DNA of 64,000 bases from Candidatus Latescibacterota bacterium (GTDB lineage Bacteria; Latescibacterota; UBA2968), in NCBI GenBank assembly GCA_965222605.1, contig OZ244960.1, positions 2,272,001 to 2,336,000 on the forward strand, read 5' to 3'. Below are positions 1 to 64,000 of this stretch, piece after piece (positions within the stretch are counted from its first letter, which is position 1; each line of letters begins with the position of its first letter). The position numbers and the translations under genes are program-made. The notes below the pieces were generated by a model. The model worked only from the letters and a program-made list of their open reading frames with translations, searched no databases and was not told the DNA's origin.

Positions 1-882
1 GAAGAAATCGTCTAGCCCACCCGACCTGTTGTATCGGATCATCCCCCCTTCGTGCCCCCATCGGTAGGAGGTACCAGTGGAGTTGACGTAGAGGGTGTTG
101 TTGAAGCCGAAGTAGGTGTCGTTGAGCTGTTTGTCGCCCCGGTTTTCGAACTCGATATCCACGATAATGAAGTCGTCGAAGTCCTGGTGGCTCCAGGCGT
201 ATATCTTGCGCGTCATCACGATGTTGTGCTTGAACCGCGTCTGCGTGATGTGAATCTCCTCAGGCGCGTCCTGCACGGGTGGATAGATATGGAAGTCGTA
301 ATTGTGAATCTCGTAGGGGTCGGCAGCCGTGGCATCGCCCGACTTGGGCGTTGCGCCGGGATACCAGTTGGACATGCCCAGGCCGACCTTGATCCCCCTG
401 GGGGGTACGACCGTGCGGATGCCCCAATTGGCCTCCGGGCCGTTCAGGATGTCGTAGATCATCGGGAACACATCCTCCGAGGGGTGGCGCGGACCGGTCC
501 ATGAGACGTGCTTCTCTCCATCCACGTTCGTGAGCACCAGCACCCCATTGCCGGATGAGTGCATGGTGCCTTCGGACTTGTTCGCACCGTCGGACCAGGC
601 CTTGTCACCCCAGTATTCCATGTAATCGGTAGGGTTCATCAGGGTGTAAAACCCCATCATCATGCCGGGGTAGATCAGACGGAATGCAGCCCGGCCCGCG
701 CTGTCGGCATAGTGCATGCCGGAAAACCCGTAGTTGTGAAAGGTCTCCCAGACAAGCGAGCGGGTCATCATGCGGCTGGCGTAGTAATCGAGCTGGGCCG
801 AAGCGGTCAGGGCGCCCGACAGCAGCAACGCCAGCGCCAGCAGGCCCACCCCAAGCCATTTCTTTATTAGAGATACAGACAT
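1..882 (-). CDS. Secreted hypothetical protein downstream of the TonB-dependent receptor (runs off the left edge; absent from the ORF track)
   Basis: Manual translation of the 5' part: GGAGG RBS then ATG at 882, MSVSLIKKWLGVGLLALALLLSGALTASAQLDYYASRMMTRSLVWETFHNYG...; signal peptide with ASA/Q cleavage site; no stop seen in the part read. Confidence 0.8.
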   Translation of the reverse strand, partial: MSVSLIKKWLGVGLLALALLLSGALTASAQLDYYASRMMTRSLVWETFHNYGFSGMHYADSAGRAAFRLIYPGMMMGFYTLMNPTDYMEYWGDKAWSDGANKSEGTMHSSGNGVLVLTNVDGEKHVSWTGPRHPSEDVFPMIYDILNGPEANWGIRTVVPPRGIKVGLGMSNWYPGATPKSGDATAADPYEIHNYDFHIYPPVQDAPEEIHITQTRFKHNIVMTRKIYAWSHQDFDDFIIVDIEFENRGDKQLNDTYFGFNNTLYVNSTGTSYRWGHEGGMIRYNRSGGLDDFF

Positions 883-909
883 TGAAATTCCTCCAGTGTA
901 TGTTCAAGG

Positions 910-3900
910 TCAAAACTTCAGGCGTGCGCCGACCACCCAGTTGCGGGGATATCGCCCCAGTCCCCGGTCGTAACGGTCTATATCGCCATCCCCATCCTTC
1001 AAGTAGGTGCCGTTGTCCGGGTCTGGCATCTGCTTCCCCCACTGTATCCAATCGAAACCGGTAGTCATGTCGGCCTTGTCGTTCCAGAGGTTGCGGATCT
1101 CCAGGAAAGCGGTGGCTGTCATAGCGCCGCCAATGTAGAATTCCCTCTCCAGGTTGATATCGCTGACCAGAGAGATCGGCCCGGTCCGTCGCTCCCGGGG
1201 ACCTGTGGGAGGCGTATAATTGAAGGGAATGCCGGTATGGAGCCGATAGAGCAACGATATCCGGAGACTGGCCAGAGGCGCAATGTGAAAGTCAGAGGGA
1301 CTGGAGAAGAGAAATTGCCCGCTGAGGATATTGCGCCGGTCGATACCGCTCTGCAGTGTCGGCGTATTGTATCGGCCAATGGTATAGGCATAAATTCCGG
1401 GCTCGAGTATCTCCACCGGGGCATTCCAGTAGCCATCGGACAGAGGCTCGCCGATTCGGCTATCGTAATCCTTGAGTTGTGCCCTGGCCCTTTCGGCCAG
1501 TTGCACCCGCTCCTCCTGGGTAGGCGCATGGGGGACCTCCTGTCCGTCCGCCCGCGCATCCACACCCACGAAGTATTCGTCACTCATGACGTATGAGGGA
1601 CCGACCACGTGGTAGGCTCGCCAATTGCGGAAGCCGGAGTTATTCATATTTTTCGTCCACGCGAGGTTGTACGCTACGTTGAACGTGACCATGTTGCTGA
1701 ACTGCTTCCGCAGAGAGACCTCGAACCCCCGGGACCACTTCCGACCCCGGTTGCCGGATCCTCTCGAAGAGACGCCGTCGTACCCGAAAGCCGGTTCCTC
1801 CAGGCGCCAGGAGGTGGAGCCGTTGGTGATAATCCCCATCTGATCCCTGTAAAAGGCGGTGACGCTGGCAACGTATTCGCCGGCGAAGTTCCAGTCAAAC
1901 CCGGCCTCGAAACTGGTTGATTTTTCCGGCTCGATGTCGGACATCCCGGAGACCCCGTGGTGGATCTGCTTCAGGCTATTGTACTTCTCCATCTGATCGA
2001 TCTGTCCGTTCCCGTTCACGTCCCTGTCCTCTCCGGTCCCGCCGAATTCCCGCTGGTAAAAATTCTGGATATCGGGAAATTGTCGGAAGACACCCGTGAA
2101 GAACCGGATGGTGGAGCGATCAGTGATGGGATGAGAGACCCCGATCCGTGGACTCCAGGCGTGCAAAATCGGAAGGTCTTCGGTTACGGGCATGTTTCGA
2201 AAGCGCGTCAGGGATTCGTAGTGTCTGAACATCCAGAGGGTGGCGATGTTGCGCCAGCCCTTTACCGGGTCCATCGCGTCGAACCGGATACCGGCGTTGA
2301 TCACCAGGCCCTCAAACTCCATCTTGTCCTGGATATAGACCCCGTACTGGATGGGATGAGCCCGTTCCATGCCGATAATCGGGTCGCCCGAACCGCCGGC
2401 AAGGCGGATTGTAAAAGCGCGGGCCTGGCGGGAGCCCTCCTCGTGGTGGTAGAGGCCGTAGCGAGTGATCTCAAACCCGGTTTTGACGAAGTGCCCCTTG
2501 GTGACCTGGCTGCTCAGATCGGCTTTGAGGCGCACCCGCTTGTTATCCATATACTTAAAGGAATAGATGTCCCTCGGCAGGAAGTACCCCTTGCTATCGC
2601 GCCGCACGCCTTCGGTCGCAGAAGGCACGCCACTGGTGTCGGTCAGAGTTTGCTGCCAGTTGAGGCGCACTTCATAGAAGGTCGTGGGGGATAGGGTGTG
2701 GGTAAAGAGGAGATACGCCATCCTTTCGCTGAAGTTCTGTTTGCCCGCTGCGGAGTAACCCTCGGGCAGGAAGAGGTTGCGCCCACCCCTGGTGATACCC
2801 CGCACGCCCCCGTCGGTATCTCGCTGCTGCCCGGCGAAGGGATCATCGGGATCGATCCTCGTGTTGGACCCTCCAATTCGCCTGCTGCCCCTGGTCCCGG
2901 GGTCAAAGCCCTCGTAGTAGGCGAACACCCCGCCCAACTTCACCTTGAAGTTGGGGGACGGCCGGGCGACGAAGTTGCCGAAGGTCTGGATGTTAAATGG
3001 CTCTCGGTTGAGCGCGCTGGGATAGATGGGGGCCTTGCGACTGTGGGCCGCATTCATAAAGAAGGAGACATCCCTGGCGATCGGTCCAGAGGCCGAACCC
3101 TCCAAATAGTGTCCGAACACACCCGTGTAGTCGGTGCGTTCATGCACCTTGCGCCCGGTCTCGGGATCGGTCTCGTTCGCAAAGGCAGGGTCATTCCAAT
3201 CCACCTTGCCTGCGTGAAAGGGGTGATCGTAGATGTTCGGTCCCCAGTGCCTCTTGGCCGGCAGGTCCAGGCGGTACTCCCCAAAACCCGTATAGGCGTC
3301 CCGGCCCTCTTTGGTGACCAGGCTGATCACGCCGGCCTGGGCGTTGCCGTACTCGGCCTCCATCCCACCGGTGACCACCTGCACCTCCTGCAGGGCGCTT
3401 TTGTTGATGCCCATCCAGTTGGGGGCAACAAATCCGTCGTTGTTGACGAGCCGAACCCCGTCAATCTCCACAAAGGTATCGTTTGAGCCAGCCATAGACG
3501 CATTGTTGCTGCCCCGGATGCGGAGGTTGCCGTCCAGCGACACGCCCGGCTGTAGCGCGATCACCTCATTGAGGGTGCGCGCAAGAGGCACGTTCTCGAG
3601 GTCCTCGGCATCGACGACATAACGGCTGAAGGTCCGATCCGGCTCCACTGGTGGTCGCTCGGCAATCACCACCAGCTCTTCGGCCTGTAGCGCGGCCTCC
3701 GCCAGGTTAAAATCGACGGTGGTGGTGAAGTCTGCCCGCACGGCCACATCCTGTTTGGTCGCCGCGGTATAACCGACCATCGAGGCTTCCAGTTTATACC
3801 TGCCAGGTTCGACCGACAGGATGAGAAAATAGCCTTCTGCATCGGTCGTAGCACCCCTGCGGGTGCCCTGGATCACCACGTTGGCCCCGGGCAACGGCGC

Positions 3901-4020
3901 ACCTGAGGCGTCGGCCACAACACCGTTGAGTTTGCCGACTATCCCGGCCGGTACATCTGTGGGCGAGAAGGCGACCAGCACCCCGACCAGCAACAGGCAA
4001 AAATTATAAAGGTATTTCAT
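910..4020 (-). CDS. TonB-dependent receptor with N-terminal carboxypeptidase-regulatory-like domain
   Basis: 1036 aa; signal peptide, GKLNGVVADASGAPLPGANVVI domain, plug motif VQVVTGGMEAEYGNAQAGVISLVTKEG, IEPEKSTSFEAGF, C-terminal GARLKF. Confidence 0.92.
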   Translation of the reverse strand: MKYLYNFCLLLVGVLVAFSPTDVPAGIVGKLNGVVADASGAPLPGANVVIQGTRRGATTDAEGYFLILSVEPGRYKLEASMVGYTAATKQDVAVRADFTTTVDFNLAEAALQAEELVVIAERPPVEPDRTFSRYVVDAEDLENVPLARTLNEVIALQPGVSLDGNLRIRGSNNASMAGSNDTFVEIDGVRLVNNDGFVAPNWMGINKSALQEVQVVTGGMEAEYGNAQAGVISLVTKEGRDAYTGFGEYRLDLPAKRHWGPNIYDHPFHAGKVDWNDPAFANETDPETGRKVHERTDYTGVFGHYLEGSASGPIARDVSFFMNAAHSRKAPIYPSALNREPFNIQTFGNFVARPSPNFKVKLGGVFAYYEGFDPGTRGSRRIGGSNTRIDPDDPFAGQQRDTDGGVRGITRGGRNLFLPEGYSAAGKQNFSERMAYLLFTHTLSPTTFYEVRLNWQQTLTDTSGVPSATEGVRRDSKGYFLPRDIYSFKYMDNKRVRLKADLSSQVTKGHFVKTGFEITRYGLYHHEEGSRQARAFTIRLAGGSGDPIIGMERAHPIQYGVYIQDKMEFEGLVINAGIRFDAMDPVKGWRNIATLWMFRHYESLTRFRNMPVTEDLPILHAWSPRIGVSHPITDRSTIRFFTGVFRQFPDIQNFYQREFGGTGEDRDVNGNGQIDQMEKYNSLKQIHHGVSGMSDIEPEKSTSFEAGFDWNFAGEYVASVTAFYRDQMGIITNGSTSWRLEEPAFGYDGVSSRGSGNRGRKWSRGFEVSLRKQFSNMVTFNVAYNLAWTKNMNNSGFRNWRAYHVVGPSYVMSDEYFVGVDARADGQEVPHAPTQEERVQLAERARAQLKDYDSRIGEPLSDGYWNAPVEILEPGIYAYTIGRYNTPTLQSGIDRRNILSGQFLFSSPSDFHIAPLASLRISLLYRLHTGIPFNYTPPTGPRERRTGPISLVSDINLEREFYIGGAMTATAFLEIRNLWNDKADMTTGFDWIQWGKQMPDPDNGTYLKDGDGDIDRYDRGLGRYPRNWVVGARLKF

Positions 4021-4079
4021 AGAAAAACCTCCTTATCGCGTAAAGTCAAAATCTGAAATGAGACATTGCCAGATACGGG

Positions 4080-4793
4080 CTACTGCTGGGTATAGAACTT
4101 AAACCGCACACCGACGTTGAGCTTCTGGAAGGGGAAGACCTCTTCCATTCCCCAGGCCTCCAGCGGACGCACACTGCCCAACACAATGTTATACTGCCCT
4201 CTCAAGTCGATGGCCAGAGATTGGGAGGTGAAAAACTGCACGCCCAACCCTACATTGAGCCCCAGTGTCATGTGCTGGTCGGCCGTAGGTTCCAGCAGCA
4301 GATTCTCGTTCAGAGGCGGCGCGGGCTGACCGGGCCAGATCAAGCCACTGACCTCGTTCTTATACCGAAAAGACCCCGTGCCCACCACCAGATAGGGCGC
4401 CCTCCCCCCGCCTTTTGACAGCTTCCCACCCCCCTGATTGAAATGATACAGCCAGCTAATCGTCCCGCCCGTCCAGGTCATCTTCGAACTGGCCTGGGGG
4501 CTGGCATACTCCTGCTTGTCGATCGACCAGAGAAATCTCCGGTTCTCCAGTTCCCCGCCGCTGTATTTGACGTAATGTCCCTCCACTTCGGCGGTCCACC
4601 GCTCGTTGAGGACGTAGAGCACCGTCCCACCGAGATTGATACCACCGGAGGGAAACCATTCGTTTAATTTGAAGGTCGGCAGATCGTAGCTGGCAGCGAC
4701 GCCAAAGCCCCACGTCCCACCAACTTGCGCAGCGGCACCAAAGGGCCAGGCCAGCAGCAAGACCCCCACTAAGAGCAACATCCTATATCTCAT
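4080..4793 (-). CDS. Outer-membrane beta-barrel protein (OmpA-like transmembrane/porin family)
   Basis: Start moved to ATG 4793 after AGGAGG; signal peptide, amphipathic beta-strands, APYLVVGTG and C-terminal LNVGVRFKF pattern. Confidence 0.75.
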   Translation of the reverse strand: MRYRMLLLVGVLLLAWPFGAAAQVGGTWGFGVAASYDLPTFKLNEWFPSGGINLGGTVLYVLNERWTAEVEGHYVKYSGGELENRRFLWSIDKQEYASPQASSKMTWTGGTISWLYHFNQGGGKLSKGGGRAPYLVVGTGSFRYKNEVSGLIWPGQPAPPLNENLLLEPTADQHMTLGLNVGLGVQFFTSQSLAIDLRGQYNIVLGSVRPLEAWGMEEVFPFQKLNVGVRFKFYTQQ

Positions 4794-5198
4794 AGTTCCT
4801 CCTTTTTTGAGACCTTCAATCCCCTCGAAAACCACCCAAAATACTATTAGATCTTCCCGCGCTTTACCTCCTTTCAACAGGCATAACAGTTTACCAAATA
4901 GCACTTTAATAAGAGATTTAGTTTGACAATAAAAAACAACCCGTTTTACTTTTTGGCTTGGATATGCGAGGAGGTGACAACGCCTCTTTATATATCTCCG
5001 AAGCCGTTAGCTCCAGTCTCGCCAAAGGTCGGTAGCTAACGGCTCTTTTTTTTGGCCAGCTTGAACTCTCCCCATACACCGATCTGATGGTGCCCAGCAG
5101 TTCATCAGAACGATCTTGAGAAAAGATAAACCGTAAAAATTCCTGTGTCAAGTTATTAGTCCAAGTAAACATGCCCTTCGTCAATATAGAGTGCATAT

Positions 5199-7190
5199 TC
5201 ACCAACTATGCACGCCATGTCCTTGTCCGGGGAACCAGACCGCGTCTATGAGGAAACACCAGACGACCCCAAACGTGTAGCCGATCAGCAGACCCAAAAA
5301 CAGGGGCATGGCCCGGCGGTAAAGGGCCACACCTCCAACGCGCATCAGGATCGCCTTGCAGACCCAGGCGAAGAAGACCGGGATGACGATGGACTTAGAG
5401 TTGTCCGAGGCGGATATGGCCAGACCGATGGGATGGATCGACCACCAGGCGAACCGATACCTCAGGAAGGTGAGCAGACCCATCAGAGCCGCGCCAATGC
5501 CAAAGAAGATCATCCGGTCCAGGGCCATTGGCTTGGGTGTCCTCATATGCGACAAGGTAGAGGAGAAGACATTCTTGGGGTTCCCTTTGTAGTAGAACGC
5601 AAAGTTGTAGGCCCCGTGGATATATCCCAGATAAAGCGTAAGCCAGACCGAGGCGACAAGCCCGACCAATGCACCGACCACTACCCAGAACACCAGCATG
5701 CGTCGGTTTCTACGAACCAGGTCGCCCAGCTTGACGGCCTGCGCCAGCCCCGGAGCGAACAGGCCCCGGATATAGTCGATCAACGAATAGGAAAGGAGCA
5801 TAGAGGTGAGGGTGGACCCTGTCATCACGTCGGTCCCCCGCATGTCCATCGCAAAGGCCTGTGCGGTGATGGGGGCCTGCGTGGTGACCAAGCCGGTCTC
5901 GGAGACGATTCGGGCCATCCCGATGTAAATGATTCCCGTGCTGGCCAGGAAAACCAGCGCCGTGAGGAGGTCCATGCCGGATTGATGGATCAGAAACAGG
6001 ATATACAACAGGCTCAGAAACAGGCCCAAAACCGATGTGCGGTAAGAGAGGATCTCCTGGCGGTCGTCGGCTGGATAACGGGAATTGAGAGCCTTCAAAA
6101 AGACATCCCTCAGGTGGTGCCGGGCCACCCAAAGCCGCCAGAGAACCAGGCTGGCCATCGCGCCAAAACACTGCCAGGACTGAATCGCCTGATCGGCGGT
6201 GAAGGAATCCGAGGGTTGTTCGAGTTGCAAACCCATGCGGTTGATGATGTGCCCTTCCACCACGTGAATCAGGAAGAAGAACCAGACGCTGAAGAGGACC
6301 TCCAGGTTGGCGAAGTAGGCAAAGCCGAGCGTGTAGAACTGCAAAGGGCGGATCCGCAGAGACGGCGAGTAGCGCGTAAATTGGAAGTAGCCCCCGGAAG
6401 GGATGAGGGCGATATCGGGGACGGCGGGGAAAAACCAGGAGAGGGATTTCCAGAAGAAGAGTCCAAACGCCAGAAGGGCCGCAACCCAGAAGAGCTTGCT
6501 CCGCATCAAGGTCGGCCAGAGGCGCTCCGAATCGGCGTCCCGGGCCAATTCAGTGGGTATGGAGACCAGTGGGTACACGAGTTTCTCGTGCTCGACCCAC
6601 TGCTTTCGAAGGATGACCATCACACACGCCGTCCCGACCAGGATAGCCGCGATGAGGCTGCCCCACCACACCAGCGGGACCAGCCAGACCCTCCAGGGAG
6701 CCTGTGCGCCCGCAGGCAACCCCTCGTAGAACATCCTCAGGGCCTCGCGGTCAGTGGGCACCATCCAGGCGCTGAGGTGGGGGTGATAGAATTCGGCCCA
6801 CTGGTTTTCGGGGGTGGCAAAGTAGAACGGGGAGGTGATGATGCCCAGGAAAAAGCCGGTAATGCCGGAGCCAGGAACAACCGACCCGACAATGCCGATG
6901 GCCACGACTGTCAAAAGCTCCGAGGGGGAAAAGGCAAGCCGCTGCCGACAGAGCTTGAGCAGAGGATTGAGGAACCCCACCAGGAGGAAGAAGAGGGCCA
7001 GGAGCGGAAGCTGAAAGTAGGCCAGATTGAGCCGGGTGGACTTGACGACCGCTTCGGCATAAGTCACCCAGAGGTTGGTGAAGATCACAATGGAGAGTCC
7101 CAGAGCGACTGCCCGGAATGTGACCCCACGCTCCGAGGATGGACTGGCCCGCGTTTCGGGCCGTGGAGTGGCAATTACATTCTCAGACAC
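5199..7190 (-). CDS. DUF6785/DUF6784-type multi-pass membrane protein (putative transporter)
   Basis: 663 aa, many TM helices; motifs LRKQWVEHEKLVYPL, WWSIHPIGL, YRRAMPLFLGLLIG; paralog of 13186-15180. Confidence 0.8.
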   Translation of the reverse strand: MSENVIATPRPETRASPSSERGVTFRAVALGLSIVIFTNLWVTYAEAVVKSTRLNLAYFQLPLLALFFLLVGFLNPLLKLCRQRLAFSPSELLTVVAIGIVGSVVPGSGITGFFLGIITSPFYFATPENQWAEFYHPHLSAWMVPTDREALRMFYEGLPAGAQAPWRVWLVPLVWWGSLIAAILVGTACVMVILRKQWVEHEKLVYPLVSIPTELARDADSERLWPTLMRSKLFWVAALLAFGLFFWKSLSWFFPAVPDIALIPSGGYFQFTRYSPSLRIRPLQFYTLGFAYFANLEVLFSVWFFFLIHVVEGHIINRMGLQLEQPSDSFTADQAIQSWQCFGAMASLVLWRLWVARHHLRDVFLKALNSRYPADDRQEILSYRTSVLGLFLSLLYILFLIHQSGMDLLTALVFLASTGIIYIGMARIVSETGLVTTQAPITAQAFAMDMRGTDVMTGSTLTSMLLSYSLIDYIRGLFAPGLAQAVKLGDLVRRNRRMLVFWVVVGALVGLVASVWLTLYLGYIHGAYNFAFYYKGNPKNVFSSTLSHMRTPKPMALDRMIFFGIGAALMGLLTFLRYRFAWWSIHPIGLAISASDNSKSIVIPVFFAWVCKAILMRVGGVALYRRAMPLFLGLLIGYTFGVVWCFLIDAVWFPGQGHGVHSW

Positions 7191-7220
7191 TATTCCTCCT
7201 TTGAGCTGGAAGTGAGTCGT

Positions 7221-9677
7221 TTACCCACGCATCGCCTTGTAATCAACCGTCGCAAACGCGCCCTCCCACTCCTTTCCAAAAGCAATCACATCTTCCTCGC
7301 CCTCTTTCAGCGATACCCCGACCACATTCGGCGCCACCTTTCGCACACATGGCTTTGTCTCACCTTCTCGATGCGACACAATAACCGCGAGAAATCTGGC
7401 CTCGCGGCGCGGTTCGGTAGAAAACCAGAGATTATTGTGTACGCGAGGAGCACCAGCCCAGATATCGTCCTCTTTGGATGCATTCACCTGAGCCTCAATT
7501 TCACTGTACAGATCCTCTCCCGTAATTGGATTCCGATACCCTTTCTCCCCACACATATTTTCCACCTTCAAAGGACCAGTCTCCCCCAGGTGATGCACCT
7601 GCACCTGCACCTCATCAATCGCATAATCGAAAGCCTCTCCAGATATCGCCACCGGCACATCCGGTTGAATGTGATACAGCCAGGAAAACACCGCTGCATC
7701 CGACGCAAGAGCCAAATCGTCAAATACCACAAAATAGCGATCTCTCACAAATAGGAAATGGCGGTAAAACCGCGCCAGATTGGGATGCTCGGTATAGGCA
7801 TTCCGCACATCCCCACACACATAGACCATCTGCGGCGTCTCCTTCCATGCCACAATGCGCCCCGCGTTTGGCAACCCGGCTGAACCGCGTACCTCGCCCT
7901 GTCCTGTACCGTCAATCAACACCGTATTGTGCGACTGGCTCGACCGCGCCACCGCATCCCGATTGCTCTTCTTGCCCCCGCCCGTAGCAATCGTCTTTCC
8001 ATAGGCAAACAACTCAAAACCGCCATTGCTCCTGTGACTGTGGCTATAACCCCCGCGCGGTCGGCAAGTGAACACAAACCCCACACCCTTGCGAAAAGAC
8101 TCGAGCTTCTCCGGAGACTCTGAATACCCCATCGCCCAACCGGCAACCGGCAAGAGGTGCGTACGCGGGTATTTGGTCTCCGCCTTTGGTTCGGCAAAAA
8201 AATGCTTCAACGCATATTCGATCCAGGGCCGGGGATAATCCGTGACCTCAGTAATACCGGGTTCCCCCAGATTCAGGGGCTTCACCTCGCCCGTCGCCAA
8301 TACCCGTTTCCACTCCCTCCACGCCTCCAGCACGCGCCCATCCCCCGTCAAATAAGCCAACTTTCTGCGGTAAGCGTGCTGCCCGCGTTCGTAATAGCGA
8401 TACTGAAAAGCTATATCCCCCCACGCGGGTCTCAAAACCCCGACAGGCGCCAGATTTAAAAGAAAGTTTCCCATACCCCGGTAAAACGGATTGCGTTCCA
8501 GATGAAGTTCGGGATGCATCATCGCGGCATAAAGAGATGTCGCCACCAGAGAACCGAACTTCCAGCTACTATAGGAAACACCTTCGTTCCATCCCTCATC
8601 CGGACCAAACCCGGTGCCCACGCCCGTGATATAGTGCAAACCGAGCTCTGCAAATTGCCGCGCCGCCTCCGAATGCTCGGCAACGGCCAGAGCACCCGTC
8701 AGCGTCCACGTAATATTCTCCCAGGGATGGGAAGCCGGCGCCACGGCAATGCCATCGGCGCGAATCTCGCCCTCATGCCGCCAGGAATATTCATTCAGCG
8801 TATGCTCAATTCGCCAATCCAGCGAGTGAATAATCGTCTCGCGCTCAGCTTCGGAAAGAATCGGGTACAACCAGTCAAAGCAGACCCCCATAAACTCCGT
8901 AATTTTAGTACAGAATTTTTCCCCATTCCCAAGTCCCTCCGGCGAAGAATATCCGCCGGGCTGGTAACGCGCCATAGTCGATAGCCGATCTTTCATCGCC
9001 AGGTACTTTTCATCCCCCGTCAGCATATACGCAAACGCCATATTCGTGAGAAACTGTGCGTATTCGGGATAAATAAAGGGGAACGCAAAAGGTCCTATAT
9101 CCGCATCCGTCTCTGGAAAATTCACAAACCAGTCCGCCTTCAACGTCTCATCCGCCAAGCGAATCGCCTGCCGCGCAATCTCCCCACATTCCAAATCCTT
9201 ATCCTGAAGTTCTCTCAGATCCTGCAAATTCTCAGGCGTAAAAATAATCCTCGGATGCCCATGCACCATCTGCTCAATCGCCGTGCGATCCCACGCAACC
9301 GCATCGTGCGAAAGCTCAAAGCTCCTCACCTCGCTCTCGCGCTCATAAGGCGTTCCCGCATCGTACGTCACCCGCCAGAACCACTTGCGAGCACCTGTCA
9401 AAACCGGAAGCGCATTGTAAAAATTATACGGCGTCTGTTTAACATCGACCACCGGATCCTTCAAATCGGGTGTGCGCCCAATCCGAAGCCTGAACCTCCG
9501 CTCTATCGGCAGCGGTCCCTGCGGAATAATCGCCGGATCAAACGGCCAGCTAAACCTGGGCGGATTCACATCGCACACCTGACCATCTGCCGGGCGAAAC
9601 CCCATATACCGGGGATAAATATGCCGCTCGTCCATCGCCAACGAGTCTTCGCAACCGACGTCTATTGATTTATCCAT
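7221..9677 (-). CDS. Heparinase II/III-like polysaccharide lyase with DUF4962-like N-terminal domain
   Basis: NPPRFSWP, DEGWNEGVSY, SHSHRSNGGF, SHNTVLIDG motifs; start at ATG 9677 (or 9683) after AGGAGG. Confidence 0.78.
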   Translation of the reverse strand: MDKSIDVGCEDSLAMDERHIYPRYMGFRPADGQVCDVNPPRFSWPFDPAIIPQGPLPIERRFRLRIGRTPDLKDPVVDVKQTPYNFYNALPVLTGARKWFWRVTYDAGTPYERESEVRSFELSHDAVAWDRTAIEQMVHGHPRIIFTPENLQDLRELQDKDLECGEIARQAIRLADETLKADWFVNFPETDADIGPFAFPFIYPEYAQFLTNMAFAYMLTGDEKYLAMKDRLSTMARYQPGGYSSPEGLGNGEKFCTKITEFMGVCFDWLYPILSEAERETIIHSLDWRIEHTLNEYSWRHEGEIRADGIAVAPASHPWENITWTLTGALAVAEHSEAARQFAELGLHYITGVGTGFGPDEGWNEGVSYSSWKFGSLVATSLYAAMMHPELHLERNPFYRGMGNFLLNLAPVGVLRPAWGDIAFQYRYYERGQHAYRRKLAYLTGDGRVLEAWREWKRVLATGEVKPLNLGEPGITEVTDYPRPWIEYALKHFFAEPKAETKYPRTHLLPVAGWAMGYSESPEKLESFRKGVGFVFTCRPRGGYSHSHRSNGGFELFAYGKTIATGGGKKSNRDAVARSSQSHNTVLIDGTGQGEVRGSAGLPNAGRIVAWKETPQMVYVCGDVRNAYTEHPNLARFYRHFLFVRDRYFVVFDDLALASDAAVFSWLYHIQPDVPVAISGEAFDYAIDEVQVQVHHLGETGPLKVENMCGEKGYRNPITGEDLYSEIEAQVNASKEDDIWAGAPRVHNNLWFSTEPRREARFLAVIVSHREGETKPCVRKVAPNVVGVSLKEGEEDVIAFGKEWEGAFATVDYKAMRG

Positions 9678-9714
9678 GACCATCCTCCTATACAACAAAA
9701 TAAAAGTTTCACCT

Positions 9715-11163
9715 TCACAACACCGCCAATATTTTCTCCACCTTATCCTCAAAAATCATCTGCCACTCAGGCGCCAGCATACAGTCGCTATCTTCTTGCG
9801 CACCGCCCCGATTTTTGAGTTGCTCTGCCGTTGGCGTATAATATATATATCCATTTGTAACACCCGCGACAAAAGTAAACTTATGCGGAGACCCTTTCTT
9901 AATATTGAGACCAATCTGAACAGACAACTCTCCCGGAAATGTAACCAGAACAAATTCCCCAACTCTCAAACCCATCATCTCAACTTCGATAGTTTTTGTT
10001 CCAGCAGCTACATTCCGCGCCTGATGTTTTTTTAGCAAATTCAAATTTATCTGGATCCTCGTCAATTGCTCCATCGCGTAAATATTCTCAATATATCGGT
10101 CCATATTCTCTCTATTTTCAGCATCCAGCTTACTCAGACCATCTCGCCCCATCATCTTCTCATGCAAATAACGATGAGAATAATAAGACGAAAAATCGCG
10201 TGAGAGATTGTATTTCACATACAGTGGAATAAATGTCTTCAGATTGAGACTCGTCCCCTTCAGAGCCTGAAGCAATTGTACCTGTTCGGCCTGTAGTGAT
10301 TCGATACGCGCTGCGAGATCGGCCCTTGGTAGTTCAATGGTCTCATGGACAATCTTCAACTCTCCACCTTCACTACTGCGGATCTTTTTCAAAGCCTGCA
10401 AAGTACTGAGACCCAGCATATTTCCCAGAACCTCGGCATCTCGAGGATTATTGACATCCTTGTACAAAATCGGATTGACATCGCCCCCGCATCCCTGCAA
10501 AAACAGGGCAATAGTATCCTCGCTCAAATTATCTTCAATCACTTTTGACGCAAACCCGGAAATATCCGCCGTATTCTCTCTGCTCGGCACCTCCAGAATC
10601 GGATGACACGCAAAATTGTAAACAACCGCCAGCGTCTCTCCATCTTCCCGATCCAGCCGAAGAATGCCGATTTCCGGATCGACAGGCCCGACCGAAGCGA
10701 CTTCTTCATCGGGCGGAAGCGAGTACGCATGACGAACATCGGCCTCCTTCCCATTCTTCAACTTAAGCCTGCGATTTTCCATAATCCTGTCCTCGCAGCC
10801 AGTGCCAGTACCGATACTTACGGGGACCATATTTTGCCACGCCTCCACGACCGCCTGAACAGTTCGCGCTTCCACATCTGCACAGACCTTGCCGTGACAA
10901 TGGCTGGCATTGATCAGAATATGCGCGGGATCGAGATTTAATTCTCTGTTCAATTGCGAACGCACATTGCTCAGATACTCATTTTTAATAGAACCGATCT
11001 CTGCTATAGCTACCGCATCTGCAGTCACAATAACAGCGGTTTCAGCACCAGACCTCAGAACCAGAGCTTTGACATAAAGTGGATCATTGGCCGGTCCCGC
11101 ATCTGGATCGGTTATAACCACCTTTGCAACGCCTGCCCGGAGATTTCTCGAAATCATTTCCAT
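9715..11163 (-). CDS. Neutral/alkaline ceramidase-like hydrolase
   Basis: NDPLYVKALVL, NASHCH, NFACHP, FLQGCGGDVNP, FPGE, GVTNGYIYY motifs. Confidence 0.72.
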   Translation of the reverse strand: MEMISRNLRAGVAKVVITDPDAGPANDPLYVKALVLRSGAETAVIVTADAVAIAEIGSIKNEYLSNVRSQLNRELNLDPAHILINASHCHGKVCADVEARTVQAVVEAWQNMVPVSIGTGTGCEDRIMENRRLKLKNGKEADVRHAYSLPPDEEVASVGPVDPEIGILRLDREDGETLAVVYNFACHPILEVPSRENTADISGFASKVIEDNLSEDTIALFLQGCGGDVNPILYKDVNNPRDAEVLGNMLGLSTLQALKKIRSSEGGELKIVHETIELPRADLAARIESLQAEQVQLLQALKGTSLNLKTFIPLYVKYNLSRDFSSYYSHRYLHEKMMGRDGLSKLDAENRENMDRYIENIYAMEQLTRIQINLNLLKKHQARNVAAGTKTIEVEMMGLRVGEFVLVTFPGELSVQIGLNIKKGSPHKFTFVAGVTNGYIYYTPTAEQLKNRGGAQEDSDCMLAPEWQMIFEDKVEKILAVL

Positions 11164-11170
11164 ACCTTAC

Positions 11171-11204
11171 TCAAAGCCCCAGATCTCTCTGATTGTAATT
11201 TTTC
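11171..11204. repeat. 34-bp direct repeat, copy 1 (duplicate of the 3' end of the PhyH gene)
   Basis: TCAAAGCCCCAGATCTCTCTGATTGTAATTTTTC versus 12031-12064, one mismatch. Confidence 0.95.
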
Positions 11205-11243
11205 TTCATACATCTGTTCCTGATTAGGAGACGACAAAAACCA

Positions 11244-11319
11244 CTGGATCGCGGCTCAACACCATGCCGCGATGACACCTGTTGCTCGTAACGCCTGCAT
11301 GTTTTAAGCAGGCGTCCAG
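11244..11319. repeat. Pair of inverted REP-like hairpins (GTCAT...ATCCAG type)
   Basis: Arms ATCGCGGC/GCCGCGAT (11248-11273) and ACGCCTGC/GCAGGCGT (11291-11315); the units are divergent reverse-complement copies, both ending in TCCAG. Confidence 0.7.
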
Positions 11320-11439
11320 AGGATTAAAACGAGAAACTTATTTGACAGATCACTCATGCAAGAGCTGTCTCGAACGCCATTAGATTGCGGATCTCCCGAC
11401 TGAACTCTATTAAAGCCATGAAGCATTCAGAGTACTGTG

Positions 11440-11652
11440 TCAGATAGAAACATCGCTTTTCTCATCTACCAGGACGATGAGTTGGCGCACGATAGGTACC
11501 AATTTTCGGGGAACCTGCATAGCGGTGTAACCTTGCTCAAAGGCGGTCTCATCTTCAGCGATGGTCTCTTCTTCCGTCCGGGATTCGACATGTTCGATGA
11601 CCTCCTGGACGCGCTTCTGATTCCACCCCTTGGGATATTTATTTTCGTCCAT
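11440..11652 (-). CDS. Putative antitoxin (small acidic protein, 70 aa)
   Basis: ATG 11652 after GGAGG, MDENKYPKGWNQKRVQEVIEH...MQVPRKLVPIVRQLI; 1 nt downstream of the toxin stop. Confidence 0.65.
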   Translation of the reverse strand: MDENKYPKGWNQKRVQEVIEHVESRTEEETIAEDETAFEQGYTAMQVPRKLVPIVRQLIVLVDEKSDVSI

Positions 11653-11653
11653 C

Positions 11654-11938
11654 TTATCGCCTCCTGCGTTGGCGACGGCGGAGAGCCCGCAATTCGTTGC
11701 CACGCATCTCAATAGCAGTTATGATGAAAAAGCTTTCAGTGGGATAATCGTCGCGCACATAAACGATGCGCAAATATCGGCCGCCTCGGGTCTGACCCAG
11801 GGCTTCGCGAGTGCCATTGCGACCAGCGCGATCTTCCAGTGCATTTTGCATTACGTCTTCCACTTCGTACTCTTCGACGCCGTGGTTGTAAATGTGGAAC
11901 TGATTAGTATCTGGATCAATGTAAAAGCGAAAATGCAT
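11654..11938 (-). CDS. DUF4258/BrnT-like toxin
   Basis: 94 aa; HIYNHGVEEYEVEDV...ALGQTRGGRYLRIVYV...FIITA pattern typical of BrnT/DUF4258 RNases. Confidence 0.7.
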   Translation of the reverse strand: MHFRFYIDPDTNQFHIYNHGVEEYEVEDVMQNALEDRAGRNGTREALGQTRGGRYLRIVYVRDDYPTESFFIITAIEMRGNELRALRRRQRRRR

Positions 11939-12030
11939 ATTTTTTTACCTGTGCAGACGGGGAAGCGCGATCGTAATAGTTCGCATAGATAGCTCTCCTC
12001 GTTTTATCGGTGTTATTATTTGTCCCCGCC

Positions 12031-12064
12031 TCAAAGCCCCAGATCTCTCAGATTGTAATTTTTC
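12031..12064. repeat. 34-bp direct repeat, copy 2 (actual 3' end of the PhyH gene)
   Basis: TCAAAGCCCCAGATCTCTCAGATTGTAATTTTTC. Confidence 0.95.
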
Positions 12065-13164
12065 AAAACACTCTCCCGCGTTTCTTCATTCCAGCGGTTG
12101 GCGTCCTCCTCTCCAATCAAAGGCTGATAAACATAGCGAGATTCATCCGGAAAGCGCTGCTGCCGCGCATCAATCCCCAGAGCGATCAAACGAGAACGCT
12201 CGTAGATACGCGCCTCGTCGTAAACCACCTCCTCATCCCCACGCCTCACCCGCGCATTCAGAACAGAAGATTGACGGTGAAATCCAAAATTGATCGTCAC
12301 CCGCTTATCCGGCGACGTATTTGCGAAAGAGCCGTGCAGAGCCTGGCGATTGGACATAACCACATCGCCGGGTTCACACACCATAGGAACCGCCCTCGGC
12401 AAACGGTCAGAACCACCGTTATCCTCAATCATCTCTTTAATATCCAGCTTGCCCTGCCTGTGCGACCCGGGAACCACCCACACCCCATTGGCCGCTGTAC
12501 TTCCGAAAAGCTGCGCCATAAAATTAAACCCGTGCGTACCCTCATCCCAATCGGGTCTATCCCACTGTGTGGTGCCATCCTGATGCCAGGCTACCGATGC
12601 ACCTAACCCCCGCTGCTTGACAATGACAGACTCTGTGAATGGCGTAAAATCCGGCCCATTGATCTGCTCAGCAATAGACAGCAGTTGGGGATGTCCATAA
12701 AGCCGCAAACAAGAATCCATAATCTGCAAAGGGGCAGCGATACTGGAAATCACATAGTCCGGCGCATCGGCGGGAGGCTCTGGCTCCGTCATCTTAGCCG
12801 GATGACGCCCATTATTGCTCGACGTACCCCCCACGGGATCGCTCAGCGGTCTGACAAAGCGAAACGGCTGCCGCGCCAAATCTGCCCCGAGTGCTCTGCG
12901 GCCCTTGGCATCGACCACCGCGTCTTTAGTATGCGGTGCCCGCTCAAACGCATGCGCCAAATCCGCCTGCAAATCCTCGAGCTCCTCATCGCCCAGCGCA
13001 CCCTCAAACACATAGAACCCCACGCGCCAATACGCCTCTACAATATCCTCATCCAGCGTACCGTCCGCATTAAATTTGATAGCACCGCGATTCCCAAGCG
13101 CGAACGCCATCTCCTCTCCCTCGCGGACATAAGCATCCATAGCATCCTCTGTAGTGGTCTTCAT
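12031..13164 (-). CDS. Phytanoyl-CoA dioxygenase (PhyH) family Fe(II)/2-oxoglutarate oxygenase
   Basis: WHQD, NGVWVVPGSH, PGDVV...LHGSFANTS...R motifs. Confidence 0.88.
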   Translation of the reverse strand: MKTTTEDAMDAYVREGEEMAFALGNRGAIKFNADGTLDEDIVEAYWRVGFYVFEGALGDEELEDLQADLAHAFERAPHTKDAVVDAKGRRALGADLARQPFRFVRPLSDPVGGTSSNNGRHPAKMTEPEPPADAPDYVISSIAAPLQIMDSCLRLYGHPQLLSIAEQINGPDFTPFTESVIVKQRGLGASVAWHQDGTTQWDRPDWDEGTHGFNFMAQLFGSTAANGVWVVPGSHRQGKLDIKEMIEDNGGSDRLPRAVPMVCEPGDVVMSNRQALHGSFANTSPDKRVTINFGFHRQSSVLNARVRRGDEEVVYDEARIYERSRLIALGIDARQQRFPDESRYVYQPLIGEEDANRWNEETRESVLKNYNLRDLGL

Positions 13165-13185
13165 TTTATTCTCCTTTTTGAGCTT

Positions 13186-15180
13186 CTACCACCCATGCGT
13201 CCAGTGCGGCGTTGACGGAAACCAGATATAATCCACAAGCGAAGAAAGCGCGCAACCCGTCACATATCCAACAACGAGACCAAAGAAAAACGGACGCACG
13301 CGATTGTAAAGCGGGATACCGCCAAACCGCAGAATCATATGCTTGGCCGACCAGGTCAGAAACATACTGAAAGCATAAGTCCTCGATCCCTGGCTAATCT
13401 GAAAAGCCAGCCCCATCGGATGCAGCGGCCACCAGGGCACGCGATTTCGCAAAAACGTAAGCAAACCTGCAAAAAGCACACCCAGAACCCACACAGACGC
13501 CTTGGCCGGATCGAACACAGTCTTATCTGCGCGCACAATAATCGAAACCATGCGATTATAAAGATTTTTATTACCACCCTGAAATCCGCCCAACCCCAAA
13601 TTTTGAGCCGCATTGTCATAGCCGAGATAAATCGTATAGAGCATAGACGCGAAAAAACACGTCGAAAAAGCCAGAAAAATCGTCCAAACAACCCGCTTCC
13701 GTCTCTCTTCAGACGAAAAAAATTTCAGGTGATGGGGCAACGAGGGCCAAACCGGAATGCGGTAATTCCCAAAAAACATATTGGAATTGACAAGACCCAG
13801 ACCGACGACCTCCCTGCGCGTGAACGTCGAATACCCAATCAGACTTTCAATAATTGGTCCGCCCCTATTCGCCACCGGAAACAAATAGGAAAATCCGCTG
13901 GCCGCCGTGTATTTCGCAATGGTAAAATAGGCAATATAGAGAAGCACCACCTGAAGAATCGCAAGGGGCAGCGAAAGCCCCATATACGTGACAAACCCCA
14001 CCACAAAAACCGTAGAGAGTCCCAAACCCACAAGCGCGAAACGGTAAGGGATAAGACCATCGTCTTTTGGAGACCGACAGCCTTCCATCGCCGCCTGAAA
14101 CACCCTGCGCAAATGCCCCCGAGCAATCCAGACTGACCAAAGCGCGAGAAAGACAAAAGCCCCGTGAGATTCCAGCAGCAAAATCTCATAGGCATTTGCC
14201 TGCTGACCCGTATAGCCCACCGTATATCCAACGCGGTTGATAAATCCTTCTTTCAAAATGGCAAAAAGTCGAAACGCCCAAAAAGAAAGAAGAATATCGA
14301 GATTGCACAGATAAGTCAGCCCAATAACGGGCGGCATAATACGCAGCCTCAGAGGAGGAAAATGTTCTGCAAGAATAACATCCTTATCCGCGATACGCAC
14401 CGAATCGTAAATCTCAATATGGGGCAGATTGGGCGCAAAATACGTGACAATATTATACACATAAACGAGCAGCACAACCAGGACGCCCGCCCAGAATATG
14501 CCGTCTTTAAACATCGCGGGAATGCGCTCTTTACCATCAAAACCTTCGGTCAGCACAATGGGAAAAGTCGCCAGAGGAAAAGTCAACTTTTCGGCATCTT
14601 CCCACTGCCTCTGAAAAATAACCGAAACACAAAGCGCGGCCACCACAAGCGCGATAGACAAGCTGAACCACCAGCCAAGCGCGCCTATCCAACTGACCCA
14701 CGGAATGCTCTCGCCCGGCGGCAGACCCTCGTAAAAAGTCGTTATAGACCCCTCCGATGCCTGAGGCAATACCCACCAGGGCATAACATCAAAAAGAAAC
14801 TCCTCCCATCGGTTTTCCGGCGAAGCATAATAAGTCGGAGAACTGATAATACCACCCCAGTAAGTCGCCCATCCCGCAACCGGAATCGTCCCCACAATCC
14901 ACGACATACTGTAAATCAGAACAAGTTCAGAACTGGAAAGCGCAATGCGGGGCCAAAAAAATCTGAGAACGAGATTAACGCCAATCCAGCCCACAAAAGG
15001 CAGCAACACAGACATCGGAAGTTGCGACTTGACCAGCGCGCTATTGACGAGCACCATCCCCGTGTAATTGGTATAAGTATTGAGCAAGACCCCCGTAGCC
15101 ACGCCCAATACGACCGCCCGCACGGTAATAAGGGGACGTTTTTGTCCGGATACATCTCGTAAAGTTTGAGAGTATGCCAT
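13186..15180 (-). CDS. DUF6785/DUF6784-type multi-pass membrane protein (putative transporter)
   Basis: 664 aa; QRQWEDAEKLTFPL, WWPLHPMGL, YNRVRPFFFGLVVG; paralog of 5199-7190. Confidence 0.8.
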   Translation of the reverse strand: MAYSQTLRDVSGQKRPLITVRAVVLGVATGVLLNTYTNYTGMVLVNSALVKSQLPMSVLLPFVGWIGVNLVLRFFWPRIALSSSELVLIYSMSWIVGTIPVAGWATYWGGIISSPTYYASPENRWEEFLFDVMPWWVLPQASEGSITTFYEGLPPGESIPWVSWIGALGWWFSLSIALVVAALCVSVIFQRQWEDAEKLTFPLATFPIVLTEGFDGKERIPAMFKDGIFWAGVLVVLLVYVYNIVTYFAPNLPHIEIYDSVRIADKDVILAEHFPPLRLRIMPPVIGLTYLCNLDILLSFWAFRLFAILKEGFINRVGYTVGYTGQQANAYEILLLESHGAFVFLALWSVWIARGHLRRVFQAAMEGCRSPKDDGLIPYRFALVGLGLSTVFVVGFVTYMGLSLPLAILQVVLLYIAYFTIAKYTAASGFSYLFPVANRGGPIIESLIGYSTFTRREVVGLGLVNSNMFFGNYRIPVWPSLPHHLKFFSSEERRKRVVWTIFLAFSTCFFASMLYTIYLGYDNAAQNLGLGGFQGGNKNLYNRMVSIIVRADKTVFDPAKASVWVLGVLFAGLLTFLRNRVPWWPLHPMGLAFQISQGSRTYAFSMFLTWSAKHMILRFGGIPLYNRVRPFFFGLVVGYVTGCALSSLVDYIWFPSTPHWTHGW

Positions 15181-15188
15181 AACGTCCC

Positions 15189-15566
15189 TTAGTCTTCATA
15201 AGTGACGACAACATCATCGCCATCGATTTCTACCGCGTAGGTCTTGACATACACCTCGGGATCGACCAGACAGCGTCCTGTTGAGATTTCAAAAGACCAC
15301 TGATGCCACGGGCAGTGCAGAATTTCGCCATCGCCATCAATGGAAATCGCGCCCTCTCGCGTGGAAGGCGGTGCCTGAGTCGTCACCCTACCACCGAGAG
15401 TACCCGTACATAGCGGGCCATTCTTATGCGGACAAATATTGCGAACCGCGTAAAACGAACCTCGAACATTAAAAATGCCAATACCGGCGCGACCGCGAAA
15501 CGGCACCACAATTTTGCGCTGTCCGGGCGGTATCTCCGAGACCTTGGCAATCGCAATACGCGCCAT
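15189..15566 (-). CDS. Rieske (2Fe-2S) ferredoxin
   Basis: CPH...CPWH Rieske ligands, 125 aa. Confidence 0.9.
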   Translation of the reverse strand: MARIAIAKVSEIPPGQRKIVVPFRGRAGIGIFNVRGSFYAVRNICPHKNGPLCTGTLGGRVTTQAPPSTREGAISIDGDGEILHCPWHQWSFEISTGRCLVDPEVYVKTYAVEIDGDDVVVTYED

Positions 15567-16712
15567 TTACACAACCTCCATACGCAGCATATCCAGAGCA
15601 TTATCGGCAAAAATGCGCTGGTGCAAACCCTCCGCCAGCCTGGGAAATGTCGTCACGGGATCGTTCCAATCAAAATGGGGAAAATCCGAACAATAAATAA
15701 GGGTATCCTCGGCGTGTAACATATCCAGCATCTGGTGTATTTGCTCGGGACGCTCAGGCTCGTGCAAAGGCTGTGAGCCAACCCGAATATGGTCGCGGAA
15801 ATACTCGCTCGGCAAACGCTTGAGCCACGGCGTCTGGTCGCGCAATGCCTTCCAATCCGAATCCATGTGCCACATCAGCGGAACAGCCCAAAACTGCTGT
15901 GCTTCAATGAGGGCAAACTTCAAATCTGGAAACTTCTCAAAAACACCCTCGCAGATCAATGACGCCGCATGGGTACTCGCCATATACGGACGGCTCATCC
16001 TGGACTCCATGTAATACGTGGGAAAACCCACAGGAGTCGGAACAGTCCGCGTTGCCCCACCACCGCCACCCACATGAGAAACCACCGGCAACCCGTGATC
16101 CTCACACGCCTCCCATATCGGATGGTAAAAGCGATTGCCAAAAGGCATCATCACGCCCATCGGCACCATCACCGCAACCGTATCTTTGCGATGCGCCAGC
16201 CTGTTGATTTCATCGACCGCCTGAGAGGGATCGGTAGGCGAAACCAGAATGGCATTGACGAGACGATCGTCTCGACTGAGCCAGTGCTCAATCGTCCAAT
16301 CGTTAAACGCGCGACACAGCGCAGCCGCCCAATCCGGATCGGGCAAACCCGAATACCCATAAAAAGGCGGTGGCCCCGTCAACAGCGCGTAGTCAATATG
16401 CCAGCGATCGAGATGCTCTTTCTGCAAAAACTCAATAGAAAAATTGAAATCCCGCTCTTTGAGATCGGGATCCTTCAAATCTGGCCGGTTGGCGCGGAAG
16501 GGCATATTGGGGTATCCACCGCCGGGCAGATGGAGACCCTGATCGTAGAGATGCTCCTGATAAAATTTGGAAAGATGCGGCAACAAATCTTCCGGACGGC
16601 GAAAATTTTGATGTACATCGCAATCGACAATCGCAACACCTTCTTTGGGCTTCGCGGTCCAGCCCGGTGCCGTGACGGGTGCAGAACCCATTTTTCCACC
16701 TATATTGCTCAT
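15567..16712 (-). CDS. Amidohydrolase_2-fold protein, probable dinuclear-metal oxygenase (AibH/PtmU3-like)
   Basis: DCDVH, CRAFNDW, HPIWEAC, GVFEKFPDL, SDFPHFD motifs; abuts the Rieske gene. Confidence 0.8.
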   Translation of the reverse strand: MSNIGGKMGSAPVTAPGWTAKPKEGVAIVDCDVHQNFRRPEDLLPHLSKFYQEHLYDQGLHLPGGGYPNMPFRANRPDLKDPDLKERDFNFSIEFLQKEHLDRWHIDYALLTGPPPFYGYSGLPDPDWAAALCRAFNDWTIEHWLSRDDRLVNAILVSPTDPSQAVDEINRLAHRKDTVAVMVPMGVMMPFGNRFYHPIWEACEDHGLPVVSHVGGGGGATRTVPTPVGFPTYYMESRMSRPYMASTHAASLICEGVFEKFPDLKFALIEAQQFWAVPLMWHMDSDWKALRDQTPWLKRLPSEYFRDHIRVGSQPLHEPERPEQIHQMLDMLHAEDTLIYCSDFPHFDWNDPVTTFPRLAEGLHQRIFADNALDMLRMEVV

Positions 16713-16903
16713 TTAATCCTCCGTATCCACTTTATGGGTGTTTCAATACCTGTTAAAAGCAAAAGTACTGACACATCTGAGCACTTGTCAAGACAGAACA
16801 TCAAAGAAGATCGAGCGGCGATGGGCTATTTTTGTTGACGTATTGAGATTGGCGAGTATTTTCTTATCTCTAAAATCATGTTCAAGAATCAAAGGAGCGT
16901 ATT

Positions 16904-17905
16904 ATGTCAAACAAAATTCGGGTAGCGGTAATCGGCACAGGACAGCGCGGACCATCGCATGCACGCGAGCTATTGGGATGCGATGAAGCCGAACTCGCAC
17001 TCGTGTGCGACCTGGATGAAGAACGCGCCAAAAATGCGGCTGAAAATTTTAACGTAAAATACGAACTCGACCATCGGGAAGTCATCGCACGGGACGACAT
17101 TGACGCCCTGGCAATTGCAACACACACCCGACACCACGCAGGAGTCATGCGCGATGCCGCCGCGGCAGGCAAACCATTTCTGGTCGAAAAGCCATACTGC
17201 GACAGCATTGAATCGGGAAAAGAAATTTGTGAACTGGCAGAACAAAATAACGTAGTGGCAATGGTGGGATATCAATCTCGCTTTACGGCTTTTGCCCAGG
17301 AAATGAAAGCTCTTGCCGCGCAGATCGACTTGGTACAAACCAACGTATCGCTCCAGCGCGGATTCTTTAATCCGCAGTATTTCTTCCCCGAACATTACAG
17401 CGGCATTCTCGACGCACTATCGCATACCATGGACCTGGCTTTGTGGTGGACCGGCGCTTTGCCCGTGGAAGTCATGGGACACGAGCGCTGCGGCCTATTT
17501 AAACCCGACAAAGACGCCGTGGAATTCGTCAACATCACAACCCGGTGTGAAGGCGGGCAAATTGTGTGTATGACGGGAAGTATGGCGGGACTCCAGATGC
17601 AGAACATTTTTCAAATGGTGGGCTTGAGGGGAAATATCTCGGCGATAGAGCGCAATCGGATCCGATACGTGACACATGGCGGATTTAATGAAGACAAAAC
17701 GCCTATTGATTTGAAATCCGGGGAATGGACGGGATCGGGAAAACCGACGACGGACATGTGGACGCATTTCGCGCAATGCGTGAAAGAAGGGCGAACAGGT
17801 GTATCACCCGGAGCGAGCCTGCGAGAGGGACTCGCACAAGTGGCGGTAAGCGAAGGCGCGTATTTCTCTTCCCGCGAGGGAAAAGCCATCACAGTCGCAC
17901 TTTAG
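16904..17905 (+). CDS. Gfo/Idh/MocA family oxidoreductase
   Basis: VAVIGTG Rossmann start, LVEKP motif. Confidence 0.88.
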   Translation: MSNKIRVAVIGTGQRGPSHARELLGCDEAELALVCDLDEERAKNAAENFNVKYELDHREVIARDDIDALAIATHTRHHAGVMRDAAAAGKPFLVEKPYCDSIESGKEICELAEQNNVVAMVGYQSRFTAFAQEMKALAAQIDLVQTNVSLQRGFFNPQYFFPEHYSGILDALSHTMDLALWWTGALPVEVMGHERCGLFKPDKDAVEFVNITTRCEGGQIVCMTGSMAGLQMQNIFQMVGLRGNISAIERNRIRYVTHGGFNEDKTPIDLKSGEWTGSGKPTTDMWTHFAQCVKEGRTGVSPGASLREGLAQVAVSEGAYFSSREGKAITVAL

Positions 17906-17920
17906 CCAGAGGAAAAGATT

Positions 17921-18442
17921 ATGGAATTCATCCAAAAAGACGCACAAATAACACCGCATTATTTTCAAGACGACGGAAAGGTACCAAATAGTATATTCCC
18001 TCTCCTGATCTATCAAGCTGCCCTATCACTGCCCGAAGACGACCCTGCGCGGGCATTTGAACAGGTATTTGCAGCCAATCGCTGGTCGCGTTCATGGCGC
18101 AATGGCATCTATCCCTTTCACCACTATCACGCCACAGCACACGAAGTACTGGGCATCGCAAAGGGAAGTGCCAGAGTGTGCATGGGCGGTGAACAGGGCA
18201 TGCGCTTGACAATCGGACCGGGCGATGTCATGGTTGTTCCCGCGGGCGTGGGACACAAAAATCTGGGCGCGAGTTCAGACTTATTGGTCGTAGGCGCGTA
18301 TCCCGATGGACAGCACCCGGACTTGTGTCGAGAAAGTGCCCATGAACACAGACACGCGCTGGAAAATATTCCCAAAGTACCAATGCCCGCTTCCGATCCA
18401 GTCTTTGGAATAAATGGTGCTGTAATGAATTTATGGAAATAG
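17921..18442 (+). CDS. Cupin domain protein (YjlB-like)
   Basis: WRNGIYPFHHYHATAHEVLG, GDVMVVPAGVGH. Confidence 0.85.
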   Translation: MEFIQKDAQITPHYFQDDGKVPNSIFPLLIYQAALSLPEDDPARAFEQVFAANRWSRSWRNGIYPFHHYHATAHEVLGIAKGSARVCMGGEQGMRLTIGPGDVMVVPAGVGHKNLGASSDLLVVGAYPDGQHPDLCRESAHEHRHALENIPKVPMPASDPVFGINGAVMNLWK

Positions 18443-18471
18443 TAATAGGCGGCGTGACTCCACCACTTAAC

Positions 18472-18498
18472 GGGCGGGCACAGGGGCACCGCCCCTAC
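18472..18498 (-). repeat. GTAG-family REP element
   Basis: Reverse strand reads GTAG-GGGCGG-TGCCCCTGTGC-CCGCCC, the GTAG tetranucleotide plus GC hairpin. Confidence 0.7.
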
Positions 18499-18540
18499 TG
18501 CTATCGCTGATTTAACATTCCACCCTTCTATGAGGTTTTT

Positions 18541-19998
18541 ATGCAATCGACAAACATGCTGTACATCATTTCCGATCAACACAATCGCAATCTGCTCGGA
18601 TGTTATGGTCACCCCACAGTGCAAACGCCCAACCTGGATCGGCTATCCGAACAGGGCACGCGGTTTACCAATGCCTACACCAACTGTCCAATTTGCGTAC
18701 CAGCGCGCGCATCTCTGGCCACCGGACGCTACGTGCATCAGATTGGCAACTGGGATAATGGACATCCATACACCGGAAACACGTCAAGCTGGCACCACCG
18801 CTTGCGCGAGCAGGGTTTTAACGCCACGTCAATTGGCAAATTGCACTTTAAGGGCCAGGGCACGGATCACGGATTCACTGAAGAAATCGAGCCATTAAAC
18901 GTCGTAGATGGCATAGGCGATGTACTGGGCAGTATCCGGGAACAGCCGCCCTTTCGCAACAAACGACCGGGTATCCGAGAGGCGGGACCTGGCGACTCGA
19001 CGTATTTGCAATACGACCAGCGCAATGCAGACCACGCAATAAAGTGGTTACAAGAACATCAGCACGAAGAAAAACCCTGGTGTCTGTTCTTGTCATTTGT
19101 ATGCCCACACCCGCCGTATATTTCGCCGCCAGACTCATACGACATCTACGACCCGGACGAATTGCCCATGCCGCCGCAATGGCGAACCGAGGATTGGCCC
19201 GATCATCCCGCCATGGACTATTTCAGGCGACTTTTCACATTTGATCCCCAATTTCCCGAAGCCATCGTGCGGCAACTAAACGCGGCGTATTACGGCGTAT
19301 GTACGTATCTGGACCAACAAATTGGTCGGGTGCTAAATACACTGGACGAATTGGAATTGACCGATACAACGCGCATAATCTATACAACAGATCACGGTGA
19401 ACACCTGGGCGGACGCGGTATTTACGGCAAATTTACGATGTATGAAGAATCCGCCGCCGTACCATTTTTAATGGCAGGTCCCGATGTTCCCGTCGGCAAA
19501 GTCGTGGAAACACCCGTATCGCTCGTCGATAGCTTTCAGACAATTTTGGAAGCAGTGGGCGCGCAACAAACCGAAGCAGACGAGGATTTGCCGGGCGAGT
19601 CACTGTGGAACATCGCACAGGAAGAAGACCGCGACCGCACGGTATTTAGCGAATACCACGCGATAGGCGCACAGAACGGGGCGTATATGTTGCGAAATCG
19701 ACAATACAAATACATATATTACGTCAATAATCCGCCGCAACTATTCGATACAATGGACGACCCCGAAGAGTGCCACGACCTCGCGCAGTCGCCCGATCAT
19801 CAAGATGTCCTGGAAATCTTCGAACGCGAATTGCGCGACCTCATCGATCCCGAAGCGGTGGATACCCAGGCCAAAACCTCGCAAAAAGCAATGATTGATT
19901 CCCTGGGTGGTGAAGATGCTATAATTCATCGAGGCGCATTTGACAACTCGCCCGTACCCGGAGAAACACCAAAATTCCGACAACACGGAACGGAGTGA
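18541..19998 (+). CDS. Sulfatase (choline-sulfatase-like)
   Basis: CVPAR formylglycine motif, TPNLDRL, GKLH, TDHGE. Confidence 0.9.
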   Translation: MQSTNMLYIISDQHNRNLLGCYGHPTVQTPNLDRLSEQGTRFTNAYTNCPICVPARASLATGRYVHQIGNWDNGHPYTGNTSSWHHRLREQGFNATSIGKLHFKGQGTDHGFTEEIEPLNVVDGIGDVLGSIREQPPFRNKRPGIREAGPGDSTYLQYDQRNADHAIKWLQEHQHEEKPWCLFLSFVCPHPPYISPPDSYDIYDPDELPMPPQWRTEDWPDHPAMDYFRRLFTFDPQFPEAIVRQLNAAYYGVCTYLDQQIGRVLNTLDELELTDTTRIIYTTDHGEHLGGRGIYGKFTMYEESAAVPFLMAGPDVPVGKVVETPVSLVDSFQTILEAVGAQQTEADEDLPGESLWNIAQEEDRDRTVFSEYHAIGAQNGAYMLRNRQYKYIYYVNNPPQLFDTMDDPEECHDLAQSPDHQDVLEIFERELRDLIDPEAVDTQAKTSQKAMIDSLGGEDAIIHRGAFDNSPVPGETPKFRQHGTE

Positions 19999-20013
19999 GC
20001 ACAGGAGATAATC

Positions 20014-21489
20014 ATGGCTGAGACAGTCAAATTATTGCTCAATGGCGAATGGGTAACATCAGAAGCAACAGAAACAGTACCGGTTTACAACCCATCGGAT
20101 GGAATGGAGATTGCAGCCACACCCTTATGTGATGCCTCAGAGATAGATCGCGTGGTACAATCAGCCGCAGACGCATTTCCCGAATGGGCACAGACACCGG
20201 CAGTTGACCGCGCGCGCGTGATGTTTCGGCTTGTAGCACTCATGGAAACCCATTTCGAAGAACTGGCCCAAATCGTAACCCGCGAAAATGGCAAAACAAT
20301 AGAGGATTCACGGGGTGAAATTCGACGCGGAATCGAAGTCGCAGAATTTGCCTGCGGTGCGCCCGCGCTCTTAATGGGCGACTCGCTGGAAAATATCTCA
20401 CGAGGAATTGATTGCGACACCATCCGGCAACCCCTGGGCGTATCGGTAGGTATTACGCCTTTCAACTTTCCATCTATGGTACCAATGTGGACATTGCCCA
20501 TTGCCCTAATATGTGGCAACACCTATATATTAAAGCCATCGGAGCGCGTACCCTTAAGCGCGATTCGGATTGGCGAATTATTGGCCGAAGCCGGCCTACC
20601 GCCCGGCGTATTCAACATCGCACACGGTGGAAAAGACGCGGTAAATGCCCTCCTCGCCCATCCCGAAGTGAAAACCATTTCATTTGTCGGTTCAACACCC
20701 GTGGCGCGCCATGTCTATGAAACAGCCACGCGCAATGGCAAACGCGTACAATCGGCCGGTGGCGCGAAGAATTACTTAATCGTATTGCCCGACGCCGACC
20801 TGGATTCAACAGTAGCTGCCGTAATGGGATCTGCCTACGGCTGCGCGGGCGAACGGTGCATGGCCGGCAGTGTACTCGTCTGTGCCGAAGGTGCGGGCGA
20901 TCGTTTCCTGGAACCCCTCAGTGAAACCGCACGCGCATTTCGGGTGGGACCAACCGACCGCGATCCCGGTGTGGATATGGGACCGGTAGTGACCAAAACG
21001 CATCTGGACCGCATCCATCAACATATTGAAAATGGGCTGCGAGAAGGCGCAGAACTGATCGTGGATGGACGCGATGTACAGGTCGAAGAAACGCCGCATG
21101 GCTTCTACCTGGGCGCGACAATTTTTGATCAAGTGAACCCCCAGATGTCCATTGCGCGAGAAGAAATTTTTGGACCGGTACTATCGACCATGCACGCGGA
21201 CGACCTGAGCGAAGCCATTGCGCAGTGCAATGCCAGTGGATACGGCAATGCAGCCGTACTATTCACATCGAGTGGCGGAGCCGCGCGCAAGTTTCGCCAC
21301 GAAGTAAACGCCGGCATGGTCGGCATCAATATCGGCGTACCCGCGCCCATGGCATTCTTCCCATTTTCCGGGTGGAACAATTCCTTCTTCGGCGATTTAC
21401 ATGTACAGGGCACCGAAGGCATTTCGTTTTTCACCCGACAAAAAGTAACAATCAGCCGGTGGATTGATACAAAACGACAATTTTTTTAG
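20014..21489 (+). CDS. mmsA: CoA-acylating methylmalonate-semialdehyde dehydrogenase
   Basis: ITPFNFPSMVP, SFVGST, GAKN, AGERCMA, EEIFGPV, FFGDLH. Confidence 0.9.
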   Translation: MAETVKLLLNGEWVTSEATETVPVYNPSDGMEIAATPLCDASEIDRVVQSAADAFPEWAQTPAVDRARVMFRLVALMETHFEELAQIVTRENGKTIEDSRGEIRRGIEVAEFACGAPALLMGDSLENISRGIDCDTIRQPLGVSVGITPFNFPSMVPMWTLPIALICGNTYILKPSERVPLSAIRIGELLAEAGLPPGVFNIAHGGKDAVNALLAHPEVKTISFVGSTPVARHVYETATRNGKRVQSAGGAKNYLIVLPDADLDSTVAAVMGSAYGCAGERCMAGSVLVCAEGAGDRFLEPLSETARAFRVGPTDRDPGVDMGPVVTKTHLDRIHQHIENGLREGAELIVDGRDVQVEETPHGFYLGATIFDQVNPQMSIAREEIFGPVLSTMHADDLSEAIAQCNASGYGNAAVLFTSSGGAARKFRHEVNAGMVGINIGVPAPMAFFPFSGWNNSFFGDLHVQGTEGISFFTRQKVTISRWIDTKRQFF

Positions 21490-21522
21490 TTGGAAATTCT
21501 TTCAAAACTGGTATAAAAAAAC

Positions 21523-21981
21523 ATGGCAAGCCGGCACGCAGATTGGTTTAGACAGGGACAACGCGACCTGGAACACGCTCGCAGAGCAACAGAGCATGGC
21601 GATTATGAATGGGCCTGCTTTGCCGCTCAGCAAGGTGCTGAGAAAGCTGTTAAGGCGGTCTTTCAAAAAGTTGGCGGTGTGGCCTGGGGGCATTCTGTTG
21701 CAGCACTATTAGAGGCTTTGCCCGATATTTCGCTGCCTGACTCCGCACTGTTAGATGCGGCAAAAGAGTTGGACAAGCATTATATCCCAGCGCGGTATCC
21801 CAATTCGCATCCTCAGGGCGCGCCATTTGAATCCTATACACAAGGAGAGGCGGATCGTGCTGTTTCAAACGCCAAAAAAATCATCACCTTCTGTTCGGGT
21901 TTTCTATTTGAACCGCCCAAAGACGATCCAACGGATTCGGAAGGCGATGAAAATACTGAAGACCCAGCATCCCGAGATTGA
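21523..21981 (+). CDS. HEPN domain protein
   Basis: WACFAAQQGAEKAVKA, GHSV, LDKHYIPARYP. Confidence 0.88.
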   Translation: MASRHADWFRQGQRDLEHARRATEHGDYEWACFAAQQGAEKAVKAVFQKVGGVAWGHSVAALLEALPDISLPDSALLDAAKELDKHYIPARYPNSHPQGAPFESYTQGEADRAVSNAKKIITFCSGFLFEPPKDDPTDSEGDENTEDPASRD

Positions 21982-22225
21982 GCGCGTAGTTCTATTTGGT
22001 TCTTTGTGCCGTGGTGATGCTGTTCCCGGAAGTGATGCCGATGTGTTGCTGGTGCTTCGAGAAAGTGCGCTATCTTTTCGAGAACGTAGTGCCTATTATA
22101 TTCCCAAAAATGTCGGAATCGGCGTAGATATTTTTGCGTACACACGTTCTGAACTGGAAGCGATGCACACATCTAAAAATGCGTTTGTTCTTCAAGCACT
22201 AAAGGAAGGAATGGATCTGATTTGA
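21857..22225 (+). CDS. Minimal nucleotidyltransferase (MNT), partner of the HEPN protein
   Basis: LFGSLCRGD...SDAD motif; GTG at 21857 preceded by AGGAGAGG; start uncertain. Confidence 0.8.
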   Translation: MLFQTPKKSSPSVRVFYLNRPKTIQRIRKAMKILKTQHPEIERVVLFGSLCRGDAVPGSDADVLLVLRESALSFRERSAYYIPKNVGIGVDIFAYTRSELEAMHTSKNAFVLQALKEGMDLI

Positions 22226-22290
22226 AAACCTATTCGTCATGCGATAAAACCTTTTTTAAAGCCCAAAGCAAGAACTAATCAGGAGGAAAC

Positions 22291-23628
22291 ATGGCAGATG
22301 ATATCAAAGCTGCGGCAAAAACTGCGCGGCAGGCCGCACTGGCATTGAGTCAGACCACGGAAAAACAGCGCAATGCCGCGCTTGAGGCCATAGCACAGGC
22401 ATTAAGTGCAAATCGGGATCTAATTTTAGACGCCAACAAACGCGACCTAACAGCAGCAGAAAAGATGCTGGCACAGGGGAAAATCACTCCTCCACTGATC
22501 AAACGCCTGAAAGTAGATCGTGAAAAACTGGACAGTGAAATTGTAGTTGGCGTTCGCAGTGTCGCAGCCCAGGAAGACCCCATTGGCAAAACACAGGCCG
22601 CGACCGAATTGGACGAAGGCCTGAACCTCTATCGCGTAACCGTCCCAATCGGCGTAATAGGCGTGGTCTTTGAATCGCGCCCCGACGCACTGGTACAAAT
22701 CGCGACCTTATGTCTAAAATCGGGCAACGCCGTCATGCTCAAAGGTGGCAGCGAAACATTTCATACCAATCGCGCATTGGCCCAGGTAATGGTCGCTGCA
22801 ACTGCTGACCTGGACGGCATCCCCGAAGGATGGATGCACCTTATGGAAGCGCGAGAAGAAGTCGCGGGCATTCTCGAATTACACGACCTCATCGATCTGA
22901 TTATTCCGCGCGGCGGCAATGAACTCGTGCAACATATCATGAACAATACCAAAATCCCCGTCATGGGACATGCCGACGGCATCTGCCATGTGTACGTAGA
23001 TAAAGACGCCGACCTGAAAAAAGCGGTGCGTATCACCATCGATTCCAAGACGCAGTACGCAGCCGTCTGCAACGCCGCCGAAACCCTGCTCGTACACGCC
23101 GGAATCGCCAAAAGCTTCTTCGCCACAGCGATTCAACAACTCACCGACCAGGGCGTTCTGATCCGCGGCGACGCCCGCACCCTGGCCCTCGCCGCCAGCG
23201 CAGATGCCCTGACCCCGGCCAGCGACACCGACTGGTCAACCGAATACCTCGACTACGTCCTATCGGTCAAAGTCGTGGACTCAGTCGAAGAAGCAATCGC
23301 CCACATCAACGAATACGGCAGCCACCACACCGACTCGATTGTAACCGAAGACCAGCAAGCCGCGAAGAGATTTTTGCAAGCCGTGGATTCGGCATCGGTC
23401 ATACACAATGCTTCCACGCGGTTTGCCGATGGATTTCGCTATGGCCTCGGCGCCGAGGTGGGCATCAGCACCAACCGCCTGCACAGCCGCGGTCCCGTAG
23501 GTCTCGAAGGCCTCGTCATCTACAAATATGTAGTGATAGGTGAAGGACATATTGCGGACGATTACATCGGCGAAAATGGAAAAACATTTACACATCGCAA
23601 ACTGGATGCGGTCTGGTGTCCGGAGTAA
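22291..23628 (+). CDS. proA: Gamma-glutamyl phosphate reductase
   Basis: PIGVIGVVFESRP, CNAAETLL, NASTRFADG, GAEVGIST..LHSRGPVGL. Confidence 0.96.
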   Translation: MADDIKAAAKTARQAALALSQTTEKQRNAALEAIAQALSANRDLILDANKRDLTAAEKMLAQGKITPPLIKRLKVDREKLDSEIVVGVRSVAAQEDPIGKTQAATELDEGLNLYRVTVPIGVIGVVFESRPDALVQIATLCLKSGNAVMLKGGSETFHTNRALAQVMVAATADLDGIPEGWMHLMEAREEVAGILELHDLIDLIIPRGGNELVQHIMNNTKIPVMGHADGICHVYVDKDADLKKAVRITIDSKTQYAAVCNAAETLLVHAGIAKSFFATAIQQLTDQGVLIRGDARTLALAASADALTPASDTDWSTEYLDYVLSVKVVDSVEEAIAHINEYGSHHTDSIVTEDQQAAKRFLQAVDSASVIHNASTRFADGFRYGLGAEVGISTNRLHSRGPVGLEGLVIYKYVVIGEGHIADDYIGENGKTFTHRKLDAVWCPE

Positions 23629-23658
23629 CAAACACCGACTCAAATAGAAAGGAATCTC

Positions 23659-26523
23659 ATGATCGGGAACTACTTTATTCTACTTTGCTGTGCGGGTATC
23701 ATAACCTCGTGTGCAACAACACAGACAGAAGTTGAAACACCTCAACCACAAGTCCCAGAAACACCTCCGCCACCAGCCCCAAAAATATTACCCATTGATC
23801 CGGCTGTGCGAACGGGCAAACTGGCAAATGGGCTTCGCTACGTCATTCGAGAAAATAAACGACCGGAGAACCGCGCCGAATTGCGCCTCGTAGTCAATGC
23901 GGGATCCATTCTGGAAGATCGAGACCAACAGGGACTGGCGCATTTTGCCGAACACATGGCATTTAATGGCACGGCCAACTTTCCCAAACTGGAAATAATC
24001 AATTTCCTCGAAAGTATTGGCATGCGCTTTGGCGCGCACTTAAATGCCTACACGAGTTTTGACGAGACCGTCTATATGCTTCGCGTGCCCACCGACAGTA
24101 CCGAAGTAATAGAAAAGGCATTTCGCATTTTGGGCGACTGGGCGCATCGGGTAAAATTTGACTCCGAAGAAATCGAAAAAGAAAGAGGCGTGGTCATTGA
24201 AGAATGGCGCTCGGGACGCGGTGCCAGAGCGCGCATGCGCGACAAGCAATTGCCGGTCTTGCTCAAAGACTCGCGTTATGCCGATCGTCTGCCCATCGGT
24301 CAAAAAGCATTGCTCGACACATTTAAGCACGAATCCCTCACGCGTTTTTATCGCGACTGGTATCGCCCCGACCTCATGGCTGTCATTGCAGTAGGAGATT
24401 TTCAAACAGACGCGATTGAAACCCTGATCAAAAAGACCTTTGAACCAATACCAAAAGCAGAGAACTCGCGTGCGCGAACCGCCTATACGGTTCCCGATCA
24501 CGAAGAGACCCTGTTTGCGATCACAACCGATCCAGAAAATTCCCGGTCTTCCATCTCCATTTATTTCATGCAAGAAGTCGCGCCCGAAGGTACAGTAGAA
24601 GACTATCGCAGCACGCTCATTCGCAGCATGTTTAACAGCATGCTCAATCAGCGATTTAGCGAACTGACCAAAGAGCCAGACCCGCCATTTTTGGGCGCGG
24701 GATCCAGCCGAGGGAACCTCGTCAGAACCAAAGCGGCATACATCCTGGGTGCAGCCGTCAAAGAAGGGGGTATTGAACGCGGTCTGGACGCCGTCTTAAC
24801 AGAAGCCATTCGCGTCCAACGCCATGGATTTACACAACCCGAAGTAGATCGCTTAAAAACCAATATGTTGCGCGGCATCGAACAATCTTATCGCGAACGC
24901 GACAGACGCCGTTCGCGCGGTTTCGCATCGGAATACATCCGTCACATTTTGACAGGCGAACCCATTCCGGGCATTGAAATCGAACGCGATTTATTTCAAG
25001 AATTACTCCCGAGTATTCAGGTCGAGGAAATCAACCGCCTCGTCGGCGAATGGATTACCGACAAAAACCGCGTCATCGTAGTCAGCGCGCCCGAGAAGGA
25101 TGGCCTATCTGTACCTTCCGAAGCTGACCTGCTAACCATAATCAACGAGGTACAACAAAAAGACGTGGAACCCTATGTAGAAGATGTATCCGACGACCCC
25201 CTCATCGCGCATATCCCAACGCCGGGAAAGGTCGTGCGCGAAACCACCATCGATACATTTGGCGTCACCGAGTGGACATTGAGCAATGGGGTAAAAGTGG
25301 TCATGAAACCCACGGACTTCAAAAACGATGAAATCTTGTTCACATCCTTCAGCCCGGGCGGTCATTCTCTATCAAGCGATGAAAATTACATGGCGGCATC
25401 CACGGCGACTTCAGCCATAATGGAAAGTGGCCTGGGCAAATTCAATCAAATTGAACTTGGGAAAAAATTGGCCGGCAAGGTCGTGCGCGTATCGCCCCGC
25501 ATCTCAAGCCTCAGCGAGGGCGTATCGGGTAGCGCATCTCCCGAAGATATCGAAACCATGTTCCAACTCATTTATCTCATCTTTACAGAACCGCGTGCAG
25601 ACTCTCTGGCATTTCAAGCACTACTGGACCGCTATCGAGGCTCCTTGCAAAACCGAGATATGAGACCAACCACAGCTTATTACGACACGATTCAAGTTAC
25701 CATGTCTCAATACCACGTCAGATCGCGCCCGCTATCAAACGAAATACTGGGCGAAATGGACCTGCAAAAATCGCTGGCATTTTACAAAGACCGATTTGCC
25801 GATGCCAGTGACTTCACATTTGTATTTGTCGGCAACTTTGAACCAGAAAAAATCAAACCGCTGGTAGAAGTCTATCTCGGTGGATTACCCGCGCTCAACC
25901 GCGGAGAAACCTGGCGCAACACAGGCGTCAAAGCACCAAAAGGCGTCATTGAAAAAACAGTGAGACGGGGGCAAGAACCCAAAAGCCAGACGCGTTTGAT
26001 TTTCACCGGACCTTTTGATTACAACGATCAATTTAAGCGGTATGTCTATGATTCCATAGGCGAAGTCTTGCAGATAAAACTTCGGGAATTACTCCGAGAA
26101 GATGAGGGCGGCACGTACGGCGTTGGCGTGCGCACATCTCTCTCGCGTTGGCCCGAAGGCCGATACAGCATCTCGATCAGCTTTGGATGCGATCCCGAAC
26201 GGTTGGAAGAACTGACGCAACTCGTCTTTGTCCAAATCGATAGCATGAGGCAAAAACCCGTCGATCAATCCTACATCGACAAAGTGACCGAGATGGACCT
26301 GCGGAGTCGGGAGACCAACAAAAAAGAAAACGGTTACTGGCGCAGTACGTTGAGCCGGTATTACCAGAATGAGATGGACTTGATGGCGTGGCTAACGTAT
26401 GAAGACGAAGTCATCAAAAAACTCGCAGCAGAACACGTACAGAAAGCAACACAGCAATATTTCAATATGGAAAACTACGCGCGATTCGTGTTGTTGCCAG
26501 AAGAAGGAATGGCGGAAAAATGA
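23659..26523 (+). CDS. M16 family zinc peptidase (PqqL-like), lipoprotein
   Basis: HFAEH inverted zinc motif, NAYTSFDETVY, LSNGVKV; lipobox-like ITSC. Confidence 0.92.
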   Translation: MIGNYFILLCCAGIITSCATTQTEVETPQPQVPETPPPPAPKILPIDPAVRTGKLANGLRYVIRENKRPENRAELRLVVNAGSILEDRDQQGLAHFAEHMAFNGTANFPKLEIINFLESIGMRFGAHLNAYTSFDETVYMLRVPTDSTEVIEKAFRILGDWAHRVKFDSEEIEKERGVVIEEWRSGRGARARMRDKQLPVLLKDSRYADRLPIGQKALLDTFKHESLTRFYRDWYRPDLMAVIAVGDFQTDAIETLIKKTFEPIPKAENSRARTAYTVPDHEETLFAITTDPENSRSSISIYFMQEVAPEGTVEDYRSTLIRSMFNSMLNQRFSELTKEPDPPFLGAGSSRGNLVRTKAAYILGAAVKEGGIERGLDAVLTEAIRVQRHGFTQPEVDRLKTNMLRGIEQSYRERDRRRSRGFASEYIRHILTGEPIPGIEIERDLFQELLPSIQVEEINRLVGEWITDKNRVIVVSAPEKDGLSVPSEADLLTIINEVQQKDVEPYVEDVSDDPLIAHIPTPGKVVRETTIDTFGVTEWTLSNGVKVVMKPTDFKNDEILFTSFSPGGHSLSSDENYMAASTATSAIMESGLGKFNQIELGKKLAGKVVRVSPRISSLSEGVSGSASPEDIETMFQLIYLIFTEPRADSLAFQALLDRYRGSLQNRDMRPTTAYYDTIQVTMSQYHVRSRPLSNEILGEMDLQKSLAFYKDRFADASDFTFVFVGNFEPEKIKPLVEVYLGGLPALNRGETWRNTGVKAPKGVIEKTVRRGQEPKSQTRLIFTGPFDYNDQFKRYVYDSIGEVLQIKLRELLREDEGGTYGVGVRTSLSRWPEGRYSISISFGCDPERLEELTQLVFVQIDSMRQKPVDQSYIDKVTEMDLRSRETNKKENGYWRSTLSRYYQNEMDLMAWLTYEDEVIKKLAAEHVQKATQQYFNMENYARFVLLPEEGMAEK

Positions 26524-27227
26524 CCATAGATGCTGACATGAACCGCTTAAAAAACGCCACCTATCCCGGTCGGGGTATAGTAATAGGACAAACCCCGGAT
26601 AGCGCGCATATCGTTCAAATCTACTGGATCATGGGACGCAGCCCGAGCAGTCGCAACCGCGTATTTGTGCGAAAAGGCGATGCAGTTAAAACCGACACCG
26701 TGGATAAATCGCAGGATGTAGATCCACTAACCCTGTACTATCCCATCAAAGTATTGGGCAACGCACATATTGTCACAAACGGCGATCAGACCGACACAAT
26801 TATCCATGCCCTGCAAAATGGCGGCTCGTTCGAATCCGCCCTGAAAACGCGCACTTATGAACCCGACGCCCCCAATTTTACACCGCGTATCTCTGGCCTT
26901 GTCGATTTGGGCGATTCCTGGGCCTATAGACTATCAATATTGAAAACCGTTGGCGGCGATGCGCGCTATTGTTCGCGCCAATTTTTCGACTATGAAACCG
27001 CGATCCCCGGCACGGGCCACTGTATCACAACATACATAGACGACGGCAACCCCTTGCCCTCATTCAAAGGAGAACCTTATGCCGTCGAATTATTCGACGA
27101 CATACAACAAACCGCCGATGTATTTTGGAACCTGTTAGATGCGGACAATCGCATCTCACTACTCGTAAAATTCATCCATCCCGAGACCTCTGATCTGGTA
27201 ATCGTGAACAAATACGGATCAGGATGA
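26520..27227 (+). CDS. IMP cyclohydrolase-like protein (PurO-type)
   Basis: YPGRGIV, IMGRSPSSRNR, TNGDQTD, YEPDAPNFTPRISG. Confidence 0.85.
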   Translation: MTIDADMNRLKNATYPGRGIVIGQTPDSAHIVQIYWIMGRSPSSRNRVFVRKGDAVKTDTVDKSQDVDPLTLYYPIKVLGNAHIVTNGDQTDTIIHALQNGGSFESALKTRTYEPDAPNFTPRISGLVDLGDSWAYRLSILKTVGGDARYCSRQFFDYETAIPGTGHCITTYIDDGNPLPSFKGEPYAVELFDDIQQTADVFWNLLDADNRISLLVKFIHPETSDLVIVNKYGSG

Positions 27228-27255
27228 AAGGATGAAAGGATTTTCAGGATTAAAA
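27221..27255. repeat. Short AGGAT-based tandem repeat
   Basis: AGGATGAA AGGATGAA AGGATTTTC AGGATTAAAA overlapping the PurO-like stop. Confidence 0.6.
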
Positions 27256-27318
27256 CCCGTAGGATCGCTGATGTCTCAGAGGGCATGACGATTCAGAAAG
27301 ACGACAAGGAGCATCTCT

Positions 27319-28416
27319 ATGGAGCCAATCAAATACGGTATGTTCATCATGCCCTTCCACGCCGCGGACAAGCCATTGGGTCAGGGATTTGACGAGGATT
27401 TGGAACTCGTTGTCAAAGCCGAGGAACTGGGCTTTGATGAATTTTGGATCGGCGAGCACCATACCATGAAATACGAAACCATTGTCGTGCCCGAAATTTT
27501 CATCGGTCGCGCCCTCGGCGAGACCCAGCGCATCCGCCTGGGGCCGGCACCGGTCTGTTTGAACCTGCACCACCCTGCCTATGTGGCCAGTCGTCTGGCT
27601 TTTTTGGATCATTTGGCCGGTGGCCGACTCAATCTGTGCTTTGGGCCCGGCAGTGTCACGTCAGACCAGGAACTGTACGGGCTGGATCCCAGGGCGGGTG
27701 GCGCAATGACTGAGGAAGCTATTGACGCCATCCTCAATTTGTGGACTTCGGATCCACCCTACGAGCACCGGGGAAAATACTGGCAATTTCAGCTCAAAGA
27801 CAATATTGACGAAGAGACACTAATCGGTTTCATCCACAAACCCCTGCAACAGCCCCACCCGCCCATCGCTATGCCGGGGATGAGCCGCAATTCACACAGC
27901 ATGCAAATAGCGGGCGAGCGAGGCTTCCAGCCCTTTTCCGCCTGCCTGGTGTCGGGCAATGTGGTGGCCGACAACTGGCAGATCTATGAGCAAAGTGCCC
28001 TGCAGGCGGGACGACAACCGCAGCGGACCGACTGGAAAATCGCCCGTTCAATCTTTCTGGCCGACACCACAGCCGAGGCCGTAAAAAAGGCGCGGAACAA
28101 TTCCCTGGCAAAAAATTACGAGTACATCGGGCGTTTATTCGACAAGGGCCTGGGGCGCCGCGTGTACAAGCGCGATCTGGACATGCCCGACTCCGAGTGC
28201 AATTTGGACTATTTGATGACCGAACAGATTATCGCTGGCGACGTCGATGAAGCATTGCGTCGCTTGCTTGCTCTAATCGAGGAAACCGGTCCCTTTGGTA
28301 CTCTGGTACTGATGGGCTACGACTGGGACGACAAAGATAGTTGGGTGTACAGCATGGAATTGTTCGCCCGTGAATTAATGCCGGCTTTGAACAAGGCAGT
28401 GGGCGCGGTAACGTAG
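27319..28416 (+). CDS. LLM-class flavin-dependent oxidoreductase (luciferase-like monooxygenase)
   Basis: GFDEFWIGEHH, LDHLAGGRL, KPLQQPHPPI. Confidence 0.9.
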   Translation: MEPIKYGMFIMPFHAADKPLGQGFDEDLELVVKAEELGFDEFWIGEHHTMKYETIVVPEIFIGRALGETQRIRLGPAPVCLNLHHPAYVASRLAFLDHLAGGRLNLCFGPGSVTSDQELYGLDPRAGGAMTEEAIDAILNLWTSDPPYEHRGKYWQFQLKDNIDEETLIGFIHKPLQQPHPPIAMPGMSRNSHSMQIAGERGFQPFSACLVSGNVVADNWQIYEQSALQAGRQPQRTDWKIARSIFLADTTAEAVKKARNNSLAKNYEYIGRLFDKGLGRRVYKRDLDMPDSECNLDYLMTEQIIAGDVDEALRRLLALIEETGPFGTLVLMGYDWDDKDSWVYSMELFARELMPALNKAVGAVT

Positions 28417-28426
28417 AGAATAAAAA

Positions 28427-29134
28427 ATGACAATTAAAGCATTGACATTTGATGTATTCGGCACAGTAGTCGATTGGCGCAGTTCTGTCATCCGCGACGG
28501 CAAGCGTCTGGGCGAGCGCATGGGATTGGACATAGATTGGGCCGCGTTTGCCGATGCGTGGCGCGGGGGCTATGGCCCGTCAATGAACCGCGTGCGCACA
28601 GGCGACTTGCCCTGGACAAAAATCGACGACTTGCACCGCATGATCCTGAATGAACTACTGGAAAAGTTCGGCATATCGGGATTATCCGAAGAAGAAATCG
28701 AGGACTTCAATCGCGTCTGGCATCGCCTCGACCCCTGGCCCGATGCCCCAGGTGGCTTATGGCGATTAAAATCGCGGTACCTGATCGCCACACTCTCCAA
28801 CGGCAATGTATCGCTACTCGCCAACATGGCAAAATACGGCGGACTGCCCTGGGATTGTATCTTATCCGCCGAATTGGCCGGGCATTACAAACCCGATGCC
28901 GAGACCTATTTGAAAGCCATCGAATTGCTCAGTTGTGAACCCCGGGAAGTTATGATGGTCGCAGCCCATCAAGGCGACTTGCACCATGCAGCGCGTGTCG
29001 GCATGAAAACGGCATTCGTATTTCGACCCTTCGAGCGGGGACCCAACGCAAAAAAAGATCTACCTCCCGATTTAGACTTCGACATCATAGCACATGATTT
29101 TCACGACCTCGCCGATCAACTGGGGTGTTTTTAA
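28427..29134 (+). CDS. Haloacid dehalogenase type II (HAD superfamily)
   Basis: FDVFGTVVDW, LSNG, YKP, VAAH motifs. Confidence 0.9.
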   Translation: MTIKALTFDVFGTVVDWRSSVIRDGKRLGERMGLDIDWAAFADAWRGGYGPSMNRVRTGDLPWTKIDDLHRMILNELLEKFGISGLSEEEIEDFNRVWHRLDPWPDAPGGLWRLKSRYLIATLSNGNVSLLANMAKYGGLPWDCILSAELAGHYKPDAETYLKAIELLSCEPREVMMVAAHQGDLHHAARVGMKTAFVFRPFERGPNAKKDLPPDLDFDIIAHDFHDLADQLGCF

Positions 29135-29139
29135 AAAAC

Positions 29140-29874
29140 ATGAAACTCACTGATTTCAAAGTCCTGACATTCGATTGCTATGGCACGCTTATCGATTGGG
29201 AATCCGGGATGATAAAAGGGCTTGAGCCGCTTCTATCAAAGGTCGAACGAGAATTGTCGCGCAATGAAATTCTTCAAGCGCACGCGCGACACGAATCAAC
29301 GCAACAAACCTGGACGCCGGGCATGCGCTATTCCAGGATCCTCGCCATCGTATATAAACGCCTCGCTGAAGAATGGGGCGTCGCCGTCACGCCTGATGAG
29401 TGCGCCGCATACGGTCAATCAATAAAACAATGGCCGGCGTTTTCCGATTCCGCCGATGCGCTACAATATCTTAAAAAACACTATAGGCTCGTGATCCTAT
29501 CAAACGTCGATAACGACAGCTTTAAATGCAGCAATGACCGTCTTGGTGTTGAGTTTGACGCAATATATACGGCTGAAGACATTGGATCGTACAAACCTGC
29601 GGATCGAAACTTCAAATACATGCTGGAACACCTGCAGTCGCTCGGCATTGAAAAATCGGAAATTTTACATACCGCAGAAAGCTTATTCCACGATCATGTT
29701 CCGGCAAACAAAAACGGACTTGCCTCCTGCTGGATCTACAGACGCTCCAATGATGAAGGCTTCGGCGCGACGATAGATCCAGGCGAAATGCCAAACTATA
29801 ATTTTCAATTTAATAGCATGGCCGATCTCGTAAAGGCGCACCAGGAGGCTTTTTCTCACGGAGACATACCATGA
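29140..29874 (+). CDS. Haloacid dehalogenase type II (second, distinct subfamily)
   Basis: FDCYGTLIDWE, LSNVD, SYKP, HTAESLFHDH. Confidence 0.9.
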   Translation: MKLTDFKVLTFDCYGTLIDWESGMIKGLEPLLSKVERELSRNEILQAHARHESTQQTWTPGMRYSRILAIVYKRLAEEWGVAVTPDECAAYGQSIKQWPAFSDSADALQYLKKHYRLVILSNVDNDSFKCSNDRLGVEFDAIYTAEDIGSYKPADRNFKYMLEHLQSLGIEKSEILHTAESLFHDHVPANKNGLASCWIYRRSNDEGFGATIDPGEMPNYNFQFNSMADLVKAHQEAFSHGDIP

Positions 29875-31142
29875 TCCAAAGCGGCGTTGTAAGTGGAGAC
29901 ATCACGCCAGAACCTGGCCCTGTGCTTCAGGGGCATTGGAACACCAACCCATCGCATTCCGTACTATATCCCCTGGAAGTGCGGGCGGTTGTATTTGCCG
30001 ACGGAGACATGCGAATAGCCATCGCCACACTCGACGTCATCGGCATAACCAAAGCCACCACCGACCGAATCCGATCGCAGGTAGCAAATATCATTCCGGG
30101 AGACGGCGTAATGGTCGCGTGCAGCCACACGCACTGCGCGCCCGCCACACTGCCGTGTTTGGGCATGACTCCCGATCCCGAATTTATGGATCGCATTGTC
30201 GAAACCACCGCCGCGTGCATAGCCGAAGCAGCCGCAAATCTCCAGCCCGTAACCCTTGGCCTGGGATGCGGATCCGCGCATTTTAACATCAACCGCCGCC
30301 CACTGCCCGGAGCCTCGAGCAGGACCTTGAACTACGGCGGCATTGTAGATCGCCGCGTGCGGGTCTTACAAATAACAGGAGAAAACGGCACACCCCTCGC
30401 CGCATTATTCCACTACTCCTGTCACCCGACCACATTGAGCGGCTCCAACGGCATCATCTCGCCCGATTACCCGGGCATTGCCCGCAGCCGAATAGAACAA
30501 ACCCCCGGTTGCAAAGCACTCTTTTTACCCGGATGCTTTGGCAATATCCGTCCCGCAATATTGAACAAAACCGGGGGATTTGCATCCGCGACCAGAGAAC
30601 AATTGGACGCGTGTGGTCACGAACTCGGCGATGAGGTATGCCGCGTAGCTACAGGACTGAACACCCAACGCGCAGAAGGCATATCTGCCCGCCGCACCGA
30701 CATCGCAATACCATTCGGCGACCTGATGCCCAAAGAAAAATTAAAAAAGATGGCAGCAGACGAAAGCGAACGCGGACAATTATTGACAGGCCCCTGGGCA
30801 AAACAGGTACTGGAAATGGCTGCATCAGACACCATCCCATTCGAAAAACCCACCGAAATGCAACTATTACAGGTAGGACCACTAACGCTGGTCACCATAC
30901 CGGGCGAACCAGTACAGGAAATTGGGCATGCAATAGAAAAAAGGCTGCGGAATATCAGCGCGGACCTGTGGCCCGTGGGCTATGCCAATGACGAGGTGGG
31001 ATATTTGTGTACAGAACGACAATACGAAGAAGGCGGTTACGAACCCAATGCCTATCCGTATTACGGAGAACCCGCGCCATTTCAGGGCGAAGAAAATATC
31101 ATCCTGCAAACAGCAGATGCTTTAGTACGGAGACAAAAATGA
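29871..31142 (+). CDS. Neutral/alkaline ceramidase-like hydrolase
   Basis: DITP, CSHTHCAP, INRR, YSCHPT, IPGE, GYAND...GGYE. Confidence 0.75.
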   Translation: MIQSGVVSGDITPEPGPVLQGHWNTNPSHSVLYPLEVRAVVFADGDMRIAIATLDVIGITKATTDRIRSQVANIIPGDGVMVACSHTHCAPATLPCLGMTPDPEFMDRIVETTAACIAEAAANLQPVTLGLGCGSAHFNINRRPLPGASSRTLNYGGIVDRRVRVLQITGENGTPLAALFHYSCHPTTLSGSNGIISPDYPGIARSRIEQTPGCKALFLPGCFGNIRPAILNKTGGFASATREQLDACGHELGDEVCRVATGLNTQRAEGISARRTDIAIPFGDLMPKEKLKKMAADESERGQLLTGPWAKQVLEMAASDTIPFEKPTEMQLLQVGPLTLVTIPGEPVQEIGHAIEKRLRNISADLWPVGYANDEVGYLCTERQYEEGGYEPNAYPYYGEPAPFQGEENIILQTADALVRRQK

Positions 31143-32404
31143 GACAAATTGATGTACCTTATGGCCGAGGAGCCGTATCTGTCCAAACCGATCCCAAACT
31201 GGCGCACTGGGATGTAATTCGCCCCTCATTTGAACCTGCACTTGAAGACCCCAAACGGCTATTTCACGAAGCCGTGCGCGATCCCATCGGAACAAAACCT
31301 CTCAAAGAAATTGTCACGCCCTCCGACCGCGTGGTAATCGCAACATCCGACGGCACTCGCCCTGTGCCCAACAAACAACTGATCCCCTATCTGCTCGAAG
31401 AATTGCCCGTATCCCCCGATCGCGTAACCGTATTGATCGGCACGGGCACGCACAGGCCAAATACAGAACGCGAAATTATCGAAATGTTTGGCGAAGATCT
31501 GGTTCGCCGCGTTCGCATAGTCAATCACGATGCCTTTAACGAAACGCAAAACGAACAGGTAGGCAAAACTGCGAATGGGACAAAGGTATTTTTGAACCAG
31601 GAATACATCAATGCAGACATACGCATCGCCCTCGGATTTATCGAACCCCACTTCTTTGCGGGTTTTTCAGGCGGACCAAAAGCCGTCGCGCCCGGTGTGG
31701 CGGGTATTGAAACCATTTTCCGACTACATCGCGCCGAACTGATCGCCGACCCAAATAGCACCTGGGGCGTACTTCATGAAAATCCACTACACCGGGAGAT
31801 TCGCGAATGCGTCGCCCTATATCCGCCGGATTTTTTGCTCAACGTGACACTCAATGCGGAAAAGAAAATTTCGGGATATTACGCTGGCGACCTCTCCACA
31901 GCCCATGCAAAGGGATGTGCCGATGTAAAAGCCTCGGCAATGGTACCCGTCGAAACACCCTTCCCGCTGGTCGTAACATCCAATAGCGGCTTTCCCCTGG
32001 ATCAAAATTTGTATCAAACCGTGAAAGGCATCTCAGCCGCAGCGCGTATTGTAAATGACGGCGGAACAATACTGGTCGCGAGCGCGTGCAGCGATGGCGT
32101 CCCCGATCACGGCAATTTTGCGGCATTGATGCGCGAAGGCCACACACCTGCAGATGTAATAGAATCCGTTTATGCACGCGAACCGATCCTCGACCAGTGG
32201 CAGGCGCAAATTCTATCGGGCATTTTAGACCGCGTAAATGTAAAAGTCTATACCGAAATGGACAAAGAAGAAGTCCGGGCCTGCAAACTACAAGTCATTC
32301 CCGACCTCAATAAAGCAATACACGAACACCTGAAGTCTCGGGATACGCACATCGCCCTATTGCCCGATGGCCCACTTGCAATTCCCTACCTGAAGAGCAA
32401 CTGA
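31139..32404 (+). CDS. larA: Nickel-pincer-dependent lactate racemase family (LarA-like)
   Basis: SDGTRPVP, GTGTHR, EPHFFAGFSGGPK, DQNLYQTVKG; ATG 31139 overlaps the upstream stop; substrate not determinable. Confidence 0.85.
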   Translation: MRQIDVPYGRGAVSVQTDPKLAHWDVIRPSFEPALEDPKRLFHEAVRDPIGTKPLKEIVTPSDRVVIATSDGTRPVPNKQLIPYLLEELPVSPDRVTVLIGTGTHRPNTEREIIEMFGEDLVRRVRIVNHDAFNETQNEQVGKTANGTKVFLNQEYINADIRIALGFIEPHFFAGFSGGPKAVAPGVAGIETIFRLHRAELIADPNSTWGVLHENPLHREIRECVALYPPDFLLNVTLNAEKKISGYYAGDLSTAHAKGCADVKASAMVPVETPFPLVVTSNSGFPLDQNLYQTVKGISAAARIVNDGGTILVASACSDGVPDHGNFAALMREGHTPADVIESVYAREPILDQWQAQILSGILDRVNVKVYTEMDKEEVRACKLQVIPDLNKAIHEHLKSRDTHIALLPDGPLAIPYLKSN

Positions 32405-32421
32405 TGGAAAGGACTAAAGCT

Positions 32422-33141
32422 ATGCGTTTATTATTTGTTAGCATTGCAATCCTGATGCTAACCGCAGAAATACAGGCCGGTGAACCGTTTGCCCTCGTCG
32501 AGTTGTTTACCTCACAGGGCTGATCGAGTTGTCCCCCGGCCGACAGGTTGCTCGGCGAGATCGCAGATTCGGAACGGCGCGTATTCGCGCTTTCTTTTCA
32601 TGTGGATTATTGGAATCGACTCGGTTGGAAAGACCCATTTAGCCAGGCTATTTTTTCCGATCGACAGAGACGCTATGCAAGGGTATTAGACGATCACCGC
32701 GTATATACGCCACAGATCATTGTGAATGGTACAGATGGATTTGTAGGATCCCATCGCGGGCGTGCAGAAGAGGGGATTCGAGAAGCACTAACACGAGAAG
32801 CGCGATTCACGATAGAAATAAAAGCACGCATCGACACAAATGCTGTTTTTGTAGATTACGCACTCAATGAGGTACCCAAACAAAGCGTAATCAACATCGC
32901 ACTGGTCGAACGCGATCTGAGCGTTGAAGTCTCGAGGGGGGAAAATGCCGGGCGCCTACTGCAACATCACAACGTGGTGCGAACCTTCATGCATATATCG
33001 CCTGAAAAAAAAGGAAGGATACAAATTGCGGTTCCCAAAGGGGTAAATTTGACGCGGACATCCATTATCGGATATGTACAAAATCGAACAACAATGAAAA
33101 TTTTGGGCGCGGCAGCGTGGGAGCTGAAGGCTGGCGGTTAA
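32422..33141 (+). CDS. DUF1223 thioredoxin-like secreted protein, candidate selenoprotein (UxxC; Sec at TGA 32521-32523)
   Basis: Signal peptide, then VELFTSQG-TGA-SSCPPAD...FHVDYWNRLGWKDPFS...VYTPQ; family consensus is ELFTSQGCSSCPPAD. Confidence 0.85.
32539..32556 (+). promoter_or_regulatory. Putative bacterial SECIS hairpin
   Basis: GCCGA-CAGGTTGC-TCGGC stem-loop starting 15 nt after the in-frame TGA, with G-containing apical part. Confidence 0.5.
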
Positions 33142-33174
33142 ATTCAACACAAGGTCGCACGCCAACTCCTCTCA

Positions 33175-34755
33175 TCAAACAGGACCAGCCTCTATAATCT
33201 CATCGCTGACCCCATCTTCAAACTGCACAAAATTTTCCTTAAATAACCGCGCCAGATGCGTGGACCTCGCATCGTATTCAGACGGATTAGACCACGTCGC
33301 ACGCGGAGACAAAATACTGCCCGTGACATCTGGACAGGTCTTGGGGACCTCAAAACCAAAGCGCGGATCTGTTTCGCATGCGACATCTGTCAAAGCACCA
33401 TTGTGTATCGCCCGAATAATTGAGCGGGTATTGGTCAGTGTAATGCGCTTGCCAACGCCGTAGCCACCACCCGACCAGCCCGTGTTGACCAGCCACACAT
33501 CCGAATTGTGTTGCTGGATTTTTTGTGCGAGTTGCTCAGCGTATTTCCCCGGATGCCACACGAGAAAAGGCGCGCCAAAACAAGCCGAAAAAGAAGCCTG
33601 TGGTTCGGTAACACCCATTTCTGTACCCGCGACCTTGGCCGTATAACCGCTGATAAAATGGTACATCGCCTGAGCAGGCGTGAGCTTGCTCACCGGAGGC
33701 AAAACCCCAAACGCATCACAGGTCAAAAAGATGACATTTTTCGGATGACTACCCACACATGGAATCTGTGCATTGGGAATATACTCGATAGGATAAGCCG
33801 CGCGCGTATTTTCCGTAACAGAATCGTCATCGTAATTAACCACGCGCGTATTCTCGTCAAAAACGACATTTTCGAGCACCGTTCCAAAACGGATCGCATT
33901 GTAAATTTCAGGCTCGCGCGCTTGCGAAAGGCCAATGCACTTGGCGTAACAACCGCCCTCAAAATTGAAAATGCCGCGATCGCTCCACCCGTGCTCATCA
34001 TCGCCAATAAGCCGCCGCCTCGGATCCGCAGAAAGCGTCGTTTTCCCGGTACCAGAAAGACCAAAAAAGAGCGCCGTATCACCCGCTGCACCCACATTGG
34101 CCGAACAGTGCATCGAAAAAATATCCTGCTTGGGCAAAATATAGTTCAGAACCGTAAAAACACCTTTTTTCATCTCCCCCGCATATTCCGTCCCCAAAAT
34201 AACCATCTCCCGCATTTCAAAACTCACATCCACACTCGTCGTCGAGGTCATCTCAGCCGTATATCGGTTCGCGGGAAACCTGCCTGCATTAAAAATGACA
34301 TAATCCGGTTGACCAAAATTTTCAAGCTCTGTACGCGAGGGACGCATAAGCATATTGTGCATAAACAAAGCATGATAAGCCCGAGCGCAAATAACGCGCA
34401 CCTTAATGCGATATTTGGGATCCCAACCCGCATAACCGTCAACCACATAGATGCGATCACAAACATTGAGATAATCGATAGCCCGCTCTCTATTGACGAG
34501 AAACGTGCGCTCGTCGAGTTTGATATTGACCTCACCCCACCAGATATTATCCGCACTATCGGGATGATTCACAATGCGTTTGTCCTCTGGACTGCGCCCG
34601 GTCTTTTCTCCCGAACGCACAATAAGTGCCCCTGTACTGGTAATAGTTGATCCGGTTTCATGGGTCAGCGCCTCTTCGTAAAGCACCGCTGGCGAAGCAT
34701 TGCGCAAAATAAACGGCCTGGTAATATTGTAGCGTTCCAGATTTATTCCGGTCAT
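33175..34755 (-). CDS. pckA: Phosphoenolpyruvate carboxykinase (ATP)
   Basis: [47 protein letters not shown]. Confidence 0.97.
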
Positions 34756-34810
34756 AAATTAACTCCTCTCAATTGTCAGCAGTCAGCCCAACCAGCCCCC
34801 AGCCCCTCAC

Positions 34811-34839
34811 AATATATCACACAAAACACGCCAAACCAA
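34811..34839 (-). promoter_or_regulatory. Possible sigma70-type promoter for pckA
   Basis: Minus strand TTGGTT-17 nt-TATATT with TG extension. Confidence 0.35.
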
Positions 34840-34843
34840 ATTT

Positions 34844-34866
34844 TACTCCACGCACAAAAATTCCTT
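34844..34866. repeat. Direct repeat, short copy C
   Basis: TACTCCACGCACAAAAATTCCTT, identical to 48508-48530. Confidence 0.9.
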
Positions 34867-35039
34867 ATGACAGGCGCATTATTCTGAGCGGTTGGCTTAA
34901 ACTCTCTGGCCAGTTCAGCCGGACTGCGGGCTTAAGCATTTACATCTTTTTGTCCAAAGACCAATCAGTATCGCTCGCTGATTGGTCTTAATTTTTGCGT
35001 ATAATAATCTTTATACGCCAAAATGCCATTGCAAACCCC

Positions 35040-35457
35040 TGTTTTATTGATGAATACGACAAACCGATTCTGGACGTGCTGGATGAGCCTGAAGTCGCTC
35101 GTGCCAACCGCGATTTTCTGCGCGGTCTGTATTCGACGATCAAGTCCAGTGATGCCCATATCAAATTCACATTCCTCACTGGCGTCAGCAAATTTCGCGA
35201 GCCTGGGTCTCAATATCACGGTAGAGGACAGCAGCAGTCATGGGCGTGTGGATATGACCGTTCACTTCAACGATAACATCTACCTGTTCGAGTTCAAGGT
35301 GGTGGAACTGGCGTCTGAGAGAGCTGCGATGGCGCAGTTGCAGGCAAAGGGATATGCGGACAAATACCGGGGTCTGGATCAGCCAATTCACCTGATCGGG
35401 GTAGAGTTCAGCAAAGATACCCGCAATATAACGGCCTTTGAGGTGGCAGGTGCGTGA
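35040..35457 (+). pseudogene. Internally deleted AAA-ATPase / PD-(D/E)XK nuclease (DUF1703-like) remnant
   Basis: One frame gives FIDEYDKPIL...FLTGVSKF (Walker B region); from about 35195 another frame gives FASLG...GRVDM...FEFK...QLQAKGYADKY (PD-(D/E)XK C-terminus); N-terminus and middle missing. Confidence 0.85.
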
Positions 35458-35490
35458 GAGGTGAGAAATGCGAGCAGCCATCAGCTTTCA

Positions 35491-35542
35491 GTCCCCCGCC
35501 CCGATTCCATATCCTGATTCTATTCCAAGCACAAAAATTTCT
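35491..35542. repeat. Direct repeat, copy A (left of the surface-protein island)
   Basis: 52 bp, 5 mismatches to 48478-48529. Confidence 0.92.
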
Positions 35543-35853
35543 CACTTGACTTTTTTTTGTTTATTGTTATCTAAAATGCAAGCGATTGTTTAACCGAACT
35601 TTATCAGGAGTGAGACGATGAGGCAGATTTGTTCCACGACCTGCTATGAACGTTAGTCCTTTATTAACAAACGATTGTCGCCTCTTTCTGTGCCTGTATG
35701 CAAACGTTCGCTAAACCTCTTTAGAAGGAAATTTATCGTGAAGAACTTAGCTCATATCGCTTCAACTATCACCGCGGCCGTCTGCGAAGGTATCCTCTCC
35801 GTTCCCACTTGCGAGTTGGTCAAAACCGCCAATCGGAAAGGAAGAAGGACATT

Positions 35854-38800
35854 ATGTCCAGATTTTTCGTTGTACCAATCCTGCTCACGTTTGTCGTTTT
35901 GACGAACGCGGAAGCGCAGCAGACGCCCGTCCTTCTGGTGTCCAACATCGACAAAACCCAGAAGACCGGTCCCGGCTCCCGCCTTGTCGCAGGCGAATCA
36001 ATGGCCGCAATCGGTTTTGGTACCGGCGACGACAATGGCGGCTACGCGCTTACCGGGCTCGATGTCAAATTCCATCAAGACCAGGGGACCGGGGACGAAG
36101 TCCAGCTCGAGCTCTGGTCCTCCGGTTTTCCGGAGAGCAACGGTAATCGACCCTACGCAAAGCTGCTGGTCTTTGACAATCCGGACCGCATCTCCGAAGG
36201 CAACAACACGTTCACACTGCCACAGCCCTTTTATCTAAACGATGGTTGGACTTATTTCATCGTCGGCAGAGCACCCAAATACAAACCCGGCGCCGAGAGC
36301 ACGCAGTGGTGGTTTGCCACCACGGACTCGGACGGACAGGACCGCGTCGATCGCGATTGGTGGATCGGAGACAACACCTTCCGATACGCCGGTTCAGGGG
36401 CCTGGCCGAACCGCGTTACCACGCTCAGCAGAGTCCCGATGATCGCGATCAAGGGCTACGCGCTCGACCGTCTGACCTATAACACCGACGGGAGGATCAA
36501 TGGATACCACGTCGTGGGAGGTAATTCCAGCGGCAACTGGTTGGCGCAGGTTTTCACTACGGGACACGACAACGAAGGCTACGACCTGCACAGCATCGCA
36601 TTGGCGTTCGAAAAAGATTCGGGTCGAGGTATTCCCACTGATGGCGATCGCTTAATCGTGTCTCTATACACGGCTAAAGTGGTCGGCTCTGAACGGCATC
36701 CGGACCGAAAGCTGTTTGACTTTGTGAGTCCCCCCGTGTTCAGAGAAGGCATAGACAACGAGTTCGTCGCGCCGGAAGGATCGACGCTCAATCGGGACAC
36801 GCAATACGTGTTCGTCTTTCGCCGGAGGACTGGCGCGTGGGTATATATCCGGCGAACCAACGACAACGACCAGGAGGGCCAGGACGAATGGTGGATCAGA
36901 AACGAGGTGTACAAATCCACTGACGGCACGACGTGGAACTCGGATACCCGGGTCCCGAAGATGAGGATCTACGGCAAGAGGCGCACGGAACCGATAACAG
37001 AACCAATAACGGAACCGATACCCGAGCGGGTTCTCAATATCGGCGCGGACCGGACGGAGCGCGAGGGGAGCAATTTCGACATCGCGGTGACGTTGTCGGA
37101 AACAAGCGCGCAGGCAGTGTCCGTCTCTTTCCGGGGCACGGGAGGAACCGCCACCGGGAGCGACTATGGTCATGATGGACCGGCGATGGTAACGATCGAG
37201 GCCGGGCAGACGACGGCACAGATCAACTTCGACATCACCGACGACGATGCACCGGAGGGTGAGGAGTTCTTCTTTCTGGAGCTCCACAGTCCGACCAATG
37301 CAGTCATCGGGCGCGCCCAGGCACGGATCACCATACCGGCGAACGACAAACCGGCAGACGACAAACCGACGGACGCCACCAACCCCACACCCGGAACGCC
37401 GCAGGACAACGCAGGCCCAACCTTGCCCGTCTGCAACCGCACCTCGCAGGTGCGCGACGCGATTCTCGCCAGGCTGCCCGGGATCAATGACTGCGCTGCG
37501 GTCACCGCCTATAACCTCCGGAGCATCGATGGCGAGATGGATCTCCACAACAGGGGCATCACTTCCCTCAAGACCGGGGACTTCTCCGGAATGAACCGGC
37601 TGGAATTCCTGAAACTGTCCGGAAACAGACTGAACACCCTCCCGGCCGGCGTCTTCGACGGCCTTTCCGCGGTGCGCGAGTTGTCCCTGCAAACCAACGA
37701 CCTGCGCTCACTGCCGGACGGCGCCTTCAGAGGCCTCACCGGCCCGCTGTGGATCATGCTGACCGGGAACGAATTCACCGCGTTTCCATCGGAAGCACTG
37801 GACGACCTCGGCCCCAACCTCACGGGCCTGTACATGGGGTTCAACGACCTGCGCTCACTACCCGACGACGCCTTCGAAGATTTCAAGCGGCTGAGGGCCA
37901 TCAACCTGGAGAACAACGACCTTATCTCGCTGCCCAACGGCATCTTCGACGACGTCACCACCCTGGAATACCTGTACCTCGGCAGCAACGACCTGACCGC
38001 CCTGCCCAACGGCGTCTTCGACGACCTCCGCCGTCTCCTGAAGTTGTATCTCACGCACAACGACCTGACCGCCCTGCCCAACGGCGTCTTCGACCATCTC
38101 GCCAGTCTCGATGACCTGGACCTGGGCGACAACGACCTGACCGCCCTGCCCAACGGCATCTTCGACGGCCTGAAAGACCTGAAGAGGTTGAACCTGAAAG
38201 GCAACGACCTGGCCGCCCTGCCCGGCGGTGTGTTCGAGGGCCTCTCGAAACTGACCCGGATGTACCTGGACGGCTTCACCCTGATACCCCGGCTGCTGCT
38301 GGCGGGCGGGGGCGTCGCGGTGAGGGTCGCGGAAGGCGTGCCCTTCCCGGTGAACGTGACGCTGTCGGCGAGGAACGCCGATCTGGCAACCACTGCGGCC
38401 GCCATCCCGGCTGGCACCACGACCAGCGAGGCAATCGCCGTTACGCTGCGCGGCGGGAGGTCGGCGCGGGCAACGATCACCGTGGCGTCAGCCGCGTTCC
38501 AAACCGACCCGGACAACTACGAGGGCCTCGACATCCGCACCGGCGCTGGCCTGATCCTCACGCGGGGATCAGGGGGACTGCAAGGGGCGGCGGTTCCGGC
38601 ACCCCCGCCGGACCCCGACGAGGAGACGACTCGGGCGACCATCCGATCGATCGCCTTCACCAGCGACCCGGGGAGGGACAACATCTACGTCTCTGGCAAC
38701 CTGGTCGAGGTGACGGTGACCTTCAGCGAGGAGGTGCGCGTGACCGGAAGGCCGCAACTGGAGCTGGACTTCGACGGCGTGGCCAAAACGGCGACGTACC

Positions 38801-39714
38801 GCGGCGGAACGGCCACAACGGCGATCTTCAGCTACAGGGTGAGAGAGGCCGACACGGACGCCGACGGCATTGCTATCGGCGCGAACAAGCTGACCCTGGA
38901 CCGCGCGAGCATCTGGGACACGGGCGTGCCCGGGAACAGAGCCGACATCACCCACGACGCGGTGCCCGCCGACCCCGGCCACAAGGTGAACCCTCCGGAC
39001 GTGACGGCGCCGGTCTTCGTCAGCGCCGCGACCTCCACGGACGGCACCCGGGTCGTCCTCACCTTCAGCGAAAGGATCACCGTACCGGCGCTGCTGCACT
39101 CGATCGTCAGGCTCGTCGACGTGGGCCTGGCCCGGTTCTTCATAGCGGTGGTCGGCGTGACCGTGGACGGCGACGAGGTGATCCCCTTCACCGCCGGCAT
39201 TTCCTGGAAAAACCTCATCTTCACCTTGCGTGAGCCGGTGACCCGGGGGCAGGAAGTCGCCGTGGCCTACGACAACATCTTCGCCCGCGACGCCGTCGGC
39301 ATCTTCATCGACGAAGCGGGCAACGCTCTGCAGAACTTCCCCTCCCAGGCGGTCGCCAACCGGTCCACGGTGGCCGACTCCGGGGAGGAGGACACCACCC
39401 CGGATCTGACGCTGAGTCCGAAGGAACTTCCGGTCACCGAGGGGGAGAACGCCACCTACACCGTGGCCCTGGGGAGCCAGCCCACGGCGAGCGTGAGCGT
39501 TGCGATCGCGAGCTCTTCGAGCAAGCTGTCGGCGAGTCCGGCACGTCTCGCGTTCACCACGGAAAACTGGAACGACGCCCAGACGGTCACGCTTACCGCG
39601 CGCCAGGACGACGACGACCTGAACTACTGGGTGAGCGTTAGTCATACGGCCAACGGAGGGGGCTACGACTCGACCGCGGCGAATGTGTACGTGGTCATTC
39701 AGGATGACGACTGA
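35854..39714 (+). CDS. Large modular secreted/surface protein: two related beta domains, Calx-beta-like, about 10 LRRs, SwmB-like and Ig-like domains
   Basis: Signal peptide MSRFFVVPILL; (TEPI)x3 linker; TDDDAPEGEEFF Calx-beta motif; VCNRTSQVRDAI...C cap followed by LxxLxLxxNxLxxLPxGVFDxL repeats. Confidence 0.85.
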   Translation: MSRFFVVPILLTFVVLTNAEAQQTPVLLVSNIDKTQKTGPGSRLVAGESMAAIGFGTGDDNGGYALTGLDVKFHQDQGTGDEVQLELWSSGFPESNGNRPYAKLLVFDNPDRISEGNNTFTLPQPFYLNDGWTYFIVGRAPKYKPGAESTQWWFATTDSDGQDRVDRDWWIGDNTFRYAGSGAWPNRVTTLSRVPMIAIKGYALDRLTYNTDGRINGYHVVGGNSSGNWLAQVFTTGHDNEGYDLHSIALAFEKDSGRGIPTDGDRLIVSLYTAKVVGSERHPDRKLFDFVSPPVFREGIDNEFVAPEGSTLNRDTQYVFVFRRRTGAWVYIRRTNDNDQEGQDEWWIRNEVYKSTDGTTWNSDTRVPKMRIYGKRRTEPITEPITEPIPERVLNIGADRTEREGSNFDIAVTLSETSAQAVSVSFRGTGGTATGSDYGHDGPAMVTIEAGQTTAQINFDITDDDAPEGEEFFFLELHSPTNAVIGRAQARITIPANDKPADDKPTDATNPTPGTPQDNAGPTLPVCNRTSQVRDAILARLPGINDCAAVTAYNLRSIDGEMDLHNRGITSLKTGDFSGMNRLEFLKLSGNRLNTLPAGVFDGLSAVRELSLQTNDLRSLPDGAFRGLTGPLWIMLTGNEFTAFPSEALDDLGPNLTGLYMGFNDLRSLPDDAFEDFKRLRAINLENNDLISLPNGIFDDVTTLEYLYLGSNDLTALPNGVFDDLRRLLKLYLTHNDLTALPNGVFDHLASLDDLDLGDNDLTALPNGIFDGLKDLKRLNLKGNDLAALPGGVFEGLSKLTRMYLDGFTLIPRLLLAGGGVAVRVAEGVPFPVNVTLSARNADLATTAAAIPAGTTTSEAIAVTLRGGRSARATITVASAAFQTDPDNYEGLDIRTGAGLILTRGSGGLQGAAVPAPPPDPDEETTRATIRSIAFTSDPGRDNIYVSGNLVEVTVTFSEEVRVTGRPQLELDFDGVAKTATYRGGTATTAIFSYRVREADTDADGIAIGANKLTLDRASIWDTGVPGNRADITHDAVPADPGHKVNPPDVTAPVFVSAATSTDGTRVVLTFSERITVPALLHSIVRLVDVGLARFFIAVVGVTVDGDEVIPFTAGISWKNLIFTLREPVTRGQEVAVAYDNIFARDAVGIFIDEAGNALQNFPSQAVANRSTVADSGEEDTTPDLTLSPKELPVTEGENATYTVALGSQPTASVSVAIASSSSKLSASPARLAFTTENWNDAQTVTLTARQDDDDLNYWVSVSHTANGGGYDSTAANVYVVIQDDD
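37986..38166 (+). repeat. 72-bp-period LRR coding repeats with near-identical 37-bp cores
   Basis: CAACGACCTGACCGCCCTGCCCAACGGCGTCTTCGAC at 37986 and 38058 (identical) and 38130 (1 mismatch). Confidence 0.9.
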
Positions 39715-39715
39715 A

Positions 39716-40972
39716 ATGAAACGATCGATATTCTTTCTTGCCGTGATGTTACCCCTCTGCCTGTGTGCTGACACCCATGCGCCCTTGCCGCTCGATACGT
39801 GGGAACTGGTGGAAAACAGTCTGAGGTTCAACGTTCAAACCATAATACTCTACCAGGGAGAAGAAGGGGATGAACCCATTCCCGCAACCCCCTCCGTCAC
39901 CCTTGAGCTATACCAGGGCAACTTCTACAAGCTATCCCTCATCTCCCGGGCAGATGAAGATTACACGTTTCCCCATTTCCTGCCGGGGCCGCCCGTTCAC
40001 GTTCCCTCCCCGTCAACGAGAGCTACCGCCGGGTTCGGCTATTACACCATTCAATCCGATACCCTGCGGTTCAATGCCCATTATGTACGACTGATCGCAG
40101 ACGGCGTGGACCTGGAAGAAATCGTAAAGCAGTCCAATGACACGAGAGCACTCAACGAATACAGGATCGTTCTTTCCTTCGTAAACGCTATCTTCCTCGA
40201 CCTCTTCAACGACCTCTACGCTTACCGGTCCGGCGACAGGCTGGTCTTCCTGCTGCCCCGTGACAGCAATTTTTCCGCCGCACCGGGGGATTACGAGGAA
40301 GAAATCGTCTGGGAGCTGCAGAGATCCGGAGGACCGCCGCCGTCGTCCATGACGGCCGTACATGCCACGGTACTCGGTGAGGAGGTAGAAGGCCTGACGG
40401 TGGCGTTCGCGCGGTCGATCGCCGGGCGTCCCCTCCATTATGTCTGGAGCGGGGTCACCGACGAGGCCGGCCGGATGGATCTGGACATTGTCACCCTGGA
40501 CCGGTCGGGAGTCACCGGCTACTACCAGGCCCGCGCCCGCAACGGTGCGGGTGCGATCGTGGGCCAATGGCACAGTATTCCCCTCAATCAAGACCGTCGC
40601 CAGATTCTGGAGTTAACGCCCGGAGAACGCGCGCGGGTGGTGGCAAGCCACTGGCTGAGCGCGTCAAAGGTCGTTGCGCCTGAGGGCGAGCAGCCCCCCG
40701 CCGGCCTGGCACCCAACTTTCCCAACCCCTTCAACGGCAGCACGCTGATAGTCTACCGGCTTGCAGACCCCGGACCGGTGCGGCTGGAGATCTTCAATTC
40801 CCTGGGTCAGCACCTGCGGACGCTCGTGGACGACGTACAGGCCGCGGGCCGTTACCGGGTCCAGTGGGATGCCCGCGACCAGCGTGGCGCCGAGGTGGCG
40901 GCGGGGGTCTATCTGATGCGCCTGGTCCATCCGGAAGGCGTGGACGCCCGGCGCATGCTGTTTCTCAAATAG
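39716..40972 (+). CDS. Secreted protein with C-terminal FlgD-Ig/T9SS-like domain
   Basis: Signal peptide MKRSIFFLAVM; LAPNFPNPFN...LEIFNSLGQHLRTL...WDARD...GVY...RMLFLK. Confidence 0.8.
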   Translation: MKRSIFFLAVMLPLCLCADTHAPLPLDTWELVENSLRFNVQTIILYQGEEGDEPIPATPSVTLELYQGNFYKLSLISRADEDYTFPHFLPGPPVHVPSPSTRATAGFGYYTIQSDTLRFNAHYVRLIADGVDLEEIVKQSNDTRALNEYRIVLSFVNAIFLDLFNDLYAYRSGDRLVFLLPRDSNFSAAPGDYEEEIVWELQRSGGPPPSSMTAVHATVLGEEVEGLTVAFARSIAGRPLHYVWSGVTDEAGRMDLDIVTLDRSGVTGYYQARARNGAGAIVGQWHSIPLNQDRRQILELTPGERARVVASHWLSASKVVAPEGEQPPAGLAPNFPNPFNGSTLIVYRLADPGPVRLEIFNSLGQHLRTLVDDVQAAGRYRVQWDARDQRGAEVAAGVYLMRLVHPEGVDARRMLFLK

Positions 40973-41047
40973 TGCTCCTGAACGGGTTTCTCGTGCAGGC
41001 ATGAAACGCTCAGTTGCATCACCCGACCACGCAAAGGAGGAATTGCA

Positions 41048-41818
41048 ATGAAATACGTGCTGTCTTTTTGGATCGTCGCGTTCATGGGTCTGGCATCTAC
41101 CGTTGCGGCGGAACAGCAATCGTTTGAGGGACAGGTCGTGAATGGGAAGTCCCTTCCAATCCATCGGGCGCGGGTCGCGCTTTACAGGCTCGACAATCCG
41201 CGCGCCCGGGTGACGACCATCACGGACGAAAACGGCGCCTTCTCGCTGCCCCTGGGAGACCTCGCGCGACCCAACGCGCTGCGGCAGAATCATCCCAATC
41301 CGTTCAATCCCTCCACCCTCATACCCTTCGAGATCTCGGAGGGAGGACACGTTCGCCTGGATATTTACAACATTCTGGGCCAGCGCGTGGTCACGCTGAT
41401 CGACGAAGAGCACCCGGCCGGGTTTTACAGGGTGCGGTGGGACGGCACGGATGCAGTCGGTCGGGGCGTGAGCGCGGGGGTCTATATCTACCGCCTCAGC
41501 ACTGCGAACTGGCGCGACGCGCGGAAATTGATGCTGCTCGACGGCGCATCGGGACGTCCGGGCGGCGGAGCCGTGAATTTCAGCGAAGAAAAGGCTCACA
41601 CGTTCGGCGTGAGGATCACCGGCGAGGGAATAATGCCTGAAACCTTCACCTGGCGCCCCGGCATGGGGTCCTTGGTGGCGGAAGTGAGACGTATAGAAGA
41701 CGTCCTTCCGCCCGAGATGGAGCACCCCGAAACAGCGGCCAATCCCTTCTCGGGGACCAGCCTCGCCTCGATTATCCAGACTGTTTCCGCGTACGGAATC
41801 GACATCGGGCGGGATTGA
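41048..41818 (+). CDS. Secreted protein with carboxypeptidase-regulatory-like and internal FlgD-Ig domains, possibly 3'-truncated
   Basis: AGGAGG RBS; signal peptide; QNHPNPFNPST...WDGTD...GVYIYRL. Confidence 0.75.
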   Translation: MKYVLSFWIVAFMGLASTVAAEQQSFEGQVVNGKSLPIHRARVALYRLDNPRARVTTITDENGAFSLPLGDLARPNALRQNHPNPFNPSTLIPFEISEGGHVRLDIYNILGQRVVTLIDEEHPAGFYRVRWDGTDAVGRGVSAGVYIYRLSTANWRDARKLMLLDGASGRPGGGAVNFSEEKAHTFGVRITGEGIMPETFTWRPGMGSLVAEVRRIEDVLPPEMEHPETAANPFSGTSLASIIQTVSAYGIDIGRD

Positions 41819-41851
41819 GCCAGCCACACCCATCCTTAAAGGAGACGTTCC

Positions 41852-42356
41852 ATGAGCTTGAAATCGGCCGGCCACCGACCCCTCGTCGCGGCCCTCTGCG
41901 GCGTCCTCTTCGCGGCCTCGCTCGTCATCGTGCCGCTGGCCTCCGCGCAAGACGTGACCATCTGGTCCGCCGACCTGGATGTGAAAGCCCTCAATGTCGC
42001 CCAGGACGAACTCGGTTGTTCCGAAAGTGGCCCCTTTAATGGGCAGTGCGCCAACTCCAATGTTCTATCAGACGACGACTTCAAGTTGCACGGCACGACG
42101 TACACAATCAAGAGGATCGAAGACGACGGCGACGATCTGGTACTGACTCTGGATAAGCTCCTTCCCTCGAACGTGCTCAAGATCCTGACCCTGCACGTGG
42201 ACGATGATACCGAACTGGACTTCGATGACGCCAGCGTCAGCTCCAGCAACAAGCGTTACACCTGGGATTCCAGCCCCTCCTGGTCTTCGGGCGACGACGT
42301 GGACCTCAAGATCACGGACGCCAGCGGGCCGTCCCTGGTGAAGAACACCTCCCTAA
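41852..42356 (+). pseudogene. 5' part of a surface-protein gene split by IS1380
   Basis: Signal peptide (ASA/Q); frame continues in phase at 44068 once the IS and one CTAA are removed. Confidence 0.88.
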
Positions 42357-44063
42357 CCCGAAAAATTCATAAAAAAGGTAGTTTCCCTATTCAAGTTATT
42401 GTATTATATTAGGTTATACGCATAACCATTGAACAATGAACTTGGGAGAAACTACCGTGAGCACACAAGATAATCATTGCAAGGTTCCTTTGGCAAGCAT
42501 TTTCGGCAAACGTCTCAACCTCGCCTTTGATGGGGGTATTCTCACCAGCGATAGCGGAGCCTTATTGCTTCGAGAAGTGGAGGCCAAAACGGGTATTTTA
42601 TCACGTTTGAGTCGCGCGATTAAAGACCATCGGCATCAAAGTTATGTGGCGCATAGCACGGCAGAGTTGATCAAACAGCGCGTGTTTCAAATTGCCTGTG
42701 GGTATGAAGATGCCAATGATTGCAATGCCTTACGCAGCGATCCCGGCTTCAAGGTTGCCTGTGATCGCTTGCCCATAAGTGGTGAGAACTTGGCCAGTCA
42801 ACCCACGATGAGTCGGTTTGAGAATCAGATGAGCAGAAGCGATTTGTATCGCGTTGCTCGTGCCTTTGTCGATTGTTTTATTGCTTCGTATAAAAAGCCG
42901 CCTTCGTCGATCATCTTAGATATTGATGATACGCAGGATAGGGTTTATGGGACGCAGCAGTTGTCCTTATTCAATGGGTATTTGGGTGCCTACTCCTACC
43001 AGCCTTTGCATATTTATGAAGGGCAATCGGGCAAGCTAATCACGACGATTTTACGTCCGGGTGTGCGTCCTGATGGCAAACAGATTGTCACCATTCTCAA
43101 GCGGTTAGTCGCTTATATTCGTCAGGCTTGGCCAAAGGTGGCACTCTTTTTGCGAGGCGATGCCCACTTCTCAAGTCCAGAAGTCCAGGACTTTTGTGCG
43201 ACAAAGGACCTCTTTTTTATCCTCGGACAAAGTGCCAATACCCGACTCTTAGCCCTTTCAAAGCCCCTGATGGATCAGACCAAAAGCCTTTATGCACAAA
43301 CCGGCAAGCCCGTGCGACTTTTTACCTCATTTTATTACCAAGCCCAGACTTGGGCCTGTGCCAGACGCATCTTATGCAAAGCTGAAATCACCACCCGAGG
43401 CCAAAACACACGCTTTGTCGTGACCAACCTTGAAAGTTCAAGGGCCTCCTTTATCTACCAAAATATCTATTGTGCGCGCGGACAGATGGAAAACTTCATT
43501 AAAAATCACAAAACCTTTCTCCACTCAGACCGCACGTCCTGTCACGCTTTTGGAGCCAATCAGTTCCGCCTCTTCCTCCATTCGGCTGCCTATGTCTTGT
43601 TGCACACCTTAGCGCACATCGGATTACAAGGCACAACGTGGATAAACGCACAGGTCAATACCCTCCAAAATCGTTTCCTTAAAGTCGCCGGACGCGTCTG
43701 TGAGTTGAAAACAAAGATCACCTTCCATCTGCCTATGTCATTTCCATTGCCACACCTTTTTGATAAAATCCTGTGCAATCTGGCAAAGGCGGTGCCATAA
43801 CCCATCAACGGGGAAGGAATAGGGGTCTGTCCCATCACTTGCTGACTTTACAAATACACGGACTTATCCACAGACAGGACTGGCAAGGGACCGGTCTGTA
43901 CTTTTGACACTGGCAGAGCCTGTCAGGGGACGATTTGGGCTGCTTGAACTCTATGAAGACGCCTATGACGGCAGACAAGATAGAAAGCACCCTCATTTTG
44001 ATGCTTGGAACCGATGCCGCCTGACAAACAACCCCAACCATTACAGTTCATGAATTAGTCGGG
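42357..44063 (+). mobile_element. IS1380-family insertion sequence (1707 bp)
   Basis: IRL CCCGAAAAATTCATAAA, IRR (revcomp) CCCGACTAATTCATGAA; 4-bp target duplication CTAA at 42353-42356 and 44064-44067. Confidence 0.93.
42436..43800 (+). CDS. IS1380 family DDE transposase
   Basis: FDGGILTSDSG, GYEDAND, LASQPTMSRFEN, ILDID, LRGDAHF, YCARGQMENFIK. Confidence 0.95.
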   Translation: MNLGETTVSTQDNHCKVPLASIFGKRLNLAFDGGILTSDSGALLLREVEAKTGILSRLSRAIKDHRHQSYVAHSTAELIKQRVFQIACGYEDANDCNALRSDPGFKVACDRLPISGENLASQPTMSRFENQMSRSDLYRVARAFVDCFIASYKKPPSSIILDIDDTQDRVYGTQQLSLFNGYLGAYSYQPLHIYEGQSGKLITTILRPGVRPDGKQIVTILKRLVAYIRQAWPKVALFLRGDAHFSSPEVQDFCATKDLFFILGQSANTRLLALSKPLMDQTKSLYAQTGKPVRLFTSFYYQAQTWACARRILCKAEITTRGQNTRFVVTNLESSRASFIYQNIYCARGQMENFIKNHKTFLHSDRTSCHAFGANQFRLFLHSAAYVLLHTLAHIGLQGTTWINAQVNTLQNRFLKVAGRVCELKTKITFHLPMSFPLPHLFDKILCNLAKAVP

Positions 44064-44067
44064 CTAA

Positions 44068-47000
44068 GTGGCAACGACAGGAACCTTTCCGAGGACGGTT
44101 ATCGCAATGCGCAAGCATTCACAACCGGCACCTGGGCGCGGGTCACATCGATCGGAATCGGGATTGGAGATGAAGTCGATGACGACTTCGAGGTCACGTT
44201 GCACGAGGAGCGCGAGGACGGGGAAGACTATCCTGGCGACAGACTGAAAACTCTGGAGCACCCCTCGAGCATCACGCCGAATTCGGTCAATGTGTTCACC
44301 GTTCCCGATGGCGGCATCGTGCTGGAGGGATCGAAAACGTACTTCGTGCAGGTCAAAACGACATCGAGCGACAGGGTAGCCGTTTCCGTAACCGATACCG
44401 ATTCCGACGGCAACGACGAAGACGCCGGGGGCGCTAAGAATTGGACCATCGATAATGGTTCGTGGATAAACAGTCCTTTGGCCGGTAGTTGGCAAGGCAG
44501 TAATCAGTCGACGCGAATCGACATCAAGGGGCAGGTGCTCCTGGCCACGCCCGGGAACGTGACCGCGCGGGCCGTGGCGCCGATGCGGGTCACGCTCGAA
44601 TGGGACAGGACCTTGCCGTCTCTAACAGGCCCAATCGATCGCGACGACGGCTACAGGATCGAATGGTCCCCCGACGGCAGCACGTCGTGGACATCGCTGG
44701 TCAACTACACGAACCAGCACGGGACGTTCGAAATCTGGTGCGTGTGCTACCCCACGAAATACAACGACGACACCATCACGCCCGGCACCACGCGCTACTA
44801 CCGGATCAAGGCCGTTGACGACGACGAGGAGAGCGCCTGGTCCGAGGTGGTCAGCGCCACGACGCCGGGGCTGGTGGACTCCGAGGAACTGGTGGGTTCC
44901 GACGGAGGACAGATCGAGTTTGGCGCGGTGGTTTCGGAACTCGACGCGCTCAACGATCAGAAGGTGTTCCGAGTCGATCTGAAGGCGAGCGAGCAATACC
45001 GGTTCATGATCCGCGGGAAGGCGCCGAAGCACCGGGTGATCGTGACCGATCCGGGCGGCACGGAGATCGAGAACTTCGTGCTGGAATCGGGCAACGGTCT
45101 CAAACCGAGAATCACGGCGCAGAGCGCAGGCGAACACCAGGTCAAGATCTCGCATGGCGGGGGTTTCAGCACCTGGAGCGGGGGCCTGAACGCGGGATGG
45201 TTCCAGTTCCAGCTCGTGCCGGTGAGCGACCCGGCGGTGGGTACGCTGCGTCTGCCAACCCCTTCCGCCTTAAGTGCGGTACTGAACACCTACGGCGACG
45301 TTGACCGGGCCGAAATCGCAGTGCAGCCGGGCAAGGCGTATGGCGTCCGGGTCCGGGGCCGCGAGACGAATAACGTCACGGCCGCGACGCCGCGGATCAA
45401 GCGCGCAAATCCGCCGTCGAAGTACACCGATCACCACATGGGCAAGCCGTGGGTGGACGGCGTGACCAAGTCGGAGATCTGCGCAGAACACGGCCAGTCG
45501 AGCAGAGACTGCGAAGAATTCCAGGCCTTCGTCATCGACCTGCGTGGACTTACCGGGGCGGAGCAGACGTTTCAGATCTACGTCGCTCCGACGGCGCGCC
45601 CCGACACGCGGCCGTACCGTGTGGGCACCTACAGGGTTGAACTCAAGGAGCTTTTGCCCAGTCAACTGCAGGGCGTGCGGATGCCGCTGCGGGCGTGGTT
45701 CGCGTCGCCGCCAGATCAGCACGACGGGTCGAAGGCGATCAAGGTCCGGGTGGCGTTCAGCGAGGCGCCTGAGAACGTGGGCGCGGACGGCGTGGAAGTC
45801 GAGGGCGGCGAAGTGACGTCGGTGCGCCCCGTAGGCGGCAATGCGCCGGGCGGCGCAGGGAAACGCTCGGTGGGCGGCCAGGACGGGGAGGTCGTGTGGG
45901 AGATCGAGATCGAGCCGGACTCGGACGGTGACGTGACGGTGTCGCTGGCGGCGTGGCGCCCGTGCGACGAGACGGGCGCGATCTGCACGGCGGACGGGCG
46001 GTCGCTGTCGCAGGACATCTCGACGACGGTGCGGGGTCTGGACGAGGGTCCGGCGGAGCTGACGGCGTCGTTCGAGGGCGTGCCGTCGGAGCATGACGGG
46101 CAGACGGCGTTCACGCTCAGGATGGCGTTCAGCGAGCCGCTCAGCAGGATGAACGGCCAGCGGTTGCGGGAGGACGTCGTGGCGGTGACCGGGGGCCGGG
46201 CGACGAAGGCCAGCCGGGTGAACAGGCGCAGGGATCTGTGGCAGCTAACGGTCGAGCCGGACTCGGACGGTGACGTGACGGTGACGCTCGCGGCCGGGGC
46301 GGCGTGCGGCACCCCGGCCGCGATCTGCACGGCTGACGGACGGCCGTTGTCGGTGAGCATCTCGACGGCGGTGCGGGGTCCGGCGGCAGATGAGCAAGAG
46401 TCGCCCGGAACCGGCCAGGATCAGGATCTCGGGCAGAGCGTCTCGGAGGGCGACACAGACCTGCCCAACGACAATTCCACCCCCGGACGGGTCGCAGTTG
46501 GTGGCTCGGTCACGGGCACCATCGGGATCCCTAAGGATCAGGACAGGTTCGCCGTCGATCTCCAAGCGGGGCGCACCTACCAGTTCGACCTGACGGGCAG
46601 CCCGGGCGGGGGCGACACGCTTCGCGACACCTATTTCCGGGCGATCTACAACAGCGAGGGACGCTACCAGTCCGGCAGCTACAACGACGACTTCGGGGGC
46701 AGCCGTGATAGCCGCGTGACGTTCACGCCAACGCAGAGCGGGACCTATTACGCGCGGGTATCGGGCGACCGGAACGAGACGGGGACCTACACGTTGTCGG
46801 TGACCGACATCACAGGCCCGGCGTCCAAGCCGACGGTCGCGTCCGAGCCGCCGGGCCTGGCGCCCAACGCGCCCAACCCCTTCAACCCCAGCACCGTCAT
46901 CTCCTATCGCCTGAACGCAGACGGACCGGTGCGCCTGGAGATCTACAACCTCCTCGGGCAGCGCATACGCACCCTGGTGGACGAGGTGCAGGCCGCCGGT

Positions 47001-47123
47001 GCCTACCGGGTGCAGTGGGACGCCCGCGACGCAGCGGGGCGGCACGTGTCCACGGGAATTTACTTCACGCGCCTGCACTATCCCGGCGGCGTACACACCC
47101 GGCGCATACTCTTCCTCAAGTAG
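44068..47123 (+). pseudogene. 3' part of the IS-split surface protein (FN3, duplicated Cys-containing module, PPC-like, FlgD-Ig/T9SS-like C-terminus)
   Basis: ATPGNVTA...W...YRIEW...YYRIKA FN3 pattern; two HDG...AFSE...EPDSDGDVTV...AICTADGR modules; PNAPNPFN...RILFLK end. Confidence 0.85.
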
Positions 47124-47164
47124 AGCCTGCCTACTTGCAAAGCGTCCGATACCTCACGGCTCAC

Positions 47165-48447
47165 CTAACAGCCCGTGAAGCCCACATGCTTTAGCTGTGG
47201 GAGTGTAAGTGGCTCTCCCGTTATAGCTTTAGCGTATAACAAGGCTGGAAAACCACCTTGATGACCGAAAATATATTGAGTATATTTCTCAACATGAAAC
47301 TGACACTTCAAATACAACTGTTACCGGACGCCAATACAGGCGAGAAGCTAAAAGCTACTGTTGAGCGGTTCAACGAAGCTGCCAATTGGCTTGCTCCGAA
47401 GGCTTATGAGCGCAAGCTGGCGAATAAGTTTGCACTACAAAAGCTATACTACAAGGACTTGCGTAGCCAATTCGGATTGTCCGCACAAATGACTATTCGC
47501 TGTATTGCTCAAGTCGTTGAAGCATACAAGCGGGACAAAAAGGGGCAGCCGTCGTTCCGTCGCCATGCTGCTATGCCCTACGATCAGCGACTGTATAGCT
47601 TTAAGGGCATAGACAAAGTATCTCTGCTTACCCTTGAAGGCCGCGTGTTTGTGCCAATGTTGATGGGCAACTATCAGCGTGAGCAGTTCGGCTATGCCAA
47701 AGGACAGGCAGACCTTGTGTTGCGTAAAGACGGAAAGTGGTTCTTGCTTGTCTCTGTAAATGTCCCTGATGGCACACCAATACCCACGACTGACTTTATT
47801 GGCGTTGATCTCGGTACAACAAACCTTGCAGTGACAGACGATGGTGAAACATTCTCCGGCGACACTGTTGAAAATGTCCGACAGAAGATGCACGATCTGA
47901 AAAAGTCGCTCCAGCAGAAAGCGTCTGCCCTTGTCAAGCAAGGCAAGAGACCCAAGAATGTCCGTAGAAAACTCTCTGTTATCTCTGGCAGAGAGAGTAG
48001 GTTTCGCAGAAATACCAACCATATCATTTCCAAACGCATCGTTGAGAAGGCTAAAGACACTGGCAAGGCCATTGCCCTTGAAGACTTGAAAGGCATACGC
48101 AAGAGCCAGAAACGGTTTCGCAAGCCTCAGCGTGCTAAAATGTCTGGGTGGTCTTTCTTCCAACTCCGCATATTCGTCGAATACAAGGCAAAGCGTGCTG
48201 GTATCCACATAGAACCTGTGGATCCGAAATACACCAGCCAAACTTGTGCCGAGTGTGGACATTGTGAGAAAGGCAATAGACATACCCAGGCATCCTTCCT
48301 GTGCAAACAGTGTGGTCATAAAGACCATGCTGACCGCAACGCCGCTCGGAATATCCGAGCAAGGGCTTTGTGTCAACAAGCCTAAAGTTGCCGAGTGCAT
48401 TTATGCACGAGCGACAAGCCCAACTGCTTCAGCGTTGGGTAGTTGAC
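47165..48447 (+). mobile_element. IS200/IS605-family element carrying tnpB only (IS1341-like)
   Basis: LE hairpin GAAG-CCCACA...TGTGGG (47177-47201) preceded by TCAC at 47161-47164; RE hairpin CAAG-CCCAAC...GTTGGG followed by TAGTTGAC ending at 48447. Confidence 0.82.
47294..48385 (+). CDS. tnpB: RNA-guided endonuclease TnpB
   Basis: RuvC residues GVDLG, ALEDL, ADRNAA; zinc finger TSQTCAECG...CKQCG. Confidence 0.93.
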   Translation: MKLTLQIQLLPDANTGEKLKATVERFNEAANWLAPKAYERKLANKFALQKLYYKDLRSQFGLSAQMTIRCIAQVVEAYKRDKKGQPSFRRHAAMPYDQRLYSFKGIDKVSLLTLEGRVFVPMLMGNYQREQFGYAKGQADLVLRKDGKWFLLVSVNVPDGTPIPTTDFIGVDLGTTNLAVTDDGETFSGDTVENVRQKMHDLKKSLQQKASALVKQGKRPKNVRRKLSVISGRESRFRRNTNHIISKRIVEKAKDTGKAIALEDLKGIRKSQKRFRKPQRAKMSGWSFFQLRIFVEYKAKRAGIHIEPVDPKYTSQTCAECGHCEKGNRHTQASFLCKQCGHKDHADRNAARNIRARALCQQA

Positions 48448-48477
48448 TTTTTTTATGCGCTGAAACGCGCGGCTCTG

Positions 48478-48530
48478 GTCCCCCGCCCCGGTTCCATCTC
48501 CTGATTCTACTCCACGCACAAAAATTCCTT
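48478..48530. repeat. Direct repeat, copy B (right of the surface-protein island)
   Basis: GTCCCCCGCCCCGGTTCCATCTCCTGATTCTACTCCACGCACAAAAATTCCTT. Confidence 0.92.
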
Positions 48531-48587
48531 CATTTCTGAAAAATAGTGATTATATTCTGCGACTGACTATTGACCCGGAGGTGGATT

Positions 48588-49439
48588 ATGTCAAAAAATT
48601 GGTTACGCGTTGCCGCATGTCAGATGCATGCCGATGAAAACATCGAAAAAAACACATGTGGAATTATCGACCGCCTGAACACCTGTGCGAGTGAAAAAGT
48701 GGATATAGCCGCATTTCACGAAGGAATTTTATACGGCTATAGCAACTGCCCCGATTTTTGGTCAAACCTGGATCAAACGCGCATTGAAAAAGCCGAACGG
48801 CAAATTATACAGGTATGCCGTGAAAAAGGCATTGCCGCAATCGTCGGCTCAACCCATCTCGAAGATGGACAACGCTACAACAGCTTACTCGTCATAGATC
48901 GAGATGGCACCGTGCGGGGACGATATGGCAAAATACATCTGGCGGGAGAACAATGGTGTGAACCCGCGCAACACCTGCCCATTTACGAGTTGTGTGGCAT
49001 CCCCTGTTGTTTTCTAATCTGTCACGATATTCGATATCCCGAACTCGTGAGATTGCCCGCCGCGGCAGGTGCAAAAATCTGCTTCTTCTCCAGTTGTGAA
49101 AGCTCTGTCACCTCAGAGCACAAATTGTCGGCCTATCGCGCCATGCCCATCAGCCGCGCAACCGAAAATGATATTTACGTCGTCATGGCAAACGCCCCCG
49201 CCGACCCCTCAGATATCAACCGCGCGGGGTCTTCCCACGGGGAATCAAAAATCATCCACCCAAATGGCAACGTCATGGCCGAAGCCGGCATATTCACGGA
49301 TGAAATTATAATCCGCAAATTAGATCTCCATCAGGCATCGCGAAACATCGCATTGCGAGCCGTGAATGACATAACGCGCTTGCGCGAATGGATGAAAGAC
49401 GGCGTGAAGTTAGTAGATTGTGAAAAGGAGCATGTATGA
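48588..49439 (+). CDS. Carbon-nitrogen hydrolase (nitrilase superfamily)
   Basis: E-K-C triad: FHEG, YGKIHL, ICHDIRYPE; ATG 48588 after GGAGG. Confidence 0.9.
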   Translation: MSKNWLRVAACQMHADENIEKNTCGIIDRLNTCASEKVDIAAFHEGILYGYSNCPDFWSNLDQTRIEKAERQIIQVCREKGIAAIVGSTHLEDGQRYNSLLVIDRDGTVRGRYGKIHLAGEQWCEPAQHLPIYELCGIPCCFLICHDIRYPELVRLPAAAGAKICFFSSCESSVTSEHKLSAYRAMPISRATENDIYVVMANAPADPSDINRAGSSHGESKIIHPNGNVMAEAGIFTDEIIIRKLDLHQASRNIALRAVNDITRLREWMKDGVKLVDCEKEHV

Positions 49440-50893
49440 AAGGAACGAAACCAAACATCTTATGGATCTGCACGGACCAGCAGCGATATGACACCATTGG
49501 TGCATTGGGCAACCCCCATGTAGATACCCCCAATATCGACCGGCTAATCGCCGAAGGATTTGCATTTACCCATGCGTATTGCCAGAGTCCGATTTGTACA
49601 CCGAGTCGGACGAGTTTTTTGACCGGACAATACGCCAGCGCCGTACATGTAAACGGCAATGGCAACTCGCATTTCCCAGACGCGCCGCCGCTGGTCACCA
49701 AAATGCTCGCAGACAATGGCTACGATTGCGGGCTAATTGGCAAATTGCACTTATCGAGCGCATTCGGGCGCATTGAAAAACGGGTAGATGACGGATATCG
49801 ATACTGGCAATACAGCCACGCGCCGCGGGACGATTGGGAAACCGGACACGATTATGCCGACTGGGTGCGATCAAAAGGCGAGATATTGGGCGAACTGACC
49901 AAAAGTCCCGATGGCGTACCTGCAGAATTGCACCAGACAACGTGGTGCGCGGAAAAAACCATCGAATTTTTGAGCGAACAGCGCGATGGACCCTGGTTGG
50001 CCTCTGTGAACATCTACGACCCGCATCCGCCATTTAACCCGCCCAAAACGTACCGCGATATGTTCGACCCCGAACAGGTAAATGGCCCGCTATTTCGAGA
50101 AAGCGACCTCGCGCAACAAGAAAAATTGGAAGCCATCGATTTTCAGTCCAAAGGGCGGCATCCCGACGCCCTGGATATCGGAAGCCCCGTGATTTCCAAG
50201 ACGCCGACGCGCGGACTGCGCGAGTCAGAGACAGCCGGAAAACGCGATGCAAAAACCCTGATCGCCGCCTATTATGCCATGATCAAATTGATCGACGATC
50301 AACTCGGGCGCATAATTACAGCACTGGAAAAAACCGGACAGCGCGACAACACATTGGTTATCTTCACCAGCGACCACGGAGAAACCCTGGGAGACCATGG
50401 ACTAATCCAAAAGGGATGCCGTTTTTACGAAGGACTGGTGCGCGTACCGCTAATTTTTTCCTGGCCGGGTCACGTAAAATCGGGACAAAAAAGCGATGCA
50501 CTCATCGAATTGCGCGACATTGCCCCCCTCTTATTGGAACTCGCTGGCATAGAAGTGCCCGAGCGAATGCAACCGCGCTCTTTATTGCCCATCCTCAGCG
50601 GCGATCACCCCCCCGACGAACACCGCGATTTTGTGCGCTGTGAATATTACGATGCACTCGATCAATCCGACGGTACTTTTGCCACAATGTATCGCAACCG
50701 GCGGTACAAACTCGTGGTCTATCACGGGCACGGCCTGGGCGAACTTTACGACTTACAGGAGGATGCAGAGGAATTTGACAATCTGTGGGACAGTCCCGAT
50801 CATGTAGATATAAAACTCGATTTGATGCAGCGCAGTTTTGATGCGTCAATGCTCGCAATGGATAGAGGTCCAGAACGCATTGGACCGATGTAA
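49436..50893 (+). CDS. Sulfatase
   Basis: KPNILWICTDQ, CTPSR, GKLH, SDHGE. Confidence 0.92.
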   Translation: MKGTKPNILWICTDQQRYDTIGALGNPHVDTPNIDRLIAEGFAFTHAYCQSPICTPSRTSFLTGQYASAVHVNGNGNSHFPDAPPLVTKMLADNGYDCGLIGKLHLSSAFGRIEKRVDDGYRYWQYSHAPRDDWETGHDYADWVRSKGEILGELTKSPDGVPAELHQTTWCAEKTIEFLSEQRDGPWLASVNIYDPHPPFNPPKTYRDMFDPEQVNGPLFRESDLAQQEKLEAIDFQSKGRHPDALDIGSPVISKTPTRGLRESETAGKRDAKTLIAAYYAMIKLIDDQLGRIITALEKTGQRDNTLVIFTSDHGETLGDHGLIQKGCRFYEGLVRVPLIFSWPGHVKSGQKSDALIELRDIAPLLLELAGIEVPERMQPRSLLPILSGDHPPDEHRDFVRCEYYDALDQSDGTFATMYRNRRYKLVVYHGHGLGELYDLQEDAEEFDNLWDSPDHVDIKLDLMQRSFDASMLAMDRGPERIGPM

Positions 50894-50928
50894 AAATACA
50901 GGTGAGATCATCGTCGCGGAGGTGTTAT

Positions 50929-51795
50929 ATGGCAAAAAAAGCAGTTCAAAAACCAAAAATTAAAATCATGGCAGCAGACTGGTCATTGAGAGATTACCCA
51001 TCTGCGAGAAACCCGTGGTCTATTCAGACCAAAGTGCGGAGAGTGAAAGAAGCGGGATTTCACGGCATGTCGTCTGGAGCCGACGCGGAGTTAGCCGCCG
51101 AACTGCACAACAATAAATTGGAAATGGTAGGCGGGGTAGATGTGGGCAGCAAGAAAGAAGCCGATGAAAAAATGAAAGCATTTGCCGATATAGGCGTGGT
51201 TCACATCAATGTGCAGCTATGCGATCACGATACGCGCACAAAAGATGCGGTAAAAGTCGCGCGAGCTGTCGTCAAAGCCGGCAAAAAGCACAGAGTCACA
51301 CCCGCAATCGAGATCCATCGCGACACATGTACAGAAACACCGGAAAAGGCTTATGCACTCGCCGATGCGTACAAAAAGAAATACAAAAAGAAACTGAGAA
51401 TGAACTTCGACCATTCGCACCCGGCAATCATCAAACAACTGCGTCCGAACGAATACTGGGAGCGATTGTCGGAGCGCATCGACCTCTTACAAATGCACGA
51501 ACTCATCCATTTTCGCCCCTTTACGGGCAGCCACTGTCAAACCCCGGTGACAAATGGCAAAGGGCGATTGGATCGCGATTTCAAAATCTGGTTGACGAAT
51601 TATCTCGAACCCGCCCTCGATGCGTGGTTACAGGGCGCGAAACCGGGCAAAACGCTCTATATTGTACCCGAACTGGGACCACAAGGCTCTGGATACGCGC
51701 TTGCCTGTTTCCCCGACATCTGGCAGGATGCCATTCGAGAAAAAAATGAGATCATAAAAGTCTGGCGCAGGCTGATGAGAAATTGGAATCAATAA
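50929..51795 (+). CDS. Xylose-isomerase-like TIM-barrel protein (sugar phosphate isomerase/epimerase)
   Basis: GFHGM, IEIHR, NFDHSH, VPELGP motifs. Confidence 0.7.
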   Translation: MAKKAVQKPKIKIMAADWSLRDYPSARNPWSIQTKVRRVKEAGFHGMSSGADAELAAELHNNKLEMVGGVDVGSKKEADEKMKAFADIGVVHINVQLCDHDTRTKDAVKVARAVVKAGKKHRVTPAIEIHRDTCTETPEKAYALADAYKKKYKKKLRMNFDHSHPAIIKQLRPNEYWERLSERIDLLQMHELIHFRPFTGSHCQTPVTNGKGRLDRDFKIWLTNYLEPALDAWLQGAKPGKTLYIVPELGPQGSGYALACFPDIWQDAIREKNEIIKVWRRLMRNWNQ

Positions 51796-51808
51796 ATGGA
51801 GATATAAT

Positions 51809-52588
51809 ATGTCAAATCGCGATGGGCAAATCTTGATCGGCTCCATATTGCTGGACCTCAATCGCTGGGGCAATCCCAAAACGCCATCTTATAAAGTAAG
51901 CGACTGGACTGACCGATTTCGGGAAGCCGGATTTGACGGGATGGAACTCTGGGAATATCACGCCACATTGTGTTCAGATGCCGAGCGCAAAAAATTGCTA
52001 TCCTCTAATTTTCCCGCAACGATCTACAATACCTATTGCGATTTTGATGATACCTCTGCCGATGCGCGACAACACGCGGCAGAAATGATCGGCCTATTCG
52101 GTTCAGCCGGTGTGAAATTCAACGTGGGCAAAGACCCTGTCCTGCGCGAAACCTATTTGAACAATTTGCGCGCCTGGCGCGAACAAGTCCCGCAAACCTG
52201 TACATTGCTCTGCGAATGTCACCCGGGCACAATAGTTGAAGACCCCGATGCAGCCAGGGCATTCTTTGACGACCTGGGCATTGATGGCTGGGAAATCATC
52301 GTACACTGTTTCATCCCCGAAATGGATGTCTTAAAGCGATGGTTTGACCTCTTTGGTCCCAAAGTCACGCACGCCCACACCCAATTGCGCGATGAAAACA
52401 GCAATGTCCATTTGCTTCACGACCATCCCAAACGCGCTCAAACGGCACTGGCACTAATGGCGGAATACAAATTCACCGGCTCCATAACCGTCGAATTTTC
52501 CAAAGGAACGCGCGAACCCGGCGAAAACATGGCCGACCTCTGGACAGCAGCAAGGGCCGACCTATCGTTCTTGCGAGCACATGTCTGA
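51809..52588 (+). CDS. Sugar phosphate isomerase/epimerase-like TIM-barrel protein
   Basis: AGFDGMELW, CECHPGT, THAH, FTGSITVEF. Confidence 0.7.
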   Translation: MSNRDGQILIGSILLDLNRWGNPKTPSYKVSDWTDRFREAGFDGMELWEYHATLCSDAERKKLLSSNFPATIYNTYCDFDDTSADARQHAAEMIGLFGSAGVKFNVGKDPVLRETYLNNLRAWREQVPQTCTLLCECHPGTIVEDPDAARAFFDDLGIDGWEIIVHCFIPEMDVLKRWFDLFGPKVTHAHTQLRDENSNVHLLHDHPKRAQTALALMAEYKFTGSITVEFSKGTREPGENMADLWTAARADLSFLRAHV

Positions 52589-52626
52589 TTTTTTAACGTA
52601 ATACCCAATCTCGAATGGAGTAATAA

Positions 52627-53910
52627 ATGGCGAGAAAAGTAACAATGGCATTGATTGGCGCCGGGATGTTTGGCGGCGATGTTCACGCCCGAGCGTTTGC
52701 AGATCTGCAACGCAACGGTATCAGTGGTCTGATGGGGCGAGTGGGACTCGACGCCTGGGCACGCGACCTTGCAGACATCGAATTTGATCTCGTTGCAGTA
52801 GCCACGCGCAGCGAAGCATCCGCCCAGCGCGCAAAAGCCAATTTTGAACAATGGACCGGACACGCGCCCAAACCCTACTGGGGCGAAACACCCTGGGAAG
52901 ACGTATTGCGCGACTTTCCAGACCTCGATGTCATGGCCGTCGCCACACCCGACAATCTACACACGCCCGTGGTACTGGCAGCATTGAACAACGGCACCCA
53001 TGTAATGACCGAGAAACCGATGTGCTTATCAATACATGAAGCCGATGAAATGATCGAACTCGCCAACAAAAAAGGACTGGTATGTGCGGTAGATATGCAC
53101 AAGCGCTACGACCCGGATCACATGCGCATCGAGCACGACATCGCCAATCGCATCGGCGATCCAATCTATGGACTGGCCATGTTGGAAGAACCGCTCGAAG
53201 TATCCACCAGCACATTTAAGTGGGCAGAAGAAAGCGACCCCTTTTCCTATGTGGGACCCCACTGGGTCGATCTGTTTTACAATTACTACCGCAGCAAACC
53301 CGTATCCCTCACAGCCGTAGGACAAAAAAAACGCCTGATACGCGATGGGATTGACGCCTATGATGCCGTCCAGGTACGCGTAGATTTTGACAATGGCATG
53401 AGCATCTATTTTCACAACAACTGGATCACGCCCGATGATTTTGAAGGCCCGGTCAATCAGGGACACGAAATTGTTGGCACCGACGGCAAAGTGGAATCCG
53501 ACCAGCAATATCGCGGATTTCGCTTTTGGTACGCGGGCGGCGGCAGCCAGAGTTCAAACAACCACTTTACGCGCAACGTCAGACGCCCCGACGACTCAGA
53601 AGTCTATGTGGGATACGGCGTAGATAGCATCACCGTAGCATTGGTCGCAATATGTCGCGTCGAATTCTTGGGCGAAACCCTATCGGATGTAAAAGAAATC
53701 TATCCCACGGCTGAAGACGGACGGATTACAACGGCGATAGTAGATGCTGCGCGCATCGTCCGCGATCGCAATTTTGAATACATGCGCGAAGGCAAAGGCG
53801 CCACAGTTACAGCACAATTCGGCGCAGATGGCATCGTCATCGTCGATCCCAATCGCGTATCTGACGGACCCGACGCTGTATTTGAAAAAATATACGATAA
53901 ACCGATTTGA
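52627..53910 (+). CDS. Gfo/Idh/MocA family oxidoreductase
   Basis: LIGAGMFGG, VATPDNLH, TEKP, HKRYDP. Confidence 0.88.
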   Translation: MARKVTMALIGAGMFGGDVHARAFADLQRNGISGLMGRVGLDAWARDLADIEFDLVAVATRSEASAQRAKANFEQWTGHAPKPYWGETPWEDVLRDFPDLDVMAVATPDNLHTPVVLAALNNGTHVMTEKPMCLSIHEADEMIELANKKGLVCAVDMHKRYDPDHMRIEHDIANRIGDPIYGLAMLEEPLEVSTSTFKWAEESDPFSYVGPHWVDLFYNYYRSKPVSLTAVGQKKRLIRDGIDAYDAVQVRVDFDNGMSIYFHNNWITPDDFEGPVNQGHEIVGTDGKVESDQQYRGFRFWYAGGGSQSSNNHFTRNVRRPDDSEVYVGYGVDSITVALVAICRVEFLGETLSDVKEIYPTAEDGRITTAIVDAARIVRDRNFEYMREGKGATVTAQFGADGIVIVDPNRVSDGPDAVFEKIYDKPI

Positions 53911-53950
53911 AGTAGGAAGTGGGAAGTGGGAAGTGGGAAGTGGGAAGTAG
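53909..53950 (+). repeat. Heptamer tandem repeat (GAAGTRG)x6
   Basis: GAAGTAG (GAAGTGG)x4 GAAGTAG directly at and after the oxidoreductase stop codon. Confidence 0.95.
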
Positions 53951-53983
53951 AAAATCCTGCAAATCTATGATCTAAGGTGAATC

Positions 53984-55351
53984 ATGGGAAAAGAATTTGA
54001 CATCACCCCTGTTAATGTACCAAAAGTCGATACAAAATATCGCCGCATTGTGACACCTGTGCCCCATCCAGACTCGGTGGCAACGCTAAAAACGTTACAC
54101 AGGGTGGAACCCATCTCCATGCGCGGACAACCGCCCATTGTATGGGACCGCGCAGAAGATTGTCAGGTTTACGACAAATACGGCAATATGTGGCTCGACT
54201 GGAGCTCGGGCGTACTCGTTACCAATGCCGGGCACGGCATGCCCGAAGTCCGACAAGCAATCATAGATCAAGTAAACAGCGGGCTATTGCACAATTACGT
54301 ATTTCCAAGCGAAGAGCGGGCGCAAGTCGTCGAGTTGCTGGCGGACCTGGCTCCCGATGGATTGGACAAAGTATTTCTGCTAACCACCGGATCTGAAAGC
54401 ACTGAAAACGCCTTGAAACTGGCGCGAACGCACGGCATTACAACAGGCGGAAAAAAGAAAATCGGCTTTGTGGGATTTGAACGCGGATTCCACGGGCGCA
54501 CAATGGGCGCACAGCAAGTCGGCGGAATGCCCGGGCAAAAAGACTGGATCGGAAACGAAGACCCCGCCATCGTACAAGTACCCTTTCCCGATGGATATTG
54601 GACGGAAAATGTGGATTTCGACTTTTTCTGCTCTACAATCAAAGACAAAGGACTAAATGCAGACGATGTATGCGGTGTAATGCTCGAAACATATCAGGGC
54701 GTAGGACCTGATTTCGCACCCGTGCCTTATGTACAGGCACTATCTGAATGGTGCAAAGCACACGGTGCCCTGTTGATCTTTGATGAAGTACAGGCGGGAT
54801 TTGGTCGCACCGGTAAAATGTGGGGGTTTGAGCATTACGGCGTAATCCCCGACCTGATCTGCTTTGGCAAAGGCGTGAGCAGCTCCTTGCCGCTATCGGG
54901 CGTAATCGGCAGAACCGAGGTCATGGACTTATATCCCCCCGGATCAATGACAAGCACCCACACGGGCAACCCCGTCTGTTGTGCAGCGGCGCTGGCCAGC
55001 CTAAAAAAAATAGTAGATGACGATCTCACCGGCAATGCAGCGCGACTCGAACCAGTATTAGCGAACGGAATCAAAAAAATTCAAGCCGCGCATCCCGATG
55101 TAGTCGGACACATAACCTGCAAAGGACTTGTAGGCGGCGTACAAATGGTAAAAGCGAATCAAAAAGAACCCGACCCGGACCTGGCGCACGAAATTGTACT
55201 GCGCTGTTTCCACAAAGGATTGCTATTCTTTGCCCCCGTGGGCGCGTGGGGACAAACCGTAAAAATTTCTCCGCCATTGACCATTGAACAAGACGCGCTT
55301 GAAGATGGCCTGCAAGTGCTTGCTGAAGTTGTGGGTGATATACAGGGGTAA
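53984..55351 (+). CDS. Class III PLP-dependent aminotransferase (GabT/ArgD-like)
   Basis: GSESTENALK, FHGRT, FDEVQAGFGRTG, FGKG. Confidence 0.92.
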   Translation: MGKEFDITPVNVPKVDTKYRRIVTPVPHPDSVATLKTLHRVEPISMRGQPPIVWDRAEDCQVYDKYGNMWLDWSSGVLVTNAGHGMPEVRQAIIDQVNSGLLHNYVFPSEERAQVVELLADLAPDGLDKVFLLTTGSESTENALKLARTHGITTGGKKKIGFVGFERGFHGRTMGAQQVGGMPGQKDWIGNEDPAIVQVPFPDGYWTENVDFDFFCSTIKDKGLNADDVCGVMLETYQGVGPDFAPVPYVQALSEWCKAHGALLIFDEVQAGFGRTGKMWGFEHYGVIPDLICFGKGVSSSLPLSGVIGRTEVMDLYPPGSMTSTHTGNPVCCAAALASLKKIVDDDLTGNAARLEPVLANGIKKIQAAHPDVVGHITCKGLVGGVQMVKANQKEPDPDLAHEIVLRCFHKGLLFFAPVGAWGQTVKISPPLTIEQDALEDGLQVLAEVVGDIQG

Positions 55352-55358
55352 AAAGTAT

Positions 55359-56525
55359 ATGGCAAACGAAAAACGCGGACGACTGCGCGAAATAGCGGCA
55401 TTATTCTTTAAACTCGGCGTAATTGGCTTTGGTGGTCCTGCAGCGCATATCGCCTTAATGGAAGACGAAGTAGTTGAAAAGCGCGCGTGGTTATCGCGCG
55501 AACGATTTTTAGATCTCGTCGGTGTAACCAGTATTATCCCCGGTCCAAACTCGACGGAAATGGCGATACACCTGGGATTCTTGCGCGGAGGCTGGCCCGG
55601 CCTATTGCTGGCTGGCGGATGTTTTATATTCCCTGCCGTTACATTGACAACAATCCTCGCCTGGGCCTACATGACTTACGGCGCCATCCCAGAGGTTGCC
55701 GATTTGCTCTACGGCATCAAACCAGCGGTACTCGCCGTCATTCTGGGTGCGCTGTGGCGATTGGGACAAAAAGCCGTAAAAGGGTGGCGATTGAGCTTTC
55801 TCGGCCTGGCTGTAATGCTCGTGTCCCTCACCCAATTTAGCGGCGTCCTCGCACTGATTGGCGGCGGAATCATCGGGATGTTCTGGCTGCGCATGACGCG
55901 ACCGAGAGACCGCGAACACATGGCTGTAATTGCGCCTATAGCAGGTACTGGATTGACAATGCTGGCAAGTCAAGGCGCAGTATCCGCAGGACCAACCCTG
56001 TGGGCACTGGGTCTGTTCTTTCTAAAAATTGGCGCGATCCTCTACGGCAGCGGATACTTACTCATTGCATTTCTCGAAGAAGAACTCGTGCTCAGATATG
56101 CCTGGCTAACGCAGGAGCAATTGCTGGAAGCCATTGCCATCGGCCAGTTTACACCTGGACCCGTATTATCGACCGCGGCCTTCATCGGTTATCTGGTCAC
56201 CGGTGGCAAACTATCGGGCGCACTCGTCGCTGCTGGCGCGATCTTCTTGCCCTCCTTTGTATTTGTCGCTGCTCTGAATCCCCTCTTGCCCCGGCTGCGA
56301 GAATCTCAATGGGTATCGTCTTTTCTCGACGCCGTAAACGTCTGTGCTGTGGGATTGATGGCCGCTGTGACAATAGAACTGGGCTATCTAACCCTGGATT
56401 CAGTGCCCAAAATGGCAATCGCAGGCATAGCGTCCATTCTGATATTGTGGCGCGGTGTCGGCGCAGTATGGCTGGTCGTTGGCGGAGCCGTTGTGGGCTG
56501 GCTGCTCCTCGCTGCGGGCTTTTAG
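55359..56525 (+). CDS. chrA: Chromate efflux transporter
   Basis: GFGGPAAHIA, PGPNSTE, GSGY, TPGPV repeated halves. Confidence 0.9.
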   Translation: MANEKRGRLREIAALFFKLGVIGFGGPAAHIALMEDEVVEKRAWLSRERFLDLVGVTSIIPGPNSTEMAIHLGFLRGGWPGLLLAGGCFIFPAVTLTTILAWAYMTYGAIPEVADLLYGIKPAVLAVILGALWRLGQKAVKGWRLSFLGLAVMLVSLTQFSGVLALIGGGIIGMFWLRMTRPRDREHMAVIAPIAGTGLTMLASQGAVSAGPTLWALGLFFLKIGAILYGSGYLLIAFLEEELVLRYAWLTQEQLLEAIAIGQFTPGPVLSTAAFIGYLVTGGKLSGALVAAGAIFLPSFVFVAALNPLLPRLRESQWVSSFLDAVNVCAVGLMAAVTIELGYLTLDSVPKMAIAGIASILILWRGVGAVWLVVGGAVVGWLLLAAGF

Positions 56526-56527
56526 GG

Positions 56528-57418
56528 ATGAATCAAGAATATCTCAAACCCGAAGTCGTCTCCCGACTCTCGCGTCTCGATCTGATCGCCCGCATGGTTG
56601 TTGAAGGATTTATCACTGGCCTGCATCAAAGCCCCTACCACGGGTTCTCCGTCGAATTTTCCGAATACCGACAATACATGCCGGGAGACTCACTGCGCGA
56701 TCTGGACTGGAAAGTATTTGGCAAAACCGACCGCCTCTACGTCAAACAATACGAAGAAGAAACCAACCTCAAAGCCCATCTCCTCATAGACGCCAGTGCC
56801 TCAATGGCATATCGTTCGGACTCAATCACCAAATTCCAATACGCATCTTATACCGCAGCCGCCCTATCCCATCTCATGTTGCGCCAGCGCGATGCCGTCG
56901 GCCTGATCGCCTTTGACGACCGCATTCGCACGTATTTGCCGCCCCGCTCAGTCACCAGTCATTTGCACACCCTGCTGACCACGCTTCAAAACACCAGTCC
57001 CGAAGGCACCGATACCGATCTGGCCGCTACCTTTCACGAACTGGCCGAACGCATTGTGCGCCGCGGCCTCGTCATCGTCATCTCCGATCTCTTCGACGAC
57101 CCAGACCGCCTGCTCAACGGCCTCAAACACTTTCGCCATCGCAACCACGAAGTAATCGTCTTCCATGTGCTGGACCCCCGCGAGCGCGACCTCGACTTTA
57201 ACCGTGAAATGCGCTTTGTCGATCTCGAATCCGGCACGCAAATCGCCACAGAACCCTGGCATCTCGCACCTGCGTACCGCGAACACATGGAGAGCCTCAT
57301 CGATCGCTTCCGCCGCGAATGCCGCGAAGCCCTCATCGACTACGTCCTCCTCGAAACCTCGGAACCCTTTGACACCGCCCTCTTCAACTACCTCGCAAAA
57401 CGCAAAAAATTGATGTGA
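56528..57418 (+). CDS. DUF58 domain protein
   Basis: GFSVEFSEYRQYMPGD, DWK, YVKQYEEETN, DASASM. Confidence 0.93.
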   Translation: MNQEYLKPEVVSRLSRLDLIARMVVEGFITGLHQSPYHGFSVEFSEYRQYMPGDSLRDLDWKVFGKTDRLYVKQYEEETNLKAHLLIDASASMAYRSDSITKFQYASYTAAALSHLMLRQRDAVGLIAFDDRIRTYLPPRSVTSHLHTLLTTLQNTSPEGTDTDLAATFHELAERIVRRGLVIVISDLFDDPDRLLNGLKHFRHRNHEVIVFHVLDPRERDLDFNREMRFVDLESGTQIATEPWHLAPAYREHMESLIDRFRRECREALIDYVLLETSEPFDTALFNYLAKRKKLM

Positions 57419-57426
57419 GAAGCAAA

Positions 57427-57459
57427 GAGGGGCTGGGGATTGGAGGCTGGGGACTGGTT
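57427..57459. repeat. G-rich degenerate heptamer repeat
   Basis: GAGGGGCTGGGGATTGGAGGCTGGGGACTGGTT; related inverted copy at about 34789-34808. Confidence 0.55.
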
Positions 57460-57494
57460 ATGACAAGCGAGCGGATTTTCGGAAAAATTTGACG

Positions 57495-58808
57495 CTATGG
57501 CGGGCAAACCTGCAAGTCGCTCTTGATGGTTAAGTTAGGGATTCTATCTACAACAAGCGGTATGCATCCGGTCAGTTTGTTGCCAATGAGAGTCAAGTGC
57601 GTCAAATTTTCAAGATTGCCCAATTCAGGTGGGATAGTACCACTCAACTGGTTATGATTGAGAAGCAAATGCGTCAGATTTCCAAGGCTGCCTAACTCAG
57701 TTGGAATGCCGCCGCTCAACTGGTTATGATTGAGGGACAATATTTTCAGTTTCGCAAGGCTACTCAGTTCAAGTGGAATGCTTCCAGTCAACAGGTTGTT
57801 ATTGAGGGTCAACATTGTCAGATTCGCAAGGTTCCCCAATTCGGATGGGATGCTACCGGACAACAGGTTGTGATTAAGAGTCAACATTGTCAGATTTGTA
57901 AGATTGCCTAACTCAGATGGGATATTCCCGGTCAACAGGTTGTCAGAGAGGGCCAATAGGGTCAGCTTGACAAGGCTGCTCAGTTCAGACGGGATACTGC
58001 CGATCAGTTGGTTGCTCTCAAGAACCAGTCCCTTCAGGTTAGCAAGACCACATAATTCAAGTGGTATGCCGCCGATTAACTGGTTATCAGAAAGGGCCAA
58101 TGCCGTCAGACTGGCGAGGCTACCCAACTCAGGTGGGATAGTACCACTCAACTGGTTATTATCGAGGAATAAATGCGTCAGATTTGCAAGACGACTCAGT
58201 TCAAGTGGTATCGTACCTGTCAACCGGTTGTTGGAGAGAATTAACCCCGTTAGCCTGGCAAGGCTACCCAACTCGGGTGGAATACTGCCGGTCAACTGGT
58301 TTTTCTGGAGGGCTAATCCCGTCAGGCTGGCAAGATTAGTAAGTTCAAGTGGGATAGTACCGGTCAACTGGTTGTTGGCGAGGGTCAGTTTCTTCAAATT
58401 TGCAAGGTTGCCCAACTCAGGCGGGATGTCGCCGGTCAACTGGTTGTTGTGAAGGAGCAACCTCTCCAGCCTGGTAAGATTGCCCAATTCAGGCGGAATG
58501 CTGCCGGTCAGACCCTTATCATTTAGCTCCAATGCCTGGATGCGTAACGGCGTACCTGCAACGATAACACCTTCCCATTGTGCAATATCAGTACTATCGC
58601 TCCAGTTTAGCGTCGCCTTACCAGTTAACGTGTCTCTAACGGCCAATAGCAGGGCACAATCCTTAACCAGATCCGGATTGCTCTGAGTATTCGGCACTGT
58701 GATATCAATGGCCTGAAGCGGTTGAATTAAAAGAACAAATAATGGGATTGTACAGGCTATGGCCTGTGCCAAACGGAGAAGCAAAGCAAAGGATAGAAAC
58801 TGGCACAT
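57495..58808 (-). CDS. Secreted leucine-rich-repeat protein with plant-receptor-type 24-aa LRRs
   Basis: About 14 repeats of LxxLxLxxNxLxGxIPxELxxLxx; N-cap LVKDC..LL...LNWS...WEGV. Confidence 0.92.
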   Translation of the reverse strand: MCQFLSFALLLRLAQAIACTIPLFVLLIQPLQAIDITVPNTQSNPDLVKDCALLLAVRDTLTGKATLNWSDSTDIAQWEGVIVAGTPLRIQALELNDKGLTGSIPPELGNLTRLERLLLHNNQLTGDIPPELGNLANLKKLTLANNQLTGTIPLELTNLASLTGLALQKNQLTGSIPPELGSLARLTGLILSNNRLTGTIPLELSRLANLTHLFLDNNQLSGTIPPELGSLASLTALALSDNQLIGGIPLELCGLANLKGLVLESNQLIGSIPSELSSLVKLTLLALSDNLLTGNIPSELGNLTNLTMLTLNHNLLSGSIPSELGNLANLTMLTLNNNLLTGSIPLELSSLAKLKILSLNHNQLSGGIPTELGSLGNLTHLLLNHNQLSGTIPPELGNLENLTHLTLIGNKLTGCIPLVVDRIPNLTIKSDLQVCPP

Positions 58809-58822
58809 GGTTTCTCTCCTCT

Positions 58823-60883
58823 TTATTGAGCGTTCATTAGCCTGGAGAGCAATTTATCTGCTTCAGCCTTTTCTATGCGTTTTCCATTGACTTCAGAGAC
58901 CAGTTTGATTGCAGTCCAGGCAGGAGCGTAGCCCCCTCTCAATTCTACGGATTTGCGAAAACTTTCAAGGGACTCACTGACTTCTCCAATAGAAAATTGA
59001 ACAATCCCAAGCCAATAGTAAATCATATAATTCTTGGCCCCACCATTTGGAAACAGCGTTATTGCTTTGTTGAGGTATTCACGCGCACTTTTTTTATCTC
59101 CATCAGAGAAATAACTCAAAGCAAGCACCAAATGTGCTGTTTGATATTTGCCATCTGCCAAGTTGATGGCCTTCTGAGACAGTTCTTTTGCTTTCTTGTA
59201 TTTGTACTTTCTATCTGCTATACGTGCCAGACTCATCCATCCAACAGGATCATCTCCACGCTGTTGAATCGCCTGTTGAATCACCTGTTCAGCTTTAGTC
59301 AGTTTCCCCATTCTGATATACACATCTGCCAACAATATTTTGAGAAAATAGGGTGTGTCGAGTTTCAAAAATCGATCAAAGTAATTTGACGCCGCAACGA
59401 ACTGTTCCGACTTAAAACGGCCATATCCCGCCAATAAGAGTGACAACGGATTTGCCCTATTATTTGGAACCAGAGATATGTCTTGTTCTCGTTGTTTGGG
59501 GAGCACGAGAAAGATACCGTTTCTTCCTCGCTTCCAATATTCTTGAAAGTCGGCCAGAGGGAGTTTGTGCAATTTATGGATCGATGGGTCATTGACAATA
59601 ATGACATCGCGCTGATAATCAATCCCAACAACGATTACAGTATGACTCAGGTCTGGGTCTTGATCGGCTATCAAAGCAACAGGTGGACATCCTGACTTGA
59701 GAGATTCTTCTATTTGCTCTAAATCCCAATTCAGATAGTGAATAGACAGTTCGGGAAATGCCTCTGATAGTGCGTAAAGTGCTGACAGATTATCCTCAAG
59801 CCGGTCTTCCAGCGTCAACCAATCTTCGGCCTGATTTTCAGCACCGTCCCAATATCTCATCACAGATAAAACTGAGGCTTTAAGGCAAGTGACTCCTCGC
59901 CCTTGAGCGTAAAATGGCACTTGAGAAACAAATAGACGTTCACCGCGCTTGTCCTGATTCAGATTCTCAAGGGCGTGAGTTGCATAATCAATATCTGTAT
60001 TAGTTGTGGCGTTTTTCTTCAGCATATTAAAATAAAATTTAGAACTATCAACTTGACCTATTTCATAAAAAGTTTCAGCTATCATAAGAAGTGTATCTTT
60101 ATCAGGATGTTGCCTTTTGTTTCCGAGTTGGTCAATGTAAATGCTTTGTTTTAAGTAGGGGAGCGCGTTTTCAAACTGTTCTAAAAAAAAGATCGTCTCT
60201 CCTTTTCTTCGAACGGCCTGACGATTTTCTTCAACCTGATTTAGGATCGCAAGTGCTTGCTCAAAAAATCCCGCTTTTAAGTTTAACTCTGCAAGCACGA
60301 TGCGATTTTGGATATCTTCAGGCCTATTCTTCAATGCGTTCTCTAATAGCTCAATCGCTTTTCGATATAATTTTAGTCCATTATAAGTTGCTACAAGATT
60401 TATTTTTATTTGTGCATTATCCGGATCAATTTCCAATCCTCTTTCTCCAATTTCCCGTGCCAGTGCCCACCTCTGTTGTTTTGCGTATATTCCCGAAAGA
60501 TTGCGATAAACACCTGGCATGTGCAAGCCCAGGTCTATAGCTCGTTCAAGTCCTTTTGCTGCTGCTTCGTAATTATTCTGAAAAAAAGCAACGGTGCCTA
60601 AGCCGTAATACGCTTCTGCAAACAAACTGTCACAAGAAATAGCTGTTGCAAAATGTCTTTGAGCTAAATCCAATTGTCTTAAAATGCCAAAACTTTTCCC
60701 AATCAGAGTATGGGCCTGAGCAGAACAAGAGTCTGCTTTGAGAACCTCTTCTGCTGCCTGGATACAGCTTTGATAATCTTTGTTCGCATAAAAAGTCTCT
60801 GCCTGGCGCAACAACTCACTACCATCAGAAAATCCAGGGAATAAAAAAATTAAAATCAACAGGCATTTTGATAGGCCGTTCAT
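58823..60883 (-). CDS. TPR protein with central C39-like cysteine peptidase domain
   Basis: TPR arrays on both sides of VPFYAQ...TC (Cys), SHTVIVVG (His), NDPS (Asp); signal peptide. Confidence 0.8.
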   Translation of the reverse strand: MNGLSKCLLILIFLFPGFSDGSELLRQAETFYANKDYQSCIQAAEEVLKADSCSAQAHTLIGKSFGILRQLDLAQRHFATAISCDSLFAEAYYGLGTVAFFQNNYEAAAKGLERAIDLGLHMPGVYRNLSGIYAKQQRWALAREIGERGLEIDPDNAQIKINLVATYNGLKLYRKAIELLENALKNRPEDIQNRIVLAELNLKAGFFEQALAILNQVEENRQAVRRKGETIFFLEQFENALPYLKQSIYIDQLGNKRQHPDKDTLLMIAETFYEIGQVDSSKFYFNMLKKNATTNTDIDYATHALENLNQDKRGERLFVSQVPFYAQGRGVTCLKASVLSVMRYWDGAENQAEDWLTLEDRLEDNLSALYALSEAFPELSIHYLNWDLEQIEESLKSGCPPVALIADQDPDLSHTVIVVGIDYQRDVIIVNDPSIHKLHKLPLADFQEYWKRGRNGIFLVLPKQREQDISLVPNNRANPLSLLLAGYGRFKSEQFVAASNYFDRFLKLDTPYFLKILLADVYIRMGKLTKAEQVIQQAIQQRGDDPVGWMSLARIADRKYKYKKAKELSQKAINLADGKYQTAHLVLALSYFSDGDKKSAREYLNKAITLFPNGGAKNYMIYYWLGIVQFSIGEVSESLESFRKSVELRGGYAPAWTAIKLVSEVNGKRIEKAEADKLLSRLMNAQ

Positions 60884-61227
60884 TTCAATGACCTCGGTCT
60901 ATATGGTATACTCAGATAATCCATTATTAAAGATAAATCAGCGTGTAGGAATTATAGTCACGGAATGAACTACCAGGGAATTTCGATTTCGATTCCAGCA
61001 GATACTTGTATTCTATCTCTGGCACTTGTTTCCGGCGGCATTGATGGACCTACCTGCGTAGGATTTTCTAGCAATTCTATTTCAACGTAGAATGGACCAA
61101 AGTTTCCTTGTGCCTAGGAGTGAATAAGCCATATACTGCCAATATGGTCTGAGCATTTTCAATATTCTAAGAAATTGCAACATGTGCTATGTCCATATTC
61201 TCTAAATTGATCTTAATGCTTAAATTG

Positions 61228-61893
61228 TTACTGAGAGGCTATCCAAAATCTACATCCCGCAATAAAGTCCAATGTGCCTGTTATCTTTTCGGAAACATCT
61301 TCTCGTATTCCTCTAAAATGCACAGGTTGAAAACGGATTTCAGTAAAAAAATAGACCTCTTTGTCTTTAATCAAAGCGAATGTACTACCTATCCCAAACA
61401 CTCCGCCAAAATGTAGCTTTGGAAACGCGTCCTGATCATCTTCAGGACAAAAATGGAAGATGCCCAGTCCCACGTTTAGATACGGTCCAAATGGCGCATT
61501 CTTTTCATAAAAGTTACACCTCAATTCAACGAGAAATGAATTTAACCAACCGCCAGAATCAAAATTGCGATATTCTTGTGTATTCTGTACCTCTCTTTGA
61601 GACATGCGAAAAAAAGAGCTGTGCAAAGACAACTCAAATGGTTCGTACCCAACAAACAACTCACTGTTTACCGCGGGTCCCATCTGAGTTCTAACGAGAT
61701 TGAAAGAGGTGTGCCCGTGCTTTAGACCTTTGGCATTCCAACCTTCGACATCCCATTCGGCGTGGTTTATCACTGGAAATGAAGGACCAAACCCAAGCCC
61801 AAATCCAGCATAGATTTCTTGACAATCATTCCTGGAGGGCCAAAAGGACAATATCAAGATTATTATAAGACGGTATTTCATACTCATCATCAC
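61228..61893 (-). CDS. Outer-membrane beta-barrel-like hypothetical protein
   Basis: Signal peptide; PYLNVGLG, FGGVFGIG, FFTEIRF, AGCRFW strands; exact start uncertain. Confidence 0.6.
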   Translation of the reverse strand: MMMSMKYRLIIILILSFWPSRNDCQEIYAGFGLGFGPSFPVINHAEWDVEGWNAKGLKHGHTSFNLVRTQMGPAVNSELFVGYEPFELSLHSSFFRMSQREVQNTQEYRNFDSGGWLNSFLVELRCNFYEKNAPFGPYLNVGLGIFHFCPEDDQDAFPKLHFGGVFGIGSTFALIKDKEVYFFTEIRFQPVHFRGIREDVSEKITGTLDFIAGCRFWIASQ

Positions 61894-62034
61894 CTAATTT
61901 TTGAGATGAAAATCTGGGAAACTCAATTTATCCATCTTTTGAAGAAATTTTTTCCATATCAAATCATGTATGTGACCTCGTTCTATAACAATTTTTCCCT
62001 CGACTGTCATCCCATAAGCTAAAGAGTATTTGCT

Positions 62035-63090
62035 TCAAAGAGCCTTCAAAACATTCTTCAGAATACACGCCTCCCTTTGAGAAAGATCATCCATCACCGT
62101 GATGATCTTATTGATACGCCCCACATCCCACACTCTCTTGACCTTCAATAACGCTCGTAACTTAAGCATCATCAGATGAATCTGATGCGCCTTCTGTTCA
62201 ACCTCCTTGTACGCCTGATGAAACTGGTCTGACGGACGCAAATACCCGTGCTCCTCCAGATAAGAAAGCCTGTTTAACATACAACACTTGTGCTCCCACA
62301 GCGTGAACAGATGCCGCCGATCCCACAACCGAGGATGGACAAACAAATGAGTAAAGTAATCCCTCAAGAGCTTATACGTCGCCATCCCAAAGACGCCTTC
62401 AACTGGCTTACGCAACATCCGGTAGTGGACAGACGGATTCTCAGAATGGACATAGGCTTGCAACTGGTCAATAACAGCGTCAATGTCAAATTCATAGACA
62501 CCGTCCTCGTTATACTCAAAAAGCTCCACCCGGTACGATCTGCGTTTCTCGGGATCAATCCAGCGAAATGCCTCTTCAAAATCTGAATACGCAACCCTTG
62601 AAACAGCGTAATTTCGTGCCCGATCAAATCCCAGAGTCTCAAGCGTTTCTGTATGATCATCGTATCCGAATACCAGAATAGCATGTGGATTATGTATTTT
62701 CTCATAAAATGGCGTATGCGGCAGGAAATACTCATCGGCGATCAACTGGACATAGAAGCCCTCATCAATTTGATCGCGAATAAACGGCACAATCTGGTGA
62801 TATACTTTAGCGATTGATCGCCTCGGAACGGTGTAGATAGACAGCCACGGTGGGGAGTATGCGCCCTGAAAATAGAAGTTGAATCGGATGTTATGTTTGC
62901 TCTCCTTTAACAGGTCAACGGCGAACAGTTGTATGTAATTGCAGAAGAACCAGGGAATATACGCATCGTGAAGTGACATAATCGAAAGCCGATAGGCATG
63001 GCGGGGATAGCCGTGTATGGGGGGGGATGGTTGGATGGGAAGCGATCTTTTCATACTACGCATCTCGTATGGGGCTGTCGCATTTTTCAA
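62035..63090 (-). CDS. BtrH-N-like (papain-like fold) protein of biosynthetic clusters
   Basis: WFFCNYIQL, DEYFLP...HNPHAILVFGYD, LWEHKCCMLNRL pattern; adjacent to the ACP. Confidence 0.55.
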   Translation of the reverse strand: MKNATAPYEMRSMKRSLPIQPSPPIHGYPRHAYRLSIMSLHDAYIPWFFCNYIQLFAVDLLKESKHNIRFNFYFQGAYSPPWLSIYTVPRRSIAKVYHQIVPFIRDQIDEGFYVQLIADEYFLPHTPFYEKIHNPHAILVFGYDDHTETLETLGFDRARNYAVSRVAYSDFEEAFRWIDPEKRRSYRVELFEYNEDGVYEFDIDAVIDQLQAYVHSENPSVHYRMLRKPVEGVFGMATYKLLRDYFTHLFVHPRLWDRRHLFTLWEHKCCMLNRLSYLEEHGYLRPSDQFHQAYKEVEQKAHQIHLMMLKLRALLKVKRVWDVGRINKIITVMDDLSQREACILKNVLKAL

Positions 63091-63094
63091 ATTT

Positions 63095-63364
63095 TCAGGT
63101 AGTCAAAACGCACTCACGCACAGACCGGATATAGTCTTCAATCGTCTGCACACTTTTAAAAACTTCGGCACTCAGGTCTTCATCAGAGATTTCAAAGCCA
63201 AATTCATCTTCTATGCCTACAACGAGTTCTACCATTGCCATTGAGTTGAGACCCATTTCTCCACCAAAAAGTATGTCTGAATCTCCTATTTCTTCAGGCT
63301 CAATTTCAAGATTTAATGCACGCACAATTGTCTGTTTTATCTGTCTTTTTAGATCATTATCCAT
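63095..63364 (-). CDS. Acyl carrier protein
   Basis: 89 aa acidic protein; MGLNSMAMVELVVGIEDEFG phosphopantetheine-site pattern; GGAGG RBS. Confidence 0.88.
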   Translation of the reverse strand: MDNDLKRQIKQTIVRALNLEIEPEEIGDSDILFGGEMGLNSMAMVELVVGIEDEFGFEISDEDLSAEVFKSVQTIEDYIRSVRECVLTT

Positions 63365-64000
63365 ACACCCCTCCTGATTGCTCATCTGCAAAGTACCTGA
63401 TGATGACGTCAACCATCCTCTGCTGTCCCTCCTCTGAGACAATTTCTACGGCTGGAATCTCAAATTTATCCTCCAAATAGGCCAATTTTTCTTTAATTTC
63501 TTCTTTTGACATTTGACGCGGACTAATCAGTGTTCGACCATAAGCTGCTCGAATGTGTTTTTCTTTATCACTCATTGCCAGACATAACACGGAGCCTTTG
63601 GTAATTGCCTTGAGCGTGTTCATAGTATCGCGTATATACTCGCCGTCATCAACGCTGTTCACGACCAATATGTTGGCATCGGGTTTTGTACCCAGCATAA
63701 AAGCAAGCGTTGAAAGCGTATGATTTCCCGGCTCATGGATATCATAAGGGATACTCCCCGACTGTGCGCCGACAAGCATTAAATCTGGTTTCTTATTGGC
63801 ACAGACCTCGCGCATTTTGAAATCCAGATAGGGCGCATGAAACTGTATCGGAAATTGCAGTGGAGAGGCGTATCCCGTTGGAAATGCCACATCCATTCCA
63901 AATAACTGAGAATGGTGTTCGGTACCGATTTGCCCAACCTTGTATCCCTCTTTTGTCAGCTTTGACCTCAAAGCGAGTTGAACAGTAAACTTACCTTGTT
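63357..64000 (-). CDS. DUF1611-like P-loop protein (5'-truncated by the window edge)
   Basis: Frame open to the edge: QGKFTVQLALRSKLTKEGYKVGQIGTE...DLMLVGAQSG...GTKPDANILVVN. Confidence 0.65.
   Translation of the reverse strand, partial: QGKFTVQLALRSKLTKEGYKVGQIGTEHHSQLFGMDVAFPTGYASPLQFPIQFHAPYLDFKMREVCANKKPDLMLVGAQSGSIPYDIHEPGNHTLSTLAFMLGTKPDANILVVNSVDDGEYIRDTMNTLKAITKGSVLCLAMSDKEKHIRAAYGRTLISPRQMSKEEIKEKLAYLEDKFEIPAVEIVSEEGQQRMVDVIIRYFADEQSGGVYG

Follow-up and report, generated by a model that had tools for sequence, protein, structure and literature searches.

The 64-kb window, that is, the whole stretch of 64,000 nucleotides of Candidatus Latescibacterota DNA analyzed here, carries at positions 32422–33141 a frame of 239 codons that opens with ATG at 32422, closes with TAA at 33139–33141, and is interrupted only by a TGA at 32521–32523, codon 34. 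This gene and all the features described below lie on the forward strand. Its full-length product, as supported by the Pfam match and by an AlphaFold2 model, is a DUF1223 protein, for which we propose selenocysteine (Sec) at codon 34. The profile PF06764 is matched at residues 25–220 over all of its positions (1–202 of 202; E 3.4e-59; score 200.7 bits, cut-off 30.7), and the TGA therefore lies inside the match. PF06764 is the only Pfam match of the protein, and no NCBIfam model reached its cut-off. The translation around the TGA reads ...ALVELFTSQG-U-SSCPPADRLLGE..., the TGA taking the place of the first Cys in ELFTSQG-C-SSCPPAD, the DUF1223 motif. This placement, which an earlier note on this DNA had pointed out, is confirmed by a 30-row alignment in which all 28 full-length relatives carry Cys both at the TGA column and three residues further on. 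The second of these is Cys37 in the window protein (TGT, 32530–32532), the putative resolving partner in a UxxC redox motif whose first position would be Sec34. Outside the CxxC motif, the residues invariant in DUF1223 proteins (HVDYW, RQ, YTPQ, GEN, H, and VVR) are all found in the window protein.

The ATG is preceded at a distance of 9 nt by a Shine-Dalgarno-like sequence, GGAAAGGA (32405–32412), of inferred function, whose bases are identical in the related locus L028 described below and which directly follows the TGA stop (32402–32404) of the upstream LarA-like gene. A candidate ribosome-binding site and a frame intact on both sides of the TGA, as the earlier note had described them, are both in place. 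Codons 1–19 (32422–32478), MRLLFVSIAILMLTAEIQA, are predicted to encode an export signal on the basis of their composition, with M-R at the start, a hydrophobic core, and IQA|G at the end. The highest 10-residue Kyte–Doolittle mean in this leader is 3.03, and an in-frame hydrophobic segment (at least 2.0 on the same scale) precedes the TGA in all 47 Sec forms, defined below. The leader noted earlier is shared by the Sec forms, and its designation as a signal peptide is a prediction from composition.

An open frame across a TGA would also be expected if TGA were a sense codon throughout this genome. Nothing more than the open frame itself speaks for such an alternative code, and at least six Pfam-supported genes of the window terminate in TGA. 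Genes ended by this codon include the LarA-like gene, PckA, the M16 peptidase gene, the ceramidase-like genes, and the PhyH gene; since these ordinary genes end in TGA, the genetic code is not reassigned. Moreover, when TGA was read through across all 64 kb, no other gene turned out to be split, and none was meaningfully extended. The TGA-terminated genes refute the alternative code, to which we attach practically no probability.

ORF callers begin the gene at the TTG at 32548–32550, and the mechanical ORF list accordingly gives a protein of 197 aa, the truncation that had been noted before. The closest protein in the database, P0002 (197 aa, 97% identity, in a cluster of 27 members), uses the same start residue. 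This agreement of ORF callers and public records, P0123 being the record for locus L012, would be expected if the 197-aa protein were the true product and the 33 codons upstream of the TGA were non-coding or a separate small ORF. The predicted structure of the full-length protein argues against this. The AlphaFold2 model (mean pLDDT 91.3) places strand beta-1 at residues 24–30, U34 and C37 in a turn, and a helix at residues 37–50; the leader is modeled as a low-confidence helix (residues 2–13). In this model, the 197-aa protein lacks strand beta-1, the UxxC site, the first turns of helix 37–50, and the export signal. It also drops V26 to A40, the block with the highest conservation in the family (at least 90%), which is found in frame upstream of the TGA in 47 of the 47 Sec forms. 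We consider it highly improbable that the short protein is the product of this gene.

According to the model, the protein comprises two domains. The first, at residues 24–122 (32491–32787), is thioredoxin-like in its secondary structure and includes the invariant Y95-T96-P97, presumably the cis-Pro loop known from thioredoxin folds in general. The second, at residues 131–234 (32812–33123), is a C-terminal beta-sandwich with the invariant residues G173-E174-N175 and H182. PDB entry 2AXO is the best match both by sequence (E 5.9e-28) and by fold (E 1e-16). It corresponds to Atu2684 (AGR_C_4864) of Agrobacterium tumefaciens, a Cys form of DUF1223 with a TM score of 0.67–0.72 to the window model, which shares the ELFTSQGC-x-SCPPAD motif and the N-terminal leader with the window protein but carries Cys (CASC) at the position of the window TGA. 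The model further matches HBP35 of P. gingivalis (5Y1A, E 1.2e-11) and an Omp28 domain (2R2C, E 1.3e-4); the NCBIfam Omp28 match is weak, at 30.1 bits under a cut-off of 150. HBP35, the second-best structural match (TMq 0.63), is an exported protein composed, like the window protein, of thioredoxin-like and beta-rich domains, but it belongs to a different family, is only 12% identical, and contains no Sec. It is known as a haemin-binding protein with thioredoxin activity. PMC3091736 assigns DUF1223 and 2AXO to the thioredoxin fold, and the layout of this fold, with strand beta-1 followed by UxxC at the N-terminus of helix alpha-1, fits the model. In the literature on DUF1223, we found no biochemical data on these proteins.

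The TGA recurs at the same place in many other genomes. A single degenerate-pattern scan, F-x-S-[EQ]-G-TGA-x-x-C-P-x-A-[DE], over 185,579 species-representative genomes returned 47 loci, 46 of which are DUF1223 genes with TGA at the codon equivalent to that of the window; these 46 encode DUF1223 upstream as well as downstream of the TGA, and tblastn matches run across it. The other locus, L023, is not DUF1223 and is a chance match of the pattern, for which arithmetic assuming a uniform base composition predicts about four such matches. By record title, the 46 loci belong to Planctomycetota (18), Acidobacteriota (17), Myxococcota (4), Latescibacterota (2), Poribacteria (1), and ‘Rickettsiales’ (1), and three are unclassified. 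The supporting genomes are all metagenome-assembled (46 of 46, no isolates), and the count of 46 in 185,579, obtained with one strict pattern, is a lower bound. The window gene and these 46 loci are referred to as the 47 Sec forms. By sequence comparison, the TGA is not an isolated nonsense mutation, as it recurs in 46 other species, and the relatives do not all have TGC or TGT; homologs with TGA at the same codon, which the earlier note had suggested looking for, do exist.

Two of these homologs belong to the same phylum as the window. L028, a syntenic locus on the complete Latescibacterota chromosome OZ253501.1 of the nearest genome, is 95.3% identical at the DNA level, keeps the TGA, and shows no indels. 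Downstream of the TGA, the pN/pS ratio between the two genes is 0.25 (11 nonsynonymous and 14 synonymous changes; binomial p 0.0006), and codons 20–33, on the 5′ side of the TGA, show no nonsynonymous change; in the signal-peptide codons the ratio is about 1. The second homolog, L021, is 51% identical overall and has kept the TGA, the leader, the hairpin described below, and the mature N-terminus GEPFA[LV][VL]ELFTSQG. These comparisons bear on whether the gene might be a pseudogene, in which a nonsense mutation has been passed down a single Latescibacterota lineage and from which no functional product arises. The pN/pS of about 1 in the signal-peptide codons would agree with such a decay, as would the fact that the window and L028 have in common the weakest hairpin of the family, and no more than two close genomes and a single protein cluster document the lineage. 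Against it stand the intact frames of 46 species, from at least five phyla, in which TGA occupies this codon, the lack of indels and further stops relative to L028 together with the low downstream pN/pS and the unchanged amino acids of codons 20–33, and the conservation of TGA, leader, and hairpin in a protein as distant as that of L021. We regard a pseudogene as very unlikely.

A SECIS-like hairpin is found at 32539–32556, with the 5′ arm GCCGA (32539–32543), the loop CAGGUUGC (32544–32551), and the 3′ arm UCGGC (32552–32556); in the DNA, it reads GCCGA/TCGGC with the loop CAGGTTGC. It begins 15 nt after the UGA codon, at the position homologous to that of the family hairpin. In the centroid fold, an extra pair forms between C32544 and G32550, C32551 is bulged, and the loop becomes AGGUU. 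The stability of this hairpin is unremarkable: its 24-nt fold has an energy of −7.8 kcal/mol (z −0.64), equaled by 46 of 200 shuffles, the z-score of a 66-nt fold is +0.95, and locally a z-score of +0.15 compares with a median of −1.54 in the family (Sec set of 48, including the chance locus L023). With 5 bp and an 8-nt loop, it is the weakest among the hairpin-bearing members. As the window hairpin alone is within chance, its significance derives only from the comparison with other genomes. The bSECIS model quoted in the Fig. 2 legend of PMC13188914 specifies an apical loop of 3–9 nt, an upper stem of 4–16 bp, a distance of 16–37 nt from UGA to loop, an MFE of −7.5 kcal/mol or lower, and, within the first two loop bases, a G that precedes U or G. 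The window hairpin lies within this geometry (5-bp stem, loop of 8 nt or, in the centroid fold, 5 nt, spacing of 20–21 nt), and its −7.8 kcal/mol, no better than shuffles, passes the stability threshold marginally. The minimum-energy loop CAGGUUGC opens with C and A, and so without the required G, whereas the centroid loop AGGUU complies with the rule. Rfam SECIS families gave no match in the window at gathering thresholds, nor in 32480–32620 even at E values up to 10. Two candidates raised by the Rfam E-value scan of 32480–32620, a SAH riboswitch and DGCR5, were rejected as chance matches (both 12.3 bits). The hairpin reported by the earlier note is present, at the homologous position, and belongs to a family-wide structure, but calling it a good SECIS would be an overstatement, as it is the weakest of its family and conforms only marginally to the bSECIS model.

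Across the family, the hairpin starts 17–19 nt after the U of UGA. An uninterrupted stem of at least 6 bp is present in 41 of the 47 Sec forms versus one of the 14 scored Cys forms, and GU occurs in the loop of 44 of 47 versus 4 of 14. The controls include 12 plasmid Cys-form loci, nine of them scored by a motif regex, then L051 and L058; L056, which has CxxS in place of CxxC, was left unscored. Most relatives have AGUU, GGUC, or CGUGC loops, which comply with the bSECIS loop rule. When the named structure is imposed on the full set of 47 sequences, 76.7% of cells are paired versus 65.2% in shuffles, and the covariation score is 0.267 versus 0.104; for neither measure did any of 500 shuffles score as high. 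Compensatory changes are evident at pair 30–37 (GC 18, CG 7, UA 5) and pair 31–36 (CG 18, GC 17, AU 2), and sliding the 3′ partner by one to three columns lowers every pairing measure. The hairpins of five relatives have MFEs of −8.2 to −14.3 kcal/mol, and family members folding at −10.1 to −14.3 kcal/mol reach z-scores of −3.2 to −4.9, with none of 200 shuffles as good. RNAalifold found no consensus pairs in the ungapped 47-row alignment, probably because the hairpin is offset by one register in roughly a third of them.

We also built a covariance model, R1, from 26 Sec forms that all belong to other phyla, with no Latescibacterota among them, and that were chosen for having the hairpin in one register. 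Its score, which combines conservation of the coding sequence with structure, is 45.7 bits (E ~4e-12) for 32521–32562, and the next best site in the window reaches 14.3 bits. No Cys form scores above 21.8 bits with R1, the value of the best one, and for 6 of the 12 plasmid loci there is no match at E values up to 10. Judged from these alignments, the hairpin is a feature of the Sec forms of the family and is largely missing from the Cys forms. It resembles the bSECIS consensus in its 6–8 bp stem, its AGUU, GGUU, or CGUGC loop, its MFE of about −10 to −14 kcal/mol, and a loop beginning about 22–25 nt after the UGA. It differs in being very compact and stereotyped, with no lower stem detected. 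Its arms coincide with the codons for A-[DE] and for [LIV]-G, so that RNA pairing and amino-acid choice co-vary.

A tree of Sec and Cys forms was built with FastTree. Seven changes of the Sec label are needed on this tree, and branches with good support impose at least four of them. The Cys forms are interleaved with the Sec forms and nested between them; L021_Sec and P0003_Cys, for instance, are sisters at a support of 99.

Genes for Sec incorporation were sought around the loci. Neither the 64-kb window nor the 46 loci (758 kb in all) contain selA, selB, selD, or a tRNA-Sec: tblastn with Escherichia coli SelA, SelB, and SelD gave no match, ARAGORN detected no tRNA-Sec, and an Rfam scan of the window at gathering thresholds returned nothing. 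A Pfam scan of flanking ORFs, covering 90 of the 161 selected, revealed no conserved neighbor and no selenium gene. Sec-to-Cys recoding systems exist in some bacteria. UGA34 could accordingly be read through without Sec, as Cys by a tRNA-Sec-like tRNA or as Trp or Cys by near-cognate tRNAs, with the hairpin acting only as a stimulator of read-through; the machinery not found in the window and the 46 loci, and the weakness of the window hairpin, would suit this explanation. However, the position, stem, and GU loop of the hairpin fit the bSECIS model (PMC13188914) in 41–44 of the 47 members, the TGA falls exactly on the redox Cys, as in a classical Sec/Cys pair, and TGA persists in at least five phyla although TGC and TGT are one base away. 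Read-through of UGA34 by such means seems to us unlikely.

We conclude with good confidence that the gene encodes a full-length exported DUF1223 protein whose UGA34 is decoded as Sec, forming a U-S-S-C redox center at the start of helix alpha-1. We infer that SelB and tRNA-Sec are present in this genome. As the ribosome nears the UGA at 32521, a SelB-type factor carrying Sec-tRNA(Sec) would bind the hairpin at 32539–32556, with GU in its loop, and supply Sec at the UGA, so that termination would be avoided. The N-terminal leader would then direct the protein across the cytoplasmic membrane, outside of which the selenol/thiol pair may act as a thiol-disulfide (selenylsulfide) oxidoreductase. 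Selenium incorporation at UGA34, like export and redox function, is deduced here from sequence features.

Several predicted selenoproteins offer close parallels. Table 1 of PMC13188914 lists a UxxC thiol:disulfide interchange protein (PF13098), a DsbA-like protein (PF01323), and a DsbG-like protein (NF041057). Like the window protein, these combine a thioredoxin fold with a UxxC motif in which Sec comes first, have Cys homologs, carry a SECIS hairpin in the coding region directly after the UGA, and are presumed to be exported redox proteins. The window protein differs from them by its Pfam family, PF06764, and by its additional C-terminal beta-sandwich domain. DUF1223 is not among the 119 prokaryotic selenoprotein families of this 2026 inventory (PMC13188914, Table 1). 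The literature on DUF1223 or PF06764 yielded nothing on selenium or selenoproteins, in agreement with the earlier view that a Sec-containing DUF1223 is poorly described; the supplements of older surveys (GOS, Sargasso Sea, Peng 2016), where an entry under another name is possible, were outside its scope. The accessible parts of the literature on selenoproteins in Latescibacteria do not mention the trait, and those of PMC5029168 make no statement on Planctomycetes or Acidobacteria. Sec-DUF1223 is, in our judgment, a real selenoprotein family, of a familiar kind and probably new.

If so, a widespread family would be added to the prokaryotic selenoproteome, from phyla several of which are barely represented in selenoprotein surveys. 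It would also be a case of systematic mis-annotation, P0002 and the record of L012 being stored as 197-aa fragments without the active site. For DUF1223, whose structure has been solved since 2005, Sec would provide a functional handle, as its presence at the first position of CxxC would show where the catalytic nucleophile lies in a redox enzyme that works outside the cytoplasm. CcdA/DsbD-type genes adjoin 2 of the 12 plasmid Cys forms, and these neighbors suggest a possible link to an electron donor of this type. A more comprehensive picture, to which we give an even chance, is that of an uncatalogued exported or lipid-anchored Sec family, known to date only from uncultured members of at least five phyla. 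It would have its own mini-SECIS (7-bp stem, AGUU loop, start 18 nt from the U of UGA), in whose A-[DE] and [LIV]-G arms pairing would dictate the amino acid, and would have undergone repeated Sec/Cys exchange, with tandem Sec and Cys copies in Pyrinomonadaceae. The family might form the selenol end of a reducing pathway in the periplasm that receives its electrons from CcdA/DsbD. The hairpin, compact and easily recognized, could be turned into a model for finding further genes.

The DUF1223 gene (32422..33141, + strand) reads as 239 codons from an ATG at 32422, preceded on the same strand by GGAAAGGA at 32405-32412, to a TAA at 33139-33141. The frame has a sole interruption, a TGA at codon 34 (32521-32523, +). 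The Pfam DUF1223 model (PF06764) matches residues 25-220 of the read-through protein (E 3.4e-59) and therefore spans the TGA; an NCBIfam search with the same protein returned no model at its cut-off. When the protein is aligned with 28 full-length relatives, the TGA position coincides with the first cysteine in ELFTS[EQ]G-C-x-x-C-P-P-A-[DE], the best conserved block of DUF1223. Mechanical ORF calling yields a 197-aa product starting at TTG 32548. This very residue is also the first of P0002, the closest protein in the database (97% identity; 197 aa; a cluster of 27 members), so close relatives share the same truncation. The next relatives are about 52% identical, and all are full-length Cys forms, with Cys at the motif position. 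An earlier note based on the sequence alone had placed the TGA on the first motif Cys and described an intact downstream frame truncated by standard callers, all of which these data confirm. It had also read a signal peptide in the 33 upstream codons: these are in-frame coding sequence with a hydrophobic leader, and the signal peptide itself is predicted by hydrophobicity.

Genome-wide recoding of TGA was considered and ruled out by the TGA stops of Pfam-supported genes in the window. The LarA-like gene just upstream of the DUF1223 gene ends at TGA 32402-32404, as do with other TGA codons those encoding PckA, an M16 peptidase, two ceramidase-like proteins, and a PhyH protein. Reading through TGA across the whole window merged no other gene. 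The in-frame TGA is neither the sign of a recoded genome nor an error. A syntenic locus with the PckA neighbor, L028, is found in a 6.18-Mb Candidatus Latescibacterota chromosome; over the gene it is 95.3% identical to the window, with the same TGA and no indels. Between the two, pN/pS 3' of the TGA is 0.25 (p 0.0006), from 11 nonsynonymous and 14 synonymous changes. No amino acid differs in codons 20-33, which separate the leader from the TGA; in leader codons 1-19 the ratio is about 1, hydrophobic residues being exchanged for one another. The form in a second Latescibacterota genome (L021), only 51% identical to that of the window, retains the leader, GEPFAVLELFTSQG, the TGA, and the hairpin. 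The unchanged codons 20-33 in L028 and the elements kept in L021 show that the segment 5' of the TGA codes for protein and shares the reading frame of the remainder of the gene.

A scan of 185,579 species genomes for DNA encoding F-x-S-[EQ]-G-TGA-x-x-C-P-x-A-[DE], written as a degenerate pattern, yielded 47 loci, against about four expected by chance by our own arithmetic assuming uniform base composition. DUF1223 is encoded on both sides of the TGA in 46 of them; the remaining one, L023, is a chance match. With the window protein, tblastn gave one single alignment for each of the 46 loci, crossing residue 34. Homologs with TGA at the same codon therefore exist, and the alternative of an isolated nonsense mutation, in which relatives would all carry TGC or TGT, does not apply. 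By record title, the 46 loci belong to Planctomycetota (18), Acidobacteriota (17, Pyrinomonadaceae and Thermoanaerobaculia), Myxococcota (4), Latescibacterota (2), Poribacteria (1), and "Rickettsiales" (1), with three unclassified; all source genomes are metagenome-assembled. In all 47 Sec forms (window counted), the motif is preceded by a start codon in frame and by a hydrophobic stretch, the leader being predicted from a Kyte-Doolittle maximum of 2.0 or more over 10 residues, and 11 show a lipobox-like L-x-[GAS]-C. The locus titled "uncultured Rickettsiales bacterium" (L001, CAZITQ010000034.1) clusters in the tree with Sec forms of Myxococcota, and its hairpin is among the poorest (3 bp); its bin taxonomy may be doubtful.

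A common hairpin emerged when the 63 nt following each TGA were folded. Its uninterrupted stem, counted when starting 17-19 nt after the U of UGA, measures 7 bp in 28 of the 47 Sec forms, 6 bp in 10, and 8 bp in 3; shorter stems of 5 bp (the window and L028), 4 bp (one), and 3 bp (three) complete the set. The loop contains GU in 44 of the 47. Typical hairpins have an AGUU loop (GCCGAGG-AGUU-CCUCGGC, GCCGAUC-AGUU-GAUCGGC, GCCGACG-AGUU-CGUCGGC, GCUGAGA-AGUU-UCUCAGC) or a CGUGC loop (GGCUGAC-CGUGC-GUUAGCC), and pairing is preserved across at least 12 different stem sequences. The arms correspond to the codons of A-[DE] and [LIV]-G, so that compensatory changes also alter the amino acid (L, I, or V). 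For the named 7-pair structure in the 47-row alignment, 76.7% of cells are paired versus 65.2% in shuffles, and the covariation score is 0.267 versus 0.104 (each with 0/500 shuffles as high); every slid control scored lower. Pair 30-37 is GC in 18 rows, CG in 7, and UA in 5, and pair 31-36 is CG in 18, GC in 17, and AU in 2. Double changes also occur at pairs 24-31, 25-30, and 21-34 of 26 one-register rows, where the 96% pairing is by construction because the rows were hand-picked for a shared register. RNAalifold predicted no pairs in the ungapped 47-row alignment, which we attribute to a one-column shift of the hairpin in some rows, and no Rfam SECIS family matched.

The hairpin of the window (GCCGA/UCGGC, loop CAGGUUGC) is the weakest in the family: it folds at -7.8 kcal/mol, with a z-score of -0.64 and 46 of 200 shuffles as good. 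Its centroid fold has an extra C-G pair, a bulged C, and an AGGUU loop. Compared with the bacterial SECIS model in the Fig. 2 legend of PMC13188914, its loop size, stem length, and 20-21 nt spacing lie within the limits and its energy passes the -7.5 kcal/mol limit marginally; a G in the first two loop positions is present only in the centroid reading. R1, a covariance model of the hairpin region trained on 26 Sec forms from phyla other than Latescibacterota, hit the window at 32521-32562 with 45.7 bits, a score mixing coding conservation and structure (E ~4e-12, rough calibration; runner-up site 14.3 bits). It found 20 of 20 held-out Sec forms at their own TGA (9.4-47.5 bits); Cys forms reached at most 21.8 bits, and six of 12 plasmid loci gave no match at E up to 10. 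The hairpin at SECIS distance announced by the earlier note is thus present and correctly spaced, its window copy being weak.

Controls consisted of 12 plasmid DUF1223 genes and three Cys paralogs, of which 14 were scored, the CxxS form L056 being left out. A stem of at least 6 bp was found in one of the 14 and a loop GU in four. The median local folding z-score is -1.54 for Sec forms (n=48, chance locus L023 included) versus -0.13 for Cys forms (n=9; Mann-Whitney p 0.039). The three paralogs lie in tandem directly 3' of a Sec form: CFNC at L003:10729-11598 (+) and CPGC at L033:746-1543 (-), both titled Pyrinomonadaceae, and CAAC at L034:8463-9338 (-), titled Acidobacteriota. In a FastTree phylogeny of 178 rows (47 Sec, 131 Cys; Cys/Sec column masked; P0001, P0002, L051, L056, and L058 left out), whose Cys sample is biased to relatives of the window protein, these paralogs form one clade nested within Sec forms. 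The Sec form of L021 is sister to the Cys protein P0003 (support 99). Seven changes of the Sec label are required, at least four of them forced by starred branches, versus a shuffled mean of 41.5. The L056 homolog (Bosea sp. AS-1 plasmid) has CSVS for CxxC, the second Cys being replaced by Ser.

DUF1223 is assigned to the thioredoxin-like clan in PMC3091736. In an AlphaFold2 model from alignment A1 (pLDDT 91.3, pTM 0.87), strand beta-1 spans residues 24-30 and is followed by helix 37-50, with U34 and C37 at its start; the thioredoxin-like domain extends to about residue 122, and residues 131-234 form a beta-sandwich. The annotated 197-aa product would be devoid of beta-1, the redox motif, and the leader. 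The best PDB match is 2AXO (Atu2684; sequence E 5.9e-28, fold E 1e-16); HBP35 (5Y1A, E 1.2e-11) and an Omp28 domain are also among the best. No conserved neighbor of the Sec forms emerged among the 90 of 161 flanking ORFs scanned. Cys forms on plasmids adjoin genes for a DsbD-domain protein-disulfide reductase (Paraburkholderia, L048), a CcdA family protein (Sphingomonas, L053), and a PCu(A)C copper chaperone (Microvirga, L058); these neighbors, at three of 12 loci, are a thin hint of a role in a periplasmic reducing pathway.

Searches of the window and the 46 loci, together 758 kb, detected none of selA, selB, and selD and no tRNA-Sec. Our literature search returned no paper linking DUF1223 with selenoproteins, the DUF1223 papers being unrelated to selenium. 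DUF1223/PF06764 is absent from the 119 families with domain identifiers in Table 1 of a 2026 review (PMC13188914), and term searches of the supplements of deep-Sep and BSepDB (for the latter, part of a species list) gave no match. As far as these sources go, a Sec-containing DUF1223 is indeed poorly described, and probably not yet catalogued. Not one of the relatives listed for the L012 protein (120) bears a selenoprotein name, and the database record of L012, itself a Sec form, is a 197-aa fragment. The finding is real and the selenoprotein interpretation supported; by sequence comparison, DUF1223 with TGA is a putative new family of a well-known kind, the thioredoxin-fold UxxC selenoproteins with an in-frame bacterial SECIS.

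Elsewhere in the window, a DDE transposase (DDE_Tnp_1_4, E 4e-150; 42436-43800, +) and a TnpB/Cas12f-like protein (OrfB_IS605 and TNB domains; 47258-48385, +) flank a 974-aa surface protein (FlgD_ig, PPC, fn3). Two large DUF6785-DUF6784 paralogs (5199-7190 and 13186-15180, both -) sit amid heparinase-like, sulfatase, ceramidase-like, and PhyH genes, in what looks like a polysaccharide or glycolipid utilization region. On either side of a HEPN-domain protein (21523-21981, +) lie a full-length aldehyde dehydrogenase (20014-21489) and a second, Aldedh-like ORF (22291-23628, +); the match of the latter is confined to profile positions 28-293 of 461, and this ORF may be truncated or divergent. The mechanically longest ORFs of a chromate transporter (55284-56525, +) and a DUF58/VWA protein (56000-57418, +) share about 525 nt, read in different frames; Pfam matches DUF58 only from residue 222 on, so the latter probably starts much later than 56000. 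Large leucine-rich-repeat and TPR proteins are encoded at 35809-39714 (+), 57495-58808 (-), and 58823-60883 (-); a Calx-beta domain is present in one and a Peptidase_C39-like domain in one, and several of their neighbors carry FlgD_ig-type C-terminal domains.
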